DNA from: Candidatus Latescibacterota bacterium
GTDB taxonomy: Bacteria; Latescibacterota; UBA2968; UBA8231
Assembly: GCA_965215195.1 (NCBI GenBank)
Contig: CBDCDC010000002.1
Location: forward strand, 2,752,001-2,816,000
Reading direction: 5' to 3'
DNA: 64,000 nucleotides
Shown here: in pieces, positions 1 through 64,000 of the stretch
How the letters are laid out: the number at the start of each line of letters is the position of its first letter
Position numbering within the stretch: position 1 is the first letter of the stretch
Translations under genes and position numbers: made by a program
The notes under the pieces: model-generated
Told to the model about the DNA's origin: nothing
The model's database searches: none
The model's input: only the letters and a program-made list of their open reading frames with translations

Positions 1-11
1 ATTTCTAGTAA

Positions 12-1331
12 ATGCGACGCCTTATCTACACACTCCTAATTTTGTCGGCCGGCAGTGCCCACGCTCAGACCGTCTATCGCGTCCACCTCAAGTTAGAGGG
101 CATGATCGACCCGGGCGTGGCCGCCTTTGTCGAGCGCGTGATCGCCGAGGCCGACGAGACCGATGCCGACGCAATCGTCTTTGAGATCGATACCTTTGGC
201 GGGCGCGTCGATGCGGCCACTGTGATCCGCGACGCCATCCTCGACGCCGAAACCCTGACCGTCGCCTTTATCAACAAGCGGGCGATTTCGGCCGGAGCAC
301 TCATCTCGCTAGCCTGCGACAAGATCGTCATGACGCAAGCCTCAACCATGGGCGCAACCACCCCGGTCGATGCCACGGGCACCAAAGCCAGCGACAAGGT
401 GACCTCCTATATGCGTGCCGAGATGCGCGCCACGGCCGAGCGCACCGGCCGCGACGTCAAAATTGCCGAGGCCATGGTAGATGAGCGCGTCGATGTGCCG
501 GGCCTGAGCGCCGAGGCCGGCCGGCCGGCCACCCTGACCACCGAGCAGGCGCTCAACTACCAGATGGCCGACGAGACGGCCGAGACCCTAATCGAACTGT
601 TGCGCATCTACGATCTAGGCGAGGCCGAAGTCGTGGAAGTTGAGCTCAACTGGGCCGAGCACGTCTTGCGCCTCCTGACCCACCCGATTGTCACTTCGAT
701 TTTGCTAGCTGTGGCCATGTTCGGCTTAATCGCCGAGGTGCGCACACCCGGTTGGGGCTTGGGCGGTACGCTCGCACTGGTGGCGCTGGGGCTTTTCTTC
801 GGCAGCCACCTGATCGTCCACTTGGCGGAGTGGCAGGAGCTGGCGCTTTTTGCTGTGGGCGCGACGCTTTTGGTCGTCGAGCTAGTGGCCATTCCGGGCT
901 TTGGCATTGTGGGCCTGTTGGGTATCGGGGCGATGATTGCGAGCGTGGTGATTGCCCAGTTGGGCGACTTTCAATTGTGGAGTTTCGACGAAATTGCCTC
1001 GGTGATCGGGCGTCTCGCCGGCTCGATGATCGGTGCTTTTGTACTCTCGCTCATCGCGTTGCGCTCCCTGCCCAAATTCGCGGCCTTCAACCGCCTCATA
1101 CTCCACAACGAAATCAGGGCCGCCGACGGGTACACTTCCTCCTCGCGCAAGACCGACGAGGACCTGTTGGGCAAGGAGGGGGTCACGGTCAGCTACCTGC
1201 GGCCCTCGGGTATAGCCCTGTTTGAGGGCCAGCGGCTCACCGTGATCGCCGAGGGCGAATTCATCGAGGCGCAGCGGCCCGTTAAAGTAGTAGAAGCCCG
1301 CGGCAGTCGAGTGGTGGTGAAGCCACTATGA
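12..1331 (+). CDS. nfeD: NfeD long form (ClpP-class serine protease domain, membrane domain, OB-fold)
   Basis: Signal peptide, DTFGG and AISAGALI protease motifs, TM bundle, C-terminal LRPSG OB-fold; lies upstream of floA. Confidence 0.9.
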   Translation: MRRLIYTLLILSAGSAHAQTVYRVHLKLEGMIDPGVAAFVERVIAEADETDADAIVFEIDTFGGRVDAATVIRDAILDAETLTVAFINKRAISAGALISLACDKIVMTQASTMGATTPVDATGTKASDKVTSYMRAEMRATAERTGRDVKIAEAMVDERVDVPGLSAEAGRPATLTTEQALNYQMADETAETLIELLRIYDLGEAEVVEVELNWAEHVLRLLTHPIVTSILLAVAMFGLIAEVRTPGWGLGGTLALVALGLFFGSHLIVHLAEWQELALFAVGATLLVVELVAIPGFGIVGLLGIGAMIASVVIAQLGDFQLWSFDEIASVIGRLAGSMIGAFVLSLIALRSLPKFAAFNRLILHNEIRAADGYTSSSRKTDEDLLGKEGVTVSYLRPSGIALFEGQRLTVIAEGEFIEAQRPVKVVEARGSRVVVKPL

Positions 1332-1837
1332 GCTTTCTAGGGGGGGAGGTGTTGGAATGGGTTTATTCGCTGGCCTTGCTAGTGCTCGGCTTTGTGCTGG
1401 TGCTCTTGGAAATTTTCGTCATCCCAGGGCTCAATATCTTCGGAATCGTTGGTTTTCTGACCGCGGTCGCCGGCATTGGTTATGCCTATGTGAATATGGG
1501 CGGCTTGGCGGCTGGCGTCGTGGCGGGCTTGGGGCTTGTGGGGACCGCCATCTTGGTGAGACAGATGCTCAAGGTCCGCGCTTGGAACCGCTTAGTGCTC
1601 AACGATGGCATGACGCGCAAGGCCGGCTACGATTCGGTCAAGCCTGGCCGCGAGGCATTGCTCGGTCAGACGGGCGAGGCCGTTACGACGCTGCGGCCAG
1701 CGGGGCGGGCGCAATTTGGCGAACGGGTAGTCGACGTAGTCAGCGAGGGTGGCTATATTGAACGCGGTGAGCAGGTCAAGGTATTGAAAGTGGCTGGCAA
1801 CAGAGTCGTGGTTCAGTCAGTTCACTCCGAGTCTTAG
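1328..1837 (+). CDS. NfeD short form (membrane plus OB-fold)
   Basis: EIFVIPG TM motif and LRPAG OB-fold; 4-bp overlap with the upstream gene. Confidence 0.85.
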   Translation: MSFLGGEVLEWVYSLALLVLGFVLVLLEIFVIPGLNIFGIVGFLTAVAGIGYAYVNMGGLAAGVVAGLGLVGTAILVRQMLKVRAWNRLVLNDGMTRKAGYDSVKPGREALLGQTGEAVTTLRPAGRAQFGERVVDVVSEGGYIERGEQVKVLKVAGNRVVVQSVHSES

Positions 1838-1861
1838 TTTACTCCCTTCAAGGAGCTAATA

Positions 1862-2845
1862 ATGGAAGTCTTACCTTTGGTCTTGGTGCTTTTTGGCATC
1901 ATCATCTTTTTGTCGCTCTTCACCTATTTCATTCCGGTGGGGCTGTGGATTTCGGCCTTTTTCGCCGGAGTCAAGGTGGCAATTTTCAAGGATCTAGTGG
2001 GTATGAGGTTGCGCAAGGTGCCGCCCGGACAGATCGTCGGCCCCAAGATCAGTGCCACGAAGGCCGGGCTGGATGTCGGCTTGGAGAGCATGGAAGCCCA
2101 CTACTTGGCCGGCGGCAACGTCAACGCGGTGATTTTGGCGCTGATCTCGGCCGACAAGGCCAACATCGATCTGAGCTTTGAACGCGCGGCCAGCATCGAC
2201 TTGGCGGGCCGCGACGTGCTCGACGCGGTCAAAGTCAGCGTCAATCCCAAGGTGATCAACACGCCCCTTATTGCGGCGATTGCCAAAGACGGCATTCAAG
2301 TCAAGGCCACCTGCCGAGTGACCGTGCGCGCCAATATCGACCGCTTAGTCGGCGGCGCGGGCGAGGAGACGATCATCGCCCGGGTCGGCGAAGGGATCGT
2401 CACCACCATCGGTTCGGCTACGACGCACAAAGAGGTGCTCGAAAATCCCGATCTGATCTCCCGGCGCGTGCTGGAAAAGGGCCTCGACTCGGAGACGGCC
2501 TTTGAGATTCTCTCCATCGACATTGCCGACGTCGATGTGGGCGAAAACATCGGTGCCAAACTACAGACCGATCAGGCGGATGCCGATCTCAAAATCGCCC
2601 AAGCCAAGGCCGAGGAACGCCGGGCCATGGCCCAGGCGCGCGAGCAGGAGATGACGGCTCAAGTCGTAGAAATGGAGTCGCGAGTCAAGGAAGCCGAGGC
2701 CGAGGTGCCACGCGCAATGGCCGAGGCCTTCCGCGAGGGCAACTTGGGCATTATGGACTACTACCGCATGCGCAATATCCAAGCCGACACGGATATGCGC
2801 GACTCAATTTCCGAAAGCGGCGAGGACCGCGACCGCGATAACTAG
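1862..2845 (+). CDS. floA: Flotillin-like protein FloA (YqfA family)
   Basis: [44 protein letters not shown] and GIMDYY motifs; AAGGAG RBS. Confidence 0.95.
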
Positions 2846-2848
2846 TCC

Positions 2849-3301
2849 ATGGAACTCCTACTCTTTCTCCTCGCCATCCTGTTCAGCGTGTTTTCGGCGC
2901 TGATGGAGCGTCGCCGGCGCCGCAAACAGCTCGAAGAGGCACAACAGCAACACGCCGAGGTCAATCCGGCCGCCCCTGTTGTCGCCGAGGAGAAGAAGGA
3001 AGAAGAGCCGTCCTTTGGGTGGCCTTTTGACGGCGATCCCTTTGAGGAGCCGGTTCCCCCAGCCGAGGCTGAGCAGGAGGCACTAGAAGCCGAGCGACAG
3101 GCACTAGAGGCCGAGCGGCGCGCTGTGGCGGCTGAGAAGCAGGCCATGGAGCGGCCAACAGAGACCAAGCCCGAGGATTCAGGCGAGGAGCGGCCGCTTC
3201 ACACCCGGAGTCGTTGGTTCCTCACCCCTCAGACAGCGCGCGACGCGATCGTCTATATGGAAATCCTCGGCAAGCCTAAGAGCGAACGAGAGGAGTGGTA
3301 A
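2849..3301 (+). CDS. Membrane-anchored hypothetical protein (YqfB-like position in the flo operon)
   Basis: N-terminal TM segment and C-terminal ARDAIVYMEILGKPKS motif, typical of genes that follow floA. Confidence 0.7.
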   Translation: MELLLFLLAILFSVFSALMERRRRRKQLEEAQQQHAEVNPAAPVVAEEKKEEEPSFGWPFDGDPFEEPVPPAEAEQEALEAERQALEAERRAVAAEKQAMERPTETKPEDSGEERPLHTRSRWFLTPQTARDAIVYMEILGKPKSEREEW

Positions 3302-3309
3302 ATGGTATA

Positions 3310-3396
3310 GCCGGAGTGGCGGAATTGGTAGACGCGCTGGATTCAAAATCCTGTATCCACAAGGGTGTGTGGGTTCGAGTCCCACCTCCGGCACCA
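3310..3396 (+). tRNA. tRNA-Leu (CAA)
   Basis: GCCGGAG/CTCCGGC acceptor stem, GGAATTGGTAGAC D-arm, TTCAAAA anticodon loop, long variable arm, GTTCGAGTC T-loop, encoded CCA. Confidence 0.95.
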
Positions 3397-3434
3397 TTTA
3401 TTAATCACTGCAAGCGAAAAAGAGATAAACCGCC

Positions 3435-3593
3435 GTGACATCTCCAGAAGTAAGGCGCATCCTCGACATCGTCTCGGTACTCGTTCTGCTGATTGTCATT
3501 CCGGCGTACATCTTATCCCGCCTAAAATTCGTTCTGCTGATTGCAGTTCCAGCGGTTTACATCTGTTGCCGCCTAAAGTCGCATACTGACTAA
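3435..3593 (+). CDS. Small 52-aa two-TM protein with an internal duplication (not in the ORF track)
   Basis: GTG start after a purine-rich run; MTSPEVRRILDIVSVLVLLIVIPAYILSRLKFVLLIAVPAVYICCRLKSHTD. Confidence 0.45.
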   Translation: MTSPEVRRILDIVSVLVLLIVIPAYILSRLKFVLLIAVPAVYICCRLKSHTD

Positions 3594-3617
3594 CGCGATT
3601 CCCGTCAAATTTCGCGG

Positions 3618-3758
3618 CTACCGCACTAGCCGCTTGTCAAGCAGGTGCGGTTCAAGCGCCGCGACTTCCACCCCTTTCACATCCGAATGCGCTGGATTGA
3701 TCAGCACATTTGCTGAGGGTACGCGCAGCAGCAAGTACCGCCTTTCCGCCCGCCGCAT
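3618..3758 (-). pseudogene. RES-domain toxin remnant (C-terminal part only)
   Basis: 46-aa frame LLLRVPSANVLINPAHSD...DKRL resembles the RES toxin C-terminus; its ATG overlaps the antitoxin stop (TGATG). Confidence 0.75.
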
Positions 3759-4093
3759 CAGGCGAATACCCTGTCCTCCATCCGGCCCAACTCATCCAAA
3801 ACCATATCTGCGCCGAAACGCGAGTAGAGCAATTCGAGCGGCTCTTTGTTGCCCAGCACCACGCAGGGTTGTTTGAGCCAACACAGGAAGTGGTCGCGGT
3901 CCTCAAAGACAGCTACCCCTCTGGCCGCGACGCTGGCGATCTGAATAAGCTCTTCGGAGACGGCCCTGGCGTCGCCGGGTCGCTGCACCGTGCGTTCGCT
4001 AATGGGCAGCAGGCGAATGAGCTGTCCCGGCGATATATCGAGATATTCCGCTAGTTTTATCAACTCCGACCGCGCAATGCCTCGATTGCTCAT
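3758..4093 (-). CDS. Xre/MbcA/ParS-type antitoxin, probably 5'-truncated
   Basis: HTH segment (ISERTVQR) and C-terminal WLKQP..LG...PLELL...GADMVLDELGRME; the ORF-track start at 4147 lies inside IS DNA. Confidence 0.75.
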   Translation of the reverse strand: MSNRGIARSELIKLAEYLDISPGQLIRLLPISERTVQRPGDARAVSEELIQIASVAARGVAVFEDRDHFLCWLKQPCVVLGNKEPLELLYSRFGADMVLDELGRMEDRVFA

Positions 4094-4133
4094 TTCAATT
4101 ATGGCGACGCCTGTCTTATAACCAATGGTGCTA

Positions 4134-5351
4134 GTGTCTTTTGACAACTAAAGTTATGGATGCGATATTCATGTCGAATCTCCAGCGCGAACTGATACCT
4201 GAGGAGTCTAGATATGAAGAAATATATCGTGCGTCTCCCCGACGAAGCGCGTCAGCAGTTAGAAGCTCTGGTCAGCACAGGTCACGCCCCAGCCTACAAG
4301 ATCAAACACGCGAATATACTTTTGAAAGCCGATGCAGCAGGGCCCTGCTGGACAGATAGGGCTATTGCGGAAGCATTCGCCTGCCATAGAGTCACCGTCG
4401 AAAACGTTCGGAAACGTTTTGTAGAGCACGGGATGCAGGCGGCCTTAGAACGTAAAAAGCGCGTACAGCCGCCCCGCGAGAAGATTCTGGATGGAGCCGG
4501 TGAAGCCCGTTTGATCGCGCTGGCTTGTAGCCATCCCCCCGAAGGACGCAACCGCTGGACATTGGAGTTACTGGCCGACACGTTGGTCGAACTCAACGTG
4601 GTGGACTCCATTTCGTATCGCACGGTGGGACGGACGCTAAAAAAAACGAATTGAAGCCGCATCTGCGTACCTGTTGGGTGATTCCACCTGAACAAAATGC
4701 AGCCTTTGTAGCCTGCATGGAAGATGTTCTGGATCTGTATCATCGGCCCTACGATCCGAAAAGGCCTTGGGTGTGCATGGATGAGCAGCCCATCCAGTTG
4801 ATTGGAGAAACCCGTATCCCGCTGCCCGCACGGCCTGGACACCCCCAACGGTATGATTACGAATACGCGCACAATGGCACAGCGGTCAATTTTCTGTTTA
4901 CAGACCCCTTGGCCGGTTGGCGCAAGGTCAATGTGCGCTCACGCAAGACCGCTGTGGACTGGGCTTTTGAAATCAAAGAGCTATTGGAGGTGGATTATCC
5001 AGATGCTGAAGTGGTCTTGGTGGTGTGTGATAATCTCAACACGCACACGATTGCCGCTTTGTATGAAGCGTTTGAACCGGCCCAAGCGCGCCGGTTAGTT
5101 AGACGACTTGAGTTGCATTACACCCCCAAACATGGCAGTTGGCTCAATATCGCTGAAATTGAGTTGCGCATTTTGTCCCAGCAATGTCTAAATGCGCGCA
5201 TACCCGATGAAGAGACCTTGAAGGCGGAAACCCACGCTTGGGAACAGGCACGCAACGAAAACCAGAAAGCCGTGGACTGGCGGTTTACCACCGATGATGC
5301 GCGCATTAAACTGAAACGGCTTTACCCAAAATTTTAAGTGTCAATAGATAC
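4134..5351 (+). mobile_element. IS630-family element
   Basis: Imperfect IRs GTGTCTTTTGACA / TGTCAATAGATAC; TA duplication at 4132-4133 and 5352-5353. Confidence 0.9.
4214..5337 (+). CDS. IS630 transposase in two frames (HTH orfA 4214-4654, DDE orfB 4651-5337), probably joined by a -1 frameshift
   Basis: A8 run at 4639-4646; CMDE, DNLNTH and TPKHGSWLNIAEIE motifs. Confidence 0.9.
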
Positions 5352-5358
5352 TAGTGGG

Positions 5359-6144
5359 CTACAAGCTAAATTCCGCGATGGACAAGCGGACGAATCCATT
5401 TTCATCGGGTTGCAACCCGTGCCACTGAACCAGCAGGTTGAAGGTGGCCATGGCAAAGCTCAGATGCGCTCTAAAGTAGGCCCAGGCTCGATGGGTCTGT
5501 CGCTTGAAGTGCCCGATGCGGGTCAGCATGGAAAAGACGGTCTCGATGACCATACGCTCGCCCCACGTTTTGCGGGGACACACTTTCAGATTGGCCGGAT
5601 CACCGGCTTTGGCATGAAAGCCTTGGTCGCTGAGGAGGATCATCTGCTCTTCGTAGCGGCCAATCATCGGGTGAAAGACCGTATCGTGGACATTGGCGGT
5701 ATTACAATCCCAATCGACGATCAAGCCCCATTGGTTGACGATCAAGCCCAGCTTGCCGCCGACGATCCAGCGGTGATTGGACCGCCCTTTCCGGCCGATA
5801 GGGTGAGCGGAGCGGCCTTCGCGTACTGGATGGATCAACTCGATGCCATAGCTATCGATCACGCCTAAAGGGGTGGGGTCCGCTCGAAAGCGATCGGTCC
5901 AGTCCGCATGGGCGGCAAACAGGCGGAACAAGCGGGTGCGCTCGGGCAGGCGCGGAAAAAAGGCGCGCCAATCGCGCGCTACCCAGCGATAAAACGCCCG
6001 TTTGCCGCCCCCTTTGAGCGCATACAGAACCGCCAAGGTCACCGTTTCGCTGGGATATAAGGCGGCTTGGGGGTGTTTGGGCACATCGCCCATCTGGTGG
6101 TCGATTCGACAGAACAGGGCTATTATAAACTCGGCCGTGGTCAT
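5359..6144 (-). CDS. IS982-family DDE transposase
   Basis: IDSYGIE, GGKLGL, SDQGF and RMVIETVFS motifs; AAGGAG RBS before MTTAEF. Confidence 0.85.
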   Translation of the reverse strand: MTTAEFIIALFCRIDHQMGDVPKHPQAALYPSETVTLAVLYALKGGGKRAFYRWVARDWRAFFPRLPERTRLFRLFAAHADWTDRFRADPTPLGVIDSYGIELIHPVREGRSAHPIGRKGRSNHRWIVGGKLGLIVNQWGLIVDWDCNTANVHDTVFHPMIGRYEEQMILLSDQGFHAKAGDPANLKVCPRKTWGERMVIETVFSMLTRIGHFKRQTHRAWAYFRAHLSFAMATFNLLVQWHGLQPDENGFVRLSIAEFSL

Positions 6145-6252
6145 GGGACGCTCCTTCGCTGAAAGGGGGGATACCCTCAGCGTAGGAACTACCTTGACCA
6201 CGGTCAACTCACTAGCACCATTGGTTTATAGAACTGACGTTACGCAGTGCCT

Positions 6253-6558
6253 CTACTCGGCGGCGTTTAACAGGGACCTAAAGGCTTCGAGGCTGGGCAC
6301 CTGTATGGCCGCCCGAAACAACTGATTGAGGCGCTGCACATCGTCAATCGCTCCAACGCGAGTGCCTAATGGATCCGACGCGGCCAGCCCAAAGCGAATC
6401 GCCAGCACGTCGAGCAGATCTTTAATGGCGCGTTCTCGACCTCCTTGCTCAATGCCCTTCTCCGTGAAATACTGCACTACCGACGATTCGTACATAGTCT
6501 CCTCCGAGATGATGGTCATGATGGTTTCTACGTTATACACCAATCCGCTTCGCGCCAA
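6253..6558 (-). CDS. Rpn/DUF4351-like C-terminal domain, stand-alone or remnant
   Basis: MYESSVVQYF.EKG.EQG...LAIRFG...IDD...L..L...AI...SLEAF pattern; no nuclease domain. Confidence 0.6.
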   Translation of the reverse strand: MARSGLVYNVETIMTIISEETMYESSVVQYFTEKGIEQGGRERAIKDLLDVLAIRFGLAASDPLGTRVGAIDDVQRLNQLFRAAIQVPSLEAFRSLLNAAE

Positions 6559-6739
6559 GGCGGTGGTTCAGAGGGGCGGAGGGGGATAGGAGGTGCTGGA
6601 GTGTAGCGAAAAGGATACAGGGATGGGAAGTTGGGGACAAAAGCGGCGTTAGGAATACGACAAAATGCAGCCCACATTCTTGCCATCGGCGCGGCGGAGT
6701 GCGTATCTATATGGCAGCTCTTTGCGAGAGGAAGAGACC

Positions 6740-8530
6740 GTGAAAACGCTAAAAGGCCAAACGCGCACTGCACCGCCGCTATGGGCGGTCTTGGAGCGGC
6801 GACTGATCGACGCTATCGACGAGGCGGCACCGATCTTTTTGGAGAAGTACACCCGCCCCGGCGGGGCGCTGATCTGGATGGAAGAAAACCCCGGCGACGG
6901 GGTCTGGGCCGACGATCTGTACGAGGCATTCTTCAACTGGCCTCATTACTATGCCCTAGGCGGCAGCGAGTACACGGGCGTCAAGGCCCTAGAGGAATGG
7001 AACGCCATTACTCGGCAGCTAGAGCACGACTACGGCCGCGTCACCCGAGAGTTTATCAACGACGACGACTGGTTCCACAACGCCGAAAACTACATCTACT
7101 TCTATCACTTGGGGATGGCCGATCCGACCAACGCCGAGACGCGCCGCCGGGCGCAGCGCTTTGCCGGATTTTACTTAAACGACGACCCAGCCGTGCCCAA
7201 CTACGACCCCGAGCACCGCATCGTGCGCTCGCCTTGTAGTGGCAGCAAGGGGCCGCTCTTCCAAATGCGGCGCGGCGAAATCCGCTACGACCTCACTCAC
7301 GACCACGCCACGTTGGGGCCGGGCTCTGATTTGCCCGCCAACTGGTGGGAGGACCCCGAGACTAAACGCCGCGTTGAGGAGTGCTTTGACCAAGTGGTCA
7401 TGCAGGGCGACGTGACCGTCAACTTAGGCGTCACCGCGCTGGTGGCAACGGCCTTTCTCCACACCGGCGCGGCGCGGTATCGGGAGTGGATAGAGGAATA
7501 CGTGGGGGCTTGGATAGAGCGCACCGAGGCCAACGGCGGCATCGTCCCGGACAACATCGGCCCCAACGGCATGGTCGGCGAGATGCGTCAAGGGCAGTGG
7601 TGGGGCGGGCTGTACGGCTGGACCGGGCGCTATGGACACGGCATGATGGCCCACGCGATCACTGCGGCCGTGGAAGCCGCGCTGTTGGTCACGGGCGAGA
7701 CCCGCTACTTAGACCTGCTCCGCATGCACTTAGATGCGCTAGTTGAGCACGGCCGCGAGCAAGGGGGGCGGCTGCTCGTGCCCTACAAGCACGCGGATGA
7801 GGGTTGGACCGATTTCAACCCCATCAATCCCAATGCGCCGATTCACTTGTGGGCTGCGTCCATGGAGGAGCGGGACTGGCAGCGGCTGGAGACCTTGCGC
7901 CGAGGGGCCGAAGGCGAGTGGAGGCAAGTAGGGCAGCGCGGCCCGCGCTCGCTCGACGACCGCGCTTGGACCCGCTTCTTAGCTGGCGAGTCCCCGGATT
8001 ACCCCGAGCGCATCTTGCAGGCCAACTACCGAGAAGTCTGCGACCGCATCGCCAAGGTCATGGGCGATGAACAGGATCTCACTAAGCTCGACGTGCATTG
8101 GTGGCAGCAGGTCAACCCAGTGGTCACTGAAGCCTTGGTGCAGCTAACGACCGGCGCGCCGCAGACCATCTACTGGGGCGGGTTGGCGCAAGGGCGGGTG
8201 CGCTATTTCGACAGCGAGCAGCAGCGGCCGGGTTTGCCCGCGGACGTAGCCGCCTTGGTGACCGGCCTCAGCAGCGAGGGTGTAGAGCTGACGTTGGTCA
8301 ACTTGAGCGCGAGCCGCCTGCGGCACGTGATCGTCGGCGCTGGCAGCTTTGGCGAGCACTGCTTTGGCCGGGTGCGCGCCGGCAGTGAGGTTCTCGACGT
8401 GGATAGCACCTATTTCCAAGTCGAATTGGCACCGGCCAGCCAAGTCGAGTTGTCGCTCGCCATGCAGCGTTACAGCCAGCAGCCCAGCTTTCGCCAGCCT
8501 TGGCACGGCGAACAGATTCCATATCGCTAA
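6740..8530 (+). CDS. Conserved hypothetical protein (possible alpha/alpha-barrel enzyme)
   Basis: About 600-aa ORF with DDLYE, DWFH and PDNIGP motifs; GTG start after GAGGAAG. Confidence 0.7.
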   Translation: MKTLKGQTRTAPPLWAVLERRLIDAIDEAAPIFLEKYTRPGGALIWMEENPGDGVWADDLYEAFFNWPHYYALGGSEYTGVKALEEWNAITRQLEHDYGRVTREFINDDDWFHNAENYIYFYHLGMADPTNAETRRRAQRFAGFYLNDDPAVPNYDPEHRIVRSPCSGSKGPLFQMRRGEIRYDLTHDHATLGPGSDLPANWWEDPETKRRVEECFDQVVMQGDVTVNLGVTALVATAFLHTGAARYREWIEEYVGAWIERTEANGGIVPDNIGPNGMVGEMRQGQWWGGLYGWTGRYGHGMMAHAITAAVEAALLVTGETRYLDLLRMHLDALVEHGREQGGRLLVPYKHADEGWTDFNPINPNAPIHLWAASMEERDWQRLETLRRGAEGEWRQVGQRGPRSLDDRAWTRFLAGESPDYPERILQANYREVCDRIAKVMGDEQDLTKLDVHWWQQVNPVVTEALVQLTTGAPQTIYWGGLAQGRVRYFDSEQQRPGLPADVAALVTGLSSEGVELTLVNLSASRLRHVIVGAGSFGEHCFGRVRAGSEVLDVDSTYFQVELAPASQVELSLAMQRYSQQPSFRQPWHGEQIPYR

Positions 8531-8685
8531 GAAGCCGTCTGAAAATTCCGGGTATCGTCCTTCACGTGCAGAAAATCGAGGGGCGCGGGCGTCTCGCCCT
8601 CGTAGAACGCTCCCTCCGAGGGCCGCTCGACCGCTGCTCAACGCTTTGTCACGCCTAAAGGCGCAGTGAAGCAGACAACTTCTAA
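8528..8685. repeat. MITE-like intergenic element, copy 1
   Basis: Ends TAAGAAGCCGTCTG / CAGACAACTTCTA; similar along its length to the reverse complement of 30768-30940. Confidence 0.75.
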
Positions 8686-8705
8686 CAAAATTAGGAGATG
8701 AGGCC

Positions 8706-9452
8706 ATGGACCAAGCCGACCGCGATTTTTTTGCCGCAAACGGCTATCTCAACCTAGGGCAGGTGCTGGACGACAGAGAAGCGCAATACTTCCGCGCCAT
8801 GTTCGATGGAGATATGGAAAAGTATCCCTATTTCTGGCACCGCTACGGCTACCACCAACACGCCAACTACGAGGCACTGATCACCTCGCCGCAATTCGAC
8901 GAACTGATCCGCCATCCGAAGATCTACCCGACGATCGAGGCCCTAATGGGCGGGCCGCTCTGCTTTGGCGAGATCGGGCTGCGGCTGATGCGGGCCTACG
9001 ATGGCCCGTTGCACCAAGGTTGGCACCGCGACAGGCCGCATTGGGACGAGCATCCGTTCCGCATGGACTACATCCAGCTCATGGTCTATCTGTCCGATGT
9101 AGACGAGGGAACGCATTGTTTTTCCCTGTCCCCGGAGTCGGTAAGCCAGTCGGTGCTCGAAGATAGGGAGGAGCAACTCAAGCGGGGCGGCGAGTACCAC
9201 TTGCACGGGCCGGCCGGGACCTGTGCGCTGTTTAACGTGGCAGTGCTGCACACGGCGACGACGCGGCCCACGCAAGCCGAGCGGCGGACCGCGCAGATTT
9301 ACTACGGGCATCGCAGCCGGGCACCGCTGGCGAACGATTCGACTATTCCAGCGGCGTTTTGGCGAGAGAGCGAAGATGCGGAGACGCGGGCTTTTTACGG
9401 AGTTTTGAACGAGCGCACCAAGGCGTATTTGGCGGCCTTCCCCGGCGCTTGA
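8706..9452 (+). CDS. Phytanoyl-CoA dioxygenase (PhyH) family protein
   Basis: F..NGYL start, WHRD motif, distal LH. Confidence 0.85.
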   Translation: MDQADRDFFAANGYLNLGQVLDDREAQYFRAMFDGDMEKYPYFWHRYGYHQHANYEALITSPQFDELIRHPKIYPTIEALMGGPLCFGEIGLRLMRAYDGPLHQGWHRDRPHWDEHPFRMDYIQLMVYLSDVDEGTHCFSLSPESVSQSVLEDREEQLKRGGEYHLHGPAGTCALFNVAVLHTATTRPTQAERRTAQIYYGHRSRAPLANDSTIPAAFWRESEDAETRAFYGVLNERTKAYLAAFPGA

Positions 9453-9465
9453 CCCATTCCCCTCC

Positions 9466-10677
9466 TTGAGGGCGGGGAGATGGCGAGATCAGGTTATTTT
9501 GCACACCCCCCTGTTGAACATCGCACTCACTGACTTAGTGGACATTGCAGTCGTCGGTCTGCTGCTTTGGGGTCTAATAGCGTGGACCCGCCGAGTGCAT
9601 ACGCGGATGGCCCTGCTCGGCTTGGCTTTTTTGGGCGTCTTCTACCTGATAGCGCAGCAATTCAAGCTGCAGCTAACAACTTGGATATTCCAAGGCTTTA
9701 TCCCGGTGCTATTAGTGGTGGTGGTGATAGTCTTTCAAGATGATTTGCGCCGACTCTTTGAGCAGATCGCCGCGCTCGGTCTGCGCCGCAAGGGTCCGAG
9801 GCTGGACGAAACCAGCATAGGGAAGCTGAGCAGGGGATTGGATAGGTTGGCGAAAAAAAAACGCGGCGCCTTGGTGGTCCTGCCGGGGCGCGAGCCGATA
9901 GAACGACATTTTTTGCAGAGTGGGGTCCCGCTGGACGCGGAGATCAGCGAAGAACTCCTCGACAGCCTTTTCGACCCGGGTTCGGCTGGACACGACGGCG
10001 CGCTGGTGATGCGCGACAATAGGCTTGTGAGCTTTGGGGTGCATTTGCCGCTTTCCGAGAATAGGGACGAGATGAAAGGGGGCGGTACGCGGCACGCGGC
10101 CGCGTTGGGCCTAGCCGAACGCAGCGATGCCCTGTGTCTGGTAGTCTCAGAGGAGCGCGGCACCATTGGGATCGCCGCGCGGGGGCAACTCGAGATTCTG
10201 AACGCTTCGGACCCGGGCAAATTGTCGAACAGGATCAGAAGCTACTTGCAGCACACAGGGCCCCAAGTGAATGCCCGCCGGGTGGAGTGGCGGCGGTTGG
10301 GGCGGCGTCTGGCGGAAGGTCTTTTGGCCTTGGCCTTGGCCTTGGGCGCGTGGCTGGTCTTGGTGCCGGGCGCAGCGGTTGAGGAAGCGGTGCTCCAAGT
10401 GCCCGTGGACGTGGAGAACATGCCCGAAGGGTATGCACTAACGGCCGTCAAACCTTCAGAGGTGGAGATCGCGGTGACCGGCCTGCGGCGGGCCTTGTTG
10501 TTGGCGAGCAATGCGGATTTCGAGGTCGTCATTGACGCCCATCTCGTCAGGTTGGGGCGGCGGACCTTTGAGGTGTCCGCCCAGTCCGTGCGCCATGCAA
10601 CCGGATTGGAGGTCACCAGCGTCAAGCCAGAGAAGGTAAAACTAACCGTGCATAAAGCGCTAGGAGATGAGCGATAG
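9466..10677 (+). CDS. Diadenylate cyclase (CdaA/DacA) fused to a YbbR-like domain
   Basis: Three N-terminal TMs, IVFQDDLRR, HDGA, GTRHAAALG and VSEERG motifs; then a TM and a VPV..P..V.V beta domain. Exact start uncertain. Confidence 0.85.
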   Translation: MRAGRWRDQVILHTPLLNIALTDLVDIAVVGLLLWGLIAWTRRVHTRMALLGLAFLGVFYLIAQQFKLQLTTWIFQGFIPVLLVVVVIVFQDDLRRLFEQIAALGLRRKGPRLDETSIGKLSRGLDRLAKKKRGALVVLPGREPIERHFLQSGVPLDAEISEELLDSLFDPGSAGHDGALVMRDNRLVSFGVHLPLSENRDEMKGGGTRHAAALGLAERSDALCLVVSEERGTIGIAARGQLEILNASDPGKLSNRIRSYLQHTGPQVNARRVEWRRLGRRLAEGLLALALALGAWLVLVPGAAVEEAVLQVPVDVENMPEGYALTAVKPSEVEIAVTGLRRALLLASNADFEVVIDAHLVRLGRRTFEVSAQSVRHATGLEVTSVKPEKVKLTVHKALGDER

Positions 10678-10750
10678 CGGCGAAGAACGCGCTTTGAGCG
10701 GTGCGGCGGCCCCTACAAGAGACTGCGAACCGAGGGCTGCGTAACGTCAG

Positions 10751-13700
10751 TTAGTCGGGGTTATCTGCTCTCTCTTTTTTGCGGAATGGAATGCCGAGTT
10801 TCCGCAGGCGGCTGCGCAGGGTGTTGGGATGGAGGCCGAGTAAATTAGCGGCTCCTCGGGGGCCGGAAATGACCCCATTAGTGTGGTTCAGCACACGGGT
10901 CAGGTATTGGCGCAGGTGATCCGCAAGCGGCACAATGGCGAATGCACTTTCGCGCTGGTAGGGTCGGGTCGCGCCGATGCCTTGGGCGAAGTGGTCTGGC
11001 TCGAGGGGGCCTCGACGGGCGGCGATGACGGCGCGCTGCACGGCGTGTTCCAACTGGCGCACATTGCCCGGCCAGTCGTAGGCTTGCAGGACTTCGATCC
11101 CGGCGGGGCTGATGGGCGCGACAGGCTGGTTGAGTTGAGCCGCAAGCTGCGTGGCAAAATGGTCCGCAAGAAGCGGAATGTCTTCCGGGCGTTCCCTCAG
11201 AGGGGGAATACGGAGAGCATAGCCTTCGAGCCGATAGAACAGATCGGCGCGGAAGGTTTGGTTGACGATGGCCTGTTCGAGGTTGTCGTGGGTTGCGGCG
11301 ATGACGCGGACATCAACGGGGATGGCTTGGTTGCCGCCGACTCTGTATAGCCGCTGTTCCTGTAGCACCTCCAGCAAGTTCGCCTGCACATCGAGGGCGA
11401 GATCGCCGATCTCATCGAGGAACAGAGTCCCTTGGTTGGCCCGTTCAAACTTGCCGATGTGGCGGTCGTGCGCCCCGGTATAGGCACCTCTTTCGTGGCC
11501 GAACAACTCGTTGTTGACCAGTTCGCGCCCCAGTGTGCCGCAGTTGACGGTGACAAACGGCGCGTCTCGGCGCGCACTCAACTCGTGAATCGCTTGGGCG
11601 GCAAGGCTCTTGCCGGTGCCGGTTTCGCCGAGTAAGAGCACGGTCAGGTCCGTCTCGGCCGCCTCGAGAAAATCGGCTTCCACTTGGCGCATAACGTCGC
11701 TCTGTCCTACGAACCAGCGTTGGAGTACGGCCATGCGGGCGTCGTCGGTGACCTCGAAGTGGACCCTAACTTGCTCGGAATAGGTGAGGTCCCGGTCGAC
11801 GGCTTGGAGACAGAACGCGTACGTCCCCGGCGGGAGCGGCGGGTACTCCACTTGGGTCTCGGCCGTCTGACGCCACGCCGACGTTAGGCCGTCGAGGCGA
11901 TAGCGGTAGATCAGATGAGCGGGCGGATCGAGTGGGCTGGTGCCCGCAAAGCGGATGCGGACGCTATCAGCCGTACTGGGAAAGCGGATCGCTTCTTGGT
12001 CAGCGGCGACCTCGTAGGCGGCATCGGCCTCTACGCTCACGACGACCGCCTGTGGAGATATGTGCCGGGGCGCGTACCGCACTACGCCCCCTTTGGTCGC
12101 CAGATAGAGTGCCCCGTCGCGGCCTTCCGCGAGGTCGCGGACGGTGTTGCACCAGCGGGGCTCAGGCACCTCAACGTGTTGGAAAACTTGGCCGTCGTAG
12201 CCGCATAGCCCACGGCCTTCAGTGCCCATCCACAGCCGCCCGTCGCCGGCTTGGAGGACGCTGGTGACGGTAGCGCACGGCAGCCCGTCGGCTTGGGTGA
12301 AATGACGAATTCGCCCCTCGTTTAGACACAACAAGCCTCGGTTGGTCCCTATCCACAGCCGCCCATCGGCCCCCTCATACAAGGCAAAGATCAAGCAGGC
12401 GGGCGCATCTACTTTTGCACACGTGGTGCCGTCGAAGCGGTATAGCCCGTGCCCTTCGTCCGCAGAGTTTGACCCCAACCACAGATGCCCTTGACGGCTC
12501 CAAGCGAGGGCGTCAATCTGGGTGGGAGTCGCCGAACCGAACCAGCGAACCTGCCCGTCCTCGACACAGCCCAACCCGCCTATGCGCTGATAGGCAAACC
12601 AGACCCGGCCAGATGCGTCCATCGCAAGGGCCGAAATGGAGTCCGGCGACGCGGGTTGGTGCATCAAGTCCATCTGCTGGCTGTCGCAGTCATAGCGGTA
12701 TAGGCCCGTGCCGGTGCCCCCAAACCATACGCGGTTGTCGCGATCGAGGCATAGAGCCGTGATCTTTTCGCATCCGGGGACGGCTATTCTCTCGACACTG
12801 CTCCGTTGGGTGTCAAAACGGACGAGGCCGCCTTCGGTGCTAGTCCACAAGGGGCCGGCGTCGCTCTGGGCAATGCTACTTGTCGCTGGCAGCCCTTGAT
12901 CTGAGCCGAAGACTTGCAGGCGTTGGCTGTCGTAGCAGTGCAGGCCCCTATCGCGGGTGCCTACCCACAACCGCCCGAGGCGATCGACGCACAAACCCCG
13001 CGAGAAGGACAGGTCGCCCCGGTACGCGAAATCCATTTGCTCGCCATCGCAACAGGCCAAGGCCCCCTCGTAAGAGGGCAGGTATATGGTCTCGGAACGA
13101 GGATCCTCTGCAATGGCGAGAAAGTGAGACTGGCGACTGGGCTCCAGCAGGCGGAACTCCCGGCCGTCGAAGACAAAGACGCCGACAGTGGTGGCCAGCC
13201 AAAGGGTGCCGTCGGACCGCGCCAACAAGCCCGTCACCTCGGCGTTGGGGGCTATCTCGTTAAATCGCGCATGTCTGTGAGGTGTGTCACTCATGCGGTC
13301 GTAGGAGTACAGGCTGCGGCCACCGCACCAGATCGTCCCCTGAGTGTCGATAGCTAAGGCGTAGATGCTTTCGCCGTGGAGGGGGGCGCGATCGGTTAGG
13401 GCGATGAGTCTGAGTTGCTGCCCGTCCCAATGCGCTAGCGCGGGAGACGAGTGGAGTTGCTGCTCCAACCCGAACCAGACCCCACCCTCGTCGTCGGCAC
13501 CGCCGCAAAGAAAACTGTGGGACAAACTGGCGGCCAAGGGGTGAAATCCCTCATCGTCGTACCAAGTAAGGCCGCGGTTGGTGCCCAACCACATCTGACC
13601 GGCCACATCCTCGACGATGCTATGCACTCCGTTGCCGGAAAGGCCGTCTTGGTGCGTAAAGGTCGCCACCGTCTTCTGGTCGAAGCAGGCGACGCCGTGG

Positions 13701-13816
13701 TCGCTCGTACCAATCCACATGCGGTCATGGCGGTCTTGATAGAGACACTCGATGGAGGCGTCGGGCAGTCCTTCGGCTGTAAAATGAGACCAGACCCCTG
13801 CCGTTCTGTCCCACAT
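10751..13816 (-). CDS. Sigma-54-dependent activator with N-terminal regulator-propeller repeats and a Y_Y_Y domain
   Basis: Repeated D..G.LW.GT..G blades, YRYRL...[33 protein letters not shown] and a Fis-type HTH. Confidence 0.9.
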
Positions 13817-13838
13817 AAACGATATCCTCCCTTAGTCA

Positions 13839-13980
13839 CGATATATGGTGAAATTGCGATATATGGTGAAATTATCCATATCGTTGTTTTTCTTTAAGTT
13901 AAAGAGATTTAGGGCCGTATCCAAGCAAAAAAACACTAAATGCCGTGGTTTTTGACGATTTTCGCAAAAATGCGACAATA
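13839..13980. promoter_or_regulatory. Candidate activator-binding or autoregulatory sites
   Basis: CGATATATGGTGAAATT repeated at 18-bp spacing; imperfect palindrome TTGACGATTTTCGCAAAAATGCGACAA in an AT-rich intergenic region. Confidence 0.45.
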
Positions 13981-14026
13981 TATCTAATTTACTATTTATA
14001 AAGGACTTACAAGAATAAGTTACTGT

Positions 14027-14042
14027 TGGCACGATAATTGCA
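14027..14042 (+). promoter_or_regulatory. Sigma-54 -24/-12 promoter
   Basis: TGGCAC-GATAA-TTGCA matches the consensus; divergent from the activator gene; IHF-like TATAAAGGACTTA just upstream. Confidence 0.9.
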
Positions 14043-14101
14043 ATTATTGTATGTAGAGCAACGGACACTACATCGGAAAAATAGGCAACGGTAGGCTTTA
14101 G

Positions 14102-14278
14102 ATGTTGACCTCGTTTAACGCGCCGATTTGGGCCCTGCTGCTCAACGCGTTCGTACTCACCTGTTTTGTTCTGCTGGTGTTGTGGTCGGTTTTGCGTCCG
14201 GGTCGCTCGGCGGCCACCGAGGCGAGTTGGGACGCCTCGCAAGGGCTGTCATCGCTGCAGCAATTGCTAGGGGGCTAA
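14102..14278 (+). CDS. 58-aa single-TM protein (not in the ORF track)
   Basis: MLTSFNAPIWALLLNAFVLTCFVLLVLWSVLRPGRS...; first ORF after the sigma-54 promoter; stop is 2 bp before the next ATG. Confidence 0.6.
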   Translation: MLTSFNAPIWALLLNAFVLTCFVLLVLWSVLRPGRSAATEASWDASQGLSSLQQLLGG

Positions 14279-14280
14279 CG

Positions 14281-14892
14281 ATGAATCGGGATAGAAAAGA
14301 CCCTGTGACGATGGCCTTTGGCGTCTTGTTGGTGGTGTTGCTGCCGACCTGTTTCCTGTTGGCAAGCCGCTATCAGTCGCTCGATGAGCGCGAGTTGCAG
14401 CCGAAGCCCTTTGTACCCGCGCCTTCCCCGGAGGTGCTGTTGGCGCAAGTGAGCCACGTTGCATCCGACAGTACGCTCCAACTCCAACAGGTATGGGCTG
14501 CCGAGCCGGAACCGACTTCTGGTTTGGTGGCCGACTACCAAGTCATGCGCGGCGACGAGGCGGTCTATCGGCTGGTGCTGTTCCGCTACGACATCGCTTG
14601 TCGTGTGTGCCGGGACGTGCTGGCTGCCGCCCTGTACGAGGGCGACACACTGGCGCAGATCCTCCTGCTCGACGAGTGGGAGGTGCGCGGCGAGCGGGTG
14701 GATACCGCACGCTTTTTGCGCCAATTCGCCGGTCGCTCGGTGGCGGAGGAACTGGCGCTTGAGTCTAATGTCGATGGAATCAGCGGGGCCACGTTTTCAA
14801 CCGGGGGCTTGGTCGAACAACTCAACACCGCGGCGGCGTGGGTGCGGGGGCATCCGCTGGAGACGCCCGCAAGCGAGGAGAAACGACTGTGA
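14281..14892 (+). CDS. Membrane-anchored FMN-binding (flavinylation motif) protein with CxxC
   Basis: N-terminal TM, CRVC, VDGISGATFST motif. Confidence 0.8.
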   Translation: MNRDRKDPVTMAFGVLLVVLLPTCFLLASRYQSLDERELQPKPFVPAPSPEVLLAQVSHVASDSTLQLQQVWAAEPEPTSGLVADYQVMRGDEAVYRLVLFRYDIACRVCRDVLAAALYEGDTLAQILLLDEWEVRGERVDTARFLRQFAGRSVAEELALESNVDGISGATFSTGGLVEQLNTAAAWVRGHPLETPASEEKRL

Positions 14893-15428
14893 ACGCTCTC
14901 AGACCCAATCGCGGGGCTACGACTTTGATCGTGGCCACGGGCATCCTGTTGGGGGCCTGTACCTTCTTGGCGGCCAAGATCGTCAACCCCCCTCCCATTG
15001 ATCCGCTCGATGTGGAGTTTTGGGATTTGCTGGGTACGCAAGCGGCCGTGCTGGAATTAGAAGATCTGGCGGGCACGGGCACGGTTTCTAACGCGCAATT
15101 TGTGAACCAGCCCTATTTGCTCATTTTCGCCGACTCTGAATGCAGTGCCTGCGAGAGCATCTATCCGCACCTGCTGCGCGCCTCGCAGGTACAAGGAGTG
15201 AATGTCCTGTTCATTGCCTCGGGCGACCGGCCGGCGATGCACGACAAAATGGAGGAACACAGTTTTGCGTTCCCCGTCGCCTTTGATTCCCTGTTGACGG
15301 CGAATGCGCCTTTTGCGGTAAAGGCTTTTCCGGCCGCTGTCTTGGTGGATGCCGAAGGCAACATTGCCAAAGCCGCTACCGGCGACCAGACCGCCATAGC
15401 CGTAATACGCTTGGCTGGAAGGTCCTGA
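14889..15428 (+). CDS. TlpA/redoxin-family thiol-disulfide oxidoreductase
   Basis: N-terminal anchor, CSAC, FPVAFD, cis-Pro loop AFP..VLVD.EG. Confidence 0.85.
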   Translation: MNALRPNRGATTLIVATGILLGACTFLAAKIVNPPPIDPLDVEFWDLLGTQAAVLELEDLAGTGTVSNAQFVNQPYLLIFADSECSACESIYPHLLRASQVQGVNVLFIASGDRPAMHDKMEEHSFAFPVAFDSLLTANAPFAVKAFPAAVLVDAEGNIAKAATGDQTAIAVIRLAGRS

Positions 15429-15443
15429 AAGGATGAATGCGCC

Positions 15444-16010
15444 ATGCAATTTGTAACGCTCTTGCGTCGTCCGGTGGTGTGGACGGTGATGGCCTGTGCC
15501 GCAGTCGTGCTCTTTTTGGCGTTGCGTCCCCCTTCGTCGGCCATCTCGCCCGTGGTCTGGACCGAGCCGTCGGCCAACCCTCTGTCCAAGGTGCTGCGAT
15601 CGGGGGATGCTGCGCCGGACTTCGCGCTGCCGGCCGTGCAGGGTGGCGTTGTAGCATTGAGTGCGTTGCAGGGAAAGTCCGCCCTGATCGCCTTTGTTAC
15701 GGCGGAATGCCCGTATTGTCAAAAATTAAACAAGCAACTCGAAGCCTTTGAACTGAATGCGGATCAACAACTCGTGTTCATCTGCACCGGGGAAGAGGGT
15801 GCGCGGAAGATTAGCGAGACCTATTCCTTTACGTACCCGGTGTTAATTGACTCGGCTGGCGCAGTCTCACAGGCGTACAAGACCCCCGGGGTGCCTACGG
15901 TGTATCAGATCGATACCGAGGGGACGGTGGTGGACTTGGTGGTGGGGTGGCCGCCGGCGTGGGAGTTTGTGCGGGGTTTTGGCCGAGTACAGCCGAGCGA
16001 AGGCTCTTGA
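15444..16010 (+). CDS. TlpA/redoxin-family thiol-disulfide oxidoreductase
   Basis: G..APDFAL, CPYC, YPVLID and GVPT motifs. Confidence 0.9.
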   Translation: MQFVTLLRRPVVWTVMACAAVVLFLALRPPSSAISPVVWTEPSANPLSKVLRSGDAAPDFALPAVQGGVVALSALQGKSALIAFVTAECPYCQKLNKQLEAFELNADQQLVFICTGEEGARKISETYSFTYPVLIDSAGAVSQAYKTPGVPTVYQIDTEGTVVDLVVGWPPAWEFVRGFGRVQPSEGS

Positions 16011-16035
16011 GGCCATTCGCTCAATGACCACTATG

Positions 16036-16136
16036 GCCCAGAAAGGAGGTGCTATCCCGTGTTCGCAGGTTTGATTCCAAGTCAGCGACCACAACGGTTC
16101 GCTGATCCTTTTTTCTATCACTCAAGGAGGATTTAG
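16036..16136 (+). promoter_or_regulatory. Conserved leader (strong SD, short uORF, hairpin plus T-run), copy 1
   Basis: AAGGAGGT, GTG at 16059, TCAGCGACC...GGTTCGCTGA followed by a T-rich run; homologous to the 26038 and 27023 leaders. Confidence 0.6.
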
Positions 16137-16138
16137 TT

Positions 16139-16495
16139 ATGAACTCTTTGCCTTTGTTCTTGCAGTCGGCGCTGCTGATGCCGCTGGTAGCCCCGCTGGT
16201 GGAGTTCGCCACGTCGACCAGCGGCCACGTTGAGCCGCGCCAGGGGTTGGCCTTGGGGTGGTTGGGCAGCGTGGTGGCTGGGCTGGCGGTGGTGTTCGGC
16301 ACGGCCGACCGGGCGCAGGCCGATTCCTGCTACGGGATATCCCCTGGCAGTCCCGGCACTTGGGTCTGCTCCAACGAGATGTGCGCCTTTGATCACCATG
16401 GAGACGGCCTAGCGGCGTATGACAAATACTATGTCCACAGTAGGTCTGACCATGGCTGCAGCAGCACGTCAAGGTCCTGTAGCTGTCCTCCGTGA
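16139..16495 (+). CDS. Exported Cys-rich peptide precursor (long leader ending AQA, 6-Cys core)
   Basis: AAGGAGG RBS; leader shared with the 26140 and 27125 genes; core DSCYGISPG...CSSTSRSCSCPP. Confidence 0.75.
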   Translation: MNSLPLFLQSALLMPLVAPLVEFATSTSGHVEPRQGLALGWLGSVVAGLAVVFGTADRAQADSCYGISPGSPGTWVCSNEMCAFDHHGDGLAAYDKYYVHSRSDHGCSSTSRSCSCPP

Positions 16496-16562
16496 TCTAC
16501 CATCCGGGTATATCGCGGCTGTCCAAACAGGAGGATGGTTCTACAGTAAGTGCTGAGAGGTA

Positions 16563-16603
16563 TAGCCCATGTGGCACTCTCGGGCCGGGTGCCACATGGG
16601 CTA
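16563..16603. other. Perfect 15-bp inverted repeat (RNA hairpin)
   Basis: TAGCCCATGTGGCAC ... GTGCCACATGGGCTA with no T-tract. Confidence 0.75.
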
Positions 16604-17074
16604 ATGGTCCTCTGTTCTACTGCGTCTATCCCTCGAATAGAGGTAGGGTGTTCGATCACCTAACACTTCTTCACTAACTCTGGAGGTGCATTATGCGCTG
16701 CTTGATCGTTGCGATTGGATTATTGGCGGCTCCGCTGGGAGTCTTGGCCATAACGTGGGATTTTGACGACGGCACTACTGGGGGCTGGACCGCCCACGAG
16801 AGCGAACTAGGCGATCTCAGGGCCATTACTCCCACCACAGTGTACAGCGAAGTCGAAGCCGGCGTCTGGCGCATTGCGCCGGTGCCGAATGGGCAGATAC
16901 CGGCCATTCGCTTGCTCTCGCCGCTGATTGGGGAAGACTCGGCTCTGTTCGACTCGATCACCCTCCGGCTGCGTATCCTCCACGATCGCCCCACCGGGGG
17001 GAACCTCCTGATGACGTGGTCCAATGCCGAGTCCCGACGCCGCAAGCAGGAAACGGGGGGCCACGAACTAAATA

Positions 17075-17959
17075 ACCAATGGTGCTAGTGGGCTACAAGC
17101 TAAATTCCGCGATGGACAACGGGACGAATCCATTTTCATCCGGTTGCAATCCATGCCACTGTGCCAGCAGGTTAAAGGCGGCCATGGCCGCGCTCAGATG
17201 CGCTCTAAAGTAGGCCCAAGCTCGATGGGTCTGTCGCTTGAACCGGCCAATGCGGGTCAGCATCGAAAAGACGGTCTCGATGACCATCCGGTCGCCCCAG
17301 GTTTTGCGGGGACACACTTTCAGATTAGCCGGATCACCTTCTTTGGCATGAAAGCCTTGGTCGCTGAGGAGGATCATCTGCTCTTCGTAGCGACCAATCA
17401 TCGGGTGAAAGACCGAATCGTGGACATTGGCCGTGTTACAATCCCAATCGACGATCAAGCCCCACTGGTTGACGATCAAGCCCAGCTTGCCGCCGACGAT
17501 CCAGCGGTGATTGGACAACCCTTTCTGGCCGATAGGGTGAGCGGAGCGGCCTTCGCGTACTGGATGGATCAACTCGATGCCATAGCTATCGATCACGCCT
17601 AAGGGGGTGGGGTCCGCTCGAAAGCGATCGGTCCAGTCCGCATGGGCGACAAACAGGCGGAACAAGCGGGTGCGTTCGGGCAGGCGCGGGAAAAAGGCGC
17701 GCCAATCGCGCACTACCCAGCGATAAAACGCCCGTTTGCCGTCCCCTTTGAGCGCATATAGAACCGCCAGGGTCACCGTTTCGCTGGGATATAAGGCGGC
17801 TTGGGGGTGTTTGGGCACATCGCCCATCTGGTTGTCGATCCGATAGAAGAGGGCTATTATAAACTCGGCCGTGGTCATGGGACGCTCCTTCGCTGGAAGG
17901 GGGGACACCCTCAGCGTAGGAACTACCTCGACCACGGTCAACTCACTAGCACCATTGGT
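17075..17959 (-). mobile_element. IS982-family element, copy 2 (intact)
   Basis: 16-bp IRs ACCAATGGTGCTAGTG; TAAATA duplication at 17069-17074 and 17960-17965. Confidence 0.9.
17093..17878 (-). CDS. IS982-family DDE transposase
   Basis: Near-identical to the 5359-6144 protein. Confidence 0.85.
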   Translation of the reverse strand: MTTAEFIIALFYRIDNQMGDVPKHPQAALYPSETVTLAVLYALKGDGKRAFYRWVVRDWRAFFPRLPERTRLFRLFVAHADWTDRFRADPTPLGVIDSYGIELIHPVREGRSAHPIGQKGLSNHRWIVGGKLGLIVNQWGLIVDWDCNTANVHDSVFHPMIGRYEEQMILLSDQGFHAKEGDPANLKVCPRKTWGDRMVIETVFSMLTRIGRFKRQTHRAWAYFRAHLSAAMAAFNLLAQWHGLQPDENGFVPLSIAEFSL

Positions 17960-19822
17960 TAAATAGCTTGTCGGGGTTTTATACGGGCCGTTATCAATAC
18001 TATCCCATCGAATGGGAAAACGTCACGATAGATATACGCGGCTTGGAAGCCGGGGCGGAAGCGAGACGACAAGAGCCGATTGCGACCATTTGGGCGGACA
18101 CGGCGATCACTTGGCAGGACACCCTCTTCCACGTGCAGCTAGACCTCAACGTAAACCGCGACCCCCAGGGTCCGGCCGATCATCCGGCCTTTGTCGAAGT
18201 CGATTGGATTCAACTGACGGGGGCTGAAGAGCTGCTGTTCGGGGAATTGCCGCCCCGGGCGGTCGCTGGGGCGGCCGGGGGGCCCGGAGCGTTATTCGCC
18301 GAGCCGCGTTTTTCTCTGCTGGGCTGGAGTATCGGTAGTCCTCCATTCTCGCAAGGTACGTTGGGCGATATAGATGGCGATGGGGATGCCGATCTGGTGG
18401 TGGTCTGGACGTACTTTGAGTCCATCAAAGTGACCGAAGGGACGTTTGATCGAACGACCCATGCAGGCTGGACGGTCGCGTCCAGCGATGGGTTGGGCGG
18501 CTTGGTCCCCACCCGAGAGGTGCTCCGCGGAGGCGAGCCCCTCATAGGCATTGCGGGGGACGACTTCAACGGGGATGGACTGCTTGATCTGGCCTTTCGT
18601 GGTGGTCGGACCCTCGAATTGTGGCTCAACCGGGGCGAGCATGGTTTTGAAACCATCCTTCAGCTATCCGATGTCTGGCTTGAAGGCCTAGCCGATGGCG
18701 ATGGCGACGGCGATGTGGACCTGTTGGTCACGGAATACGATCCCCTACGGGACGACTACGTATGGTCCGAAGTGATTATGTGGCTCAATGACGGTGCGGG
18801 CGGGTTTGCCCACCGCGATCGGTTCGTCCTCGACACCGAAGAAGAGTTCACGCCTAAGAAGCTGACGACGGGGCAACCGGTGGGCGAGGCCGTGCGCGTG
18901 TTGTGGACCGGAGGGTGCTATGCTGGAGGGGCTCGTCTGACCCAGCCATGGGCGGCCAGCGAGCCACCCCCGCTGTTTCTTGACGCCGAGCTCAATCCCT
19001 GCGACCTGCAGCTAATCACCGATCTGGATGGGGATGGGACGGTGGAGTTGATCGGGACGCCCGAGCGGAATCTATACTTCGACTTTCTTACTGGCATCAC
19101 CTACCACGGTTTGGCGCTGTGGCGGGTGGACGCTGCGGGCAGGGTGGAACGCCACACTCTGCTCGGTCCGCAGGTGATGGTGCCGGATGAGAATTATGGT
19201 GGGGTCCTTGCCCGCGACCTGACTGGTGATGGCCTGCTGGACTTGGCCGTGGTGGATGGCAACCCGGCGACGGGGCCGGCACTGATCGTCTTGGTCGGCC
19301 AGCGCGATGGGGTGCCCGTCGTCGAGGGGCGCTATCCCCTGCCGGGCGTGGGCAGCCAAGTGCTCGCCGGCGATGTCAACGGCGATGGGGCGACCGATCT
19401 GGTGGTGTTGGGCAGGAGTGTGGACGGCGGTTTGGGCGGGGCCTTCGTCTTTCTCAACCAGAGCAGTCCGATGACAGCCGTGGCCAGTGAGACCGCGATC
19501 ACGCCCTCCACCGTTGCCCTCGGCGCGAACTATCCCAATCCATTCAATCCGGCCACGACCCTCCCCGTATCGGTGGCGGCGGATGCGGGCGACGTGGCCG
19601 TAACCATCTACAACGTCTTGGGGCAGCCGGTGCGCGCGGTGTGGAACGGTCCGTTGGCGGCGGGCGAGCATCGGCTGACGTGGGATGGCCGAGACGGGCA
19701 GGGGCAATCCGTTGCCGCCGGGGTCTATCTGGTGCGGCTGCACCAAGGCGACCACACGCGCCTCCGCAAAATGGTCAAAATCGAATAGACGCCCCGAGTC
19801 TATCATCCTCAGGAGGTGCATT

Positions 19823-22015
19823 ATGCGCTGCTTGCTCATTGCGATTGGATTGTTGGCGGCTCCGCTGGGAGCTTTCGCCCTAACGTGGGATTTTGACGAG
19901 GGCACTACGTGGGGCTGGACCGCCCACGAGAGTGAATTAAACTTCGGCACTCTTAATCCCACCACGGTGTACAGCGAAGTCGAAGATGGTATCTGGCGCA
20001 TTGCGCCGGTGCCAAACGGACAGATACCGGCCATTCGCTTGCTCTCGCCGCTGATTGGGGAGGACTCGGCCTTGTTCGACCGGGTCACCCTCCGGCTGCG
20101 TATCATCCATAATCGCCCCACCGGGGGGAACCTCCTGATGGCGTGGTCCAATGGCGAATCCCGACGCCGCAAGCAGGAAGCGGGCCAACTTGGAAGCCGG
20201 TCGGAGTTTTATACGGGCCGTTATCAACTGTATCCCATCGAATGGGAAAATATCACGATAGATATTCGCGCCTTGGAAGCCGGTTTGGAAGCCAGACAAG
20301 AAGAGCCGATTGCGACCATTTGGGCGGATACCTCGATAGTTTGGCAGGACACTCTCTTCCACTTGCAATTAGACCTAAACTTGAACCATAACCCCGAGGG
20401 TCCGGCCGATCATCCTGAGTTTGTCGAAGTCGATTGGATTCAACTGACGGGGGCTGAAGAGTTGCTGTTCGGGGAATTGCAGCCCCGGGCGATCGCCAAG
20501 GCTGGGTTGCCCGGGGCGTTGTTTGCCGAACCGCGTTTTTCTGCTTTGGGTCCGGGTATCGGTAGCTTAGAATCGCAAGGTACTTTGGGCGATGTAGATG
20601 GCGATGGCGATGCCGACTTGGTGGTGGTCTGGACCCACGACACGGTCGTCAAAGTGACCGAAGGGACGTTTGAGAGGACGACCCAAGCGGGCTGGACGGT
20701 CGCGTCCAGCGACGGGTTGGGCGGCTTGGGTCCCACCCGAGAGGTGCTCCGCGGAGGCGGGCCCCTCATGGGCATTGCGGGGGACGACTTCAACGGGGAT
20801 GGACTGCTTGATCTGGCCTTTCGTGATGGTCGGACCCTCGAATTGTGGCTCAACCGGGGCGAGCATGGCTTTGAAACCATCCTCCAGCTATCCGACGTGT
20901 GGTTCGAGGGCTTAGCCGATGGCGATGGCGATGGCGATGTGGACCTGTTGGTCTGGGAGTTCGCCGACCGATTCCACCTACTAGAGTCGCAGGTGATTAT
21001 GTGGCTCAATGACGGCGCGGCCGGGTTTGCCCACCGCGATCGGTTCGTCCTCGACACCGAAGAAGACCTCCGTGCTTTCCTGCTGGCCGGGCAACCGGAG
21101 GGCGAGGCCGTGCGCCTGTTGTGGTCCCGACCGTCCTGCAAGCCTGGGGGGACTTTACGGCTGACCCAGCCGTGGGCGGCCAGCGAGCAGTCTCCGCTGT
21201 TTTTTGACGCCCCGCTCAATCCCTGCGACCTGCACCTGCTCACCGATCTGGACGGGGATGGGGCGGTGGAGTTGGTTGGGACACCCGAGCGGAATCTATA
21301 CTTCGACTTTGATGTTCTCACCACCTACCACGGTTTGGCGTTGTGGCGAGTGGACGCTGCGGGCGGGGTGGAACGCCACACTCTGCTCGGTCCGCAGGTG
21401 CTTCTGCCGGATCCGTATTTTGATGATGGGGTCCTTGCCCGCGACCTGACTGGCGATGGCCTGCTGGACTTGGCCGTAGTGGATGTCAACCCGGCGACGG
21501 GGCCGGCGCTGGTGGTGCTGGTCGGCCAGCGCGACGGGGTGCCCGTCGTCGAGGGGCGCTATCCCCTGCCGGGCGTGGGCGCCGAAGTGCTCGCCGGCGA
21601 TGTCAACGGCGATGGGGCGACCGATCTGGTGGTGTTGGGCAGGAGTGTGGAAGGGGGCGACGGCGGGGCCTTCGTCTTTCTCAACCAGAGCAGTCCGCTG
21701 ACAGCCGTGGCCAGTGAGACCGCGATCACGCCCTCCACCGTTGCCCTCGGCGCGAACTACCCCAATCCATTCAATCCGGCCACGACCCTCCCCGTATCGG
21801 TGGCGGCGGATGCGGGCGACGTGGATGTAACCATCTACAACGTCTTGGGGCAGCCGGTGCGCGAGGTGTGGAACGGTCCGTTGGCGGCGGGCGAGCATCG
21901 GCTGACGTGGGATGGCCGAGACGGGCAGGGGCAATCCGTCGCCGCCGGAGTCTATTTGTATCGGTTGCAGGTGGGCGAGCAGACACGCCTCCGCAAGATG
22001 GTCAAACTCGAATAG
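19823..22015 (+). CDS. Secreted FG-GAP-repeat protein with FlgD/T9SS-like CTD
   Basis: AGGAGG RBS, signal peptide, GDVDGDGDADL repeats, NYPNPFNP...WDG...GVY...KMV. Confidence 0.9.
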   Translation: MRCLLIAIGLLAAPLGAFALTWDFDEGTTWGWTAHESELNFGTLNPTTVYSEVEDGIWRIAPVPNGQIPAIRLLSPLIGEDSALFDRVTLRLRIIHNRPTGGNLLMAWSNGESRRRKQEAGQLGSRSEFYTGRYQLYPIEWENITIDIRALEAGLEARQEEPIATIWADTSIVWQDTLFHLQLDLNLNHNPEGPADHPEFVEVDWIQLTGAEELLFGELQPRAIAKAGLPGALFAEPRFSALGPGIGSLESQGTLGDVDGDGDADLVVVWTHDTVVKVTEGTFERTTQAGWTVASSDGLGGLGPTREVLRGGGPLMGIAGDDFNGDGLLDLAFRDGRTLELWLNRGEHGFETILQLSDVWFEGLADGDGDGDVDLLVWEFADRFHLLESQVIMWLNDGAAGFAHRDRFVLDTEEDLRAFLLAGQPEGEAVRLLWSRPSCKPGGTLRLTQPWAASEQSPLFFDAPLNPCDLHLLTDLDGDGAVELVGTPERNLYFDFDVLTTYHGLALWRVDAAGGVERHTLLGPQVLLPDPYFDDGVLARDLTGDGLLDLAVVDVNPATGPALVVLVGQRDGVPVVEGRYPLPGVGAEVLAGDVNGDGATDLVVLGRSVEGGDGGAFVFLNQSSPLTAVASETAITPSTVALGANYPNPFNPATTLPVSVAADAGDVDVTIYNVLGQPVREVWNGPLAAGEHRLTWDGRDGQGQSVAAGVYLYRLQVGEQTRLRKMVKLE

Positions 22016-22036
22016 ACACATGAACTGGGAGCGGAC

Positions 22037-22276
22037 ATGCTGGATAAATTGCGCCAACACATAGCGACTACCTTGCAGCGTTTGAGCGTCCGGCTAGAAC
22101 GAGCCGGTACGGTTGAAGGGCTGCCGCGCCACGAGTGTCCCGTATTGATCTTTTTTCACGGCTATAGCTTGGCCCATACCATACGTCCTCTAGTTGTAGG
22201 ACGAGCACTACGGGTGCGCGGCTATCCCGTAGAATTCGCGGGGGTGGGGCCTCACGCAGACCGAATCGCCGTGTAG
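22037..22276 (+). pseudogene. Glycosyltransferase N-terminal fragment
   Basis: HGYSLAHTIRPL....ALR.RG..V.FAG resembles a GT-B N-terminus; stops after 79 aa. Confidence 0.55.
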
Positions 22277-22281
22277 TAAGG

Positions 22282-22521
22282 TTGGACGCAGTGTTTGTCG
22301 ATCGCGATTTCCGCCAGCCGGCCCTCGTCGTCAACATGGGCAGAAAGAACGGTGTGCCACTGCGGGAAGGCCACTATCCACTGCAAGGGTTGGGCGGAAC
22401 GGTCATAAGCGGCGATGTGGATGGAGACGGGGACCTAGACTTGGCCGTGCTGGAAAATGCCGTGCGCGGTGGGGGCAGTGGCCTATACATCCTGTCTAAC
22501 CAAACCAAGACGGACGATTGA
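22282..22521 (+). pseudogene. FG-GAP protein C-terminal fragment
   Basis: GHYPLQGLGG..ISGDVDGDGDLDLAVL matches the last blade of the neighbouring paralogs. Confidence 0.65.
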
Positions 22522-22566
22522 ATAGGGGGGCGCGTGTTAGGTGCTGCCGAAAAGAGAGGGCATAAG

Positions 22567-23901
22567 ATGATAAGACGGCCATGGAAAGTCCCATTCCGAA
22601 AAAATAGAAAGCTGCAAAGCTGCTTGGCGTTGTCGCTGGCCTTGCATCTGCTGGTGATCTTCGGACTCCCGCGCCACGAGCGGGTCACTCACTTTCCCGT
22701 CCAACCGCCGATCATGGTGAAGTTTACCAAGAAGCGCCCGCTGCCGCGCACCCTCGCCCGCCGCCAACGGCCCCAGCAGCGCCCGTTGGTGCGCCGCCCC
22801 GCCCTGCAAGCGGCTCCGGTCGTAGCGATGCGGCCGGCTCCCTCGGCGACGCGCCCGCTACCGGTGTTCAAGTCGTCGGCTCTCCGACTGCCAACGGCGG
22901 CACTGCCGAATCAACTGGTGATGCCCGTGCCGGATTTCCCCGCTCGGCAGATTGGTCCATCCCTGCAGGCGGGGGCGCTGGAAGGGACGCGGCAAGGGGC
23001 CGACGAGATTGACTTGGCGTTGGAACTGCTGGATGTGGAAGCGATGGACACGGGTCAGCACCGGGCGATGGTGGTCGTCGATCCAAAAGACCGGCGTCAG
23101 CTCAAGGGCTTTCTCTATTTGTCGAGTGTCCACAGCGAAGCGCTTGAGCGCGCCGAGGCCAGCGCGGCTTCGGAGCGCAGCGGTGGGTGGTCGCGCAGCA
23201 TTGCCGAGCAGCGCATGCTGCAAGGACTCGCCGACAAAATGAGCGAGCGCACCGGCGTACATACCCAAGTGCTCGACGGCCTCGCCTTGGACGACCCGCG
23301 GCTGATGCAGGTGCCATTTCTGTTGCTGACGGTTCGGAGCCAAGTCGCCTTCACCCAAGCCGAAGCCAAAAACTTGGGACGTTATCTAACCTCGGGCGGG
23401 TTCCTCTATGCGGATATTGTCTCCCAGCCTCTCTCTCGCGCGGGCGGCTATCAACACGACTTGCCGGCGTTGCGCGATTTCATTCGCCAAGCCTTTGGGC
23501 AGATAGACTACGCCGAACACAAAGATTGGTCTTTCGTGCGGTTGCCGCCCGAGCACCCGCTCTACCATTGCTTCTACGACGTGGACTCCCTGCCGCGCGG
23601 CTTCTGGGACATCATGTTCTGGTATTGGAACACTGGGAGTCGCTTTGAATTGTCGCCCAATTACTTGGAGGGCATTGAGGTGGATGGCCGTATCGTGGGA
23701 GTTTACTCGCAGAAGTGCTACGCGGAAATGTGGGCTGGCGAGGCCGAGCGGATCCGCGAGGCGGATCGGGCTGCCGACAAAGCCGGTCGTTTTGACACGG
23801 GCGCGGATGAGTTGCCGGTCTATGACCTCGGCGTCAATATCGTGGTGTACGCGTTGACGCGGGAGGGATCACTGGCTCAACAATTCGTCGAGGCGGACTG
23901 A
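22567..23901 (+). CDS. DUF4159-domain protein with TonB-like N-terminal anchor and Pro-rich linker
   Basis: SLALHLL TM, NLGRYLTSGGFL, HPLYHCFY and LGVNIVVYALT motifs. Confidence 0.8.
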   Translation: MIRRPWKVPFRKNRKLQSCLALSLALHLLVIFGLPRHERVTHFPVQPPIMVKFTKKRPLPRTLARRQRPQQRPLVRRPALQAAPVVAMRPAPSATRPLPVFKSSALRLPTAALPNQLVMPVPDFPARQIGPSLQAGALEGTRQGADEIDLALELLDVEAMDTGQHRAMVVVDPKDRRQLKGFLYLSSVHSEALERAEASAASERSGGWSRSIAEQRMLQGLADKMSERTGVHTQVLDGLALDDPRLMQVPFLLLTVRSQVAFTQAEAKNLGRYLTSGGFLYADIVSQPLSRAGGYQHDLPALRDFIRQAFGQIDYAEHKDWSFVRLPPEHPLYHCFYDVDSLPRGFWDIMFWYWNTGSRFELSPNYLEGIEVDGRIVGVYSQKCYAEMWAGEAERIREADRAADKAGRFDTGADELPVYDLGVNIVVYALTREGSLAQQFVEAD

Positions 23902-23921
23902 CCCCACTCTGGAGGTTCATT

Positions 23922-26027
23922 ATGCGCTACTTGCTCGTTGCTATTGGATTGTTGTCGGCTCCGCTTGGAGCCTTCGCTTTAACGTGGGATTTTGACGAGG
24001 GCACCACTTGGGGATGGACCGCTCAGGAGAGTCTCTTAGGCACTGACCATGGTCCCACCACGGTGTACAGCGAAGTCGAAGGCGGCGTCTGGCGCATTGC
24101 GCCGGTGCCGAGCGGGAAACGACCCGCCATTAGCTTGGTCTCGCCGCTGATAGGGGAAGATTCGGCCCTGTTCGACTGGGTCACCTTACGGCTACGGATC
24201 CTCCACGGCCACCCCACTGAGGGGGACCTCCTGATGGCATGGTCCAATGTCGAGTCCCGACGCCGCAAGCAGGAAGCGGGACGAGACGCAAACAGGGCGG
24301 GGTTTCGTACGGGCCGTTCTCAACTGTATCCCATCGAATGGGAAAACATCACCATAGAGATACGCGCCTTGGAAGCCGCGGCGGCGGCAGACCCCGAAGC
24401 AGAGATCATTTGGCAGGACACCCTCTTCCACGTCCAGCTAGACCTAAACTTAAACCCCGAACCCCAAGGTCCGGCCGATTATCCGGCTTTTGTCGAGGTG
24501 GACTGGATTCAACTAACGGGTACCGAAGAGCTGCTGTTAGGGGAATTGTCGCCCCGGGAGCACGTCGTGGCGGCTAGGTTGCCCGGGGCGTTGTTGGCTG
24601 ACCCGCGTTTTTCTACACTGGGCCAAGGTATCGGTACCCCAGGATCTCAAGGTACTTTGGGCGATGTGGATGGCGATGGGGATGCCGATTTAGTAGTGGT
24701 CCGGCGAGCGGGCTGGACCATAGCGACCAGCGATGGCTGGGGCGGTTTGGTCCCCACCCAAGAGGGTCTCCGCTCAAGCCGGGGTATTCCAAGGATTGCG
24801 GGGGGCGATTTCGACGAGGATGGGCTGCTCGATCTGGCCGTTGGTAGCGGTCTTACCCTCGAATTGTGGCTCAATCGGGGCGAGGATGGCTTTGAAACCA
24901 TCCTCCAGATATCCGATGGCTACTTCCTTGGCTTGGCCGATGGCGATGGCGACGGCGATGTGGATCTGTTGGTGGTTGAGGAGCTCGACGACCGATGGTC
25001 CAACGCGACTCTGTGGCTCAATGATGGCGCGGCCGGGTTTGCCGACCGCGATCGGTTCGTCCTCGACACCGAAGAGGAACTCGGTACTTCCCTGCTGGCA
25101 GGGCAATCGTTGGGCGAGGCCGTGCGCCTATTGTGGAACCGACCGTGCTACAAGCCGGTGGGGCCTTGGCGTCTGACCCAGCCGTGGGCGGCCAGCCCGA
25201 GCCCGCCGCCCCCGCTGTTTTTTGACGCCGCGGTCAATCCCTGCGACTTGCACCTGCTCGCCGACCTAAATGGGGATGGGGCGGTGGAGTTGGTCGGGAC
25301 GCCCGAGCGGAATCTGTTCTTCGACTTTTCTTTTAGCAACACCTACCACGGTTTGGCACTGTGGCGGGTGGACGCCTCGGGCGGGGTAGAACGCCACACC
25401 CTGCTCGGTCCGCAGGTGCTCGTGTCGGCTCCATTTCAGGGTGGGGGGGTCATTGCCAGCGACCTGACCGGCGATGGCCTTTTGGACTTGGCCGTGGTCG
25501 ATGGCAACGTGGCCACCGGGCCGGCGCTGGTAGTCTTGGTCGGCCAGCGCGATGGGGTGCCCGTCATCGAAGGGCGCTATCCCTTGCCAGGCATCGGCAA
25601 CAAAGTGCTCGCGGGCGATGTCAACGGCGATGGGGCGACCGATCTGGTCGTGCTGGCGCGGAGTGGGGGCGACGGCGGGGCCTTCGTCTTCCTCAACCAA
25701 GGCGTTCCGGCTACGGCCGTCGCGGCTGAGACGGCGACCCCGCCTACGGCCTTTGCTCTTGGTGCTAACTATCCCAACCCGTTCAATCCGGCCACGACCC
25801 TCCCCGTATCGGTGGCGGCTGGTGCGGGCGACGTGAATGTAACCATTTACAACGTCTTGGGGCAGCCGGTGCGCGAGGTGTGGAACGGTCCGCTGGCGGC
25901 GGGCGAGCATCGACTCACTTGGGATGGCCGGGACGCGCAGGGGCAAGCCGTCGCCGCCGGGGTCTATCTGGTGCGGCTGCACCAAGGCGACCACACGCTC
26001 CTCCGCAAGATGGTCAAGCTCGAATAG
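23922..26027 (+). CDS. Secreted FG-GAP-repeat protein with FlgD/T9SS-like CTD
   Basis: Paralog of the 19823 gene; GGAGG RBS. Confidence 0.9.
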   Translation: MRYLLVAIGLLSAPLGAFALTWDFDEGTTWGWTAQESLLGTDHGPTTVYSEVEGGVWRIAPVPSGKRPAISLVSPLIGEDSALFDWVTLRLRILHGHPTEGDLLMAWSNVESRRRKQEAGRDANRAGFRTGRSQLYPIEWENITIEIRALEAAAAADPEAEIIWQDTLFHVQLDLNLNPEPQGPADYPAFVEVDWIQLTGTEELLLGELSPREHVVAARLPGALLADPRFSTLGQGIGTPGSQGTLGDVDGDGDADLVVVRRAGWTIATSDGWGGLVPTQEGLRSSRGIPRIAGGDFDEDGLLDLAVGSGLTLELWLNRGEDGFETILQISDGYFLGLADGDGDGDVDLLVVEELDDRWSNATLWLNDGAAGFADRDRFVLDTEEELGTSLLAGQSLGEAVRLLWNRPCYKPVGPWRLTQPWAASPSPPPPLFFDAAVNPCDLHLLADLNGDGAVELVGTPERNLFFDFSFSNTYHGLALWRVDASGGVERHTLLGPQVLVSAPFQGGGVIASDLTGDGLLDLAVVDGNVATGPALVVLVGQRDGVPVIEGRYPLPGIGNKVLAGDVNGDGATDLVVLARSGGDGGAFVFLNQGVPATAVAAETATPPTAFALGANYPNPFNPATTLPVSVAAGAGDVNVTIYNVLGQPVREVWNGPLAAGEHRLTWDGRDAQGQAVAAGVYLVRLHQGDHTLLRKMVKLE

Positions 26028-26037
26028 ACGACCCTTC

Positions 26038-26152
26038 GGCCAGAAAGGAGGTGTATCCCATGCTCGCAGGTTTGATGCCCCGTCAGCAACCCCAACGGTT
26101 GGCTGATCTTTTTCCGACCCTTTTGAGGAGGAATGCATTATGCCGTCTTTAA
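26038..26152 (+). promoter_or_regulatory. Conserved leader, copy 2 (uORF 26060-26152 plus hairpin)
   Basis: AAGGAGGT, ATG, TCAGCAACC...GGTTGGCTGA-TCTTTTT. Confidence 0.6.
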
Positions 26153-27012
26153 GGTTTGTTTTTCAGGCCCTGCTGGTGGAGTTCGCCCCGTCGTCGCGTG
26201 GGCACGTCGAGCCGCGTCAGGGGTTGGCGCTGGGGTGGCTGGGCAGCGTGGTGGTTGGGCTGGTGGTGGTGTTCGGCATGGCGGACGAGACGCAGGCCGA
26301 TCCCTGCTTTGGAATCGACGTGGGAAGCTATGGATTTAATATAACGCCGTATCCATGCGAGCGGCAAGACCACGAACCCGTCGAGTATTGGCAGGATCAT
26401 TATTTTCACCAGCCTAGGACTCCGGGCAATTCTGGGACTCCGAGCTGTACGTATCTGTATTCTACCTGTGGCCCCAGTACGGCCCCAGTCGTCGTGGCCG
26501 ATACGACCACTTCCCCCTGCTTTGGAATCGCCGCGGGAAGCAGAGGCTCGTACACAACGCCGTATCCATGCGAGTGGCAAAACCACGAACCCGTCGAGTA
26601 TTGGCAGGAGTATTATTCTCACCAGCCTGAGACTCCGGGCGATCCTGAGACTCCGAGATGTGCTTATCTGTATTCTACCTGTGGCCCCAGTACGGCCACG
26701 GCTATTGCGGCTGAGACGGCGGCGACGCCTACGGCCTTGGTCCTTGGTGCCAACTATCCCAACCCGTTCAATCCGGCCACGATCATCCCCGTATCGGTGG
26801 CTGCTGGCACCGGAAATGTGGACTTAATCATCTACAACGTCTTGGGGCAGCCGGTGCGTACGGTGTGGAACGGTCCGCTGGCGGCGGGCGAGCATCGGCT
26901 AACGTGGGATGGTCGAGACGCGCAGGGGCAGCCCGTCGCCGCTGGGGTCTATTTGTATCGGTTGCAGGTGGGCGACCACACGCGCCTCCGCAAGATGGTC
27001 AAACTTGATTAG
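26140..27012 (+). CDS. Exported protein: shared leader, two 4-Cys repeats, FlgD/T9SS-like CTD
   Basis: GHVEPRQGLALGWLGS leader; C.GI..GS...YPCE..DHEPVEYWQ...C.YLYSTC twice; NYPNPFNP. Confidence 0.85.
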   Translation: MPSLRFVFQALLVEFAPSSRGHVEPRQGLALGWLGSVVVGLVVVFGMADETQADPCFGIDVGSYGFNITPYPCERQDHEPVEYWQDHYFHQPRTPGNSGTPSCTYLYSTCGPSTAPVVVADTTTSPCFGIAAGSRGSYTTPYPCEWQNHEPVEYWQEYYSHQPETPGDPETPRCAYLYSTCGPSTATAIAAETAATPTALVLGANYPNPFNPATIIPVSVAAGTGNVDLIIYNVLGQPVRTVWNGPLAAGEHRLTWDGRDAQGQPVAAGVYLYRLQVGDHTRLRKMVKLD

Positions 27013-27022
27013 ACGACCCTTC

Positions 27023-27137
27023 GGCCAGAAAGGAAGTGTATCTCATGCTCGCAGGCTTGATGCCCCGTCAGCAACCCCAACGGTTTGCTGATCTTTTTCC
27101 TATCCTTTTGAGGAGGAATGCATTATGCGGTCTTTAA
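27023..27137 (+). promoter_or_regulatory. Conserved leader, copy 3 (uORF 27045-27137 plus hairpin)
   Basis: Near-identical to copy 2; TCAGCAACC...GGTTTGCTGA-TCTTTTT. Confidence 0.6.
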
Positions 27138-27991
27138 GGTTTGTTTTTCAGGCCCTGCTGGTGGAGTTCGCCATGTCGTCGCGTGGGCACGTGGAGCCGC
27201 GTCAGGGGTTGGCACTGGGGTGGTTGGGCAGCGTGGCGGCTGGGCTGGCGGTGGTGTTCGGCGCGGTGGACGAGACGCCGGCCGATCCTTGCTATGGAAT
27301 CGCCGAGGGAAGCAGTGGATCGCGCACAACGTCGTATCTCTGCGAGTGGCAAGACCACGAACCTGTCGAGTATTGGCAGGATCATTATTTCCACCATCCT
27401 GGGACTCCAAGATGTACTTATCAGTATTCTACATGTGTGGTGGCTGGGCTGGCGGTGGTGTTCGGCGCGGTGGACGAGACGCCGGCACCGGCCGATCCTT
27501 GCTATGGAATCGCCGAGGGAAGCAGAGGATCGCACAAAACGCCGTATCCCTGCGAGTGGCAAGACCATGCACCCGTTGAGTATTGGCAGGATCATTATTT
27601 TCACGATCCTGAGACTTCGGACGATTCTGGGACTCCGAGCTGTACTTATCTGTATTCTACATGCGGCCCCAGTACGGCCACGGCTATCGAGGCCGAGACG
27701 ATGGCGACGCCGACGGCCTTTGCCCTTGGTGCCAACTACCCCAATCCGTTCAATCCGGCCACGACCATCCCCGTATCGGTGGCGGATGCAGGCGCGGTGG
27801 ATGTAACGATCTACAACGTCTTGGGACAGCCGGTGCGTACGGTGTGGAATGGTCCGCTGGCGGCGGGTGTGCATCGGCTGACGTGGGATGGCCGGGACGC
27901 GCAGGGGCAGCCGGTCTCCGCCGGAGTCTATCTGGTGCGGCTGCATCAAGGCGACCACACGCGCCTCCGCAAAATGGTCAAACTCGAATAG
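27125..27991 (+). CDS. Exported protein: shared leader, two 4-Cys repeats, FlgD/T9SS-like CTD
   Basis: Tandem paralog of the 26140 gene. Confidence 0.85.
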   Translation: MRSLRFVFQALLVEFAMSSRGHVEPRQGLALGWLGSVAAGLAVVFGAVDETPADPCYGIAEGSSGSRTTSYLCEWQDHEPVEYWQDHYFHHPGTPRCTYQYSTCVVAGLAVVFGAVDETPAPADPCYGIAEGSRGSHKTPYPCEWQDHAPVEYWQDHYFHDPETSDDSGTPSCTYLYSTCGPSTATAIEAETMATPTAFALGANYPNPFNPATTIPVSVADAGAVDVTIYNVLGQPVRTVWNGPLAAGVHRLTWDGRDAQGQPVSAGVYLVRLHQGDHTRLRKMVKLE

Positions 27992-28127
27992 ACACACGAA
28001 CTGGGAGCGGACATGCTGGAGACATTGCGTCAACACCTAGCGGCTGGCAGCGTTTCATGGAACGATTGAATGGGGAGGGCGTGGGGGCGTGGATTAGGCC
28101 CTGCCGAAAAGAGAGAGGCATAAGACG

Positions 28128-29471
28128 ATGAGACGACCGTGGAAAGTACCGTTCCGAAGCAATAGAAAGCTGCAAAGCTGCTTGGCACTGTCGCTGGCTT
28201 TGCATCTGCTGGTGATCTTCGGACTCCCGCGCCACGAGCGGGTTACTCACTTTCCCGTGCAACCGCCGATCATGGTGAAGTTTACCAAGAAGCGCCCGCT
28301 GCCGCGCACCCTCACCCGTCGGCAACGACCCCAACAGCGTCCGTTGGTGCGCCGCCCCGCCCTGCAAGCGGCCCCGGTCGTGGCGATGCGGCCGGCACCC
28401 TCGGCGTCGCGCCCGCTGCCGGTGTTCCAGACATCGGTGCTTCGGCTGCCGTCGGCATCGCTGCCGGATCGGCTGGTGTTGCCGGTGCCGGATTTCCCCG
28501 CTCGGCACATTGGTCCGCAGATGCAGGCTGGGGCACTGGAAGGGACGCGGCAGGGCGCGGACGAGATTGACTTGTCCTTGGAACTGATGGATGTGCAGGC
28601 GATGGACACCGGCCAGCATCGGGCGATGGTGGTGGTTGATCCAAAAGATCGGCGCAAGCTCAAGGGATTCCTTTATATGTCCGGCATCTACAGCCCTTCC
28701 ATTGAACGGGCTGACCGTGAACAGGCCAAGTACAGTCAATCGCGCTGGTGGAGCCAGCCGATCCGACAACGCCGCTGGGCGGAACGGCGGATGTTACAAG
28801 GGTTGGCCGATGAGATGACCGCCCAGACACAGGTTCACGTCGAAGTGCGCGATGCGGTTCGGCTCGACGATCCGCAGCTTTTGCAAGTCCCCTTCGTCCT
28901 GATGACCGTCAACACCCCCTTTGAGTTTACCGACAGCGAGGCGACCCAGCTCGGGGCGTATTTAACGTCGGGTGGCTTCCTATTTGTGGATATTGGAAAC
29001 TTTTTGCTGGACAATTACCGCGATGAGGAATTGGACATTCCGATGGTGCGTTCCTTCCTTCGCGCCAGCTTTCAAGCGGTGGGGTATCAAGAAGGGAAGG
29101 ACTGGCAGTTTAGACGCCTAGCGATAACGCATCCGCTCTATCATTGCTTTTACAATATAAACAGTCTGCCCCGGGGGATGCGCGATATGCACTCTCTAAA
29201 AAGAGAATCTCCCTCGTTAACTCCGGACTATTTGGAGGGCATCGTCGTAGGGGAGCAGTTAGTGGGGGTGTACTCGATGCGCGGCTACGCCGATTTCTGG
29301 GCGGGAATCGCCCGGCAGGAGCTAGATTTTGTTTTAGAGGATGGCATAGTCAACAGCCCGTTTCTCGCCAGTGCCGAGGAGCCGATGGTCTATAATTTGG
29401 GCGTCAATCTCTTGGTGTACGCCCTGACGCGCGAGGGGTCACTAGCCCAACAATTCGTCGAGGCGGACTGA
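28128..29471 (+). CDS. DUF4159-domain protein (paralog of 22567)
   Basis: Near-identical N-terminal half, diverged core, shared YALTREGSLAQQFVEAD end. Confidence 0.8.
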   Translation: MRRPWKVPFRSNRKLQSCLALSLALHLLVIFGLPRHERVTHFPVQPPIMVKFTKKRPLPRTLTRRQRPQQRPLVRRPALQAAPVVAMRPAPSASRPLPVFQTSVLRLPSASLPDRLVLPVPDFPARHIGPQMQAGALEGTRQGADEIDLSLELMDVQAMDTGQHRAMVVVDPKDRRKLKGFLYMSGIYSPSIERADREQAKYSQSRWWSQPIRQRRWAERRMLQGLADEMTAQTQVHVEVRDAVRLDDPQLLQVPFVLMTVNTPFEFTDSEATQLGAYLTSGGFLFVDIGNFLLDNYRDEELDIPMVRSFLRASFQAVGYQEGKDWQFRRLAITHPLYHCFYNINSLPRGMRDMHSLKRESPSLTPDYLEGIVVGEQLVGVYSMRGYADFWAGIARQELDFVLEDGIVNSPFLASAEEPMVYNLGVNLLVYALTREGSLAQQFVEAD

Positions 29472-29517
29472 GGGCTGTTGTGCCGTGGTACTATAACTGA
29501 GGAGGGCACTGCGAGGT

Positions 29518-30723
29518 ATGGAAATCATTCCGTTAATTCCCGAATGCGACGTTGCCACACAGAGGGCACGGGCCACACAAGACCGCAATATGCGCGCCCA
29601 AGTGAGGGCTTGTCTCCTGTTAGGGCGCTATTACAAGGAACAAGGGGAACTCGACAGAGCCGAAGCCCTGTATAAAAGAGTCCTTAAAAAGGGACGGCAG
29701 TGGCAAGATGACGCGCTAGAAGCCGATGCGTGTAGCGGCTTGGGGCTGATGTACCAAGTCAAGGGACGGATGGACGAGGCGGTTGACTATCTCAATAAGG
29801 CCTTTGCGATCAATAATGAACGCCGCGATGAGGAGCGTCTGGCTGTCAGCTATAGCAACAGAGGCTTTGTCGCTCATCTGCAAGGAAAAATCGCCGAGGC
29901 ACGAGAATTGCACACCCGCGCTCAGCAACTTCACGAGGCGTTGGGCAATAGGGCCTATTGGGCGGAAGAATGCGGCAACTTGGGGCAGTTGGCACTCCAG
30001 CAAAACAAACCGGAGGAAGCCGAAGCCTACTTCCAGCAGGGACTAAAAGTGTGTCAAGAACTCGGCGATCTACCGGGTATTTCCGGCCACTACCAGGGCT
30101 TGGGGCTGGCCTATCTTGGACAGCAGCGTTTAGCCGACGCCGAAGCTATCCTTAAAAAAGGCATTGCGATTGAGGAGCGGCTCCAGCGCGACGAGGGCTT
30201 GGCTCATCATTACAGTGTCTTGGGCGGCGTATATAGCCAGATGGGTCAGTTTGATGAGGCCGAAGAAATGTATCGTCGGACGCTGGCCATCTACCGAAAA
30301 TTGGGTAATAAACAGTTTGAGGCTCGCACCATGAGCGGTCTGGGGCAGATGCTGAGGACGAAAGGCGACCCGCGAGAAGCCGCGGCGTGGTTCCAGCAGG
30401 CGAGGGATCTGTTTGACGCAATTGGAGATAACAAAGGCCGGGCGGCACAAGCGGCTCTTTTGGGCGATAACTATATGGACGTTGAAAACCTTAAGGCGGC
30501 CGAGGAAGCGTATCGGCAGGCGGTGCAACTGTTTGTGAAGGTATCGGACTTGGAGGCCGTGGCCGACGTTAGAGTTCGCTTGGGGCGGGTCTATGCGTCG
30601 AATCAGGCTCCTTTTGATGCCGTACTTCAGTGGCGGCAAGCCTTGGAACTATACCGCGAACTTCAGCGAGACGACAAGGTTGAGTTCGTAGAAGAGTTGC
30701 TGCGGACGAGCGGCCGAGTGTAA
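29518..30723 (+). CDS. Tetratricopeptide-repeat protein
   Basis: About 40-aa repeats of LG..Y...G...EA...Y..AL. Confidence 0.85.
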   Translation: MEIIPLIPECDVATQRARATQDRNMRAQVRACLLLGRYYKEQGELDRAEALYKRVLKKGRQWQDDALEADACSGLGLMYQVKGRMDEAVDYLNKAFAINNERRDEERLAVSYSNRGFVAHLQGKIAEARELHTRAQQLHEALGNRAYWAEECGNLGQLALQQNKPEEAEAYFQQGLKVCQELGDLPGISGHYQGLGLAYLGQQRLADAEAILKKGIAIEERLQRDEGLAHHYSVLGGVYSQMGQFDEAEEMYRRTLAIYRKLGNKQFEARTMSGLGQMLRTKGDPREAAAWFQQARDLFDAIGDNKGRAAQAALLGDNYMDVENLKAAEEAYRQAVQLFVKVSDLEAVADVRVRLGRVYASNQAPFDAVLQWRQALELYRELQRDDKVEFVEELLRTSGRV

Positions 30724-30767
30724 GATGTTCAACGCGATACGACAGCGGACCGCAGCCAGACATGTCC

Positions 30768-30940
30768 TAAGAAGCGGTCTGCTTCACCGCTCCTTTAGGC
30801 GTGACAAACCCCCGGCGGATCGCGTTGAGTAGCGGTTAAGCGGCGCTCGGAGGGCGCGTCTTGCGAGGGCGAGCCGCCCTCGATCCTAGATTGTTTGCTG
30901 CACCCAAGGGACGGTTCGCGGAATTTTCAGATAGCTTCTA
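30768..30940. repeat. MITE-like intergenic element, copy 2 (inverted relative to copy 1)
   Basis: Ends TAAGAAGCGGTCTG / CAGATAGCTTCTA; shares TTTGTCACGCCTAAAGG and CTGAAAATTCCG blocks with copy 1. Confidence 0.75.
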
Positions 30941-31212
30941 AAAAAAAGAACGCTCGCGTCGTATAGAGCGGGGTGGATGGTCCACCTGCGTACTCTTAGC
31001 CATTTTGTTATTGGCAGCTCCGCTTGGCACCTTGGCCTTAACGTGGGATTGCGCCGATGGCAACACTTAGGGCTGGACCGCGCAAGAGAGGGACAAGGAG
31101 ATGCACGCTTTGCCCTGACGTGCCGCTCGCTCGTTTGCCGAATGCAGCTAAAGTTTATATTTTGCTATGTTTTAAGTCCGCTACTGTTCACCTTTCATCC
31201 TCGGGAGCTACA

Positions 31213-31458
31213 ATGGCCAAGTCGATGTTTTCTCGGGAAGTCGCCCTCAAATTGGAAAGCGAAATCAATGCCTTTCAAGCCTGCCGCAGCCTGTCGCAGC
31301 GCGCACGAGACATTAACACTGAGCGCAAAGTGAGAGAAGCCGAAAGCGAAATTTCCGAGGAAGAGCAGCCCAATTCGTCGGCCAGTGCCATGGTGGACTT
31401 TGCCGAGGGGCGCATCGTCCTCGTGCCGGAAGAGGACGCGGCCCCAGACGAGATCTGA
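31213..31458 (+). CDS. RNA polymerase omega-subunit-like protein
   Basis: 81 aa; SQRARDIN and AMVDFAEGRI resemble the RpoZ RARQI and ALxEIxxGKI motifs; GGGAG RBS. Confidence 0.55.
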   Translation: MAKSMFSREVALKLESEINAFQACRSLSQRARDINTERKVREAESEISEEEQPNSSASAMVDFAEGRIVLVPEEDAAPDEI

Positions 31459-31647
31459 ATAGGTACGGCCCACCTACGCCTCCTCGTGGGCCTTGCTGTC
31501 TCCAACAAAAAAGCCGCAATAAGCCTGCTGCCGGCCGCGTTAGCTGAAAGGGGCCGCCTGTTCGGCGGTTTTTCGCGTTTTCTCCCCTCACTGCATAGTG
31601 CTTTCACCCTCTGCCACAGCGCCAAAACGCCCTGTAAAGGAGGCGTC

Positions 31648-32586
31648 ATGGGCCTAAAAAAAAACTGCTGTCCCCGCCGCCGCTGGGGCAAGACCGAGCT
31701 TTCCATACCCGTGATCCCATTCGGGACGCAAGGCTTTGGCGGCCACTTCGGTCCGGTCAGCGACGAAGAGGCCATGGCCCTGATGCGCCGGGCCGTTGAT
31801 CTGGGCGTCAATCACTTCGACTGCGCCCGCTGCTACGGCGACTCCCTGCGCAAGCTGGGCCGTGCGATTGGGGAAGGCGTCATCGGCCGCAGCGAGATCA
31901 TCATCAGCGGGCGCGTATGCTGTCACAGTGCCGCTGCGTGGGGTGGCTACGGCGAGGGGCGGCCCGACTACTCGGCGGCGCGGGCCTTGGCCGATGCCGA
32001 AGACCAGCTAAACATTTTGCGGATCGACAAATTCGACGCGCTCTTCCTCCACGACCCGCACGAGATAGAGCCGACCCTCGAAGCGGGTGGTGCGCTCGAA
32101 GGGCTGGAACGGGTGCGCCAGCAGGGTGCCGTTGACTTCATCGGCTATGGCATGAGGCCCCACGACTTTCACCGCGCGCACATTGCTTCGGGCCGCACCG
32201 ACGCCATGCTGTGCTTCAGCGACTACAACTTGCTCCGGCAGAGCGCAGCCGACGCGATCCTGCCCGCGGCTGTGGCCGCCGACCTCGGAGTACTCAACGG
32301 CTGGTCGATCATGCGCGGCTGGCTGACGGGTGTGCCGGTGGAGTGCTTTATACCGCGCGACAAGTGGGGCGAGGACCAGCAGCGGGCCGAGGCCATGCGC
32401 TTGTGGTGCGGCGAGCAGGGCATCGACATGCTGGAGCTGACGCTGCAATTTTGCCTGCGCGAGGAACGAATCCACGGCAACCCAATCGGCTCGCTGAACA
32501 TTGAGCAGCTAGAGCGGAACGTCGCGGCCGCCATGGCCACTGTCGCGGACGAAACCATGGCCGCATTCAGGGCCGCGGCACTTTGA
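31648..32586 (+). CDS. Aldo/keto reductase
   Basis: GKTEL....FG, GVNHFDCARCYG and LHDP motifs; AAGGAGG RBS. Confidence 0.85.
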   Translation: MGLKKNCCPRRRWGKTELSIPVIPFGTQGFGGHFGPVSDEEAMALMRRAVDLGVNHFDCARCYGDSLRKLGRAIGEGVIGRSEIIISGRVCCHSAAAWGGYGEGRPDYSAARALADAEDQLNILRIDKFDALFLHDPHEIEPTLEAGGALEGLERVRQQGAVDFIGYGMRPHDFHRAHIASGRTDAMLCFSDYNLLRQSAADAILPAAVAADLGVLNGWSIMRGWLTGVPVECFIPRDKWGEDQQRAEAMRLWCGEQGIDMLELTLQFCLREERIHGNPIGSLNIEQLERNVAAAMATVADETMAAFRAAAL

Positions 32587-32604
32587 ACGGGAGAAACCAC
32601 GCGC

Positions 32605-33375
32605 ATGGGCGCTGCTGAAGCGTACTACGCACAGACGATGGAACTGTTGCAACGTCTGCGCGACACGCAAATGGACTCTATAGACCGAGCCGCCGAAATC
32701 TGCACGGAGAGCATTGCCAACGGCGGGCTGGTCTTTCTCTTTGGGGCCGGGCACTCGCGGATGATGTGCGAGGAAATGACGCCGCGCCAAGGGTGTTTCG
32801 TGGGCTTCTTTGCGTTGGTCGAGCTCGCGGTATCGACGCATGCGTCGATCGTCGGCACCAACGGGCTGCGCGGGCCACTCTTTTTGGAGAAGTGCGAAGG
32901 CTACGCCGAGGAGATTCTCCAAGGGTTCGATTTCGGGCCGCACGACGCCTTTATCTTGATCTCGACGAGCGGCATTCGGCCCCTGATCGTGGAGATGGCC
33001 ATGGGCGCTAGGGCGCGGGGCTTGCCCGTAATCGCCATGCTGTCGAAGCCGCACGGCGACCAGTCGCCGCCAGCGCACTCCTCGGGCAAGAAGCTAATGG
33101 AGCTGGCCGACGTCGTCCTCGACAATCAATGTCCGCCCGGGGACTGCGTACTCGAGCTAGAGGGCTTGGAGTGGCGGACCGGGCCGGTATCAACGGTGAC
33201 CGGCGCGATGATGATGAATATGCTGCGCTGCGAGGTGGCCGAGCGGTTGCTGGCGCGGGGGATAAAGCCGGAGCTATTGCCGAGCCATCAGTTTGTGGGC
33301 AATGCAAGTGCAGAAGAGCAGCTAGAGCGATTTTACGAGGGCTACCGCAAGAGCCTCAAGCATTTGTACATGTAG
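32605..33375 (+). CDS. SIS-domain sugar isomerase-like protein
   Basis: LFGAGHS, ISTSG, HSSGKKL..LADVVLDN..P.GD motifs. Confidence 0.85.
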   Translation: MGAAEAYYAQTMELLQRLRDTQMDSIDRAAEICTESIANGGLVFLFGAGHSRMMCEEMTPRQGCFVGFFALVELAVSTHASIVGTNGLRGPLFLEKCEGYAEEILQGFDFGPHDAFILISTSGIRPLIVEMAMGARARGLPVIAMLSKPHGDQSPPAHSSGKKLMELADVVLDNQCPPGDCVLELEGLEWRTGPVSTVTGAMMMNMLRCEVAERLLARGIKPELLPSHQFVGNASAEEQLERFYEGYRKSLKHLYM

Positions 33376-33403
33376 GGGCGTCCCTTGTGGACGCTGCCCC
33401 TAC
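33372..33403. repeat. GTAG-type REP-like palindrome
   Basis: GTAGGGGCG...GCCCCTAC; a related GTAGGGGCGACCCTTGT occurs near 54475. Confidence 0.5.
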
Positions 33404-33483
33404 AATATGCGTTCCGCCAGCCAACGTCTGACGCCCCTTGTGGGCACCCCGTCCCCATCGCCCCGATTCCAATTCACTAACCT

Positions 33484-34245
33484 ATGGGCACTCTCGAAAA
33501 CAAGGTTTGTCTAATTACCGGCTCTACCGGCATCGCCGAGGCCACGGCTCTCCACGCAGCCGAGGAAGGGGCCAAGGTCTTTGTCGCCTCGCGCACGGAA
33601 GATCATTGTAGGGCACTCGCCGAGAAATTGGGTGCCCAAGGGGCATATCGAGCAGCCGATCTGACGCAGCCGGAACAGGTCGCCGAGGCCGTGCGGGTCT
33701 GCGTGGACCAGTGGGGGCGGATCGATGGGTTGTTCAATGTGGCCGGGATCAGCGGGCGGCGCTTTGGCGATGGGCCGCTGCACGAGTGTACAGAGGAAGG
33801 GTGGGACGCGACGTTGGACGCCAACGCCAAGAGCGTGTTTTTGGTGTGCCGCGCCGTGCTGCAACAGATGTTGGCGCAAAAACGGGGGGCGATTCTCAAC
33901 ATGGCTAGTGTGTTGGCCTTTGCGCCGCAGCGGAGGTTTTTTGCTTCGCACGCCTATGCGGCCAGCAAGGGGGCGATTGTGTCGCTGAGCAAGGCTATGG
34001 CCAGCTACTACGCGCCGCACGGGATTCGGGTCAATGCCATTGCGCCGGCGCTGGTTGAGACGCCCATGAGCCAGCGGGCCGGAGCAAGCGCAGAGATCAT
34101 GGCGTTTATGCGCGACAAGCAGCCGCTCGGGGCGATGATGAGCGCGGCGGACGTGGCGGGGATGGCGGTCTTTTTGCTAGGGGAGCGAGCGCGGGCCATT
34201 ACCGGAACCGTGGTGACAGTAGATGCCGGTTGGTGCGTGAGCTAA
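33484..34245 (+). CDS. SDR-family oxidoreductase
   Basis: TGSTGI, NVAG, YAASK and IRVNAIAP motifs. Confidence 0.9.
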   Translation: MGTLENKVCLITGSTGIAEATALHAAEEGAKVFVASRTEDHCRALAEKLGAQGAYRAADLTQPEQVAEAVRVCVDQWGRIDGLFNVAGISGRRFGDGPLHECTEEGWDATLDANAKSVFLVCRAVLQQMLAQKRGAILNMASVLAFAPQRRFFASHAYAASKGAIVSLSKAMASYYAPHGIRVNAIAPALVETPMSQRAGASAEIMAFMRDKQPLGAMMSAADVAGMAVFLLGERARAITGTVVTVDAGWCVS

Positions 34246-34259
34246 CGCAAGGAGGACGC

Positions 34260-35237
34260 ATGAAAGAATACGTCATCGGCTTTGACGTGGGCGGCACTCG
34301 GGTCAAAAGCGGCGCGGTGACTCGGCGCGGGCGGATGCTGGCACCGGGCATCAACCCGTCGGGGTTTGCGCTGGGCATGGGCAATTTGCTCAAGACGCTG
34401 CAAGGAGAATGCGTGCGGATTGCCAAGCGGCTAGGCGGCGAGCCCCAGGCCATTGGCTTGGGCTTTCCCGGGGCCGTGGATCCCGAGGTCGGCGTGGTGT
34501 ACATGCCGGGGAAGATCAAGGGGCTGGAAGGCTATCCCATTGTCAAGCGGCTGGCCAAGGCCACGGGGATTCCAGTCGTCGCCGACAACGACGGCCGCGT
34601 CTCCATCTATGCCGAGCGGCACTACGGCCTAGCGCGGGATGTGGACTGGGCGGCTACCATCACCATCGGCACGGGCGTCGGGTCCGGGGTTTTGCTCGAC
34701 GGCAAAATTCTGCGCGACCCGCATCTCCAGTTCGGGACGCAGATGAGTCATATCGTCATGCAGGCCCTCGGCGGGCGGCTGTGCCTGACCAACGCGCGGG
34801 GCACGGCCGAGATGATGTGCTCGGCCACGGCCCTGACTCAGCAGGTGCGGGACGGGCTGGCGCGCGGCATTCCCTCGGTCTTGAGCGACCAGTACTTTAA
34901 GGATCCCAGCTCGATTGACTTCAAGGCCGCGATCCGCGGCGTGGTGCGCCAAGACCGGCTCTGCATGGACGAACTGGAACACTGGACCCGCAACTTGGGC
35001 TGGCTGCTGGTGAGCGCGGTACACGTGTATGCTCCCCAGCGGATCATCCTCAGCGGCGGAGCGACCCATGCGGCCGAGCACTTTCTCGAGCCGCTGCAAA
35101 AGCAAGTGAACGAACATTTATTTCGCTATCCAGCGGGTGCCGGCGTGCCAATTGTGCTGTCCAAGCTGCGCGACCACGCCGGCGTTTTGGGGACAGCGGC
35201 AATTGCTTGGGAAAAGGTGGATGGAGAAAAGACGTGA
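34260..35237 (+). CDS. ROK-family sugar kinase
   Basis: GFDVGGT, DNDG, TIGTGVGSG and ILSGG motifs. Confidence 0.88.
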   Translation: MKEYVIGFDVGGTRVKSGAVTRRGRMLAPGINPSGFALGMGNLLKTLQGECVRIAKRLGGEPQAIGLGFPGAVDPEVGVVYMPGKIKGLEGYPIVKRLAKATGIPVVADNDGRVSIYAERHYGLARDVDWAATITIGTGVGSGVLLDGKILRDPHLQFGTQMSHIVMQALGGRLCLTNARGTAEMMCSATALTQQVRDGLARGIPSVLSDQYFKDPSSIDFKAAIRGVVRQDRLCMDELEHWTRNLGWLLVSAVHVYAPQRIILSGGATHAAEHFLEPLQKQVNEHLFRYPAGAGVPIVLSKLRDHAGVLGTAAIAWEKVDGEKT

Positions 35238-36274
35238 AAGAACAACCTCTGCGCACCACCGTCATCGGTTCCTACCCCTTCCCGAGCTGGCTCGAACACG
35301 CGGCTGAGCACCTCAATGCCTTCGGCCCAGACGATATTGCCGAGATGCAGGACGACGCGGTCGTTGCCGCGCTCGGCGACCAAGTGCGCGCCGGGTTGGA
35401 CGTTGTCACCGACGGCGAGCAAACCCGCTTTGATTTTAACCTTTCCTTTTACGGCTACATAGAAGGCATCGCTCTAGAGTCCGCGCCGCCGCGGCGCTTT
35501 GGTCCCCCGGCTCACGACCAGCGCGGGCGTCACGCAATCACTGGTGTGCTGCAAGCGCCGCACGGCTTGGGCGCGGTGGAGGAGTTTGCGCGGCTCAAGC
35601 GGCTGGCGCCAGCAGGGCCGACGCTCAAGGCGAGTGTGCCGGGGCCTTATACGTTGAGCGGCCGCTTGTTGCCCAACGACCAGTACCCGGACCGCTGGGC
35701 CGTGACCGAGGCCCTATTGCCGATTGTGCGGCGCGAGTTGGAGGCGCTCTGTGCGGCGGGTTGCACGGAGCTGACTGTTGATGAGCCGTCGATGAGTTGC
35801 TATGCCCACCGCGAGGACCCAGTGCGCTTTGTGGATATCTTCAACCGCACGGTCGAATCCGTCGTCGGACAGTGTCGGCTCTCGACCCACCTGTGCTTTG
35901 GCAACTACAAGGGCCGCGCCGTGGGGCTGCGCCGCTACGCGCCCATGTTCCCGGCGTTCTTGGACATGCAGGTCGATGAGATGCACGTCGAGATGGCCAG
36001 CCGCGAGTTCGCCGAACTGGAGATCATCGGCCCGATTGCCGCAAAGATGGATGTGGCGGTCGGGATCGTCGACGTCAAGAGCTACTACATTGAAACCGTA
36101 GAGGACATTGCGGCGCGGGTGGAGGCGTGCTTGGAGTATGCCCCGGCTGACAAGCTCTCTTTCGCGCCCGATTGTGGGCTGAGCCAAACGGCGCGCTGGG
36201 CCGCGAAGCAGAAGCTGGAGAACATGGTAGCTGGGGTGCGCGCCGCGCGGGAGAAGCGGGGGTATGCGCCGTAG
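35234..36274 (+). CDS. Cobalamin-independent methionine synthase-like protein (catalytic domain only)
   Basis: VIGSYP.P, VTDGEQ, PGPYT, HLCFGN and PDCGL zinc motifs. Confidence 0.85.
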   Translation: MKEQPLRTTVIGSYPFPSWLEHAAEHLNAFGPDDIAEMQDDAVVAALGDQVRAGLDVVTDGEQTRFDFNLSFYGYIEGIALESAPPRRFGPPAHDQRGRHAITGVLQAPHGLGAVEEFARLKRLAPAGPTLKASVPGPYTLSGRLLPNDQYPDRWAVTEALLPIVRRELEALCAAGCTELTVDEPSMSCYAHREDPVRFVDIFNRTVESVVGQCRLSTHLCFGNYKGRAVGLRRYAPMFPAFLDMQVDEMHVEMASREFAELEIIGPIAAKMDVAVGIVDVKSYYIETVEDIAARVEACLEYAPADKLSFAPDCGLSQTARWAAKQKLENMVAGVRAAREKRGYAP

Positions 36275-36400
36275 GCAGGAATCGGCGGCCAATTACAAGC
36301 ATTCTGGCGCGAGGGCGGACCCGCCCACACGCCGTGCGCGGCGTCGGCAGACGATGCGAATCGCAGGGTGGCGAGTGGGCGATATGGAGAAGCGGGAGGC

Positions 36401-37207
36401 CTAAGGCTTATGATCCGTATCGACGGGTGCTTCGTCGTTGTCTAGGAAGCGCTCGGTGGTATTGTGGGTCGCCGGGCTGGTGCGGAAATCGGCGATCCAA
36501 GGCTGGCGGAAATAGGCCTGCTTGTCGCGCGGCAGGCTGTGCAGCACCACCGGGGGGATCTTCAGCCGGTGCCAGTGGGTGGCCAAATGCGAATAGGCGT
36601 GGAGGATGGCGACGCGCGGGGTGTCGCGGCACCACACCGGGCCGGCGTGGCACAAGTTCTCGGTAAAAAAAATTGCGCTGCCGGCCGGGCAGGCATACGT
36701 GGTGAGGAAGGGACTGCGCTTGCCTGCTTCCAGCGACAGATGGTCCTCGTGGATGGGAAATTCCGACTTGTGGCTGCCGATCAAGAAATGGGTGCTCTGG
36801 TCTTCTAGGGCAATATCGGTCAATTCAAAAATAACCCGCACCATGCCGGCGTGGATGCGCCCGTTTTTCACCCGGTAGCCAAAAATGGGATCGGCTTGAC
36901 TGGGGCCGCCCCCGTGTAGCGGGCCGTGCTCCTCGCCCTTTTTGCGCCACGCGCAGCCACAGCCTTCCAGCCGGATATCCGGTCCGATTACTTCCCGAAT
37001 TACATCGACTACTTGGGGATGGTCAATCAGCACACTGGCCGGGCCGCCGGGCACGTCGCGCTGCTCGGGCGGCAGCGATTGGGGGTCGTGTTTGATGCGG
37101 TCGATCTGATCGACGATAGCGGCGACTTGGGTTGGCTCTAAGATGGCGGGGCGCACCAAAAAGCCGGTGAGGTCAAAGCGGAAGCGTTCTTCTGCGGTCA
37201 TGGCCAT
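36401..37207 (-). CDS. PhyH-family dioxygenase
   Basis: FDLTGFLV, LHGG, GSHKS and FTENLCH motifs. Confidence 0.8.
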   Translation of the reverse strand: MAMTAEERFRFDLTGFLVRPAILEPTQVAAIVDQIDRIKHDPQSLPPEQRDVPGGPASVLIDHPQVVDVIREVIGPDIRLEGCGCAWRKKGEEHGPLHGGGPSQADPIFGYRVKNGRIHAGMVRVIFELTDIALEDQSTHFLIGSHKSEFPIHEDHLSLEAGKRSPFLTTYACPAGSAIFFTENLCHAGPVWCRDTPRVAILHAYSHLATHWHRLKIPPVVLHSLPRDKQAYFRQPWIADFRTSPATHNTTERFLDNDEAPVDTDHKP

Positions 37208-37284
37208 GGGATATCTCCGAGGGAAGCGTTTTTCTGGTGGGTTTAGGAAACGGCCCGGTCTTGTGAAGCCGCGGACCGCCAGCC

Positions 37285-38418
37285 TCAGTTGACCCCCTGC
37301 ATGAGGCGTTGGGTGATGGAGCCTTCCTGGGTCAGGGCATAGACGATCACGTTGACCGCCATCTGATTGTAGCGCGGGTTGCTGCCCCAGCCTACGTTGT
37401 CGATGCCGACCATGCGGCCGCGGATGAAGTACCCATTGACGATGTCCCTCCAGTCAACTAGGCCCCCAGTACCGCCTTTCAAAGCGAAAAAGGCATTGAA
37501 AATGGGATGATCCAAGGGCAGGCGTTCTCTCCAGAAATCATACCCATCTACTAAGCCGCCGTACTTTACCAAGGCTTCGCGATGGTAACCTCCCATAACA
37601 AAGCCCCCGGACAGCATATAGCGGGCATAGTTTTCCATTTCGCTCTCGTTGAGGGATCCTTGGGGGATGAGAATGGGCAGTTCGAGTAGGCGTCTGTCGT
37701 CGTAAGTAATAGTGCCGATAAACTCGGCTGCGAGTCCGGTGTACTCGTTAATAACGTCGCACAGGGCCTCAATTGAGCGCAGATTCAAATTGCTGTAGCC
37801 CTGCAGTTGATCGGTAACGGCGCGGGCCGAAAGCACATGGGCTATTTTGATGAAGCCTTTGACCGCTTGGGGATCGCCGGGGTTTTGGATGACCATGGCC
37901 CGGTAGCGGCCGGTATCCATGCTGTTGACATCGAGCATCTCCAAGGCCATGTCGATTTTGTGCTCCGGCATCCGCGTGCTGGTCACCGAGGCGGAGACGA
38001 GCTTGGGCTCGAGCACGAGGCTGTTCGTGGTGCTAGCGGCAATCGGCTTGAACAAGCGAATGCCCGAGTTGCCGACGTGGCTGGAAATCAACGAGCGGAC
38101 GTTGAAGTTGGTCGTGGCCTGCACTTGATCGAGGCGGGCGGCGGCCAAGTGGACTTGGCGGCGGGCTAGCTGGCGCTTGGGCTTGGGGATTTTGCGCAGT
38201 TCTAAGGGCTTGGTCAGGCGGGGTTCGCGCTTGATGAATTTGGTGCTGAGAGGCCGAGGGGCTTTGGTCTCTACTTGCTGGAAGGGGTTGAGGGCGACGA
38301 AGACCAACGCGAGGCCAACGGCCAGCGCCAAGGACAGGAGTAACCCTCGGCGTTGGCGAGCGACCAACTCGGCGAGCTCAAAACCGGAAGCGGGAGAATT
38401 AAAGCGGGAAGAACTCAT
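37285..38418 (-). CDS. DUF4159-domain protein with N-terminal anchor
   Basis: MDTGRYRAMVI, YMLSGGF, HPIFNAFF and VNVIVYALT.EGS; distant paralog of 22567 and 28128; AGGAGG RBS. Confidence 0.75.
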   Translation of the reverse strand: MSSSRFNSPASGFELAELVARQRRGLLLSLALAVGLALVFVALNPFQQVETKAPRPLSTKFIKREPRLTKPLELRKIPKPKRQLARRQVHLAAARLDQVQATTNFNVRSLISSHVGNSGIRLFKPIAASTTNSLVLEPKLVSASVTSTRMPEHKIDMALEMLDVNSMDTGRYRAMVIQNPGDPQAVKGFIKIAHVLSARAVTDQLQGYSNLNLRSIEALCDVINEYTGLAAEFIGTITYDDRRLLELPILIPQGSLNESEMENYARYMLSGGFVMGGYHREALVKYGGLVDGYDFWRERLPLDHPIFNAFFALKGGTGGLVDWRDIVNGYFIRGRMVGIDNVGWGSNPRYNQMAVNVIVYALTQEGSITQRLMQGVN

Positions 38419-38729
38419 CGCGCCCTCCTGAGTGGAAGCCAACAAATCGGTGCTCAAGATACCCCAATCCACTGCTGCAATCAAGCTGGTGAACGAGCGG
38501 GGATTGCCCGGCTCGGGTTAAAAAAGACCTTTTGGCCGCGTTCGAGAAAGATAGGCCCTTGGACCGGATATTCGGCTGCGACATCCATGGCAAAGACCAG
38601 CAATTGGTCATCCGTCGAGCTCGGCACGTAGAGGTAGTAGCTCATGGTGTGATAGCCTTCTCTTAGTTAGGTTTGCGGTGAACTATGCAGCGCAGCCGGC
38701 CGGACCAACGTAACGCGCTGGAGGAAATT

Positions 38730-40298
38730 ATGACAGAGCAAATGGCCGCGCCCAACTACGGCATTATGTACAACTGGGACGGTGCGCCCCACGGCTACAG
38801 CGAGTACCCCCAATCGCTGGCGCAGTTCCTCGACAAGGTGTACGCGCCGTTGGCGGATACTCAGGTGGGGGCTTTGTGCTGGTGCGTGGGCGTCCACGAG
38901 GTGCCTTGGCCGTCGCAGCAATTGGATGTGGTAGGAGCATCGACCGAGCGGCGCTACGATTCCGTGCAGACTATGCGCCACACCGAAAACATCCGCGCCT
39001 TTTTCGAGCGGGGGGACGATTTGTACGGGGCGCTGGTGCAGCGCGGGCGCGATCTGGGCATGGCGGTGCTGCCGTCGCTGCGCATGAACGACAACCACTT
39101 CTGGGATTTGCGCCCGGGCGATCTGGGCGGCTTGCAACGGGCCGAGCTGACGCCGCTGCGGCAGCAGCACCCGGAGTGGCTTTTGGGCGAGGAGCAGGCA
39201 CCGGGCTGGGCTTCGACTTCGTGGAATATGGCCATCCCCCAAGTGCGGGCGTACCTCTTGCAGCGCGTCGTCGAAGCCTGCAGCTTGGCCGATTGGGACG
39301 GCGTCGAATTGGATTGGCAGCGGCACGCCTTTCACTTGCCAGCCGACGATGCGTACCGCCTGCGCTACGTTTTGACCGATCTCATGCGGGCCGTGCGGGC
39401 GCAGACCGCCCAGATCGCCCAAGAGCGAGGGCGGCCCTTTCACGTGGCCGTGCGGGTGGCCACGACCTTTGAAGCCTGCCGCCGCATTGGCTACGATGTC
39501 GAGACTTGGGTGCGAGATGGCTTGTGCGACGTGGTTATCAGCGGCGGCAATTCCGGGACCGATGTAGGGGCCGAGGTCGAGCGGTTTGTCGAGTTGTGCC
39601 GTCCCCACGGCGTGCGCTTCTACGCTGGCTTTGACTCGGACGGGCGGCAGCAAGCGCGGCGGCTGCGGCCCCACCGGGCGTGGCGGGTGGATTGGTTCCG
39701 CGGCTTGGCCCAAGACCAGCTAGCGCGCGGGGCGGACGGGGTGTACGCGTTCAACTGGCACGGCCATGCCCAGACGCACCGACCATTGCTCACCACGATG
39801 GGGTCGGCAGCAACGCTGACCGGCCTAGACAAAGTGTACACCGCCCTGCACCGCAGCATTGGCCCCAAGACCGGCAACCGGGTGGATGCCGAGCGCGACG
39901 ATCGCCTGTACGGCGAGGTTCCGGTGACGCTGTATCCCACCTCAACGGACAGTGGGCCGGTCTTCCACGTCCGCGTCGCCGACGAGGTCGAGACCGAGGG
40001 CCCGTTGGCTGCCGCCGAGTTGCAGATCGAAATGGCCCACTGGTCGCCTGCCGATCAGATCGAAGTGATGTTGGACGGGGTCGCGTTGCCAGTGCCAGTG
40101 GTGCGCGATGCCGCGGCCGAAGATGCGGCCGATCCGAGCGATGTGTCGGAGAACGCTTGGCTTTGCTGGCGCTTGACCGCGGCCCAAGTGGGGCGCGGCG
40201 TCCGCCAAGTGCGGCTGCGTCTGCTGGAGCGGGATGCGCGGCTGCGGGTGCCCTTGCGGGTTGAGCAAGTGGAAATCTATTTGCAGTACCGCCGATAG
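38730..40298 (+). CDS. Glycosyl hydrolase-like (GHL10/TIM-barrel) protein
   Basis: YNWDG, SLRMND.H, HPEWL and DGVELDW motifs. Confidence 0.65.
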   Translation: MTEQMAAPNYGIMYNWDGAPHGYSEYPQSLAQFLDKVYAPLADTQVGALCWCVGVHEVPWPSQQLDVVGASTERRYDSVQTMRHTENIRAFFERGDDLYGALVQRGRDLGMAVLPSLRMNDNHFWDLRPGDLGGLQRAELTPLRQQHPEWLLGEEQAPGWASTSWNMAIPQVRAYLLQRVVEACSLADWDGVELDWQRHAFHLPADDAYRLRYVLTDLMRAVRAQTAQIAQERGRPFHVAVRVATTFEACRRIGYDVETWVRDGLCDVVISGGNSGTDVGAEVERFVELCRPHGVRFYAGFDSDGRQQARRLRPHRAWRVDWFRGLAQDQLARGADGVYAFNWHGHAQTHRPLLTTMGSAATLTGLDKVYTALHRSIGPKTGNRVDAERDDRLYGEVPVTLYPTSTDSGPVFHVRVADEVETEGPLAAAELQIEMAHWSPADQIEVMLDGVALPVPVVRDAAAEDAADPSDVSENAWLCWRLTAAQVGRGVRQVRLRLLERDARLRVPLRVEQVEIYLQYRR

Positions 40299-40386
40299 TC
40301 TGTCGCCTTACTACACGACACCAGCCCTCAGCCTGCCAAGGATCGAGGGCATCTTGCCCTCGGCGAGGGCGGGGAAAGAGAAAATT

Positions 40387-40620
40387 ATGAAAAAGATTGA
40401 GACTGAGACGGACGACGAACTTCGTCCGGAGTACGATTTGAAGAGTTTACGGGTGAGAAAGGTTGGCCCTAAGCGGAAGAACTTCAGGGGACGATCGGTC
40501 CATTTGGAACCAGATGTCGCTGAGATTTTTCCGGATTCTGAGTCCGTGAACGAGGCACTGCGGTTTTTAATTCGAGTGACCCAAGAACATAAACCTGCAC
40601 TCACCAGCGCACCGCAATAG
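40387..40620 (+). CDS. BrnA-like antitoxin, orphan
   Basis: DELRPEYD...V.LEPDVAE.F.DSESVNEALR motif. Confidence 0.7.
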   Translation: MKKIETETDDELRPEYDLKSLRVRKVGPKRKNFRGRSVHLEPDVAEIFPDSESVNEALRFLIRVTQEHKPALTSAPQ

Positions 40621-40658
40621 AGGTGGTCGGGGCATACCCGAAACTTTGAGGAGGCGTC

Positions 40659-41915
40659 GTGAAAGTCACGGAGATAGAAGTACGCGAAATCAGCCTAGAG
40701 TACCAAGACTGGATCGCCTATCCGGTCAGCCATTACCAAGGCGTGACCCGGCGCACGGTGTACGTGGCCCACACCGATACCGGGCTGATCGGCCTAGGCG
40801 AGAGCGGCCGCACCGAGCCGCGGGAAGTAATCGACCAGTACCTAGGCAGTAATCCCTTCGAGTGGATGGGCGACGAAGTCTCCCTCGGGCTGGGCACGGC
40901 CATGTACGATTTGATGGGTCAGGCCGCAGGAGTGCCGGTGTACAAGCTCTTCGGCCAGAAGTACCGCTCGTGGGTGCCGGTGGGCAGTTGGACCGTGTCG
41001 AGCGCTCCCAGCCACATGGCCGAGGCCGTGGAGCGCTACGCCGCCCAAGGCTACACTTGGCTCAAGTTCCACTTGTCGCCCTTTGAGAACGTCTTCGACC
41101 AGACCGAGGCCATGCAGGCCGCGGCCCCGCCCGGCTTCAAGATCCACTACGATTTTACCGGCGGCGGCACCAATGACCACATACCGGATCTGCTGGCTAG
41201 GTTGGCCCAATATCCCATTGCCGGCTGCTTTGAAGATTCGCTCAATGCCGGCGACACCTTGGCGTCGATTGACTTGCGCCGGCGCATTCCCCTGCCCATC
41301 GTGCGCCACCAAGCGCCGCTGAACGCCACGTACGAGGTGCTGATGGGGGCGGGAGACGTGTACATGCGCGGCCACCAGAAAATTGGCGAGGCGATCCGCG
41401 CCGCGGGCCTGTTCGCCGCTGGCAATATACCGTTTATGTTGCAAAACGTGGGCGGCGCGATCACCCGAGCCATGGTTTGCCACATGATGGCGGCCTTTCC
41501 CTCCGCCACCTTCCACTTTATCGACAGCAGCGAAATTCTCAAGGACGAAGTGGTGCGCGAGTGCCTAGAGCCGATCAATGGGCTTATTCGAGTGCCGGAA
41601 AAGCCGGGCTTGGGCCTGACTCTGGACCGCGGCGAGTTGGAACGGCTAACGAACCGGGAATTGCCGCCCGTCGAACCGTGGATCGTCAAATCGCAATTCG
41701 CCAATGGGACGCGCATGTACAATAGATACGACCCTCTGACGACGCGCCATTTCCTGATTCGGCCCGACTGGACCCGCGGCGGGCTGCCCCATAGCTACGC
41801 CGCGCCCATTGAGACCGAGTACTGGGACGACGACGGCACGCCCGAATTCGCCCGGATGATGGCGCGGTTGGTGGACGAGGGAACGGTATTGGAGGAAGGT
41901 TTTGCGGCCGGTTAG
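40659..41915 (+). CDS. Mandelate racemase/muconate lactonizing enzyme (enolase superfamily)
   Basis: TDTGLIGLGE, MYDLMG...GVPVYKLFG and VPEKPGLG motifs. Confidence 0.85.
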   Translation: MKVTEIEVREISLEYQDWIAYPVSHYQGVTRRTVYVAHTDTGLIGLGESGRTEPREVIDQYLGSNPFEWMGDEVSLGLGTAMYDLMGQAAGVPVYKLFGQKYRSWVPVGSWTVSSAPSHMAEAVERYAAQGYTWLKFHLSPFENVFDQTEAMQAAAPPGFKIHYDFTGGGTNDHIPDLLARLAQYPIAGCFEDSLNAGDTLASIDLRRRIPLPIVRHQAPLNATYEVLMGAGDVYMRGHQKIGEAIRAAGLFAAGNIPFMLQNVGGAITRAMVCHMMAAFPSATFHFIDSSEILKDEVVRECLEPINGLIRVPEKPGLGLTLDRGELERLTNRELPPVEPWIVKSQFANGTRMYNRYDPLTTRHFLIRPDWTRGGLPHSYAAPIETEYWDDDGTPEFARMMARLVDEGTVLEEGFAAG

Positions 41916-44271
41916 TTCCATGCTGGGAATAGCTATATCCGCCGTTTTGGTCGTGGGACTGGCCCCGCCGGCGCACACCCAAATCTACATCGGTCTGTTG
42001 CTTGATTTTGCGGCCGAGGCAACCCATGCCGAAAGTGAGTTGGCCCTCCTGCAGGAAGAGATCCACAAGGTGCTAGGAGCTGATACGTCGGTCCATTTCC
42101 TCCCTGAGCATCTGCGTTTTACGGCCGGGCGTGCGGATCGAGCAGCAGCCGACTATCAGTCCCTAGCCGACGATCCGGCCGTTGATTTGATCATTGCCGC
42201 TGGGGCGGTGAGCGCCGCGATGCTGGCTGGGCGGGACGCCCTGCCCAAGCCGACGATCGCCGTGGGGATATTGGATGTGGACTTGCAGAAGATGCCCTTG
42301 GCCGAGCCGGGCGTCTCCGGGGTACACAATTTTACCTATGTCCTCAGTGCCCATTCGCTACAAAAGGACTTGGCGGCGTTCCACCGCATCTATCCTTTTG
42401 CACATCTGGCCGTCATCGTCAGTGAAGACCTGAAAGGCGATCTGGACTACGAGGGTTTCTTCGCTCGCCTCGCGGCCCCGTACGGGGCTCGGGTGGAGGC
42501 GGTCTTTTGGGACAAGGAGGCGCCCCTCCCCGCGCTGAGCGACGCGGTCGACGCGGTCTATTTGGCGATGGTCTTTGAGCGCCGACCCGAAGCGATCGCC
42601 CCGCTGGCCGCAGCCCTCGCCGAGCGCAAGCTGCCTTCCTTTGCCATGAGCCGGCCCTATGTGGATGCGGGGATGATGGCCTGTATCGGCGACGAGAACG
42701 GTCGCGAGCAGATTTTCCGCAAGCTGGCCCTCATCGTCGAAGGTATCGTCTTAGGAGAAGAACTGGCGGCGATGCCCGTGCGGCTCAACTTCGACGAGCA
42801 ATTGGTGCTCAATACCTCAGTTGTCCAACGAATCGGTCTTGACCTTTCCTTTGAAACGCTGTTTTCCGCTCGCTTTCTCGCGGCCGACGAACCCGCTACT
42901 GATCGCCTCTTGAGTTTGCAGGACGTTGTCGTGGAGGGCCTGCAGAGCAACCTCGACCTCCGCATCGAGAAGCGCAATGTCGAGCTAATTGGCGAGGATA
43001 TTCGCCGCGCCAAGTCGTCGCTCTTGCCCACCGTAGAGGCCGCGGCGACCGTGGTGCAGATCGACCCGCAAGTCGCCGAGCTCGCCTTGGGTCGGCAGCC
43101 CGAGCGCACCGGCGCAGGAACGGGTACTTTGCAGCAGGTGGTATTTTCCGAGCAGGTCTTGGCCAACATCAAAATTCAACAGTACCTCGCCGAGGCCGCC
43201 CGCCACCAAGCCGACCTCGTGGCGCTGGACGTGGTGCTGAATTTGTCCACGGCCTATTTCGATATCCTGCTGGCCAAGACCGGGGTGCGCATCCAAGAGG
43301 AAAATCTCGAGGCCTCGCGCCGCAACCTCGAGATCGCCCGCACCCGCCACGCGGTGGGCTATGCCGGCGTGGCCGATGTCTTCCGCTGGGAGAGCGAAGT
43401 GGCCCGGGCCACCCAAGCCTCAATTGAGGCGTTCAATGCCCTCTACTTGGCCAAAGTGCAACTCAATCGCTTGCTCAACCGGGCGGCTATCGACGAGGAC
43501 TTCGAGGTGGTGGACGCCCGTCTTTCCGACGAACTCTTCGGCCGCTTTGACCCCACCCGCATCGGCCGCTTGATCGACAATCCCCGCGACTTGGAGGTTC
43601 TGACCGACTTTCTCGTCGCAGAGGCCCTGCAAAACATGCCTTCGCTCAAACAGCTAGCGGCCAATGTAAAAGCGGTCGAACGCCAGCAGCGGATGAATCG
43701 CCGGCTGTACTACCTGCCTACCGTAGCTTTGCGCGGACAGGCCGACTACACCTTTTGGCGCACTGGCAAGGGGGTGCCGCGGCCGACCGCCGACCACCGC
43801 GACGCCACCTGGAACTTGGCGCTCACCTTTTCCTACCCTCTCTTTCAGGGCCACCAGCGCAAGATCGCCCTCGATCAGACCGCGATCCAACAGCAGCAAC
43901 TCCGCCTTCAGGAAGAGCGTTTGCGCCAGCAACTCTCCCAAGCCGTACAGATCCGCATGACTAACTTGGTGTCCAAGCGCACCAACATACGCTTTGCCGA
44001 GGTGGCGGCGGCAAGTGCCCAAAAGAACTTTGAACTGGTGCAAGACGCCTATCAAAAGGGCCAACTCGAAATCGCCCAACTGGTAGATGCCCAACGAGCC
44101 GCCCTTTCTGCTCGCGAGGCCGAGGCCGGGGCCGTTTATGAATACTTGGTCAGCTATCTGCGGCTGGAAAACAGCATTGGCGCCTACACCATGCTCATGA
44201 CCCCGGAGGAGCAGGAGGCCTTTAGCGGGCGCTTGACGGCCTTCTTCTCCCAAAAATCAAGCGCACCATGA
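41902..44271 (+). CDS. TolC-family outer membrane protein with N-terminal periplasmic binding-like domain
   Basis: C-terminal OEP repeats (SLLPTV, AYFDIL, YLPTV, AYQKG) preceded by about 320 extra aa. Confidence 0.8.
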   Translation: MRPVSSMLGIAISAVLVVGLAPPAHTQIYIGLLLDFAAEATHAESELALLQEEIHKVLGADTSVHFLPEHLRFTAGRADRAAADYQSLADDPAVDLIIAAGAVSAAMLAGRDALPKPTIAVGILDVDLQKMPLAEPGVSGVHNFTYVLSAHSLQKDLAAFHRIYPFAHLAVIVSEDLKGDLDYEGFFARLAAPYGARVEAVFWDKEAPLPALSDAVDAVYLAMVFERRPEAIAPLAAALAERKLPSFAMSRPYVDAGMMACIGDENGREQIFRKLALIVEGIVLGEELAAMPVRLNFDEQLVLNTSVVQRIGLDLSFETLFSARFLAADEPATDRLLSLQDVVVEGLQSNLDLRIEKRNVELIGEDIRRAKSSLLPTVEAAATVVQIDPQVAELALGRQPERTGAGTGTLQQVVFSEQVLANIKIQQYLAEAARHQADLVALDVVLNLSTAYFDILLAKTGVRIQEENLEASRRNLEIARTRHAVGYAGVADVFRWESEVARATQASIEAFNALYLAKVQLNRLLNRAAIDEDFEVVDARLSDELFGRFDPTRIGRLIDNPRDLEVLTDFLVAEALQNMPSLKQLAANVKAVERQQRMNRRLYYLPTVALRGQADYTFWRTGKGVPRPTADHRDATWNLALTFSYPLFQGHQRKIALDQTAIQQQQLRLQEERLRQQLSQAVQIRMTNLVSKRTNIRFAEVAAASAQKNFELVQDAYQKGQLEIAQLVDAQRAALSAREAEAGAVYEYLVSYLRLENSIGAYTMLMTPEEQEAFSGRLTAFFSQKSSAP

Positions 44272-45437
44272 AGCGAGGTACTATGCCAAAGCGGAATTTC
44301 GCCGCGGTTTCACAACGCCCTTTGGGCGTCGCCGGCTGCTGCGGGCGCTTTGCCCACGCTGTTGTCGGTATGGCCCCGCTGCTGGCGCTGGGCCTAGGGA
44401 TTGGCTGCGGCTCCGAAGCGGAGGTTGCTGAACCCGCCATTCGCCCGGTAAAATACGCCGCAGTCCGTCCCGCCAGCGCCGTCCAGAGCCAGCGTTTTGC
44501 CGGCACCGCCAAAGCCGGCATCGAAGCGAGGCTCAGCTTTAGAGCGGGGGGGCTCATCGAATCGATCAATGTAAAGGTGGGCGACCCAGTCCAAGCGGGC
44601 CAGCGCATTGCCGCGCTCGATAGCCGGGATGCGGTCCTCGCGTATGAACGGGCTAGGGCCGCGCTGGAAAACGCCCGGGTGCAAAAGGCCAATGCCCAGT
44701 CCAACCTCATTCGCGTGCGCCAGCTCTACCAAGTCAACAACGTCTCCTTGGCCGAGTACGAACAAGCCAAAAACGGTTTTGCCTCGGCTACTTCGAGCTA
44801 CGAATCGGCCCAGAAGAGTTTGGATTTGCAGGAGCGCCAGTTGGGATATAACGAGATATACGCCCCGGTCGCGGGCATAGTCAGCGCGGTCCACAACGAG
44901 GTCAACGAAGTGGTCCAGGCCGGTGCGCCCCTGATAGAGCTCAGTGCGGGAGACGATATCGAAATGGAGGTGGGCGTACCCGAGGGCTATATTGCGCAAA
45001 TCCAGATCGGCGATCGGGTGCGCGTGCGCTTTTCAGCCCTGCCCGGTCGGGACTTTGCGGCCGAGGTGCGCGAGACCGCCTATGCGCTCAACGCTTCGAG
45101 CACGTATCCCGTCATCGTGCGCCTCGAAGCCCCCGCCCCCTCCATCAGGCCCGGCATGGCCGGCGAGGTGGAGTTTCGCTTTGGCATCCGCGGGCCATTG
45201 GACCCGCTCGTAGTGCCCGTCAAAGCGGTAGGGGAAGACACCCAAGGTCCATTTGTCTTTGTCATAGACGAGGTCGACAAGGGCATGGGCACCGTCCACA
45301 GACGGCCGATCCGCATCGGCAAACTGTTGGCGGACGGTTTTGTCGTGGAAGAAGGGCTCGCCGACCGGGAATTGGTCGCTACGGCGGGCCTCAGATCGCT
45401 CTTAAATGGAATGAAAGTGCGCCTTTTGCAGGAGTGA
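44268..45437 (+). CDS. RND efflux periplasmic adaptor
   Basis: IRPVK, LSFRAGG.I..I.V..GD.V..GQ, IYAPVAG and RPGM motifs; start uncertain. Confidence 0.9.
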   Translation: MKRGTMPKRNFAAVSQRPLGVAGCCGRFAHAVVGMAPLLALGLGIGCGSEAEVAEPAIRPVKYAAVRPASAVQSQRFAGTAKAGIEARLSFRAGGLIESINVKVGDPVQAGQRIAALDSRDAVLAYERARAALENARVQKANAQSNLIRVRQLYQVNNVSLAEYEQAKNGFASATSSYESAQKSLDLQERQLGYNEIYAPVAGIVSAVHNEVNEVVQAGAPLIELSAGDDIEMEVGVPEGYIAQIQIGDRVRVRFSALPGRDFAAEVRETAYALNASSTYPVIVRLEAPAPSIRPGMAGEVEFRFGIRGPLDPLVVPVKAVGEDTQGPFVFVIDEVDKGMGTVHRRPIRIGKLLADGFVVEEGLADRELVATAGLRSLLNGMKVRLLQE

Positions 45438-45453
45438 ACCAGCGACGCAATTT

Positions 45454-48400
45454 ATGAATCTCACCAAGATTGCCCTAGAAAACAACCGCGTCACCATCAT
45501 GGCCTTGCTGATGGTTCTGGCGCTGGGGGTGGCGAGCTATCAAACGATGCCGCGCGATAGCATGCCGCCCTACACGGTGCGCACCGCCTCGGTGGTGACC
45601 CGTTTTCCCGGCGTCGGGCCCGAGCGGGTTGAGGCCCTGATTACTGGCAAAATCGAAGAAGTGGCTCAAGAGTTGCCCGAGTTGAAAACCGTCACCAGTA
45701 CGTCGCAAAGCGGGCTATCGGTCGTTTCGCTACAGCTAAAGCAAGAAGTTCCCCCAACCGAACTCCAAGCCGTATGGGACCGATTGCGCCGCAAGCTCGA
45801 GACCATCCACTCAGATCTGCCCGAAGGGATCCACGGGCCCACGGTCAAGGACGATGGACTCGGGGTGGTGTACGGCATTGTGATCGGCCTGATAGGCGAT
45901 GGCTTCACTTTTGCCGAACTCGAGACGTACGCCCAAGACCTGCGCGACGACTTAATCAAGCTAGCCGACGCTTCCGAGGTAAAAATAAGCGGCACTCAGG
46001 AGGAGCAGATCTATCTGGAGTTCAACAACGCCCGCCTGGCCGAGCTGGGCCTTTCCGCCCATATGATCAAGAACAACATCGCCAGTACCAATATCGTCTT
46101 TTCCGGTGGCGAGGTCAGTTTGGAGGACGAGCGCGTAGTGGTCGAACCGACCGGCAGTTACGCCGACTTGGAAGAGCTGGGGCGGACCTTGGTGTCGGTG
46201 GGCAAGGGCGGGAGCGTTTACCTCGGCGATATTACCCGCATTGTACGAGCCTACAAGACCCCCCGACAGCGACTGGTCAGAATCAACGGTCAGCCGGGCT
46301 TGGCGCTCTCGGTGGCGCTCAGCAAAGGGGCCAATATCGTCAAGCTGGGCAAGGAAATCGACCAGTTGCTCGCCAGCCACCAAGCGCGGCTACCCTTGGG
46401 TATAACCTTTAACAGGGCCGCTTCTCAGGATTTTGAGGTGGAGCAATCCGTCGCCGACTTCACCCGCAATCTCCTGCAAAGCGTCGTTGTCGTCCTTTTA
46501 TCCATGCTGCTCTTTTTGGGGCTGCGCACCGGCTTGGTAGTGGCCAGCCTCATCCCCATGGCCATCGTTGCGACCCTTTTTGTCCTGAGCCTGCTCGATC
46601 TCGGTCTCAACCAAGTGTCGCTGGCGGCGCTGATCATGGCCTTGGGCATGTTGGTGGATAATGCCATTGTGGTGTCCGAAGCAATCGCGGTCAAGATGGA
46701 AAAGGGTGCCACCGCCAAAGAGGCCGCCATGGCAGCGACTGGGGAACTGACCGTTCCTCTCCTCGTCTCTTCGCTGACCACTTCAGCCGCTTTCTTGTGC
46801 TTCTTCTTGGCCGAATCGATCATGGGCGAGGTCGTCGGGCCGCTTTTCAGTGTGATTTCCATAGCCCTGCTGTCCTCTTGGTTGCTCTCCCTGACGATGG
46901 TCGCGCTGTTGGCAGTAGCTTTCATCAAGGTAAAACAGATCCCGGCAAAAAGAACCTTCTTTGAGCGCTTCAACAGCTATTACAAAAGCTGGCTCCTGCA
47001 AGCCCTCGAGCGGCCCTATTCCTTTACGGCCGGCATCGTCGGCTTGTTTGTAAGCTCCCTTTTAGGCTTTGGCTTGCTGCCTTTTATCTTTTTTCCCGAC
47101 AGCGAACGCAACTTGGTCACGGTGGATCTGAATTGGCCCTTGGGCACCAAGTTTGAGACGACATCTGCGCGGGTAAAACAGCTCGAGTCGCATATTGCGG
47201 ATAGCCTCCTCGTAGGCGCACAACGGCAGCGCGGGGTAGTGGACTGGTCGACTTTTGTCGGCGCGGGACCGCCTTCCTACGACTTGGGTTATCAGGCGGG
47301 CGAAGCCAAGTCGAGCTATGCGCACATGTTGCTCAACACCAGTGCGGGCGCAGACAACGAGTGGGTGATCAGCCGCTTGAATGCGTTTTGCTTTGCTGCC
47401 TTTCCCGACGCCGAAATACGGATTGCAAAATTGGCCGGCGGCGGGGGCGGCGGCGGTGCAGATGTGGAGGTGCGAGTCGTGGGGGCCGATCCAGACGAGT
47501 TGTTCGGCATTGCCGAGCGCATCAAGCAAAAACTCAACGAGATGGCCGGTGTACACAATATCGGCGATGATTGGGGGCCTAAAATCAAAAAAGTCGCCAT
47601 TGACATCGACCAGTCCAAGGCCCAGCGCGCCGGCCTGACCAATCAGGATATTGCCCTTTCGCTGCAGACTGCGCTCACCGGGTTTGATATGGGCGCTTTC
47701 CGCGAGGGCGACCAAAGTATTCCCATTGTCCTGCGCAACGAAAGCAGCGAGGACCTCGATGTGCGCCAGCTAGAGAGTATCAACATCTACGCCCAAGGTT
47801 GGGGCAATAATGTGCCTCTGGGACAAGTGGCGCACATTCTGCCTCAGTGGCAATTCGCCAAGATCAAACGGCGCGATCTGTACCGCACCTTGACCGTGAG
47901 TTGCGATGTCAAAAGCGGCTTTACGGCGCAGGATATCACCGACGCGCTCGTACCCTATCTCGAGGAAGCCAGCCAATCTTGGAAGCCGGGTTATGGCTAC
48001 GAATTGGGCGGCGAATCCGAGCAAAGTGCCGAGGCCATGGGCGCGGTCGCCGCCAAGTTGCCCCTATCCGGCTTTATCATCTTGGCGCTATTGATCGTCC
48101 AGTTCAACTCCTTCCGCAAGACCTTCATCGTCCTGAGCACCATTCCCCTCGGTCTGATCGGAGTCGTAGTCGGCTTGCTCGTCTTCCGCTCGTTCTTCGG
48201 TTTCTTCGCCTTTCTCGGCTTGATCTCGCTGGCCGGTATTGTCATCAACAACGCCATTGTGCTTCTGGACCGCATACAAATCGAACTGGATCAGTTCGGG
48301 CGGCCCCCCATGGAGGCCATCGTGGCCGCGGCGCAGCAGCGTTTTCGCCCCATTCTACTCACCACGTGTACGACGACGCTGGGGCTCATTCCCCTCTATT

Positions 48401-48519
48401 TGGGCGGCGGGCTGATGTGGGAGCCCATGGCGGTGGCCATTATGTCGGGTTTGCTTTTTGCTACGGTGATCACCTTGTTCTTCGTGCCGGTGCTCTACAA
48501 AATTCTCTTTGCAGTCTGA
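45454..48519 (+). CDS. RND efflux transporter (AcrB family)
   Basis: 1021 aa; ALGMLVDNAIVV, GIVINNAIVL and RFRPILLT motifs. Confidence 0.95.
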   Translation: MNLTKIALENNRVTIMALLMVLALGVASYQTMPRDSMPPYTVRTASVVTRFPGVGPERVEALITGKIEEVAQELPELKTVTSTSQSGLSVVSLQLKQEVPPTELQAVWDRLRRKLETIHSDLPEGIHGPTVKDDGLGVVYGIVIGLIGDGFTFAELETYAQDLRDDLIKLADASEVKISGTQEEQIYLEFNNARLAELGLSAHMIKNNIASTNIVFSGGEVSLEDERVVVEPTGSYADLEELGRTLVSVGKGGSVYLGDITRIVRAYKTPRQRLVRINGQPGLALSVALSKGANIVKLGKEIDQLLASHQARLPLGITFNRAASQDFEVEQSVADFTRNLLQSVVVVLLSMLLFLGLRTGLVVASLIPMAIVATLFVLSLLDLGLNQVSLAALIMALGMLVDNAIVVSEAIAVKMEKGATAKEAAMAATGELTVPLLVSSLTTSAAFLCFFLAESIMGEVVGPLFSVISIALLSSWLLSLTMVALLAVAFIKVKQIPAKRTFFERFNSYYKSWLLQALERPYSFTAGIVGLFVSSLLGFGLLPFIFFPDSERNLVTVDLNWPLGTKFETTSARVKQLESHIADSLLVGAQRQRGVVDWSTFVGAGPPSYDLGYQAGEAKSSYAHMLLNTSAGADNEWVISRLNAFCFAAFPDAEIRIAKLAGGGGGGGADVEVRVVGADPDELFGIAERIKQKLNEMAGVHNIGDDWGPKIKKVAIDIDQSKAQRAGLTNQDIALSLQTALTGFDMGAFREGDQSIPIVLRNESSEDLDVRQLESINIYAQGWGNNVPLGQVAHILPQWQFAKIKRRDLYRTLTVSCDVKSGFTAQDITDALVPYLEEASQSWKPGYGYELGGESEQSAEAMGAVAAKLPLSGFIILALLIVQFNSFRKTFIVLSTIPLGLIGVVVGLLVFRSFFGFFAFLGLISLAGIVINNAIVLLDRIQIELDQFGRPPMEAIVAAAQQRFRPILLTTCTTTLGLIPLYLGGGLMWEPMAVAIMSGLLFATVITLFFVPVLYKILFAV

Positions 48520-48693
48520 AGCGGGCGAGTTGCGAGAGAAGAATGGAAAAGAGCAGGCCGCGAGTTTTTCGCAAAAGGACGCCTCGTACGAAGCGCCTGC
48601 TGAAAACCGCATCAGTTCCACCCGACGACGGCCCTAATCTGGGCTGTTTTTTGTAGATTTTCAAAGTCGGGCTAAAGAGCTCAACGAGGAAAA

Positions 48694-50247
48694 ATGCGCT
48701 TCTTCAATACCGCCGGTCCCATCAAGCCCGCCCGCCACTACTGCATCCCGCCGCTGGAACGCTTGGACCTGAACGAGGTGCTCGCCCTCATCCGAGACGA
48801 GAAGTACTTCGTTCTGCACGCCCCCCGGCAGACGGGCAAGACCTCCGGCCTGCTGGCCCTGCGCGACCTGCTCAACGCCGAGGGTGCCTACCGCTGCGTG
48901 TACGTCAATGTCGAGGGCGGGCAAGCCCTGCGCGAAGAGGTGGAACCGGCGATGCGGGTCATTCTGGGCGAGTTTGCGTCCCGGGCGCGTTCTATGGGCG
49001 ACGAGTTCTTGCCCAAGGTCTGGTCCAACATTCTCGCCGAGTACGGGCCGGGTGCTTTGGGCGAGGCGTTGACGCGCTGGGCGGAGGCCGACCCTAAACC
49101 GCTGGTTCTGCTCATTGACGAGATCGACGCACTCGTCGGCGACACGCTGCTGTCGGTGCTGCGGCAGTTGCGGGCTGGCTATGACCGCCGGCCGGAGGGC
49201 TTTCCGCAGAGTGTGATCCTCTGCGGGGTGCGCGACGTGCATTCCAAGTCGGCCAACGCCGTCATCTTGGGCGGTAGCGCGTTCAACATCAAGTCGCGCT
49301 CCCTGCGTTTGGACGACTTCTCGCCGGACGAGGTGCATGCCCTGCTCGCCCAGCACACCGAAGAGACCGGGCAGGCGTTCACGCCCGAAGCACTAAAAAC
49401 GATTTGGAGTCAGACCCAAGGGCAGCCGTGGCTGGTCAACGCCTTGGCGGATCAAACTTGCTTCCGAGATGGGGCCGCGGCGCGGCGCGCCCCGGTCACC
49501 GCCGACGCCATCCTCGAAGCCCGCGAGCAACTCATCCTGCGCCGGGAGACGCACCTCGACCAGTTGACCGACAAACTCAAGGAAGACCGCGTCCGGCGCA
49601 TAGTTGAGCCGCTGTTGAGTGGCAGTGCGGAACGCCACTTCATTGACCGCGATTTGGAGTACGTGCGCGATCTCGGCCTCGTCGCCCAAGACCTGCCATA
49701 CCGCATTGCCAATCCCATCTACGCCGAGGTCATCCCCCGCGAGCTGACGTGGGTCGTTCAAGGGGAGTTTGAGCTGGAAACGGCTTGGTACGTCGAGGCC
49801 GACGGCCGCCTAAACGTCGGAAAGCTGATGGCGGCGTTCCAAGCGTTCTTCCGCGAGCATTCCGAGCACTGGGTAACGCGGTTCCAATACCAAGAGGCTG
49901 GCCCGCAGTTGCTGTTGCAGGCATTCTTGCAGCGCATCGTCAACACCGGAGGGCGCATTGAGCGGGAGTACGGTTTGGGTCGGATGCGTACCGACCTGCT
50001 GATCGTCTGGCCGCAGGGGGAGGAGACGCGCAAGATCGTGATTGAGTGCAAGGTGCTGCACAAGAGTTTGGAGCAGACCATCGCCGAGGGGTTGGAGCAG
50101 ACCGCTGGGTACATGGATCGGTGTGCGGCCGAGGCGGGTCATTTGGTGATATTCGACCGTCGGGCGGGTCGGCGTTGGGAGGACAAGGTGTTCCGGGATC
50201 GTCGGGCGTCGACCAGCGGGATTGAGATCGACCTTTGGGGGATGTGA
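48694..50247 (+). CDS. AAA-like ATPase with C-terminal PD-(D/E)XK-like domain
   Basis: FNTAGP, APRQTGKTS, LIDEID and REY..G..RTDL...IECK motifs. Confidence 0.85.
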   Translation: MRFFNTAGPIKPARHYCIPPLERLDLNEVLALIRDEKYFVLHAPRQTGKTSGLLALRDLLNAEGAYRCVYVNVEGGQALREEVEPAMRVILGEFASRARSMGDEFLPKVWSNILAEYGPGALGEALTRWAEADPKPLVLLIDEIDALVGDTLLSVLRQLRAGYDRRPEGFPQSVILCGVRDVHSKSANAVILGGSAFNIKSRSLRLDDFSPDEVHALLAQHTEETGQAFTPEALKTIWSQTQGQPWLVNALADQTCFRDGAAARRAPVTADAILEAREQLILRRETHLDQLTDKLKEDRVRRIVEPLLSGSAERHFIDRDLEYVRDLGLVAQDLPYRIANPIYAEVIPRELTWVVQGEFELETAWYVEADGRLNVGKLMAAFQAFFREHSEHWVTRFQYQEAGPQLLLQAFLQRIVNTGGRIEREYGLGRMRTDLLIVWPQGEETRKIVIECKVLHKSLEQTIAEGLEQTAGYMDRCAAEAGHLVIFDRRAGRRWEDKVFRDRRASTSGIEIDLWGM

Positions 50248-50428
50248 GGGCATGCGGTTAGAGCGCGTGTGGCGTTTGACTTTCTGCGCGAAAATATCTT
50301 GAATACCAAGTTGCTCTCAGCACCCTAGCGTCTTCTACGGACAAACTGCGCGTTTCGCTGGGTAGCCCGCTTGGTTGCCCAACCTAGGGACTGTCGAACC
50401 AAAAACCAACTAAAAGGAGGATTGTGTT

Positions 50429-51265
50429 ATGAGCGAGTCGAGAAGCGATGCTAGATATACGATGGGGCGTACCGAGGAGGAGGAGGAGCGTCTGATTCAG
50501 CAGTCGCAACTATACGACGCGGTGACGCGGCGCTTTCTCAAAGAAGCGGGCCTCAGCAGCGGGATGAAGGTGCTCGATATTGGCAGCGGTGCCGGGGATG
50601 TAGCCCTGACAGCCGCTGAGTTGGTCGGGCCAAAAGGCACTGTCGTGGGCGTGGATGTAAATCCGGCGATTCTCGAAACGGCGCAGGCACGGGCGCAGAA
50701 AGCCGGGTTTACCAACGTCAAATTCATGGCCGGGGACGCCCGTGCGCTGGACCTCGGAAACGACTTTGACGCCCTGATCGGCCGACTCGTTCTCATGTAC
50801 ATGGCCGATCCCGCCGACGCCCTGAAACAGCTAGCGACCCGCCTGCGCCCGGGGGGGATCGCGGCCTTTCAGGAGGCTGATTTCACCCCCTATCGACAGA
50901 TGTATCATCCACAGACGCCCCTCGCGAACAAGCTGATCGATTGGGCTCTCGGAGTGTTCGAGCATTCCGGGGCGCACATCGGCATGGGCTTTGACCTGTA
51001 TCGCACTTTCGTCGAGGCTGGTTTGCCCGAGCCGTACATGCACTTTGAGTCTCCGGTTGGCGGGCCAGAGTCGTGGGCCGGGTATCAACTCGTTGTCAAC
51101 AGCTTTCGCAGCATGCTCCCGCTCATAGAAGAGTACGGGCTTGCAACGGCCGAAGAGGTTGATGTGGAAACCCTCGCCGAGCGGATTCGGCGAGAAGTGG
51201 TGACGGCAAAACGGCCGTTCGCTCTGCCGCCCCATGTAACCGCCTGGGCACAGCTTGCGAGCTGA
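50429..51265 (+). CDS. Class I SAM-dependent methyltransferase
   Basis: VLDIGSGAG, GVD and LRPGG motifs. Confidence 0.9.
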   Translation: MSESRSDARYTMGRTEEEEERLIQQSQLYDAVTRRFLKEAGLSSGMKVLDIGSGAGDVALTAAELVGPKGTVVGVDVNPAILETAQARAQKAGFTNVKFMAGDARALDLGNDFDALIGRLVLMYMADPADALKQLATRLRPGGIAAFQEADFTPYRQMYHPQTPLANKLIDWALGVFEHSGAHIGMGFDLYRTFVEAGLPEPYMHFESPVGGPESWAGYQLVVNSFRSMLPLIEEYGLATAEEVDVETLAERIRREVVTAKRPFALPPHVTAWAQLAS

Positions 51266-51352
51266 GCAGCGGGCGCAAAACCCCTAACGGCCGGCGTCAT
51301 AACCTTCTGTTTCTTCTTGCGTTGTCGTCTAACGGAGCGAGGAGTGGATACA

Positions 51353-52429
51353 ATGAGCAAGTGGAAAATTGCCGGAATCAACTTCGACCATCTACACATG
51401 GGCGACAACTTGCGCATGGCCTTTGAGCACGCAGACGCCGAGATCGTCGGCATTTGCGACGAGCAGCCCGAGCGCATGGAGCAGGCGTGCGAGGATTTCG
51501 CCATTCCGCCCGACCGGGTTTTCAGGGACTACCGGGCGTGTTTGGAAAAGACCCAGCCGGACATCGTCCTCCTCTGCCCGGCCACGGCCGAACACGGCGA
51601 GTGGACCGAAAAGGTCGCGCCTTTCGGCGTTCACATCATCGTGGAAAAACCCTTTGCCGCCACCCTCGCCGAGGCGGACCGGATGCAGCGGGCCATGGCG
51701 GGGACGGGCAAAGTGTTGGCGATCAACTGGCCGCTAGCTTGGTATCCACCGCACCGCACGGCGCAACGGCTCATCGCCGCAGGCGAGATCGGCGAGGTGA
51801 TCGAAGTCCACTACTACGACGGCAACCGCGGGCCGCTGTGGCACCTCGCCGACAAAGTGGAGCGCACGGCCGACGTGGTCGAGCGCGAAAAGCCCGCGAG
51901 TTGGTTTTACAAAAAGGCGGCGGGCGGCGGCTCCCTGCTGGACTACTTAGGGTACGGCACCACCTTGGGCACTTGGTACATGGACGGCCGGGCACCAATT
52001 GAGGTGACGGCCACTGTAGATCAGCCCCAAGGGCTCGAAGTAGATGAGCACTGCATTGCGGTGGCGCGCTACGAGCGGGGCCTGTCAAAATTCGAGACGC
52101 GCTGGGGCACCTTTACCGACCCTTGGACCCTGCAACCCCAGCCCAAGTGCGGCTTCGTCATCGTCGGCAGCGAGGGCACGATTAGCTCCTACGACTACGA
52201 GGAGGTAATCCGCGTGCAGACGCGGGCGCAGCCAGCAGCCGAGGAACGGCCGGTAGATGTGCTCGAACCGCCCTTCCAGAATCCCGTTCAGTACGCGATT
52301 CACTGCATCGAAGAGGGCCAACCCATTGAGGGGCCGCTGTCGCCAGCCCTGTGTCGCATCGGCCAGCAGATCGTCGATACCGCCTATCAGAGTGCCGTGC
52401 AGAAGCGCACGGTATCCCTGATTCAATAG
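51353..52429 (+). CDS. Gfo/Idh/MocA oxidoreductase
   Basis: VEKPFA and GGGSLLD motifs. Confidence 0.88.
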   Translation: MSKWKIAGINFDHLHMGDNLRMAFEHADAEIVGICDEQPERMEQACEDFAIPPDRVFRDYRACLEKTQPDIVLLCPATAEHGEWTEKVAPFGVHIIVEKPFAATLAEADRMQRAMAGTGKVLAINWPLAWYPPHRTAQRLIAAGEIGEVIEVHYYDGNRGPLWHLADKVERTADVVEREKPASWFYKKAAGGGSLLDYLGYGTTLGTWYMDGRAPIEVTATVDQPQGLEVDEHCIAVARYERGLSKFETRWGTFTDPWTLQPQPKCGFVIVGSEGTISSYDYEEVIRVQTRAQPAAEERPVDVLEPPFQNPVQYAIHCIEEGQPIEGPLSPALCRIGQQIVDTAYQSAVQKRTVSLIQ

Positions 52430-52431
52430 CT

Positions 52432-53550
52432 ATGGCAGAAAGCCAAGACAGCGGCTACGGCCGCGGCGAAACCGGATCAAAAGCCGCAGTAGCAGCCCCG
52501 GACTTGCCCTACCAGCCGCGCGATCCGGTGACCTATCGTCCGCAGATCGGCTTGATTGGCTGCGGCGGCATCTCCGAGATGCACTTGCGCGCCTATAAAA
52601 ACGCCGGTTATGAGGTCGCGGCCCTGTGCAGCCGCGATCGGGGGCGCGTCAAGCAGCGGCGGCGGGAATTCTATCCGGCGGCCGACACCTACCTCGACTA
52701 TCGGGACCTGCTCGCCCGCGCCGACATCGAAGTGGTGGACATCACTCCCCACCCCAAGGAGCGGCTGCCGATCCTCGAAGCGGCCCTTGACGCTGGCAAA
52801 CACGTCTTGAGCCAGAAGCCTTTTGTGCTCGACTTGGACGTGGGCGAGGCACTCATTGCACGGGCCGAGCGGCGCGGCGTACAACTGGCCGTCAATCAGA
52901 ATGGCCGCTGGGCACCGCATTTTAGCTACATGCGCCACGCGGTGGCCGCTGGCTTGGTCGGCCAAGTGCAAAGCGTTGAGTTCGCCGTGCATTGGGACCA
53001 CAACTGGATCGCCGGCTCTGCCTTTGACGCGGTGGAAGATCTGGTGCTCTACGACTTTGGGATGCACTGGTTTGATATGGCGGCGGTGCTCTTAGGGCGC
53101 GAGAAGCCGCAACAGGTCCACGCCTCGGCCCGGCACGCAGCCGGTCAGGAAGCCAAGCCGCCGCTTTTGGCCCAAGCGGCGATTGAGTGCGCGGGGGCGC
53201 AGGCGACGATCTTCTTTAACGGCAGCACCCGCCAAGGACAACAGGATCGCACCTATCTCGTCGGCACGGAGGGCGCCATAGGGGCCAGCGGCGTGGATCT
53301 GACGGCGCAGGAAGTCGCGCTATATACCGCAGCGGGCGTGGCCCGGCCGCAGCTTGTGGGGACGTGGTTTGAGCAGGGATTCCACGGGACCATGGGCGAG
53401 CTGCTCTGCGCTGTCGAGGAGGGCCGCGAACCCAACAACAGCGCCCGCGCCAATCTCGCGAGTTTGGCGCTGTGCTTTGCGGCCGTGGCCAGCGCCCACC
53501 GCGGCGAGCCCGTGGTGCCGGGAGCGGTGCGGCGGCTGCCCGGCCCGTAG
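52432..53550 (+). CDS. Gfo/Idh/MocA oxidoreductase
   Basis: IGCGGI, GKHVLSQKP and D..MHWFD motifs. Confidence 0.88.
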   Translation: MAESQDSGYGRGETGSKAAVAAPDLPYQPRDPVTYRPQIGLIGCGGISEMHLRAYKNAGYEVAALCSRDRGRVKQRRREFYPAADTYLDYRDLLARADIEVVDITPHPKERLPILEAALDAGKHVLSQKPFVLDLDVGEALIARAERRGVQLAVNQNGRWAPHFSYMRHAVAAGLVGQVQSVEFAVHWDHNWIAGSAFDAVEDLVLYDFGMHWFDMAAVLLGREKPQQVHASARHAAGQEAKPPLLAQAAIECAGAQATIFFNGSTRQGQQDRTYLVGTEGAIGASGVDLTAQEVALYTAAGVARPQLVGTWFEQGFHGTMGELLCAVEEGREPNNSARANLASLALCFAAVASAHRGEPVVPGAVRRLPGP

Positions 53551-53601
53551 GGAACAAGCTGTTTTCCCTACCGCCAGACGGCAATTCCTTGGAGGTTTTC
53601 T

Positions 53602-54450
53602 ATGGATTCAACCTGCCTGCAATACACCTTGACCGAGGAGGAGAGCCGCCGCTTTGCCGAGGACGGCTTCTTCATCGTCCGCGATGTGCTGCCCTTGGAT
53701 TTAGTAGATAAGCTCATCCCGGTCGTCGATCGCCTCGATGCCGAGTACCGGCTGCAAAAGGGGCTAGAAAAGCACCAGATGCACAACTTGTTCGACTTTA
53801 TCGGCAAAGATGCACTCTTTCTGGAATTGCTTGACTGGCCCAAGACATTCGCCAAGGTTTTTGGGATTTTGGGCTGGCATATCCAGCTTTACCACTCGCA
53901 TTTGATCGTTACTCCGCCTTTAGACGGCGTCGTGCCCCAACGCAAGCGGCTGGGCTGGCACCAAGACAGCGGGCGGCTCAACATCGACTTGGAGACTCAG
54001 CCCCGGCCGAGGGTCTCGCTCAAGGTGGCGTATTTTCTCACGGACTGCACCCAGACCCATCGCGGCAACTTCCACGCCGTACCCGGCTCGCACCTGAAAA
54101 ACGAGCTAAAAATGCCAGCGGACGAGGACTTGGACCCAGCGGGCGCAAGGCCGATCCAAGTGGCAGCCGGGGACGCGGTGTTTTTTGACCGGCGAATCTG
54201 GCATGCAGCCGGCCACAACTTCTCGCCCGACGCACGCAAGGCCCTGTTTTACGGCTATAGCTACCGCTGGTTGCGGCCACGCGACGACATGACGGTAGAG
54301 CACCTGCTGGACCGCTGCGATCCGATCCGGCAGCAGCTACTTGGTGCCGGCCCGAGCGGCGGGCACGGCTACACCTCGCCAAAAGAAGAAGACGTGCCCC
54401 TGAGAGCGTGGATTCGCGAGCATTTGGGTGAAGAAGCAGTGGTGCAATAA
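53602..54450 (+). CDS. PhyH-family dioxygenase
   Basis: FAEDGF, WHQD, VPGSH and GDAVFFD..IWH motifs. Confidence 0.88.
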   Translation: MDSTCLQYTLTEEESRRFAEDGFFIVRDVLPLDLVDKLIPVVDRLDAEYRLQKGLEKHQMHNLFDFIGKDALFLELLDWPKTFAKVFGILGWHIQLYHSHLIVTPPLDGVVPQRKRLGWHQDSGRLNIDLETQPRPRVSLKVAYFLTDCTQTHRGNFHAVPGSHLKNELKMPADEDLDPAGARPIQVAAGDAVFFDRRIWHAAGHNFSPDARKALFYGYSYRWLRPRDDMTVEHLLDRCDPIRQQLLGAGPSGGHGYTSPKEEDVPLRAWIREHLGEEAVVQ

Positions 54451-54496
54451 ACTAGAAGTTATCTCGTCATTTACGTAGGGGCGACCCTTGTTTCGA

Positions 54497-57400
54497 CTAA
54501 CCCACCGGCAGTCCGACAAAGAGCCGGCTGGACACGCTGCTCAGCGGCTCAACTTCGCCGCGCTCGGCCGCCCTAGCAAAGACTACGCCCGGCTGCGCGG
54601 CCCGAGCGGCCCGGCCCAAGACGTGATAATCGGCCCGGCCGGGCTGTTGGGCCGCTTCCCGCGCCTCGCTCCAGCCCTCGTTGGTGGCGGCCAGACCCCA
54701 CAAGGCACGCGGTGCCCGCACCTTGGCCTCCTCCACCGACAGGCCATCGCGCCAACAACCGCGCTGGGCGAACAAACTACCATCTTCCCGACAGATCAGC
54801 CCACCACCCACGTATTGGATCACCTGCTGTTGGTTGCCTCGCGCCCCCGATAGCGTCAACAGGGCTAGGGGCCCCAAGTCGTTGTCGGCGAAATCGGCCT
54901 GCTGGTAGAAAGCCGCCACTAACTCGTCGCTGTACATTTGCCACTCGTCCCCATGGACCTCTTTGGGTTGCTCTGGCCACTCCTTGCCCGAACCGAGGAA
55001 GGGGTTGAAGGAGGCCCCTGACTGCTTGCAGACCTCAAAGCCGCGCCGCGTCAGCCGGTCGAGTACATCCAGCGCTCGCTCCAAACCCTCGCGCTGCAGC
55101 ACCTGAGCGAGCAAGCGATTGAGATCGCGCTTGGTGAACAGCCGGCTGCCATCCACCGCCATTCCGGTCAGCCCCTCCACTTCGGCACGGCCTTCCTCCG
55201 TGCGACACAGCCGCGCCAAGCCCCATGTCATGCCGTGATAGTTGTCGGCCACGTAACGCCAGACATCCGCATCGCGCTGGATGTGTCCGGCCACCGACAG
55301 CGCGGTCTCGGCTTCGGCCTGGGCTTCCTCGGTGAGGGGCAAAAACACCTCGATGGAGTCGCCGTCGAAATCTAGCTCCATTAGTCGGCAAACGCGCGGA
55401 TGGACGCGCACTGCGGCCCCGGCCAAGCGCTGCGGGCGAAAGGCCACCACTGCGGTGGACATTGGGCCTTCGTCAACCAGCATCCGCTGGGCGCTGTACA
55501 GCAGCACCCACGAGCGCGCCATGATCGCGTCCAGAGCCTCAGTCGCCCGGGCCGAGCACCGCACCACTTCGTCGGCGCGACCTATCTCCCGCTCCACCTG
55601 AGGCCCGAACAAAGCCCAAGCCATTTCTTCGGGCAGGCCCACTTGGTCGAGATTCAGCTCAAATCCCGAGACGAGCGCGGCCCGGCCGCTAAACAGCGGT
55701 CTGGCCCGGAAGTGAAGGTGGTCCGGGCGCAACAACGCGGCGAAAAAATCCGCCACCCGCTGGGCCACTCGGGCCATTGCCGGTCCGACTAGGGGCTCCG
55801 GGGCCTCGCTGTCAACGACGCGCTGCAAGCGCGTATTGGCTTCGACCAAATCCTCGAAGCAGCCTCGGATTGGGTCGAACTCGGTTTCCGCGGGCAAAGC
55901 GACGGGAGCGCCCACCGTCCCCACTTGGCGTCCCGGAGCCCACGGGTGCGGCACGGGCTGGGCTAGGGTCAGCCCCTCGGGCTCGGCAAAGGAGAAGCGC
56001 AACGTTGCACTCGCTAACTCGGCTCGTATCCCGGCCATACCCAACAACTGCTGTAACAAGGCAAAGCGCGGGGATGGTGGGGGAGACGGGGATATTGGGC
56101 CAGAGGTCAAGTGCTGGCCCAGCGCATGGGCGTCGGCCCGCTCGGCCGCGGCCGTGTTGAACAAAGCGTGGATATTGGCTACGGCCCCGGCCTCGCACAA
56201 CGCTCCGTAGGCCATCATGTCGAGCTCTGGTCCGCCGACTCCTGCGACCGCAGTTTCCAAGCGCTCGGCCGCGGTGTGGGTGCGGCCCCAGTACACCCAA
56301 CCCACAGTGCTGCGATAGGGCAGCTTTGCGCCTTGGAGGGTCAGTTGCTCCATGCCGTCTCGGGGCAGTCCCGCCGCCGCCAGACGCGCTTTTAACGTCT
56401 CTTCGCTGGGTGCTCGAAAAGGCGGCACCACGGCCGGAGTCCCTTCGGCTTGGGCGAGGCGGCCCATGACTGCCTCGCGCTGTTGGCCGAAATTGAGCCG
56501 CGAGATCATACTGGTAGGACTGAAAATGAGTTCTAGCGGTGCCCCATCGGGCAACTGCGGCATATCGGCGTCGGGCAGGATGCGCGTCACCACCCCTTTG
56601 GCGCCGTGGCGGTTGCTCATGCGGTCGCCCACTCCCACTGCGGCGGGAAAATCCATCCGCGCCGCGGCCGATTCGCTGATGACCAAGCCATCCTCAAACG
56701 TGTCTCCGTCCCACATGATGAAGGCGGTCAGCAGATTGTAGCCACCCCAAAAGTCGGGGGCTTCGGGCTCGTACCCGGTCTGTACTAGGGCTGGCTCGGG
56801 TTTGTTGCCCTTGGAGGCCAAGCGCTGATCGTACTGCTGGCGGAACCAGCCCGTGGAGTGGACCGGTGCCCCTGTAGCGGCCGCGCTCGTCCACTGGCGC
56901 ATCATATTGACGCCCATCAGGGCGCGATTGGTATCGTCGTGTTCGAGGAAGGGGACCATGGAGGCCGAAAAACCCAAAATGCTGTCGGGCGCTGGGTCGA
57001 TCCGTTCGAGCTTGCCGTCGCGGATGCGGGCCCCGCGGGCGACTTCGAGTACGCGGCCGATATTGGGTCCCTCGGGGGTGCAGTAGGGGCATACTAGGCC
57101 GTATTGGCTGTAGGGGAAAACGTCTTGGCTGTCAAAAGACGCGACGACCAGCCGCCGCAGATGGGTATAGCGGTCGAGCCAGTTGGTCGCCTGTAGGTAC
57201 TGCGAGGTTTCCTCCAAGTGGAAGTCGCGCATCCAAGCGTCTAGCGGCAGCCAGTTGTGCACCAAGTCGCCGTCCCAAGCCAACTGCTCGGGGGCCGCCT
57301 CCAACCTCTGGTCAATAAAATCGCAGAGCTGCTCGCCCACGCACAGAATTCGCGCTTGCTCGAGCTCGCGCCGGTCGGGATAGGGGACCACGATCCGGTA

Positions 57401-57637
57401 GTTGCCCTCAATGCGGAAAAGGCCATCGCGGTCGGGCCGCGGCAGGTCGCGGTACTCAACCTCGACCGAGGCGTCGCCGAGTCCCAAGCTCAGTTTAATG
57501 GAAAAAGTATAAGGGCCCTGTTGTTCGACTTGATAGTCGGCCAGCGGCAGGCGCTTACCCAAGAGCCGGGGCAGTCGCTGGTGGACGAAAAGGTCAAAGG
57601 ACTCCCTGTGCCAAGGTACGTCGAGATTCAATGTCAT
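54497..57637 (-). CDS. Miniaturised single-chain RNA polymerase beta-beta' fusion protein
   Basis: RpoB motifs (CPYCTPEGPNIG, PFLEHDDTNRALMG.NM.RQ, FEDG..ISE, GDRMSNRHGAKGVV) followed in order by RpoC motifs (SGR....GLP..MA..LF.P, VHP.VC...DFDGD, SGARG, AA..G..E.L). Confidence 0.88.
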   Translation of the reverse strand: MTLNLDVPWHRESFDLFVHQRLPRLLGKRLPLADYQVEQQGPYTFSIKLSLGLGDASVEVEYRDLPRPDRDGLFRIEGNYRIVVPYPDRRELEQARILCVGEQLCDFIDQRLEAAPEQLAWDGDLVHNWLPLDAWMRDFHLEETSQYLQATNWLDRYTHLRRLVVASFDSQDVFPYSQYGLVCPYCTPEGPNIGRVLEVARGARIRDGKLERIDPAPDSILGFSASMVPFLEHDDTNRALMGVNMMRQWTSAAATGAPVHSTGWFRQQYDQRLASKGNKPEPALVQTGYEPEAPDFWGGYNLLTAFIMWDGDTFEDGLVISESAAARMDFPAAVGVGDRMSNRHGAKGVVTRILPDADMPQLPDGAPLELIFSPTSMISRLNFGQQREAVMGRLAQAEGTPAVVPPFRAPSEETLKARLAAAGLPRDGMEQLTLQGAKLPYRSTVGWVYWGRTHTAAERLETAVAGVGGPELDMMAYGALCEAGAVANIHALFNTAAAERADAHALGQHLTSGPISPSPPPSPRFALLQQLLGMAGIRAELASATLRFSFAEPEGLTLAQPVPHPWAPGRQVGTVGAPVALPAETEFDPIRGCFEDLVEANTRLQRVVDSEAPEPLVGPAMARVAQRVADFFAALLRPDHLHFRARPLFSGRAALVSGFELNLDQVGLPEEMAWALFGPQVEREIGRADEVVRCSARATEALDAIMARSWVLLYSAQRMLVDEGPMSTAVVAFRPQRLAGAAVRVHPRVCRLMELDFDGDSIEVFLPLTEEAQAEAETALSVAGHIQRDADVWRYVADNYHGMTWGLARLCRTEEGRAEVEGLTGMAVDGSRLFTKRDLNRLLAQVLQREGLERALDVLDRLTRRGFEVCKQSGASFNPFLGSGKEWPEQPKEVHGDEWQMYSDELVAAFYQQADFADNDLGPLALLTLSGARGNQQQVIQYVGGGLICREDGSLFAQRGCWRDGLSVEEAKVRAPRALWGLAATNEGWSEAREAAQQPGRADYHVLGRAARAAQPGVVFARAAERGEVEPLSSVSSRLFVGLPVG

Positions 57638-58258
57638 TCGCGTTCCTCCGGGTTATTAATAGCCTGCCAGGCTCGTGCGATCTGGCGGCGGCCGTGGTGC
57701 AGACGCGACTTTACAGTGCCTTCGGGAATGCCCAGTCGCTCGGCCGCGTCCCGCACTTCGACTTGGGCGTCGTAGATCAGACGGAAAACTTCGCGCTTGT
57801 CCTCGGACAACTCTTGTACTTGTCGCCGCAGCCAGCGCTGCTGGTCAGCCCATTCCACTTGGGCGTCGGGGTGCTCAGACGCAGCCTCAATCATCCACTC
57901 GGGCACTTGCTGCAATCATCCACTCGGGCACTTGCTGCGCCTCCTGCTGCACGGTTTCAGACAGCATTTCCAGCCGCTGCTCCCGCCGCCGCCGCACGGT
58001 GCGCAGGTGCGTCAGGGAAAGATGAGTGGCAATGCGGAACAGCCAGTTAGCCGCAGAGCCTCGACCGCTCCATTGGCCGGCCCGGTTCCACACTCGCAAG
58101 AAAACCTCCTGCACTACATCGTTAGCACTCGCATCGTCGCGGACGATGCAGCGCACGCGGTGGTGGACCTGCGCCCGATAGCGCTCAAAGAACTGCTCGA
58201 ATGCGCGTGCATCGCGTTCTTTTATTCGCGCTATGAGTTGTGGGTCCGGTATCTGCAT
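57634..58258 (-). pseudogene. ECF sigma-70 factor, frameshifted by a 25-bp tandem duplication
   Basis: Region 2 (DVVQEVFLRVW, WLFRIA) and region 4 (LGIPEGTVKSRLH) are in different frames; CAATCATCCACTCGGGCACTTGCTG is repeated at 57888 and 57913. Confidence 0.88.
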
Positions 58259-58278
58259 TGAGGCCCTCTGCAGATAAA

Positions 58279-58304
58279 GACGCCGCCCGGAAGGCATAGG
58301 TTCA
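58279..58304 (-). promoter_or_regulatory. ECF-type promoter TGAACC-N16-CGTC
   Basis: Minus strand reads TGAACC tatgccttccgggcgg CGTC, about 20 bp before the sigma ATG. Confidence 0.7.
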
Positions 58305-58418
58305 AGGACGAAGGTGAAAAAGCCCGCAAACCGCATTGGAGGCTGGCTTTGACTCACTAGTCGAGGGCGGTATCTTACCACCCATCGCCTCGGTGCTCTT
58401 GCGCCAGATCGAGACCCC

Positions 58419-58589
58419 ATGCGCCTAGGGCCAGCCCAACTCGACCAGTTTCACTGCGATGGCTACATCATCGTCCCCGACCTGTTCACTGCCTTAGCGG
58501 CGATGGAACAGGTTTTCTACGGCCAATCCTTCCAGTTGGAGCACACCCTACCCGGCATTGACACAGGCCCCTATCGCGATGAACGTTGA
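58419..58589 (+). pseudogene. PhyH-family N-terminal fragment
   Basis: MRLGPAQLDQFHCDGYIIVPDLF, then an early stop. Confidence 0.55.
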
Positions 58590-58628
58590 AAGACGGCCAA
58601 CTGCGGCCCGAGAGGCTATTTCCCAGCT

Positions 58629-59528
58629 ATGATTCCGACTATCACCCTGCGACAAAAAGTAATAGAAGGGGGCCAAAAAGGCCCCAACCTGCTGCTCTTG
58701 GGCGGCGTCCACGGCGACGAGTTCGAGTCTATGGCGGCCATCCGCCGCCTGCTGGACCACCTCGACCCAGCGGCCTTGCGGGGCCGCCTCACGGCCATCC
58801 CGGTAGTCAACGAAGCCGCCTATTGGCGCGGCCAGCGCACGGCCGAAGACGGGCTGGACTTGGCCCGCACCTGCCCGGGCCGGGCCGATGGCTCAATCAC
58901 CGAGCGCACGGCTCACGCCGTCAGCGAGGAAATCCGCCGGGCCGACTATCTCATCGACCTGCACAGCGGCGGGTTGGTCATGGAATTCTACCCGACCGCG
59001 GGGTACACCCTGCATCCCGATAAAGCCATCCTCAATGTGCAACGGCGCATGGCCCGAGCACTGAATATGCCCATCATCTGGGGCACCTCGGCCCGACTTG
59101 ACGGACGCACGCTTTCAGTGGCCCGCGACGCCAATGTGCCGGCCATGTACGCCGAGTGGATGGGCGGTGGCACATGCGACCCTCGAGGGGTGGATGCTTA
59201 TTTTGCGGGCTGCTTGAACGTCTTGGCCGAACTGGGCATGATCGACCGCACCTTGCCGCCCCGGCGCACCGAGTACACCGTGGAGGACGACCGCGACAAT
59301 GCTGGCCATGTGCAGCTCAATTACCCGGCGCCCTTTGCCGGTTATTTTGAGCCCCAAGTAACACTGAAAGCGCTCGTGCAACCGGGCGACGCGATCGGCA
59401 CGGTGGTCGATCCTCTGGGGCAGCGGCGCGAGGAAGTGGTATCGACCGAGGCGGGCTTGATCCTGTGTCTGCGGGTCTTCAACCGCGTCCACCAAGGGGA
59501 CAGCTTGGCCGCGGTTTTGGAACTATGA
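58629..59528 (+). CDS. Succinylglutamate desuccinylase/aspartoacylase (M14) family
   Basis: GGVHGDE, DLAR..PG and IDLHSG motifs; C-terminal biotinyl-like domain. Confidence 0.88.
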   Translation: MIPTITLRQKVIEGGQKGPNLLLLGGVHGDEFESMAAIRRLLDHLDPAALRGRLTAIPVVNEAAYWRGQRTAEDGLDLARTCPGRADGSITERTAHAVSEEIRRADYLIDLHSGGLVMEFYPTAGYTLHPDKAILNVQRRMARALNMPIIWGTSARLDGRTLSVARDANVPAMYAEWMGGGTCDPRGVDAYFAGCLNVLAELGMIDRTLPPRRTEYTVEDDRDNAGHVQLNYPAPFAGYFEPQVTLKALVQPGDAIGTVVDPLGQRREEVVSTEAGLILCLRVFNRVHQGDSLAAVLEL

Positions 59529-59913
59529 CCCCCTTTTCCGCGCCGCTGGACTCGCGCCGTTTCCAGTCCGCGCTACTGCTTCTTTTAGGCCCCCTATTCA
59601 TCGGGGTTTCCTTCGCTCTTATGCTGCGCCGGGTGGAACCTGTGACCACCTTGTTTTATTTGTGCGCTTGGTGCTTACACGATTGGCCTGAGCATCTTCC
59701 TGAACTCAAGCGCATGGGCAAGCGTTGGTCTCTCATTGAGACGGAGCACTAAACCAAGACTGCGCCACAACGTACATTACTGTTGCGTACTAAGGCCGAG
59801 GAGTAACACATGTTTCGAGTAACAACAGATGGCCACTGCGATTCCCTGCGGCCATTTGAAAACGTTGGGCTGCCATAAATGCTGCCTCACGCGACGCGAA
59901 ACTTTGAGCGATT

Positions 59914-60459
59914 GTGCGACACTTGCTGCTGATTAGACATTGTCAATCCGCGGGACAAGATCCGGATGCGACACTAACAGAGATTGGGCAAAAACAGGCG
60001 GAAGCACTCGCTAGGTTTTTATCCGACTACCCGATAGACGTGATCGTCTCCAGCTCTTACACGCGGGCACAACAAAGCATTGAACCGTTTGCTGCCACAG
60101 TGGGATTGCCTGTTCACTTGGATCACCGCCTAATTGAACGGATGCTTTCCGGGAGTCCGATTGACAATTGGCGCGAGGTGATCCGCGACTCATTCGGCGA
60201 CTTGGAGTTGCGGATGCCGGGAGGCGAGTCGGCACGCGAAGTGTTGGACCGCGGCTGGGCTGCGATAAGCGAGCTACTCAACGGTGGTCACCGGTTCCCA
60301 ATTGCGATAACCCATGGCAACCTCTTGAGTCTGATCCTGAACTCACTGGACCCTAATTTCGGCTACGCTCGATGGGAGTCTCTGTCGAACCCAGACGTAT
60401 TCGCACTCAAAGAAGCCGACGATGGGCGATTGGTATTCGAGAGACTCTGGTCTGAATAG
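59914..60459 (+). CDS. Histidine phosphatase (PGM family)
   Basis: IRHCQS, L...G..QA, SS..RA, GES and THG motifs. Confidence 0.88.
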   Translation: MRHLLLIRHCQSAGQDPDATLTEIGQKQAEALARFLSDYPIDVIVSSSYTRAQQSIEPFAATVGLPVHLDHRLIERMLSGSPIDNWREVIRDSFGDLELRMPGGESAREVLDRGWAAISELLNGGHRFPIAITHGNLLSLILNSLDPNFGYARWESLSNPDVFALKEADDGRLVFERLWSE

Positions 60460-60613
60460 GCACCGGCCGCTTAATGACAAGGAGCGACAAACTTACCCGA
60501 TCCTTGCAGTCGTTCATCGCCTTGACTTTACTACAATACAATCATCGCGGTCTGCGTCGTCTCTCTAGACACGGGCTGACGCAGACGCAACCGATGGCGA
60601 AAGGAGATTTCTA

Positions 60614-61105
60614 ATGGCCATTATCAATGAACTTCTCGCAAACAACGCCCGCTATGCCGACCACTTCGACAAGGGTGCTCTCCCCCTGCCTCCAAGGCTG
60701 CACCTAGCGGTGGTGGCCTGCATGGACGCGCGCATCGACACGCACAGCCTGCTGGGGATCGCGGAAGGGGACGCGCACGTGATTCGGAATGCGGGCGGCG
60801 TGATAACCGACGACGCGATTCGTTCGCTGACGATCTCGCAGCGGCTGTTGGGCACGACTTCGATCATGCTCATCCACCACACGGATTGCGGTATGCTGAC
60901 GTTCCGCGACGACGACGTGAAGGACACAATCGTGGCTGATACCGGCATCCGCCCGGCCTTCGCCTTGGAGGCGTTCGGTGATCTCGAAGAGGACGTACGG
61001 CAGTCGATGGCCCGCATTCAGGCTAGCCCGTTTATTCCGCACAAGGACGATGTGCGGGGATTTGTCTATGACTGCGCCACCGGAAAGCTGAACGAAGTCA
61101 CCTGA
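60614..61105 (+). CDS. Beta-class carbonic anhydrase
   Basis: CMDAR, RNAGG and HTDC zinc motifs. Confidence 0.92.
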   Translation: MAIINELLANNARYADHFDKGALPLPPRLHLAVVACMDARIDTHSLLGIAEGDAHVIRNAGGVITDDAIRSLTISQRLLGTTSIMLIHHTDCGMLTFRDDDVKDTIVADTGIRPAFALEAFGDLEEDVRQSMARIQASPFIPHKDDVRGFVYDCATGKLNEVT

Positions 61106-61207
61106 TCCCAAGCCGAATGCCTGAAATTTTACACGATTGGCCTGAGCGCATTGATTTGCCAATAACCTTAGTACCAGACAGTGATCTTTGAGGTCGGACA
61201 CTGGTTA

Positions 61208-62044
61208 TTACGCGACGGCCATCTTGTTGCAATCCAGCGAAAACATGAGCGGCAAACTGCGATCTGGAATCTCCCAGTAACCATCGGTGCGCTGAACCAT
61301 ACACGCGAACTTGCGAAAACCGCCGTAGGGAAACTCCTCTAAGCCGTGGATCGCCAGACCAGCAGACCCAGCCGCTGTGACAAATTCGCCCAGATGGTGA
61401 GACCACTGGTAGGTAGTTTTGTTCACCAGACGACCTCCTTCTCCTGTGTAAGCTCTCGCTAATTTTTCGACCGTGCATAGTTCGGGTGTCTCATCGTGGA
61501 AATAGCTGTCGTTGAGGGACAAGGAGCCGCTCGCGGCGTCACAATCAATCATGTCGAGCACTGGATGCCCGTCGACGACGAAAACCCGGCCAGCGGGCTT
61601 TAACATGGTGCTCGCAACCGAAAACCACCGCTGGAGATCCGGTATCCAACAAAACACGCCGTGGGAAGCAAAAACCAGATCGAATGATTGGCGCTCCAAG
61701 ACATCGCCCACAGAGTACACATTAGCACAGTGGAACTCGGCACTCAGCCCCGTCTCTTCGGCCAGTTGGCGTGCTTTCTCAATGGCGGTGTCGGAAAAGT
61801 CCACCCCGGTCACGATCCCACCCATTCTGCTGAGGGAAAGGGAATCGAGGCCAAAGTGGCATTGCAGATGGAGAATTCGCTTTCCGGCGACATTGCCAAG
61901 CGCTCTTACCTCGACGGGTCCCAACGTGCAGCGGCCGTCGAGAAATCCTTGCACATCGTAAAACTTCGTCCCGACGTGGAATCCGACCCTTTCGTTCCAA
62001 TTCTCGCGATTGGCGCGAAAGTAGGTTTCGTCAAGGGGCTTCAA
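61208..62044 (-). CDS. Class I SAM-dependent methyltransferase
   Basis: NRENWNER, LHLQCHFG and GVDFS motifs; likely TTG start at 62044. Confidence 0.85.
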   Translation of the reverse strand: MKPLDETYFRANRENWNERVGFHVGTKFYDVQGFLDGRCTLGPVEVRALGNVAGKRILHLQCHFGLDSLSLSRMGGIVTGVDFSDTAIEKARQLAEETGLSAEFHCANVYSVGDVLERQSFDLVFASHGVFCWIPDLQRWFSVASTMLKPAGRVFVVDGHPVLDMIDCDAASGSLSLNDSYFHDETPELCTVEKLARAYTGEGGRLVNKTTYQWSHHLGEFVTAAGSAGLAIHGLEEFPYGGFRKFACMVQRTDGYWEIPDRSLPLMFSLDCNKMAVA

Positions 62045-62066
62045 TGTCCTGTATTCCCCGACCACT

Positions 62067-63038
62067 TTAGGCACAGACAGCCGCGTCGGCGCTCCAGCGG
62101 TTGAAGGGGGTGTGCGCCTCTTGCGCCAGCCGGTCGCGGGTATCGCGCCAGAGCTTTTCCCACGCCACTGGATCGCGCAAGACGCTTGCTGGGTTGGCTG
62201 TGCTGCGGGCGACAAAGCCGGGGAAGAGGTCGCGGCCCGTGGGCTGGCCGATTGGATTATAGCGCAAGTCAAAGCTCCAGCGCACGTCGTCGCTGTTGTT
62301 GGTCAGCGAGCCGTGGATGGTGTGTTGAGTGAGGAAGAGCACGTCGCCGGGCTGCATGGGCACCGGCAGTGCCGCGTCCATATCCATAAACAGCTCGGGT
62401 ATCCACAGCCCCCCCGGCCCTCCCGGGCAGTGCGTTTGCAGCCCCCGGCGGTGACTGCGGGGCATAATCTGCAAACAGCCATTTTCGAGCGTCGCCTCAT
62501 TGAGCGGAAACCACACCGTTAGGACCTCTGAGTCGTCGGCTTCGGGCAGGACCACGCCGTTGTCTTGGTGCCAGTTGGTGGCGCTGACCAGTGCTTGGCC
62601 GTTGTGGTTTTTGGGCACTAGGCGCTCGGGCGGCTTGAGGCGCACGTGCTGGACCGGGTTGGACCAAATCTCCGGGCCGACGATGGATTCGACCGCGTCG
62701 AGGAGGTCGGGGTTGGTAATGCAGCGAAAAACGGCTGGCCCGGCCCAGAAGGGGGTGTCGGCCTCAATGCCGGTCTGGGGCAGGGAGAAGTCGAAGTACT
62801 GGGCGTGGATTTGGCCGCTATCGACGACGATTTGCGTCAGGCGCTTGCCAAAGGGCAGGTCGTCGTACGCGGATGCGATCTGGCCGGCTTGGTAGAGTTC
62901 ACGAGCCAGCTTGTCGAGGACGCCGTGGTATTCGTCGATAATGGGCTGGATGACCTTGTCCGCGTCAAGCATCCCTCTCATTAGCAAGTAGCCTTCTTCG
63001 TCAAAGTGTGCGAGTTGTTGGTCCGTCAAGCGTGGCAT
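62067..63038 (-). CDS. PhyH-family dioxygenase
   Basis: FDEEGYL, WHQD, ENGCL and HGS..N.S...RWS.DLRY motifs; GGAGG RBS. Confidence 0.9.
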   Translation of the reverse strand: MPRLTDQQLAHFDEEGYLLMRGMLDADKVIQPIIDEYHGVLDKLARELYQAGQIASAYDDLPFGKRLTQIVVDSGQIHAQYFDFSLPQTGIEADTPFWAGPAVFRCITNPDLLDAVESIVGPEIWSNPVQHVRLKPPERLVPKNHNGQALVSATNWHQDNGVVLPEADDSEVLTVWFPLNEATLENGCLQIMPRSHRRGLQTHCPGGPGGLWIPELFMDMDAALPVPMQPGDVLFLTQHTIHGSLTNNSDDVRWSFDLRYNPIGQPTGRDLFPGFVARSTANPASVLRDPVAWEKLWRDTRDRLAQEAHTPFNRWSADAAVCA

Positions 63039-63247
63039 ATGCTTTCCTCCGTGGGTTGCAGAATTCAATCTGCGCTTGAATATGTCGCGGTGAAACTGCT
63101 CTGTCATGCGGAGCCTTTTGGCTGCGCTCAAGGTGAACGCCGCGCAGCAGAGTCGAAGAATAATGATTGCGGACTGCTGCGCGATATTGTCAAGAGGTGA
63201 ATATATGGAAAGGAGGATCGGCGCTTAGTTGTCGCGTCGCAATGTCT

Positions 63248-64000
63248 ATGGAATTTCCCAAACTCGACCAAGCCCTGCGCCTGAAGCACTTGATGCCGCC
63301 GACGAGCAAGGTGCAGATGGTGCTCGACACCGATACGTACAACGAGATCGACGATCAGTTCGCAGTGGTCCAGGCCCTGCTCTCGCCCGACCAGCTCGCG
63401 GTTGAGGCGATCTACGCGGCCCCTTTCTACAACAGTCGTTCGTCCGGGCCGGGCGACGGCATGGAGAAGAGCTACGCGGAAATCCTGCGGCTATTGGAGC
63501 GGTTGGATGTTGCGCCGGAGGGCTTGGTGTTCCGGGGAGCGACGGATGTGCTGCGGGACGACGCGCCCCAAGAAAGCGCGGCGGTCGATGACCTGATCGC
63601 CAAGGCTCAAACCGCCATCGGCCCGCTCTATGTGGTGGCCATCGGCGCGCTCACCAACGTGGCCTCGGCTATTTTGCAAGAGCCCTCCGTAATTGAGCGA
63701 ATCGTCGTAGTCTGGCTCGGCGGCCACGCGCACTACTGGCCGACGGCTCGCGAATTCAACCTCCAAGGCGATGTCCCAGCCGCGCAGATAGTCTTCGACA
63801 GCGGCGTGCCCTTCGTCCAGATTCCATGCCACCCAGTGGCCTCGCACCTGCTGACGACGCGGGCGGAGCTGGAGCACTTCGTCAAGGGGCGGGGAGCAAT
63901 TGGCGACTATCTGGTCGACATCTTCACGGCCTATTCGCAAAACCACTTCGCCTCTTCCAAGGTGATTTGGGACATGTCGGCGGTCGCTTGGCTGCTCGAC
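63248..64000 (+). CDS. Nucleoside hydrolase (IU-NH family), runs off the window end
   Basis: VLDTDTYNEIDDQFA, AIGALTNVA, WLGG, EFNL and IWD motifs. Confidence 0.9.
   Translation, partial: MEFPKLDQALRLKHLMPPTSKVQMVLDTDTYNEIDDQFAVVQALLSPDQLAVEAIYAAPFYNSRSSGPGDGMEKSYAEILRLLERLDVAPEGLVFRGATDVLRDDAPQESAAVDDLIAKAQTAIGPLYVVAIGALTNVASAILQEPSVIERIVVVWLGGHAHYWPTAREFNLQGDVPAAQIVFDSGVPFVQIPCHPVASHLLTTRAELEHFVKGRGAIGDYLVDIFTAYSQNHFASSKVIWDMSAVAWLLD

Follow-up and report, generated by a model that had tools for sequence, protein, structure and literature searches.

A putative sigma-54-controlled cassette for the oxidative folding of small Cys-rich exported proteins in Candidatus Latescibacterota

Why would a membrane-anchored flavoprotein and two redoxins be encoded in one run of genes with a small Cys-rich exported protein? 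We addressed this question in a 64-kb stretch of a Candidatus Latescibacterota genome (hereafter the window), for which the initial annotation had proposed a dedicated disulfide relay for Cys-rich peptides. Our analysis suggested, with a probability of about 0.6, that the cassette is a sigma-54/activator-controlled operon whose products mature a family of small exported Cys-rich proteins by processing and oxidative folding; the redox direction, the cleavage sites and the function of the cargo are what we infer within this reading. The elements listed in the initial annotation were all present and conserved, but its 58-aa "small TM protein" had been misread. The relay itself was favoured by co-occurrence of the genes, whereas the single peptide, the MauD membership and the small TM gene did not hold. 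No published description of the cassette was found in the literature.

Conservation and distribution of the cassette

The order of A24 peptidase, RnfG/NqrC-like FMN protein, redoxin 1, redoxin 2, Cys-rich protein and hairpin was found in all 11 close Latescibacterota loci, with the A24 gene at the cassette start intact, broken or cut off. Three of the five distant loci (L013, L014 and L015) also combined the FMN protein and redoxins with a Cys-rich gene. In both L014 and L015, whose FMN protein was 32% identical, the genes for the FMN protein, two redoxins and A24 were kept together with that of a Cys-rich protein whose leader is analogous; in L013 no A24 could be recognised, and the Cys-rich protein encoded next door had a plain signal peptide. 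The FMN gene stood by itself in L012, and L016 was ambiguous. The synteny check thus indicated that the genes for the FMN protein and the redoxins co-occur with one for a small Cys-rich exported protein, and not that relatives carry the redoxin and FMN genes without Cys-rich neighbours, which had been named as the pattern that would speak against the relay. The cassette was limited to one lineage (L001-L016 among 65 loci). The search for apbE, also suggested earlier, gave a divided answer: in the distant locus L015 the FMN gene is directly preceded by one for ApbE (252.7 bits), but no gene for ApbE, DsbD/CcdA or an electron acceptor was found in the 64-kb window, which counts against the main reading.

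Promoter and activator

The consensus sigma-54 promoter was confirmed by motif scan as TGGCACGATAATTGCA (-24/-12 TGGCAC-N5-TTGCA; 14027..14042, forward strand), which was the sole perfect match to TGGCAC-N5-TTGCW in 64 kb (chance expectation 0.06; at least one perfect match in 6 of 100 shuffles). When up to two mismatches were allowed, there were 31 matches in 64 kb against 34.2 expected, so the perfect site alone stands out. The motif was kept in the same place in six of the eight relatives with an intact 5' region (L005, L006, L007, L008, L010 and L011).

A sigma-54 enhancer-binding activator of 1021 aa is encoded divergently (10751..13816, reverse strand). Its Pfam matches (Sigma54_activat 214.9 bits, Reg_prop 150.7, Y_Y_Y 38.1, HTH_8 23.8) showed an AAA+ Sigma54_activat domain with the GAYTGA loop and an HTH_8 domain, with a Reg_prop propeller and a Y_Y_Y sensor in the N-terminal part; no hydrophobic segment was found at the N-terminus. 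L001 and L005 have orthologues with 79-82% identity in divergent orientation, activators of the same architecture lay upstream in L003, L006, L008 and L010, and a propeller-type activator adjoined the cassette in six of the nine loci having an upstream flank. A tandem direct repeat, GATATATGGTGAAATT in two copies with a period of 18 (13840..13873, forward strand; 154-187 bp upstream of the -24 element), could be a binding site for the activator, and its core CGATATATGGT, also in two copies, was conserved in L005.

Remnant of an A24 peptidase gene

The 58-aa ORF at 14102..14278 (forward strand) does contain one hydrophobic segment, as the initial annotation had it, but it is not a gene in its own right. 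By tblastn it was 82.6% identical to residues 114-159 of the L010 A24 protein, and DNA comparison with the L005 A24 gene showed two deletions, with the 5' UTR retained. The in-frame product retains residues about 114-159 and the last ~11 codons, and both catalytic Asp motifs are deleted. Judged from these alignments, the ORF is a deletion remnant of an A24 (prepilin-type) peptidase gene and no separate gene family.

In relatives the intact A24 protein has 370-385 aa and is encoded by the first operon gene; of the 11 close loci, seven have a full-length copy, L009 has one with a frameshift and L001 one that lacks its 5' part, while in L002 and L004 the gene is cut off where the contig ends. Its Pfam PF01478 scores were 27.1, 27.5 and 37.9 bits (cut-off 26.5), and D33, G92-D93-x-K95 and P339-F340 were invariant in all 16 sequences. 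The archaeal A24 C-terminal domain matched weakly (18.1 bits), and no PDB sequence match was found for the enzyme. Like the A24 peptidases PilD, TadV and FlaK, the cassette enzyme has both catalytic Asp motifs and a C-terminal PF(A/V)P, and it is encoded beside substrates with a small residue before a hydrophobic helix. Unlike them, it contains about 200 additional aa of membrane and soluble sequence and is not accompanied by pilus genes, and its substrates differ from those with class III signal peptides in having a leader of about 30-35 aa without GFxxxE, followed by an AxA site. No intact A24 homologue of at least 208 aa was found elsewhere in this genome among the best 8000 candidates scored. 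With the window copy dead and no intact homologue among these candidates, A24 processing would be non-essential here, unless another peptidase substitutes.

Flavoprotein and redoxins

The next gene (14281..14892, forward strand) encodes a membrane-anchored RnfG/NqrC-like FMN-binding protein of 203 aa, as indicated by Pfam, predicted fold and alignment, with one TM segment (residues 7-31), CRVC at residues 107-110 (C107, C110) and the flavinylation motif SGAT at 168-171 (T171). The CxxC and D-G-x-S-G-A-T were invariant in all 18 FMN protein sequences, and the top Foldseek matches of the predicted structure (pLDDT 77.5) were RnfG (9eri_G, E 2.7e-5) and NqrC chains. Pfam FMN_bind scored only 19.2 bits on the window protein, below the cut-off of 22, which counts against the main reading, but the CRVC, the SGAT and the fold match upheld the earlier identification of an FMN-binding/CxxC protein. 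Sequence and structural model together establish a predicted flavoprotein with the RnfG/NqrC fold and an intact ApbE-type flavinylation motif.

With RnfG/NqrC and other ApbE-flavinylated FMN-binding proteins, as presented in the parts of Meheust et al. (2021; PMC8238504) considered here, it shares one TM helix with an FMN-binding domain, the SGAT, the fold and, in L015, the ApbE neighbour. Unlike RnfG/NqrC, it stands alone with no Rnf or Nqr subunits, and it has an invariant CxxC[R/K]D, a region mostly uncovered by the matches at the 49 loci outside the lineage. The hybrid systems in the same parts of that paper (DsbD/DUF3570/DUF4266 and P19) also differ from the cassette.

Two TlpA-like redoxins follow, as annotated. 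TlpA/ResA-like thiol-disulfide oxidoreductase 1 (14889..15428, forward strand; 179 aa, CSAC; Pfam AhpC-TSA 35.0, Redoxin 27.3) has a GTG start overlapping the FMN gene stop (GTGA), and oxidoreductase 2 (15444..16010, forward strand; 188 aa, CPYC; AhpC-TSA 61.4, Redoxin 53.2) lies behind it. Both exceeded the cut-offs of the two Pfam models, and each of the three redox proteins has one N-terminal membrane anchor. TlpA/ResA-type proteins are usually reductants, a point against the main reading. The CxxC of redoxin 1 was present in 15 of 16 aligned homologues; in redoxin 2 the first Cys was invariant and the second was kept in 11 of 13, with Ser in L003 and L015, and Ser was also found in L014. 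So with CxxS in three loci, an isomerase or mixed-disulfide role would fit redoxin 2 better than that of an oxidase.

The redoxins had been called MauD-like. They do have the thioredoxin fold, but we rejected membership in the MauD family because the scores (31.9 and 28.1 bits) were far under the cut-off of 188.6; ResA (38.4/51.8 vs 170) and PedC (19.2 vs 120) gave similar pictures. With the MauD/TlpA/ResA-type oxidoreductases, including the PedC/BrcD disulfide isomerases of bacteriocin maturation, they share fold, N-terminal anchor, CxxC, cis-Pro loop and a position adjoining a small disulfide-rich exported substrate. Unlike MauD/TlpA/ResA/PedC, there are two paralogous redoxins here and a flavoprotein partner instead of CcdA/DsbD, and the cassette has no mau or bacteriocin transport genes.

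Cys-rich precursor family

The precursor with a long leader and a six-Cys core was present as described: homologue alignment and predicted structure indicated an exported Cys-rich mini-protein precursor of 118 aa (16139..16495, forward strand) with Cys at 64, 77, 82, 107, 114 and 116 and AGGAGG 8 nt upstream of the ATG. Its bipartite leader of ~60 aa consists of an SSG...PRQG motif, a hydrophobic helix and an AQA|D site, and is followed by a 57-aa core. Rather than a single peptide, it is one member of a family of folded mini-proteins that occurs in many copies (182 matches, 73 clusters at 50% identity, several per genome), some of which are fused to type IX secretion tails. The window contains two such paralogues on the forward strand: one of 290 aa (26140..27012), in which the same leader is combined with two repeats of a Cys-rich core and a T9SS C-terminal sorting domain (TIGR04183, 34.2 bits vs cut-off 23), and one of 288 aa (27125..27991) with the same build by sequence comparison, which carries a partial duplicate of the leader hydrophobic segment inside the protein. 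Most family copies sit outside the cassette, so "dedicated" would mean one cassette for many substrates.

The leader had 28 invariant columns and the core four, all of them Cys, and dN/dS was 0.12 for the leader vs 0.58 for the core. Among 24 diverse members, C64, C82 and C107 were invariant, and S28, G29, A61 and C114 near-invariant. The core was predicted as a three-stranded beta fold with a pLDDT of about 90, and a small-protein fold search gave only non-significant matches, the best being laterosporulins (E 0.67-2.2). Sequence and model thus establish the cargo as a predicted secreted mini-protein family with a near-invariant leader and a hypervariable, confidently folded core. Conotoxin-type gene superfamilies likewise comprise many paralogues, in which a conserved signal or leader is joined to a mature region that is hypervariable around a fixed cysteine framework. 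The Cys-rich family resembles these and leader-guided bacteriocins in its conserved leader, hypervariable core, cysteine framework and paralogues, but unlike conotoxins it is bacterial, and it shares no homology with them.

Proposed mechanism and alternative explanations

In the proposed mechanism, the precursor would insert into the membrane via its hydrophobic segment, and the A24 enzyme would trim the cytoplasmic N-terminal extension at one of two candidate sites, the near-invariant S-G and the [R/K/Q]-x-[G/A] that immediately precedes the helix. A cut by signal peptidase I after the near-invariant AxA would then release a core starting D-x-C-Y-G, whose three disulfides the two tethered redoxins would form or shuffle. 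The flavoprotein CxxC would recycle the redoxins, and covalently bound FMN would hand the electrons to an acceptor, which would amount to Erv/QSOX-like logic on an RnfG scaffold. In flavin-dependent sulfhydryl oxidases (Erv/ALR, Ero1, QSOX) a flavin sits beside a CxxC and works with thioredoxin-like domains. By analogy, the flavin, CxxC and thioredoxin-like set of the cassette would generate disulfides, although its flavoprotein has another fold, a predicted covalent FMN and not FAD, and is bacterial and extracytoplasmic.

The A24 enzyme also raises the possibility that the Cys-rich proteins are pilin-like subunits, from which A24 cuts a long class III leader so that the helix becomes the mature N-terminus, while the redoxins introduce the disulfides of the head domain, the role that DsbA has in type IV pilins. 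The [R/K/Q]-x-[G/A]-L that leads directly into about 20 hydrophobic residues would fit this, and short pilins are near the Cys-rich proteins in size. However, we consider it unlikely: no genes for a pilus assembly ATPase, platform or secretin were found in the window or in the L012-L016 gene maps, the near-invariant AxA site for signal peptidase I lies after the helix (at least 90% of sequences have A61), and the tails of the T9SS-tailed paralogues need a soluble periplasmic intermediate. The precursor also had no Pfam/NCBIfam prepilin N-terminal motif match and no Glu at +5.

The C-terminal C-x-C (C114, C116), which at least 90% of the close family members have, could instead mean that the Cys-rich protein is no cargo but a redox-active or metal-binding part of a flavin-based extracytoplasmic electron-transfer chain, in which the CxC cycles or binds metal. 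There is a parallel in the hybrid thioredoxin/flavinylation clusters that appear in the considered parts of PMC8238504, which include a small secreted CXC protein (DUF4266) with flavinylated DUF3570 and thioredoxin-like proteins. But a core that is hypervariable save for Cys and multi-copy per genome is unusual in an electron carrier, no Pfam DUF4266 match was obtained, C116 is not conserved family-wide, and the T9SS-tailed paralogues suggest surface export, which makes such a chain improbable.

That the redoxins and the flavoprotein form a general pathway of reduction or repair (for cytochrome c maturation, copper proteins or oxidative damage), with the Cys-rich gene as an unrelated neighbour, would agree with the best NCBIfam matches of the redoxins, which were ResA, DsbE and StoA-type reductants, all far below cut-offs. 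We regard it as very unlikely, since the Cys-rich pairing persists down to 32% FMN protein identity, the window has no cytochrome, CcdA or copper-protein genes, and the cassette occurs in one lineage only. Finally, that the precursor is a true RiPP, its core further modified (thioethers, etc.) by enzymes encoded elsewhere, is hardly probable in spite of the conserved leader and variable core and of weak paralogue matches to duramycin/cinnamycin models (sub-threshold; E 0.0037 and 0.038), because these lantibiotic matches are far below cut-offs, no modification enzymes were found in the window or the L012-L016 gene maps, and the core of about 55 aa is predicted with high confidence to adopt a compact beta fold.

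Hairpin and downstream gene

The strong hairpin reported after the precursor was borne out by folding and covariation (about 16564..16602, forward strand, between the Cys-rich and FG-GAP genes). It has 17 bp and z = -4.18 in the window, where 0 of 200 shuffles folded equally well, and it was kept in all 12 loci, where 8 of 15 pairs showed compensatory changes. The terminator scan of the window did not call it, and no T-run is there; T-runs follow it in L002, L007 and L008. It is likely a partial terminator or 3' mRNA stabiliser, which after the cargo gene would limit read-through or stabilise the upstream message.

Pfam and synteny identified the downstream gene (16693..19788, forward strand) as encoding an FG-GAP/VCBS protein with a type IX secretion C-terminal domain. 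An FG-GAP gene lay within about 1.2 kb downstream in 10 of the 11 close loci, the exception being L003. In the window an 876-bp IS (17085-17960) interrupts this gene, and with the A24 gene deleted as well, the cassette of this genome is best read as partly decayed, which means that it either runs without its own peptidase or is starting to decay.

Conservation of the gene cassette

The best-supported reading of this operon is a dedicated maturation cassette for the Cys-rich exported mini-protein at its end, hereafter the cargo. An alignment of homologues of the FMN/CxxC protein (A2) was searched against genome contigs and gave 65 loci, of which 16 (L001-L016) were labelled Latescibacterota or Gemmatimonadota and matched most of the FMN protein, while the other 49 mostly matched only its C-terminal flavinylation region. 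In all 11 close loci (L001-L011), tblastn recovered the order FMN protein, redoxin 1, redoxin 2, Cys-rich protein, and an FG-GAP/T9SS gene followed within approximately 1.2 kb of the Cys-rich gene in 10 of them (exception L003). The distant loci were more varied. L014 contained the FMN protein, redoxins with CRAC and CPYS, an A24 peptidase of 386 aa and two 86-aa proteins with eight Cys and an analogous leader; L015 contained ApbE, the FMN protein, redoxins with CDAC and CEYS, an A24 peptidase of 373 aa and a Cys-rich protein; and L013 contained a 165-aa membrane protein, the FMN protein, a redoxin with CSLC and a 112-aa protein with seven Cys and an ordinary signal peptide. The FMN protein and redoxin of L016 were followed only by a doubtful 65-aa ORF, and L012 had the FMN gene alone. 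Redox genes standing without Cys-rich neighbours, which would have spoken against the disulfide relay proposed in the initial annotation, were thus not the pattern in 14 of the 16 loci. A second cluster in L007 (1882-8476) had an A24-like gene (37.9 bits), two redoxins 36-39% identical to those of the window, DUF4159 and FG-GAP genes and no FMN gene.

Some cassettes were damaged. In L014, redoxin 2 was split by a Mutator-family transposase (11132-13084), and L009 (8866-9974 and 10645-11163) had its A24 gene in two frames together with CRAY in redoxin 1. These are signs of cassette decay in other genomes too.

The first gene is the remnant of an A24 peptidase gene

The ORF at 14102-14278 (+, 58 aa) had been annotated as a small transmembrane protein. 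The ORF is present and matched no family in Pfam or NCBIfam scans, but tblastn and DNA comparison showed that it is the wreck of an A24 peptidase gene and not a separate protein. In L010, the gene before the FMN gene encodes a 379-aa polytopic membrane protein that matched Pfam Peptidase_A24 (PF01478) at 27.1 bits against a cut-off of 26.5, and the corresponding first genes of relatives, L010 included, scored 27.1, 27.5 and 37.9 bits, with L015 just below at 25.3. NCBI names the homologues "A24 family peptidase" or "prepilin peptidase". By tblastn the gene was full-length in L003, L005, L006, L007, L008, L010 and L011, only residues 237-372 were kept in L001, and the contig end cuts it in L002 and L004. 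In L013, the membrane protein of 165 aa that precedes the FMN gene aligned to the A24 profile at only 8% probability, and no PDB sequence matched the A24 protein at E up to 1.

DNA comparison with L005 revealed two deletions in the window's gene. The first begins at the start codon and removed approximately 113 codons, including D33 and G-D93-x-K, and the second removed approximately 616 bp, so that the 5' UTR, the promoter, residues of about 114-159 inside the 58-aa ORF and the last 11 or so codons, in frame, have survived; the ORF carries neither catalytic Asp motif. In a 16-sequence alignment reaching down to 25-28% identity, D33, R37, G92, D93, K95, P339 and F340 were invariant, and since these include the catalytic residues, the intact A24 proteins of relatives look catalytically competent, as judged from their sequences. 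A search for homologues of at least 208 aa, in which the best 8000 candidates were scored, listed 55, and an intact A24 protein from the window's genome was not among them. The loss is recent, because a relative with a 97%-identical FMN protein still carries a 372-aa A24 protein (homologous proteins P0122 and P0228).

Sigma-54 control of the cassette

The activator gene (10751-13816, -) is divergent to the operon and encodes 1021 aa, with a Reg_prop propeller, Y_Y_Y, Sigma54_activat (214.9 bits), AAA lid and HTH_8 domains in Pfam and a GAYTGA loop, of the GAFTGA type, in its translation. A propeller-type activator adjoins the cassette in 6 of the 9 loci having an upstream flank. The AT-rich intergenic region between activator gene and operon carries TGGCACGATAATTGCA (14027-14042, +), a perfect match to TGGCAC-N5-TTGCW with its -24 GG and -12 GC elements. 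This pattern occurred once in the 64 kb against 0.06 expected, and the motif was kept in six of eight relatives (L005, L006, L007, L008, L010 and L011) at 45-60 nt from the A24 start, and was not found before A24 in L003 and L009; the sigma-54 promoter proposed from the sequence alone therefore holds. A relaxed pattern with up to two mismatches matched at chance level in the window, so no further sigma-54 promoters are claimed for the Cys-rich paralogues. No rpoN gene was seen in the 64-kb window, and sigma-70 promoter and terminator counts in a scan of the window were at chance level.

Two repeats were observed in this region. A tandem repeat of CGATATATGGT (two units, period 18) lies at 13840-13873, between the activator gene and the sigma-54 promoter, is conserved in L005 at approximately 8615-8650, and is a candidate activator binding site on the basis of its sequence and position. 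L006, L007, L008, L010 and L011 share a conserved inverted repeat, CCTTTAGG-N4-CCTAAAGG, with a T-run after it. It directly precedes the sigma-54 promoter, approximately 60-110 nt upstream of the start of A24, and probably terminates transcription of the gene before it.

The FMN/CxxC protein and the two redoxins

The FMN protein (14281-14892, +, 203 aa) contains CRVC and SGAT, and 84 homologues were listed. Its FMN_bind (PF04205) score was 19.2 bits, below the gathering cut-off of 22, and 10 of the 13 proteins in a group of 181-aa relatives carry a precomputed PF04205 assignment. Across the 18 sequences of A2, down to 39% identity, C107-x-x-C110-R-D and D-G-x-S-G-A-T-x-S were invariant, and with them the flavinylation motif S168-G-A-T171; CTTC[K/R]D was retained in L014 and L016. 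AlphaFold predicted a single long helix at the N-terminus and a domain rich in beta structure (pLDDT 77.5), and the best Foldseek matches were RnfG (9eri_G, E 2.7e-5; 7zc6_G, E 1.5e-4), followed by NqrC chains. The window protein thus combines the [S/T]GA[S/T] motif with a predicted RnfG/NqrC-like fold, and its annotation as an FMN-binding/CxxC protein stands, with a Pfam score below the cut-off. According to the available part of PMC8238504, FMN is attached by ApbE to the last residue of the [S/T]GA[S/T] motif, and the hybrid flavin/thioredoxin clusters described there, DsbD/DUF3570/DUF4266 and P19, differ in arrangement from this cassette. No ApbE gene was found in the 64-kb window or, for the close loci, in the surrounding 10 kb; in L015, ApbE (252.7 bits) adjoins the FMN gene.

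Redoxin 1 (14889-15428, +, 179 aa, CSAC), whose GTG start overlaps the preceding stop, and redoxin 2 (15444-16010, +, 188 aa, CPYC) scored 35.0 and 61.4 bits for AhpC-TSA (cut-off 26) and 27.3 and 53.2 bits for Redoxin (cut-off 26.6), which agrees with their original description as two redoxins; both have an active-site CxxC. This motif was kept in redoxin 1 of 15 of 16 homologues (the exception being CRAY in L009). In redoxin 2, the first Cys was always kept. The second was kept in 11 of 13 and replaced by Ser in L003 and L015; L014 also has Ser there. A finer classification was not obtained: both proteins matched ResA, MauD, StoA, DsbE and PedC models far below the cut-offs, ResA and PedC membership was rejected on these scores, and the label "MauD-like" was dropped, as the MauD scores were 31.9 and 28.1 bits against the TIGR02661 equivalog cut-off of 188.6 and no methylamine dehydrogenase genes lie in the window. 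By hydropathy, each of the three redox proteins has a single hydrophobic segment at its N-terminus. A complex prediction for the periplasmic domain of the FMN protein with redoxin 1 scored 0.00, which speaks neither for nor against binding. No DsbD/CcdA, cytochrome or pilus genes were found in the window.

The Cys-rich cargo family

The precursor gene (16139-16495, +) is preceded by AGGAGG and encodes 118 aa with six Cys and two hydrophobic segments. Together with the ORF and sequence listing and the promoter, the hydropathy results show that the list of objects in the initial annotation was right. At E up to 0.01 the protein had 182 homologues, none with a name beyond "hypothetical", and it belonged to no Pfam (E up to 0.01) or NCBIfam family. 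A profile search of 1.84 billion representatives gave 73 clusters (E up to 0.001) with lengths of 90-115 aa in nearly all cases, and several MAG records with cargo genes were labelled Latescibacterota or Gemmatimonadota. Genomes hold several copies, with three in the window's genome and four in another.

A long leader followed by a six-Cys core had been proposed for this precursor, and a 32-sequence alignment confirmed the split: 28 of 32 invariant columns lay within the first 60 residues, and the four in the core were all cysteines. The leader has a variable start, then F/L-x-x-S-x-S-G, x-V-x-P-R-x-G/A-L, approximately 20 hydrophobic residues, A-x-A and D-x-C-Y-G-I-P. Among 24 diverse members, S28, G29, A61 (the -1 residue of the AxA site) and C114 were near-invariant, and C64, C82 and C107 were invariant. 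Between syntenic copies, the median dN/dS was 0.12 in the leader, from 66 pairs, and 0.58 in the core, where 52 of those 66 pairs were usable; core alignment and synonymous saturation may affect these values. AlphaFold predicted three antiparallel strands for the core (approximately residues 62-118, pLDDT ~90) and predicted the leader poorly. A Foldseek search of the precursor model against PDB found nothing at E up to 0.001; the nearest small-protein folds were laterosporulins (E 0.67-2.2, not significant), and the best ESM Atlas look-alike (score 0.81) was an unnamed cluster.

Three known classes were considered for the cargo. A type IV pilin or class III substrate would account for the small residue before the helix, yet there is no Glu at +5 and no curated model of the prepilin cleavage/methylation motif (G|FxxxE) matched. 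A RiPP precursor was rejected, as no core-modifying enzyme was found among the window ORFs or in the gene maps of L012-L016. DUF4266, the small CXC protein of DsbD/DUF3570 flavinylation clusters, resembles the cargo only in function, and the precursor had no PF14086 match.

The TIGR04183 C-terminal sorting domain of T9SS type A cargo is absent from the 118-aa protein. Two paralogues in the window, at 26140-27012 (TIGR04183 34.2 bits, NCBIfam cut-off 23) and 27125-27991 (Pfam Por_Secre_tail 25.2 bits, below the cut-off of 27), share its leader and each carry two core repeats and a T9SS C-terminal domain, and similar fusions were found elsewhere (homologous proteins P0275 and P0317; L006 18823-19500). 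The T9SS tails point to a soluble periplasmic intermediate of the cargo and, together with the AxA site, favour release by signal peptidase I. In the paralogue at 27125-27991, part of the leader hydrophobic segment, VVAGLAVVFGAVDETPA, is repeated internally before the second core repeat, and this gene appears to have arisen by recombination within the family.

A proposed maturation pathway

The cassette genes are co-inherited and carry topology signals and catalytic motifs, and the cargo has its leader/core split. On the proposed pathway, the A24 peptidase would cleave a cytoplasmic extension of the precursor leader, signal peptidase I would release the core, and the two redoxins would form or isomerise its disulfides and be recycled through the CxxC and FMN of the flavoprotein. 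Electrons could flow in either direction, because TlpA-type proteins are usually reductants, redoxin 2 has CxxS in some loci, and the neighbouring genes encode no electron acceptor or donor. In the window itself, the locus is either partly decayed or working without dedicated leader trimming, since the peptidase was lost and the FG-GAP gene was split by an 876-bp IS.

Bacterial extracytoplasmic disulfides are known to be made by DsbA/DsbB or VKOR, with electrons passed to quinones. The flavin/CxxC protein has a real chance of being an extracytoplasmic disulfide catalyst of a new type, and a flavinylated RnfG-like CxxC protein with two thioredoxin-like proteins and a family of Cys-rich substrates would, if true, add a flavin-based route and join two fields, extracytosolic flavinylation and oxidative protein folding. 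Taken as a whole, the cassette could be an undescribed secretory maturation system, in which a GxGD-type A24 intramembrane peptidase recruited from pili processes the near-invariant long leader of conotoxin-like hypervariable mini-proteins, and the RnfG-fold protein with covalent FMN beside a CxxC works as a functional counterpart of Erv/QSOX, would be the first flavin-dependent disulfide generator in the extracytoplasmic space of bacteria, and feeds two tethered thioredoxin-like proteins; we put the probability of this reading tentatively at about 0.3. In a bolder extension of it, the released invariant cytoplasmic leader fragment would itself act as a signal, which the neighbouring activator would sense through its propeller domain.

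Taken singly, the parts of the cassette are all members of known superfamilies: a sigma-54 activator, an A24 peptidase, an RnfG-like FMN domain and thioredoxin-fold proteins. In full-text literature searches we found no paper pairing an A24/prepilin peptidase with a Cys-rich leader-bearing family, no FMN/CxxC protein combined with TlpA-like redoxins, and no mention of the whole combination, of the CxxC-bearing FMN protein or of the leader-bearing mini-protein family; PMC12993501 has zero mentions of thioredoxin, prepilin, FG-GAP, secretion system or sigma-54. The presence of an A24 gene here points to substrates of prepilin-type peptidases beyond pili and secretion pseudopili. The cargo is a large, fast-evolving family of disulfide-stabilised mini-proteins, whose stable scaffolds are candidates for antimicrobial, adhesive or host-interaction roles, and the conserved gene set is a ready heterologous expression kit for testing these proposals.

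The hairpin and the genomic neighbourhood

The strong hairpin noted after the Cys-rich gene was borne out: it has a 17-bp stem, z = -4.18, and ends at approximately 16602, and a hairpin was found at the same place in 12 of 12 loci, with a consensus of 15 pairs, 8 of which have compensatory double changes. T-runs follow it in L002, L007 and L008, and the window's downstream sequence is less T-rich. A terminator scan of the window did not call this hairpin, and no Rfam family matched within 13700-16800 at E up to 1. We infer that it may be a partial terminator or 3' stabiliser, which would set the ratio of cargo message to downstream FG-GAP message.

The downstream FG-GAP/T9SS gene (16693-17088 and 17968-19788) is split by an IS copy of 876 bp (17085-17960), and the second copy in the window, also 876 bp, lies at 5351-6226. 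The two are 94.6% identical, and each encodes a 282-aa DDE_Tnp_1_3 transposase. From 16693 to 29471 the window is an island of tandem paralogues, with three FG-GAP/T9SS proteins (the IS-split one, ~19820-22015 and 23922-26027), two DUF4159 proteins (22534-23901 and 28128-29471) and the two leader-bearing, T9SS-tailed Cys-rich proteins; these kinds of genes recur around the cassette in relatives. A 95-bp fragment at 31008-31102 shares 79% identity with 16720-16815, at the 5' end of the FG-GAP gene, and is probably a gene remnant.

Farther away, a 1046-aa ORF (54497-57637, -) carries RNA_pol_Rpb2_6, Rpb2_3 and Rpb1_2 in one chain, as a fused beta/beta'-like polymerase. Immediately downstream, a sigma-70-like gene (57634-58420, -) is present as two overlapping ORFs, one with region 2 (57887-58420) and the other with region 4 (57634-57915). 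At the other end of the window, a protein with an Xre/MbcA/ParS-type antitoxin C-terminal domain (3758-4147, -) lies beside IS-related genes (4214-5337).

What the first reader, a model, noticed from the sequence alone, without database searches (positions are those of the whole stretch)
54497..58304. ECF sigma and mini-RNAP form a coupled operon: a dedicated transcription module or a core-mimic anti-sigma
Seen: the sigma stop and the mini-RNAP start overlap (ATGA at 57634-57637), and an ECF-type promoter precedes both. Known: the gene coupled downstream of an ECF sigma is often its anti-sigma factor. Inference: either a two-protein orthogonal holoenzyme, or an RNAP-core decoy that sequesters its own sigma. 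I do not recognise either as a described system.
Basis: partly seen in the sequence, partly recalled or inferred. Interest (0 to 1): 0.92.

Follow-up and report, generated by a model that had tools for sequence, protein, structure and literature searches.

The report
Mini RNA polymerase with its own sigma
A bacterial chromosome carries a two-gene cassette, a small sigma factor followed by a drastically shortened one-chain RNA polymerase, that is kept together with its own promoter in several bacterial phyla and appears not to have been described.

Summary
Window 54497-57637 (-) encodes a 1046-aa single chain made of trimmed RNA polymerase beta and beta' parts. The gene before it is an ECF-type sigma whose stop overlaps the polymerase start (ATGA). 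An ECF-type promoter, TGAACC-N16-CGTC, precedes both.

The pairing is not local chance. The sigma ortholog lies upstream in 75 of 79 fetched loci, whose record titles name seven phyla, and the same promoter motif stands before sigma in 72 of 76. In 168 genomes of the phylum the two genes are present together (62) or absent together (101), with five exceptions that are remnants, deletions or contig ends.

The polymerase keeps its catalytic residues (DFDGD in 39 of 39) and the beta' clamp helices, the usual sigma dock. It lacks the beta flap, the beta' N-terminus, the rudder and the trigger loop. No second promoter of this type was found in the genome.

In this strain a 25-bp tandem duplication breaks sigma; near-identical strains in two other runs lack it.

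Best reading: a dedicated, self-driving sigma plus mini-polymerase module (holoenzyme about 0.5). A pure decoy is unlikely. Seven literature searches found no description.

The parts
58279..58304 (-). ECF-type promoter: -35 block TGAACC (58304-58299), 16-base spacer, -10 block CGTC (58282-58279)
   Evidence: Sequence. The same GAAC-N16-NNGTC motif stands before sigma in 72 of 76 loci. It is the top-scoring site of the whole own genome.
57887..58258 (-). ECF sigma, N-terminal part (region 2 and linker), ending at a premature stop created by the frameshift
   Evidence: Pfam Sigma70_r2 E 1.5e-14. 83-90% identical to the N parts of intact sigmas in close relatives.
57888..57938 (-). Exact 25-bp tandem duplication (two copies) in the sigma linker (the QVPEWMI codons) that shifts the frame
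   Evidence: Tandem Repeats Finder: period 25, 2.0 copies, 100% match. Contigs of runs X1 and X2 lack 25 bases at 57888; the contig of X3 has them.
57634..57915 (-). ECF sigma, C-terminal part (region 4), in the other frame; its stop TGA overlaps the polymerase ATG (ATGA 57634-57637)
   Evidence: Pfam Sigma70_r4_2 E 5e-14. 88-94% identical to close relatives, in which both parts lie in one frame.
54497..57637 (-). Single-chain mini RNA polymerase, 1046 aa: trimmed beta (about residues 1-546) fused to trimmed beta' (about residues 591-1046)
   Evidence: AlphaFold2 model: pLDDT 89.7, pTM 0.87. Best Foldseek matches are bacterial and plastid beta and beta'.
56594..56629 (-). Beta active-site motif GDRMSNRHGAKG (residues 337-348)
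   Evidence: Aligned to GDKMAGRHGNKG of solved beta subunits. R343 in 39 of 39, K347 in 36 of 39, K or R at 339 in 39 of 39.
56639..56665 (-). Place where the beta flap is missing (residues 325-333 bridge what is about 135 residues in a solved beta)
   Evidence: query 325 to 333 against target 796 to 932. All 39 aligned family members are equally short here (consensus of A2).
55733..55885 (-). Beta' clamp helices (coiled coil, residues 585-635), the usual docking site of sigma region 2
   Evidence: hhalign to the host beta' starts here, at host residue 276 (E 2.6e-29). The model has helices at 585-609 and 614-635. N601 and P613 in 39 of 39, R603 in 34, R606 in 33.
55358..55372 (-). Beta' catalytic motif DFDGD (residues 756-760)
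   Evidence: F757, D758, G759 and D760 in 39 of 39; D756 in 36 of 39.

Best explanation
This is a self-contained two-gene transcription module. An ECF-type sigma and a single-chain mini RNA polymerase are transcribed together from a promoter of the type that this sigma reads.

The mini polymerase is built only from trimmed beta and beta' parts. It keeps both catalytic barrels, the fork, the beta C-terminus, the beta' clamp helices, switch 2 and a bridge helix. It lacks the flap, the beta' N-terminus, the rudder and the trigger loop.

Shown:
- the anatomy of both genes;
- the conserved gene order, promoter and joint presence or absence across phyla;
- the conserved active site.

Inferred:
- sigma docks on the retained clamp helices and gives the mini polymerase promoter specificity;
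- the cassette therefore drives its own expression, a positive loop started by leaky or host-made transcripts.

What the polymerase transcribes beyond its own operon is not known. In some lineages another gene sits between sigma and the polymerase and would ride along.

In this strain the module is probably switched off, because a recent 25-bp duplication breaks sigma.
For: Linkage:
- A sigma ortholog lies upstream on the same strand in 75 of 79 loci: directly before the polymerase in 71, and 1.2-2.0 kb before it in 4.
- Only these two gene families are shared by the loci; the flanks differ.
- In 168 genomes of the phylum, 62 have both genes and 101 have neither. Four have the polymerase only: one 300-aa remnant, one truncated, one at a contig edge and one with sigma deleted. 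One has sigma only, at a contig edge.
- Sigma orthologs score 253-332 bits and other ECF sigmas at most 127 bits.
- Sigma and polymerase distances correlate (r 0.83 over 465 pairs of 31 loci). Co-inherited neighbours would show this too.

Promoter:
- The motif is present in 72 of 76 loci at a fixed spacing.
- Exactly one site per locus in 73 of 79 loci, and none has two.
- In L074, where no sigma is adjacent, the motif sits directly before the polymerase gene.

Active enzyme:
- F757, D758, G759 and D760 in 39 of 39; R343 in 39 of 39; K347 in 36 of 39.
- Confident model.

Sigma dock:
- The profile alignment to the host beta' begins at the clamp helices.

Fold of the pair (polymerase residues 1-800 with the intact sigma of relative L019):
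- Weak support: score 0.57, best of 3 controls 0.00.
- The mark was reached by 58 of 80 solved complexes and 2 of 110 mismatched pairs. At 0.60 or under it was reached by only 7 of those 80 and by both mismatches that passed.
- The runs agree in at least 59% of contacts, and the partner's pLDDT is at least 66.
- Sigma-core complexes are solved, so the pass may reflect likeness to them.
Against: - The canonical anchors of sigma region 4 are absent: the beta flap and everything in beta' before residue 276. How the -35 block would be read by a mini holoenzyme is therefore unexplained.
- Sigma's regions 2 and 4 look like those of ordinary ECF sigmas, so it could equally bind the host core.
- No second promoter of this type was found in the own genome or in five other genomes. 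A holoenzyme would thus have no known target but itself.
- The module is often lost or broken. In the own genus 9 of 31 genomes lack it, among them genomes of 1 to 3 contigs, and several carry deletions.
- The clamp helices also bind other factors in ordinary polymerases (recalled: NusG), so keeping them does not prove sigma binding.
- The fold of the pair gave only weak support.
- There is no experiment.
Confidence: 0.5

Rival explanations
1. Sigma works only with the host's ordinary core polymerase, as an auto-activating switch for the cassette. The mini polymerase, once made, acts without sigma on other templates, for example nicked or single-stranded DNA or RNA, as some other one-chain two-barrel polymerases do.
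For: - The flap and the beta' N-terminus, where sigma region 4 normally sits, are missing from the mini polymerase.
- Sigma is a typical ECF by sequence (TIGR02937 101.8 bits against a cut-off of 42.9).
- Its promoter has the strict two-block layout of host-read ECF promoters.
- No other promoter of the type exists in the genome.
- YonO, a one-chain relative without a trigger loop, is an active polymerase whose need for a factor is unknown (passages of PMC5467207).
Against: - A regulator of a single gene rarely stays bound to it, with an almost unchanged promoter, across seven phyla.
- The clamp helices are kept and partly conserved.
- The fold of the pair gave weak support for binding.
- No sensor or anti-sigma is conserved nearby that would make sigma a signal-dependent switch.
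Confidence: 0.3
2. The mini polymerase is a core mimic that sequesters its own sigma. It would be an anti-sigma in the usual anti-sigma gene position, not an enzyme.
For: - The gene after an ECF sigma is often its anti-sigma (established knowledge).
- The sigma-docking clamp helices are retained.
- No classical anti-sigma is conserved nearby.
Against: - Catalytic and substrate-binding residues are conserved over about 50% sequence divergence: DFDGD, RHGxKG, FED, switch 2 and the fork.
- About 1000 residues of well-folded polymerase core are kept.
- Sigma has no detectable regulon beyond the cassette that would need holding back.
- Pfam finds no anti-sigma domain.
Confidence: 0.07
3. In this particular strain the cassette is a freshly inactivated remnant on its way to loss. 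This is compatible with any of the readings above for the intact family.
For: - A 25-bp duplication frameshifts sigma. It is present in the contig of run X3 and absent from 99%-alike contigs of runs X1 and X2.
- In the same genus L017 has sigma and promoter deleted, and L023 has deletions in both genes.
- G141 keeps only a 300-aa remnant, and 9 of 31 genomes have no copy.
- In L073 a 3.9-kb insertion splits the promoter.
Against: - The polymerase frame is intact, and the promoter matches the motif kept in its close relatives.
- A tandem duplication can revert by slippage, so the break could be a reversible off state. This is inference and was not tested.
- X3 may be the sample the window was assembled from, so it is not independent.
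Confidence: 0.55

Closest known systems
Bacterial RNA polymerase core (beta, beta') with an ECF (group IV) sigma
   Same: - The sequence is clearly of the bacterial type: the profile scores E 6.4e-77 against solved beta and 8.8e-49 against beta'.
- Shared parts: two catalytic barrels, fork, switch 2, clamp helices, bridge helix.
- Sigma has regions 2 and 4 and a GAAC...GTC promoter.
   Different: - One chain of 1046 aa instead of 1264 plus 1380 aa in the same genome.
- No flap, no beta lobe, no beta' N-terminus with its zinc domain, no rudder, no trigger loop or anything after the bridge helix except a short C-terminal piece.
- No alpha or omega partner is encoded with it.
- A private sigma.
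Natural full-length beta::beta' fusions (NCBIfam PRK09603 and PRK14844, about 2850 aa)
   Same: Beta and beta' in one chain, in that order.
   Different: Those are the cell's only, full-size polymerase. This protein scores 147.8 bits against a cut-off of 5372, is a third of the size and coexists with normal rpoB and rpoC.
Orf6 of yeast killer plasmid pGKl2 (Rpb2::Rpb1 fusion, 982 aa)
   Same: The closest in architecture. It is a fusion of the two large subunits with about half of the coding sequence deleted, serving a small private transcription system (passages of PMC2919709).
   Different: - It is of eukaryotic descent, on a cytoplasmic linear plasmid, with no sigma.
- This family is of the bacterial type, chromosomal, and was not found in 50,697 phage or 72,556 plasmid records.
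YonO of prophage SPbeta and YonO-like proteins
   Same: A single chain of about 100 kDa, two-barrel, without a trigger loop; YonO is an active DNA-dependent RNA polymerase (passages of PMC5467207).
   Different: - YonO shares only a few catalytic residues with cellular polymerases (same passages), whereas this family aligns over hundreds of residues.
- YonO is phage-borne, and no sigma partner is known for it.
ECF sigma with a co-transcribed anti-sigma
   Same: An autoregulated promoter, then sigma, then a tightly coupled second gene.
   Different: The second gene is a polymerase with a conserved active site, not a zinc-finger or membrane anti-sigma.

Membership tests
Two-barrel (multi-subunit type) RNA polymerase, bacterial beta/beta' lineage | Beta' barrel with the metal-binding DFDGD motif | tested here: met
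   ELDFDGDS at residues 754-761. F757, D758, G759 and D760 in 39 of 39; D756 in 36 of 39.
Two-barrel (multi-subunit type) RNA polymerase, bacterial beta/beta' lineage | Beta barrel with the two basic residues (GDK...RHGNKG) and the ED pair | tested here: met
   GDRMSNRHGAKG at 337-348 and FED at 314-316. K or R at 339 in 39 of 39, K347 in 36 of 39, D316 in 36 of 39, E315 in 33 of 39.
Two-barrel (multi-subunit type) RNA polymerase, bacterial beta/beta' lineage | Beta flap domain inserted in the beta barrel | tested here: not met
   Residues 325 to 333 span what is residues 796 to 932 in a solved beta. The host beta resumes at residue 1030.
Two-barrel (multi-subunit type) RNA polymerase, bacterial beta/beta' lineage | Beta' clamp helices | tested here: met
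   hhalign to the host beta' from host residue 276 (probability 99.8, E 2.6e-29). Two long helices in the model.
Two-barrel (multi-subunit type) RNA polymerase, bacterial beta/beta' lineage | Trigger loop and the beta' parts after the bridge helix | tested here: not met
   The alignment to the host beta' ends at host residue 787 of 1380, and only about 50 residues follow in the mini protein. Pfam finds no Rpb1_5.
Two-barrel (multi-subunit type) RNA polymerase, bacterial beta/beta' lineage | Meets NCBI's family models for rpoB, rpoC or the beta/beta' fusion | tested here: not met
   Best is rpoB at 157.2 bits against a cut-off of 801; all 13 matches are below their cut-offs.
Two-barrel (multi-subunit type) RNA polymerase, bacterial beta/beta' lineage | RNA synthesis on a DNA template | not testable with these tools
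   Needs purified protein.
ECF (group IV) sigma factor | Regions 2 and 4 only, about 200 aa | tested here: met
   Sigma70_r2 and Sigma70_r4_2 in the two halves. Intact orthologs are 192-245 aa. TIGR02937 scores 101.8 bits against a cut-off of 42.9.
ECF (group IV) sigma factor | Intact reading frame in this window | tested here: not met
   A 25-bp duplication shifts the frame.
ECF (group IV) sigma factor | Own promoter with a GAAC -35 block and a CGTC-like -10 block before its gene | tested here: met
   TGAACC-N16-CGTC; present in 72 of 76 loci. That this layout is typical of ECF promoters is recalled knowledge.
ECF (group IV) sigma factor | Membership in a named ECF group or an NCBI equivalog | tested here: not met
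   No equivalog or subfamily cut-off is reached. The ECF group tables are in supplements that are closed. The main text of PMC7826278 has no mention of Rpb1, Rpb2 or RpoB.
ECF (group IV) sigma factor | Binds a polymerase core and directs initiation | tested here: inconclusive
   Fold of the pair: weak support, 0.57 against a best control of 0.00. There is no biochemical test.
YonO-like single-chain polymerases | Likeness to cellular polymerases limited to a few catalytic residues; phage-borne | tested here: not met
   Extensive alignment to beta and beta'. No member found in the phage, plasmid or IMG/VR collections.
Anti-sigma factor | An anti-sigma domain, or a catalytically dead binding protein | tested here: not met
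   Pfam finds only polymerase domains, and the active site is conserved.

The most novel reading that the evidence does not exclude
Bacteria of at least seven phyla carry a second, orthogonal transcription machine of cellular descent. It would be a roughly 1250-residue, two-protein holoenzyme, a private ECF sigma plus a one-chain beta::beta' core. It would start at its own promoter without alpha, omega, flap, zinc domain, rudder or trigger loop, and it would amplify itself. If so, it is the smallest sigma-dependent polymerase known. It would also show that promoter-specific initiation by a sigma needs far less of the core than thought.
Probability: 0.4. Interest if true: 0.9.

Novelty: new variant of a known kind. 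Interest (0 to 1): 0.82.

Why it matters
If the pair works as a holoenzyme, it defines the minimal core that a sigma factor can program. That question about how bacterial transcription starts has so far been approached only by deleting parts of the large enzyme. Nature has here removed the flap, the zinc domain, the rudder and the trigger loop while keeping the clamp helices and the active site.

A compact, self-contained sigma-polymerase-promoter set would also be a ready-made orthogonal expression system.

If sigma instead serves only as a switch, the family is a new chromosomal one-chain polymerase of unknown task in poorly studied phyla. Its patchy spread and frequent loss point to an accessory role, possibly tied to stress or conflict.

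On either reading, several hundred proteins now labelled hypothetical would get a name. The 872 matches may include ordinary beta and beta' subunits.

Tried and rejected

Literature. Seven searches found no paper describing a shortened beta::beta' chain with its own sigma.
- I read passages only of PMC2919709, PMC7824862 and PMC5467207.
- I read one reference-list passage of PMC10770324.
- A term search of PMC7826278 returned nothing.
- Iyer and Aravind 2012, the most likely place for a mention, is not held.
- The supplements of the ECF classification, which hold the group descriptions, are closed.
- 'Not described' therefore rests on these searches alone.

Regulon.
- The exact pattern TGAAC-N15-GGTGTC gave 29 hits in five other genomes, against 4 for the reversed control.
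- Only the modules' own promoters score high (core 26-35 bits in 4 genomes). In the fifth genome the own promoter has another -10 block and is not matched.
- All 25 others score 22.7 or less, and most lie inside long frames.
- In the own genome the next-best site lies inside a 413-aa frame on the other strand.
- No second target can be named. Weaker or differently spaced sites would have been missed.

N-terminal domain (residues 1-127).
- The idea that it is alpha-like, prompted by the alpha::beta::beta' protein of G104, was rejected. hhalign gave only 7 columns at E 0.16.
- Folded alone (pLDDT 86.2), it has no Foldseek match at E 0.001 or better.
- Entry 3mlq_A (TM 0.50, E 0.24) is, from memory, the beta1 domain of a bacterial beta. 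Together with an SFxxF motif recalled from beta N-termini, this suggests a reduced beta1 domain. This is a lead, not a finding.

Mobile origin.
- 0 of 32 phage-collection matches and 0 of 68 plasmid-collection matches cover 80% of the protein; those annotated are ordinary rpoB and rpoC.
- The 47 IMG/VR matches are distant, at 21-53% identity and mostly over 4-kb beta plus beta' spans.

Expression. Contigs of RNA run X19 that are 85-95% alike lie on parts of sigma and of the polymerase. DNA can be present in such libraries and no silent stretch was laid, so this is no evidence of transcription.

Habitat.

Simple scans. Neither the sigma-70-type promoter scan (1 found, 0.8 expected) nor the terminator scan (8 found, 3.7 with sd 2.1 expected) was used.

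Downstream gene orientation. The crude count (57 opposite, 18 same, 3 none, of 78) picked the wrong polymerase frame in several loci and is not used.

Counts were made by hand from the printed tables. Thresholds were polymerase best E at most 1e-100 and sigma best E at most 1e-45.

Full report
**What is in the window.**
- On the minus strand, ORF 54497-57637 encodes a 1046-aa protein, P0001.
- One chain carries Pfam domains of both large RNA polymerase subunits: Rpb2_3 (residues 146-205), Rpb2_6 (best stretch 335-452, E 5.4e-29) and Rpb1_2 (best stretch 729-780, E 2.2e-11).
- Directly upstream lies an ECF-type sigma that is read in two frames. The N part, from ATG 58258 to a stop at 57887, matches Sigma70_r2. 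The C part, 57915-57634, matches Sigma70_r4_2.
- The break is an exact tandem duplication of 25 bases at 57888-57938, in the linker codons QVPEWMI.
- The sigma stop and the polymerase start share ATGA at 57634-57637.
- About 20 bases before the sigma start stands TGAACC, 16 bases, CGTC (58304-58279).
- The same genome has an ordinary rpoB (1264 aa) and rpoC (1380 aa) elsewhere, and only one copy of the mini gene.

**Anatomy of the mini polymerase.** A profile of 39 family members matches solved bacterial beta at E 6.4e-77 and beta' at 8.8e-49. This is a derivative of the bacterial enzyme, not a remote cousin. Residue by residue:
- 128-207 is the beta fork, with CPYCTPEGPNIG.
- 206-267 carries PFLEHDDTNRALMG.
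- 275-325 is the first half of the beta barrel, with FED.
- 333-452 carries GDRMSNRHGAKG and what follows it.
- Between residues 325 and 333 a solved beta has about 135 residues, the flap, which is missing here.
- Residues 334-546 align to the host beta 1030-1260, up to its end (E 4.7e-47).
- Residues 591-993 align in one piece to the host beta' 276-787 (E 2.6e-29). The alignment begins at the clamp helices. It has gaps where the host has the rudder stretch. It then runs through switch 2 (RPLFSGR) and DFDGD to SGARG and the bridge helix.
- Nothing matches the first 275 residues of beta', and only about 50 residues follow the bridge helix, so the trigger loop and all later parts are absent.
- AlphaFold2 gives a confident model (pLDDT 89.7, pTM 0.87). 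Its best Foldseek matches are bacterial and plastid beta and beta'.
- The N-terminal 127 residues match nothing significantly. A reduced beta1 domain is a lead only.

Across 39 members that are about 45-90% identical to the window's protein, the active site is kept. F757, D758, G759 and D760 stand in 39 of 39, D756 in 36, R343 in 39, K347 in 36, K or R at 339 in 39, D316 in 36 and E315 in 33. In the clamp helices N601 and P613 stand in 39 of 39, R603 in 34 and R606 in 33.

**The pairing is conserved.**
- The protein collection holds 872 proteins with E at most 0.001 among 8000 scored candidates. Of the best 120, those that carry a name are all 'hypothetical protein'.
- In one genome per species, 202 stretches matched two peptide patterns and 186 encode a relative. 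79 loci were fetched.
- Their record titles name Latescibacterota, Gemmatimonadota, Poribacteria, Chloroflexota, Planctomycetota, Armatimonadota and Hydrogenedentota. These are submitters' labels.
- tblastn with the two sigma halves finds the ortholog upstream on the same strand in 75 of 79. It lies directly before the polymerase in 71 (overlap or short gap) and 1.2-2.0 kb before it in 4 (L054, L056, L065, L066).
- The four without it are L062 (no upstream DNA), L017, L023 and L074.
- In the relatives both halves lie in one frame.
- Clustering all frames of the 80 loci shows that only the polymerase and the sigma are shared. The next families are alternative frames of these two genes, or belong to at most 20 syntenic close relatives. 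No anti-sigma or sensor is conserved.
- In the four loci with a gap, another gene sits between and differs between loci: a 597-aa ABC-exporter-like protein in L065 and an unrelated 381-aa protein in L054.

**Joint presence and absence.** In 168 genomes of the phylum, hand-counted:

| Pattern | Genomes | Detail |
|---|---|---|
| Polymerase present (E at most 1e-100) | 66 | |
| Sigma ortholog present | 63 | Full-length 253-332 bits; other ECF sigmas at most 127 bits |
| Both | 62 | |
| Neither | 101 | |
| Polymerase only | 4 | G141 (300-aa remnant), G151 (= L023, truncated), G154 (contig edge), G148 (= L017) |
| Sigma only | 1 | G161 (contig edge) |

- In L017 the sigma gene and its promoter are cleanly deleted. 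In L023 both genes carry internal deletions.
- In the own genus 22 of 31 genomes have a polymerase match and 9 do not. Among the 9 are genomes of one to three contigs (G138, G143, G144).
- The module is thus accessory and often lost.
- Sigma and polymerase distances correlate (r 0.83, 465 pairs of 31 loci) and have the same mean (0.49 each). Co-inherited neighbours would show this too.

**The promoter.**
- GAAC-N16-NNGTC stands before sigma in 72 of 76 loci with a sigma match, usually 52-58 bases before the start codon.
- The consensus is TGAAC(C/T)T ... CGGTGTC ... AGTAGAGG.
- The misses are L028 and L046 (other spacing), L073 and L070 (no upstream DNA).
- In L073 the motif lies 3.9 kb further up and only the -10 half remains before sigma, as if an insertion had split the promoter.
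- With a matrix of the two blocks alone, 73 of 79 loci have exactly one site above 17 bits and none has two. The inserted genes and the polymerase therefore have no promoter of their own of this type.
- In L074, where an IS200-like frame lies upstream and no sigma is within 5 kb, the site sits directly before the polymerase gene.
- Genome-wide, the window's site is the best of 12.27 million positions. The next best lies inside a long frame on the other strand.
- In five other genomes only the modules' own promoters score high.
- I could therefore name no target other than the cassette itself.

**The break in sigma.** Contigs of runs X1 and X2 come from other samples of one study, and each differs from the window at only 2 of about 1240 bases on this stretch. 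Both lack 25 bases at 57888. The contig of run X3 matches the window without a difference. The duplication is therefore in reads, not only in this assembly, and it is younger than the split of these near-identical strains. X3 may be the source sample, so it is not independent.

**How it most likely works.**
- Shown: a conserved triad of promoter, sigma and a catalytically intact one-chain polymerase, inherited and lost as a unit.
- Inferred: sigma docks on the retained clamp helices and directs the mini enzyme to the promoter, which makes the cassette self-driving.
- The fold of polymerase residues 1-800 with the intact sigma of L019 gave weak support: score 0.57, best of three controls 0.00.
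- The mark was reached by 58 of 80 solved complexes and 2 of 110 mismatched pairs. At 0.60 or under it was reached by only 7 of those 80 and by both passing mismatches.
- The runs agree in at least 59% of contacts and the partner's pLDDT is at least 66.
- Sigma-core complexes are solved, so memory may play a part.
- Against the holoenzyme: the usual anchors of sigma region 4 are gone, and there is no known target.
- The main rival is that sigma uses the host core merely to switch the gene on, and the mini enzyme then works alone.
- The decoy reading fits the gene order but not the conserved active site.

**Comparison with what is known.**
- The closest architecture is Orf6 of yeast killer plasmids, a 982-aa Rpb2::Rpb1 fusion with half the sequence deleted (passages of PMC2919709). 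Orf6 is eukaryotic, plasmid-borne and has no sigma.
- YonO is a one-chain polymerase without a trigger loop that is active in vitro. It shares only a few residues with cellular enzymes and is phage-borne (passages of PMC5467207).
- Jumbo-phage polymerases are split, not fused, and have no sigma. The flap is described as the sigma-binding insert (passages of PMC7824862).
- No NCBIfam model reaches its cut-off for the polymerase. The sigma passes only the general ECF superfamily model.
- No member is in the phage, plasmid or IMG/VR collections.
- Seven literature searches found no description. Iyer and Aravind 2012 and the ECF supplements could not be read.

**Verdict.**
- I rate it a new variant of a known kind: known parts in an arrangement, and with a reduction, that I could not find described.
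- Interest is high.

Noticed in passing
L114:3024-8783 (+), that is G104:C1:33023-38782; similar frames in G103 and G155: A 1919-aa frame in a genome of the same family carries Pfam domains of alpha (RNA_pol_L, RNA_pol_A_bac; residues 20-197), of beta (Rpb2_3, Rpb2_6, Rpb2_7) and of beta' (Rpb1_2 to Rpb1_5). It is an alpha::beta::beta' triple fusion in one chain. No sigma was seen among its immediate neighbours. The same genome also has the sigma plus mini-polymerase module.
   Followed up: partly
L065:4165-5958 and L054:4783-5928: In one genus-level group (g31) a gene is inserted between sigma and the mini polymerase, on the same strand and without a promoter of its own of this type. In L065 it is a 597-aa protein that looks like an ABC exporter; in L054 it is an unrelated 381-aa protein. 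The ABC reading is by eye from the translation and was not scanned.
   Followed up: partly
L017:5900-6010; L023:5850-6030; L073:1483 and 5300-5380; G141:C1:3423468-3424364: The module has been inactivated independently several times. In L017 sigma and promoter are deleted. In L023 there are deletions inside both genes. In L073 a 3.9-kb insertion splits the promoter. G141 keeps only a 300-aa remnant.
   Followed up: yes
G076:C1:1427408-1431186 and G076:C1:3367758-3371737: One 8.4-Mb genome holds two complete sigma plus mini-polymerase pairs (polymerase 1491.5 and 1058.3 bits; sigma 292.7 and 289.4 bits).
   Followed up: no
L074:4107-4538: In the one locus with an intact mini polymerase, a promoter and no adjacent sigma, a 143-aa frame that looks like an IS200-type transposase lies just upstream. 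This is by eye from the translation and was not scanned.
   Followed up: no
Sigma orthologs, alignment A3 columns about 110-135 (window about 57880-57960): The sigma family has a linker with an acidic run followed by a nearly invariant P-x-W-(M/L)-(I/V)-D ... G-P-(D/E) motif (P111 and W113 in at least 90%), which generic ECF models do not cover. The window's 25-bp duplication lies exactly in these codons.
   Followed up: no

Follow-up and report, generated by a model that had tools for sequence, protein, structure and literature searches.

Some phages carry reduced RNA polymerases (RNAPs) that use a dedicated promoter-specificity subunit. Among the closest described systems, YonO of the Bacillus prophage SPbeta is reported, in those parts of PMC5467207 that deal with its activity, to have no homology to the trigger loop, to extend RNA as efficiently as the E. 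coli RNAP, to pause little, and to be processive. The window analyzed here, a stretch of 64,000 nucleotides from a Candidatus Latescibacterota bacterium (contig CBDCDC010000002.1, positions 2,752,001 to 2,816,000), encodes a much shortened fusion of the RNAP beta and beta' subunits that we call mini-RNAP and, next to it, an ECF sigma factor (Table 1). Judging from its sequence and from structural models, we consider it reasonably likely that the mini-RNAP is a sigma-dependent accessory single-chain RNA polymerase. A first-pass annotation of 54600..56720, which corresponds to residues ~307-1013 of the ORF, had pointed out that this protein selectively keeps some modules of RNAP and has lost others, and all five observations that it made are indeed present in the sequence.

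Table 1. Features of the mini-RNAP locus in window coordinates (residue numbers refer to the mini-RNAP).
Feature	Position	Strand	Description
Mini-RNAP ORF P0001	54497..57637	(-)	1046 aa, single-chain beta-beta' fusion
Beta-like half, residues 1-~545	56003..57637	(-)	N-terminal beta1 fragment, fork/Rif region, FED barrel, beta C-terminal clamp piece
Beta'-like half, residues ~546-1046	54500..56002	(-)	structural alignment to E. coli beta'
FED, beta-side acidic pair, residues 314-316	56690..56698	(-)	aligned to FED of E. coli beta 788-823
Flap deletion junction, residues 320-339	56621..56680	(-)	profile leaps from E. coli beta 823 to 1055
GDRMSNRHGAKG, beta-side basic active-center motif, residues 337-348	56594..56629	(-)	aligned within E. 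coli beta 1055-1143
Clamp helical hairpin, residues 585-635	55733..55885	(-)	presumed sigma region 2 dock
YSAQ, residues 714-717	55487..55498	(-)	in place of family NRAP/YRAP; aligned to E. coli NRAP
ELDFDGD, catalytic Asp triad, residues 754-760	55358..55378	(-)	aligned to E. coli NADFDGD
Bridge helix, residues 968-996	54650..54736	(-)	after F-loop region SGARG (930-934); HMM on E. coli beta' 718-804
C-terminal segment PGVVFARAA..GE..PL..SRLFVGLP, residues 1016-1046	54500..54592	(-)	matches beta' C-terminal conserved region
ECF sigma gene	57634..58258	(-)	split: region-2 ORF 57887-58258 (likely ATG), region-4 ORF 57634-57915
Perfect 25-nt tandem duplication	57889..57938	(-)	frameshifts sigma linker at conserved VPxWMID motif
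Operon ECF-type promoter	58273..58308	(-)	-35 TGAAC (58304-58300), 16-nt spacer, -10 GCGTC (58283-58279)

Architecture and origin of the mini-RNAP

We mapped the architecture of the protein with a family profile on E. coli beta and beta', two AlphaFold models, and structural alignment. Matches in Pfam and NCBIfam are confined to core RNAP domains (Pfam Rpb2_3 at residues 146-205, Rpb2_6 at 335-452, and Rpb1_2 at 729-780) and lie far under the equivalog cut-offs, with 157.2 bits to TIGR02013 (cut-off 801.15) and 84.7 bits to TIGR02386 (cut-off 963.5), so that the mini-RNAP is neither an RpoB nor an RpoC equivalog by these models. The bacterial rpoB and rpoC models of NCBIfam (157 and 85 bits) score higher than their archaeal counterparts (77-99 and 23 bits), and block alignments of the family profile reach 115 bits to E. 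coli beta' and 66 bits to beta; the conserved blocks are clearly of bacterial type.

On E. coli beta, the family profile places the blocks of the beta-like half at 119-146 (weak), 496-580, 649-706, 788-823, 1055-1143, and 1177-1342. AlphaFold predicted the full chain with a pLDDT of 91.4 and a pTM of 0.88 and the beta' half (residues 520-1046, model m207ea289cca8) with a pLDDT of 86.1. In VIA-align, the beta half superposes on beta/Rpb2 chains (Z 28-30, rmsd 2.5-2.9 Å, 450-517 residues) and the beta' half on E. coli beta' (Z 28, rmsd 2.7 Å, 488/527 residues aligned), with model residues 23-527 falling onto residues 16-1358 of the beta' chain. Block order, fold, and active-site motifs are all like those of canonical beta and beta', and the best explanation is that the mini-RNAP is derived from these bacterial subunits by joining the C-terminus of beta to a truncated N-terminus of beta', with deletion of ~60% of the two.

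The retained catalytic core

The mini-RNAP retains both metal-binding barrels, the clamp helical hairpin, the F-loop, the bridge helix, and the C-terminal conserved segment of beta' together with parts of switch 2 and the fork, of which the family profile on E. coli recovers the fork/Rif region and the switch-2 arginines. Both barrels carry their signatures, DxDxD on one and the acidic pair plus a motif of the GDK..RHG.KG type on the other. Conservation of the aspartates, lysines, and clamp residues, which had been proposed as a check, is high across 178 family members: the Asp triad is complete in 161/178 (at least one Asp is lost in 17/178), the acidic pair has its E in 160/178 and its D in 170/178, and R343, H344, and K347 of the basic motif are found in 178/178, 173/178, and 168/178. 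Around 1000 residues are conserved in the family, including the nucleic-acid-contacting motifs PEGPN, SGR, and NRHG.KG. The bridge helix is supported by hhalign (probability 96.5, E 8.3e-10) and by a DSSP helix (H968-996), while the C-terminal segment gives a weak hhalign match (residues 1019-1042 on beta' 1331-1354, E 0.26).

The first-pass annotation had also noted that NADFDGD has become ELDFDGD and GDK has become GDR. Both forms are present as described, but the consensus of the family remains NADFDGD (in 48 members, the commonest form, with ELDFDGD in 45) and GDK (also the commonest form, with residue 339 being K in 146 members and R in 30); ELDFDGD and GDR represent clade variants. The YSAQ/NRAP site and the first position of the metal motif vary together. 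In the window's clade, the R of NRAP and the N of NADFDGD, which we take to be ribose contacts, are swapped for S and E, respectively, and its substrate may differ since both of these contacts are replaced.

The deleted modules

The flap is lost from the beta-like half, as had been claimed, though the gap between ISE (ending at residue 322) and GDR (beginning at residue 337) measures 14 residues instead of the about 12 given earlier; these 14 residues stand for beta 824-1054, and the structural alignment shows no extra domain in this half. The trigger loop, SI3, and jaw are absent from the beta'-like half, where merely 50 residues follow the bridge helix and the structural alignment ends at beta' 1358, and Pfam Rpb1_5 was not found in the mini-RNAP at E<=1. 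Two candidate remnants of the trigger loop were rejected. PGVVFARAA (1016-1024), considered as first trigger helix, lies where the structural alignment runs to its end and hhalign points to beta' 1331-1354, and a Smith-Waterman match of residues 1004-1037 to the trigger-loop tip, in which 1004-1014 resemble the tip, is treated as chance (its score is reached by 23/300 shuffles for E. coli and 3/300 for the genome's own RpoC) and was not recovered by hhalign. Residues 997-1015 carry no assignment.

The N-terminal zinc finger of beta' is missing as well: by eye, the translation has no cysteine in residues 520-590, which take the place of the N-terminus of beta', this region has no conserved Cys or His other than H564, and its profile match is weak and limited to beta' 101-134. 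By the family profile, the losses further comprise ~147-495 of beta (lobe and most of the protrusion) and part of fork loop 2 as well as ~135-266 (lid region) and 317-341 (rudder and start of switch 2) of beta'.

The earlier idea that the enzyme is slow or non-processive and makes short RNAs or nucleotide products had the loss of trigger loop and flap as its sole basis. These losses do not predict a slow enzyme because YonO is fast without homology to the trigger loop. In canonical RNAP, the fork/Rif region, switch-2 arginines, F-loop, and bridge helix hold the RNA-DNA hybrid, and their retention favors chain synthesis over the synthesis of nucleotide signals.

The clamp hairpin and putative sigma binding

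Residues ~583-635 align to E. coli beta' 267-309, with NTRLQR on NNRLKR and EAP on AAP, and the domain alignment around them scores 115 bits (i-E 2.3e-37) and extends to NADFDGD; the family profile thereby reproduces the register of the clamp coiled coil that had been aligned by eye. Both AlphaFold models form two long helices here (H585-609 and H614-635) with a 4-residue turn between them and a pLDDT of 86-96 across the block; DSSP together with the global fit of the beta' half given above suggests that the two helices pack antiparallel. N601, R603, and P613 of the hairpin are nearly invariant and L616 is invariant.

A complex prediction for the beta' half with the sigma factor scored 0.45 (best control 0.00), with three runs sharing at least 76% of contacts and a partner pLDDT of at least 65. 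The mark applied is reached by 116/157 solved complexes and 2/215 mismatched pairs, and at a score of <=0.60 by 18/157 solved complexes and both of these mismatches. The result is graded as weak support; the pass may also mirror likeness to solved holoenzymes because solved sigma-RNAP complexes exist. Binding of sigma by the clamp hairpin is thus weakly supported by modeling.

A conserved sigma-polymerase operon

Sigma factor and polymerase form a conserved two-gene operon behind a conserved ECF-type promoter. An ECF sigma gene encoding both sigma domains lies directly upstream on the same strand at 75/80 loci of the family, and at two of the three loci without a sigma match, the contig carries no sequence upstream. 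In the window, the sigma stop overlaps the polymerase start (ATGA), and such stop/start overlaps occur in 23 of the 62 loci with sigma called as an ORF. The two halves of the window's sigma gene match Pfam Sigma70_r2 and Sigma70_r4_2 and score 51.2 and 46.1 bits with TIGR02937 (sigma70-ECF), both above the cut-off of 42.9; with regions 2 and 4 it belongs to the ECF (group 4) type, its intact orthologues comprise 192-206 aa, and relatives have a single in-frame sigma of ~195-205 aa. Conservation across the sigma family is tight and extends to the linker motif VPxWMID. The frameshift of the sigma gene is seen in this assembly; at 57888, next to the tandem duplication, contigs from 4/4 public runs (3 studies) omit 25 letters. 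Among 21 public runs, no RNA data set was listed as containing the locus.

The pattern [TCG]GAAC-N16-G[CT]GTC is found upstream of sigma in 59/62 loci, with an invariant 16-nt spacer, and its canonical -35/-10 geometry suits the mini enzyme no better than it does the host core. A scan of the genome with a PWM built on 45 distinct promoter instances scored the operon promoter at 33.5 bits and the next best site at 18.1 bits, with 17 sites above 13 bits, and found no second strong promoter of this type. Exact pattern matches number 0-9 per genome across 168 genomes of the phylum, and those in the own genus resemble a reversed-pattern control. Two recurrent extra sites (in genomes g31 and g36) were discarded as antisense within coding ORFs. 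Since there is no second strong PWM site and the extra pattern matches are antisense in ORFs, no target regulon is visible in the PWM scan of the genome or the pattern scan of the 168 phylum genomes.

Besides sigma, no gene is common to the neighborhoods across clades. We note that in one Latescibacterota subclade, an ABC exporter gene sits between sigma and polymerase and two genes of ~320 aa lie upstream, one of them with a DksA/TraR-type zinc finger.

Proposed function and alternatives

The earlier suggestion that the protein may bind sigma and metal gains support from the largely intact Asp triad, the kept beta-side residues, the conserved clamp hairpin, and the upstream sigma gene, and weakly also from the complex prediction. 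If the mini-RNAP is a sigma-dependent polymerase, sigma region 2 would dock on the retained clamp hairpin to give a two-protein holoenzyme that would initiate transcription from defined DNA sites. Sigma region 4 canonically docks on the flap, and because the mini-RNAP is devoid of it, region 4 must be bound in another way or else stay unbound, with the strongly conserved linker motif possibly helping to hold it. Without trigger loop, lid, rudder, flap, and secondary-channel elements, the enzyme would be insensitive to hairpin pausing, termination, and Gre/DksA-type control and less accurate, though not necessarily slow. The operon promoter would probably first be read by the host core with the same sigma, resulting in positive autoregulation. 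More tentatively, sigma and the 1046-aa chain could be a self-sufficient, promoter-specific two-protein transcription machine of free-living and symbiotic bacteria, the smallest known sigma-dependent RNAP, which would work without alpha, omega, flap, trigger loop, lid, rudder, and zinc sites and place region 4 in a new way; the replaced ribose residues of the window's clade would then imply an altered substrate or sugar selectivity.

Alternatively, the ECF sigma may serve the host core alone and switch on the operon, with the mini enzyme acting as a sigma-independent effector polymerase that, for instance, uses single-stranded or nicked DNA to make primers, R-loops, or short RNAs. This scenario, which is close to the idea of the first-pass annotation, would suit the canonical promoter geometry with its fixed spacing at nearly all loci, the loss of the usual holder of sigma region 4, and the absence of a second promoter of the operon type in the genome. 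Lid, rudder, lobe, and jaw, which handle duplex DNA and hybrid separation in canonical RNAP, are gone too. However, the sigma-2 dock is among the few peripheral elements that are kept and conserved, the translational coupling of the sigma and polymerase genes points to matched levels of the two proteins, the complex prediction weakly supports sigma binding, and YonO is processive without a trigger loop, all of which make an effector of this kind unlikely.

Anti-sigma genes commonly sit downstream of sigma genes with overlapping codons, and the position of the mini-RNAP directly behind its sigma gene could fit a protein that is mainly a regulator, i.e., a core mimic that sequesters the ECF sigma via the clamp hairpin with merely vestigial catalysis. 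No other anti-sigma gene is conserved in the neighborhood, and 17/178 members indeed lack a complete Asp triad. Yet sequestration would not maintain catalytic and nucleic-acid-contacting residues, and the ~1000 conserved residues with near-invariant catalytic positions on both barrels, a bridge helix, and nucleic-acid motifs render this explanation quite improbable.

Distribution and cellular status

Of the 80 loci kept, 75 yielded a polymerase ORF of 950 aa or longer, with at least seven phyla represented. Latescibacterota, Poribacteria, Chloroflexota, and Planctomycetota are among the groups in which the family is common, and 66/168 genomes of the phylum and 21/30 of the genus have it. All members with a source name are annotated as "hypothetical protein". 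Canonical rpoB and rpoC are located elsewhere in the same genome, and the family is cellular and accessory. Among 36 candidates in IMG/VR, none is a relative. In a tblastn search of 50,697 GenBank phage records, 37 gave partial matches; among the 15 of these that were listed, none covers most of the query, the annotated matches fall on rpoB/rpoC genes (several have no annotation), and no record is from a Bacillus phage. The polymerase has no match in PADLOC and matches generic RNAP families in PHROG. That the protein represents a decaying paralogue or the polymerase of a phage or mobile element is highly improbable in view of this near lack of viral and defense matches, the ordinary chromosomal genes around it in the window, and the long ORFs at most loci, even though its occurrence in the genus is patchy and known reduced single-chain two-barrel polymerases are, in the literature passages covered, mostly viral.

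No description of the family was found in full-text searches of the literature or in passages of PMC7826278, PMC2919709, PMC10770324, and 10.1101/2020.03.07.982082; Iyer and Aravind 2012 (J Struct Biol 179:299) may bear on its novelty.

Significance and comparison with known systems

If our reading as a polymerase is true, the mini-RNAP is a naturally minimized bacterial transcription engine and reveals which elements of beta and beta' are retained in evolution once the dispensable ones go, the sigma dock being among them. As a small, expressible pair, sigma and mini-RNAP would make several long-standing questions testable: what purpose the trigger loop, flap, lid, and rudder serve, how the ECF linker and sigma region 4 function without a flap and RNA exit channel, and whether a second, orthogonal polymerase can be run by a bacterial cell. 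Being compact and programmable through sigma, such a polymerase would also be attractive in practice for orthogonal expression.

Like the mini-RNAP, gp66 of crAss-like phages, gp64/gp96 of P23-45, and the non-virion RNAPs of phiKZ and AR9 are, in the source sections covering them, simplified two-barrel enzymes, but these are viral and highly diverged, whereas the mini-RNAP family is absent from viral collections among the matches listed and comes with a standard ECF sigma. Orf6 of the yeast linear plasmid pGKL2, as portrayed in the pertinent sections of PMC2919709, is an Rpb2::Rpb1 fusion of 982 aa that has lost about half of its coding sequence and shares with the mini-RNAP the order of second-largest subunit before largest; by this description, it differs in its eukaryotic/plasmid origin and in being without a sigma factor. 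YonO resembles the mini-RNAP as a single chain of ~100 kDa with both barrels and without most regulatory domains, but is of phage origin and has few residues in common with cellular RNAPs, as far as the relevant parts of PMC5467207 describe it. Compared with this description of YonO, the mini-RNAP is chromosomal, is partnered by an ECF sigma, and has blocks that match E. coli beta' and beta at 115 and 66 bits. Canonical RpoB and RpoC, including natural full-length beta-beta' fusions, finally comprise 1342 + 1407 aa as opposed to the 1046 aa of the mini-RNAP in one chain, which differs from them also as an accessory gene with a sigma factor of its own.

Domain content and predicted fold of the mini-RNAP

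In the mini-RNAP, Pfam detects RNAP core domains only, namely Rpb2_3 (residues 146-205), Rpb2_6 (335-452) and Rpb1_2 (729-780) in this order, with no further Rpb1 or Rpb2 domain at E<=1. It scores low against the NCBIfam models of bacterial rpoB (157 bits, cut-off 801) and rpoC (85 bits, cut-off 963) and lower still against the archaeal models, which together identify it, at the sequence level, as a fusion of beta and beta' in one strongly reduced chain of bacterial type. Canonical rpoB and rpoC lie elsewhere in the genome, with reading frames of 1271 and 1385 aa.

The AlphaFold model of the whole protein (mean pLDDT 91.4, pTM 0.88) contains two long helices joined by a short turn (H585-609 and H614-635) and a 29-residue helix at 968-996. 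The beta half aligns structurally with beta/Rpb2 chains, including that of the M. tuberculosis ECF sigma-H complex, over 450-517 residues (Z 28-30, rmsd 2.5-2.9 A), and a separate model covering residues 520-1046 (pLDDT 86.1) aligns with E. coli beta' over 488 of 527 residues (Z 28, rmsd 2.7 A), its residues 23-527 being placed on beta' chain 16-1358. DSSP and the global fit of the model suggest that the clamp helices are packed as a coiled coil.

Modules kept and lost

A family profile built from 61 members was mapped on E. coli beta and beta' from NC_000913 (see table), and its alignment reproduces the register in which the first-pass annotation had drawn the clamp helices by eye. The losses proposed there were borne out as well: the spacing between ISE and GDR is 14 residues (about 12 had been estimated), too few to leave room for a flap domain; no trigger loop was found, with just 50 residues following the bridge helix; and, as to the zinc finger, the segment in place of the beta' N-terminus has, by eye, no cysteine in its translation. 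The 50 residues match the conserved C-terminal segment of beta', with hhalign placing 1019-1042 on beta' 1331-1354 at a weak E of 0.26 that agrees with the end point of the structural alignment; residues 997-1015 have no assigned counterpart. A faint likeness of the C-terminal stretch to the trigger-loop tip was not upheld by shuffling and was rejected. The losses exceed those first named: the profile map and structural alignment also leave unmatched ~147-495 of E. coli beta and, in beta', ~135-266, 317-341 and ~806-1317. By the E. coli domain boundaries, these stretches correspond to the greater part of the lobe and protrusion, to the lid region and rudder, and to the jaw/SI3 module.

Features of the mini-RNAP locus, related loci (L numbers) and the family profile
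Feature	Location	Strand	Remark
Mini-RNAP ORF, 1046 aa	window 54497-57637	-	contains the whole first-pass observation
YSAQ, residues 714-717	window 55487-55498	-	
Metal-motif residue 754	window 55376-55378	-	
PhyH-family dioxygenase	window 53602-54450	+	convergent with mini-RNAP
AstE/AspA-like deacylase	window 58629-59528	+	
Putative ECF-type operon promoter	window 58273-58308 (elements 58304-58279)	-	TGAAC-N16-G[CT]GTC
ABC exporter region	L056:4162-5958, L069:4002-5762		eight sibling loci in same subclade
Two ~320-aa genes directly upstream of sigma	L022:3404-4357, L022:4306-5277	same as sigma	
beta block	E. coli beta 119-146		profile, weak
beta block	E. coli beta 496-580		profile; 12-residue gap at fork loop 2
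beta block	E. coli beta 649-706		profile
beta block	E. coli beta 788-823		profile; next block starts directly at 1055
beta block	E. coli beta 1055-1143		profile
beta block	E. coli beta 1177-1342		profile; 1342 is last beta residue
beta' block	E. coli beta' 101-134		profile, weak
beta' block	E. coli beta' 267-514		profile; clamp helices, part of switch 2, NADFDGD; 317-341 missing
beta' block	E. coli beta' 564-639		profile, weak
beta' block	E. coli beta' 718-804		profile; F-loop and bridge helix

Catalytic motifs

Nucleic-acid-contacting and catalytic residues are conserved in the family. Across 178 members the metal motif is most commonly NADFDGD (48), with ELDFDGD in 45, and the GDK/GDR position is lysine in 146 and arginine in 30; ELDFDGD and GDR are clade features. 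The Asp triad is DDD in 161 members, while the other 17 (NDD in 8, DDN in 4, plus single cases such as YDD in family member P0061) may be inactive or altered enzymes. The N-to-E change at metal-motif residue 754 covaries with a change from NRAP to YSAQ at 714-717: for the second position of the latter and the first of the former, the pairs R+N, R+D and S+E occur in 70, 26 and 55 of the 178 members, counts that are not independent events as the S+E members fall essentially within one clade. This coupled S+E replacement is restricted to the window's clade, which may read the sugar differently because the corresponding E. coli residues, R425 and N458 of beta', presumably touch the ribose of the incoming NTP.

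A conserved operon with an ECF sigma factor

In a conserved operon the mini-RNAP gene comes second, directly after an ECF sigma gene on the same strand that has regions 2 and 4; the sigma stop and the polymerase start codon overlap (ATGA). With 200 of 243 candidates confirmed and 80 related loci from species-representative genomes kept, both sigma domains were found upstream on the same strand in 75 of the 80, one domain in two and none in three, two of these being contigs without upstream DNA. One Latescibacterota subclade has 10 loci in which sigma lies 1.25-2.3 kb upstream of the polymerase; in the two of these examined, a gene for an ABC exporter with membrane and ATPase domains fused stands between sigma and polymerase. 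No neighbor other than sigma is common across clades. Counterparts of the ~320-aa gene pair upstream of sigma occur in 15-16 loci, within Latescibacterota only, and the first of the two encodes an N-terminal C4 zinc finger of DksA/TraR type.

The sigma proteins belong to one tight family, in which the linker motif VPxWMID hardly varies. In this assembly, a perfect 25-nt tandem duplication within the VPxWMID codons (window 57889-57938, minus strand) frameshifts and splits sigma. This is most likely an assembly artefact or private variant and not a lineage property, since exactly these 25 letters are missing in contigs from all 4 public runs compared (3 studies; one such contig is 99% alike at depth 388), though contigs may mask minority variants, and since close relatives have both sigma halves in a single frame.

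Sigma region 2 would dock on the retained clamp hairpin, and the pair would form a minimal holoenzyme. A complex predicted between the beta' half and an intact sigma orthologue scored 0.45 against 0.00 for the best control, a verdict of "weak support". Of 157 solved complexes 116 reach the mark, but only 18 do so with 0.60 or less; of 215 mismatches 2 reach it, both with 0.60 or less. Runs agreed in at least 76% of contacts with a partner pLDDT of at least 65. The passing score may come from likeness to sigma-RNAP complexes, as such complexes have already been solved.

Across phyla, 59 of 62 loci have [TCG]GAAC-N16-G[CT]GTC upstream of sigma, its 16-nt spacer never varying; this is a typical ECF promoter shape. 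The mini-RNAP lacks the flap, the canonical dock for sigma region 4, yet the operon promoter has canonical geometry, and it may therefore be read by the host core with the same sigma. A PWM scan of the genome returned the operon's own promoter as the sole strong match, and no credible regulon of this promoter type was found in relatives' genomes.

Distribution

A representative search yielded 325 clusters at E<=1e-30, with bit scores of roughly 500-1080 for members of ~1000 aa and of 210 for the first long protein of canonical type; named source phyla are Latescibacterota, Poribacteria, Gemmatimonadota, Hydrogenedentota, Chloroflexota, Planctomycetota and Armatimonadota. The gene is accessory, being present in 66 of 168 Latescibacterota genomes (19 of 52 high-quality ones) and 21 of 30 of the same genus, and missing from several single-contig genomes of the phylum. 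None of 36 IMG/VR candidates is a family relative, 50,697 phage records gave 37 partial matches but none covering 80% of the mini-RNAP, PADLOC had no match, and the flanking genes show no mobile-element or phage context. The flanking dioxygenase and deacylase genes are ordinary. Other fused Rpb2_6+Rpb1_2 proteins of 1221-2309 aa occur in metagenomes, among them P0260, P0265 and P0267 and ESM Atlas clusters of 1221-1787 aa; some contain Rpb1_5, the trigger-loop domain, and these longer proteins may be intermediate reduced forms.

Comparison with known polymerases

The mini-RNAP descends from the bacterial core and probably works in a similar way, but is neither RpoB nor RpoC because it fails the equivalog tests and several defining modules are missing. 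The first-pass suggestion of a slow or non-processive enzyme does not follow from the module losses, since YonO, without trigger-loop homology, synthesizes RNA as efficiently as E. coli RNAP and with little pausing, if with lower accuracy and no cleavage; flap, lid, rudder, zipper and lobe are each dispensable in vitro under mild conditions (available text of PMC5467207). Full-text searches, as far as the texts were accessible, returned no description of the mini-RNAP family. Its design is paralleled by YonO (PMC5467207) and by the Rpb2::Rpb1 fusion Orf6 of a yeast plasmid (PMC2919709), as far as the available text of either source goes. The mini-RNAP is chromosomal; it is far nearer to cellular RNAP in sequence than YonO as described in the accessible part of its paper (PMC5467207), and within the searches made it is the sole case paired with a standard ECF sigma.
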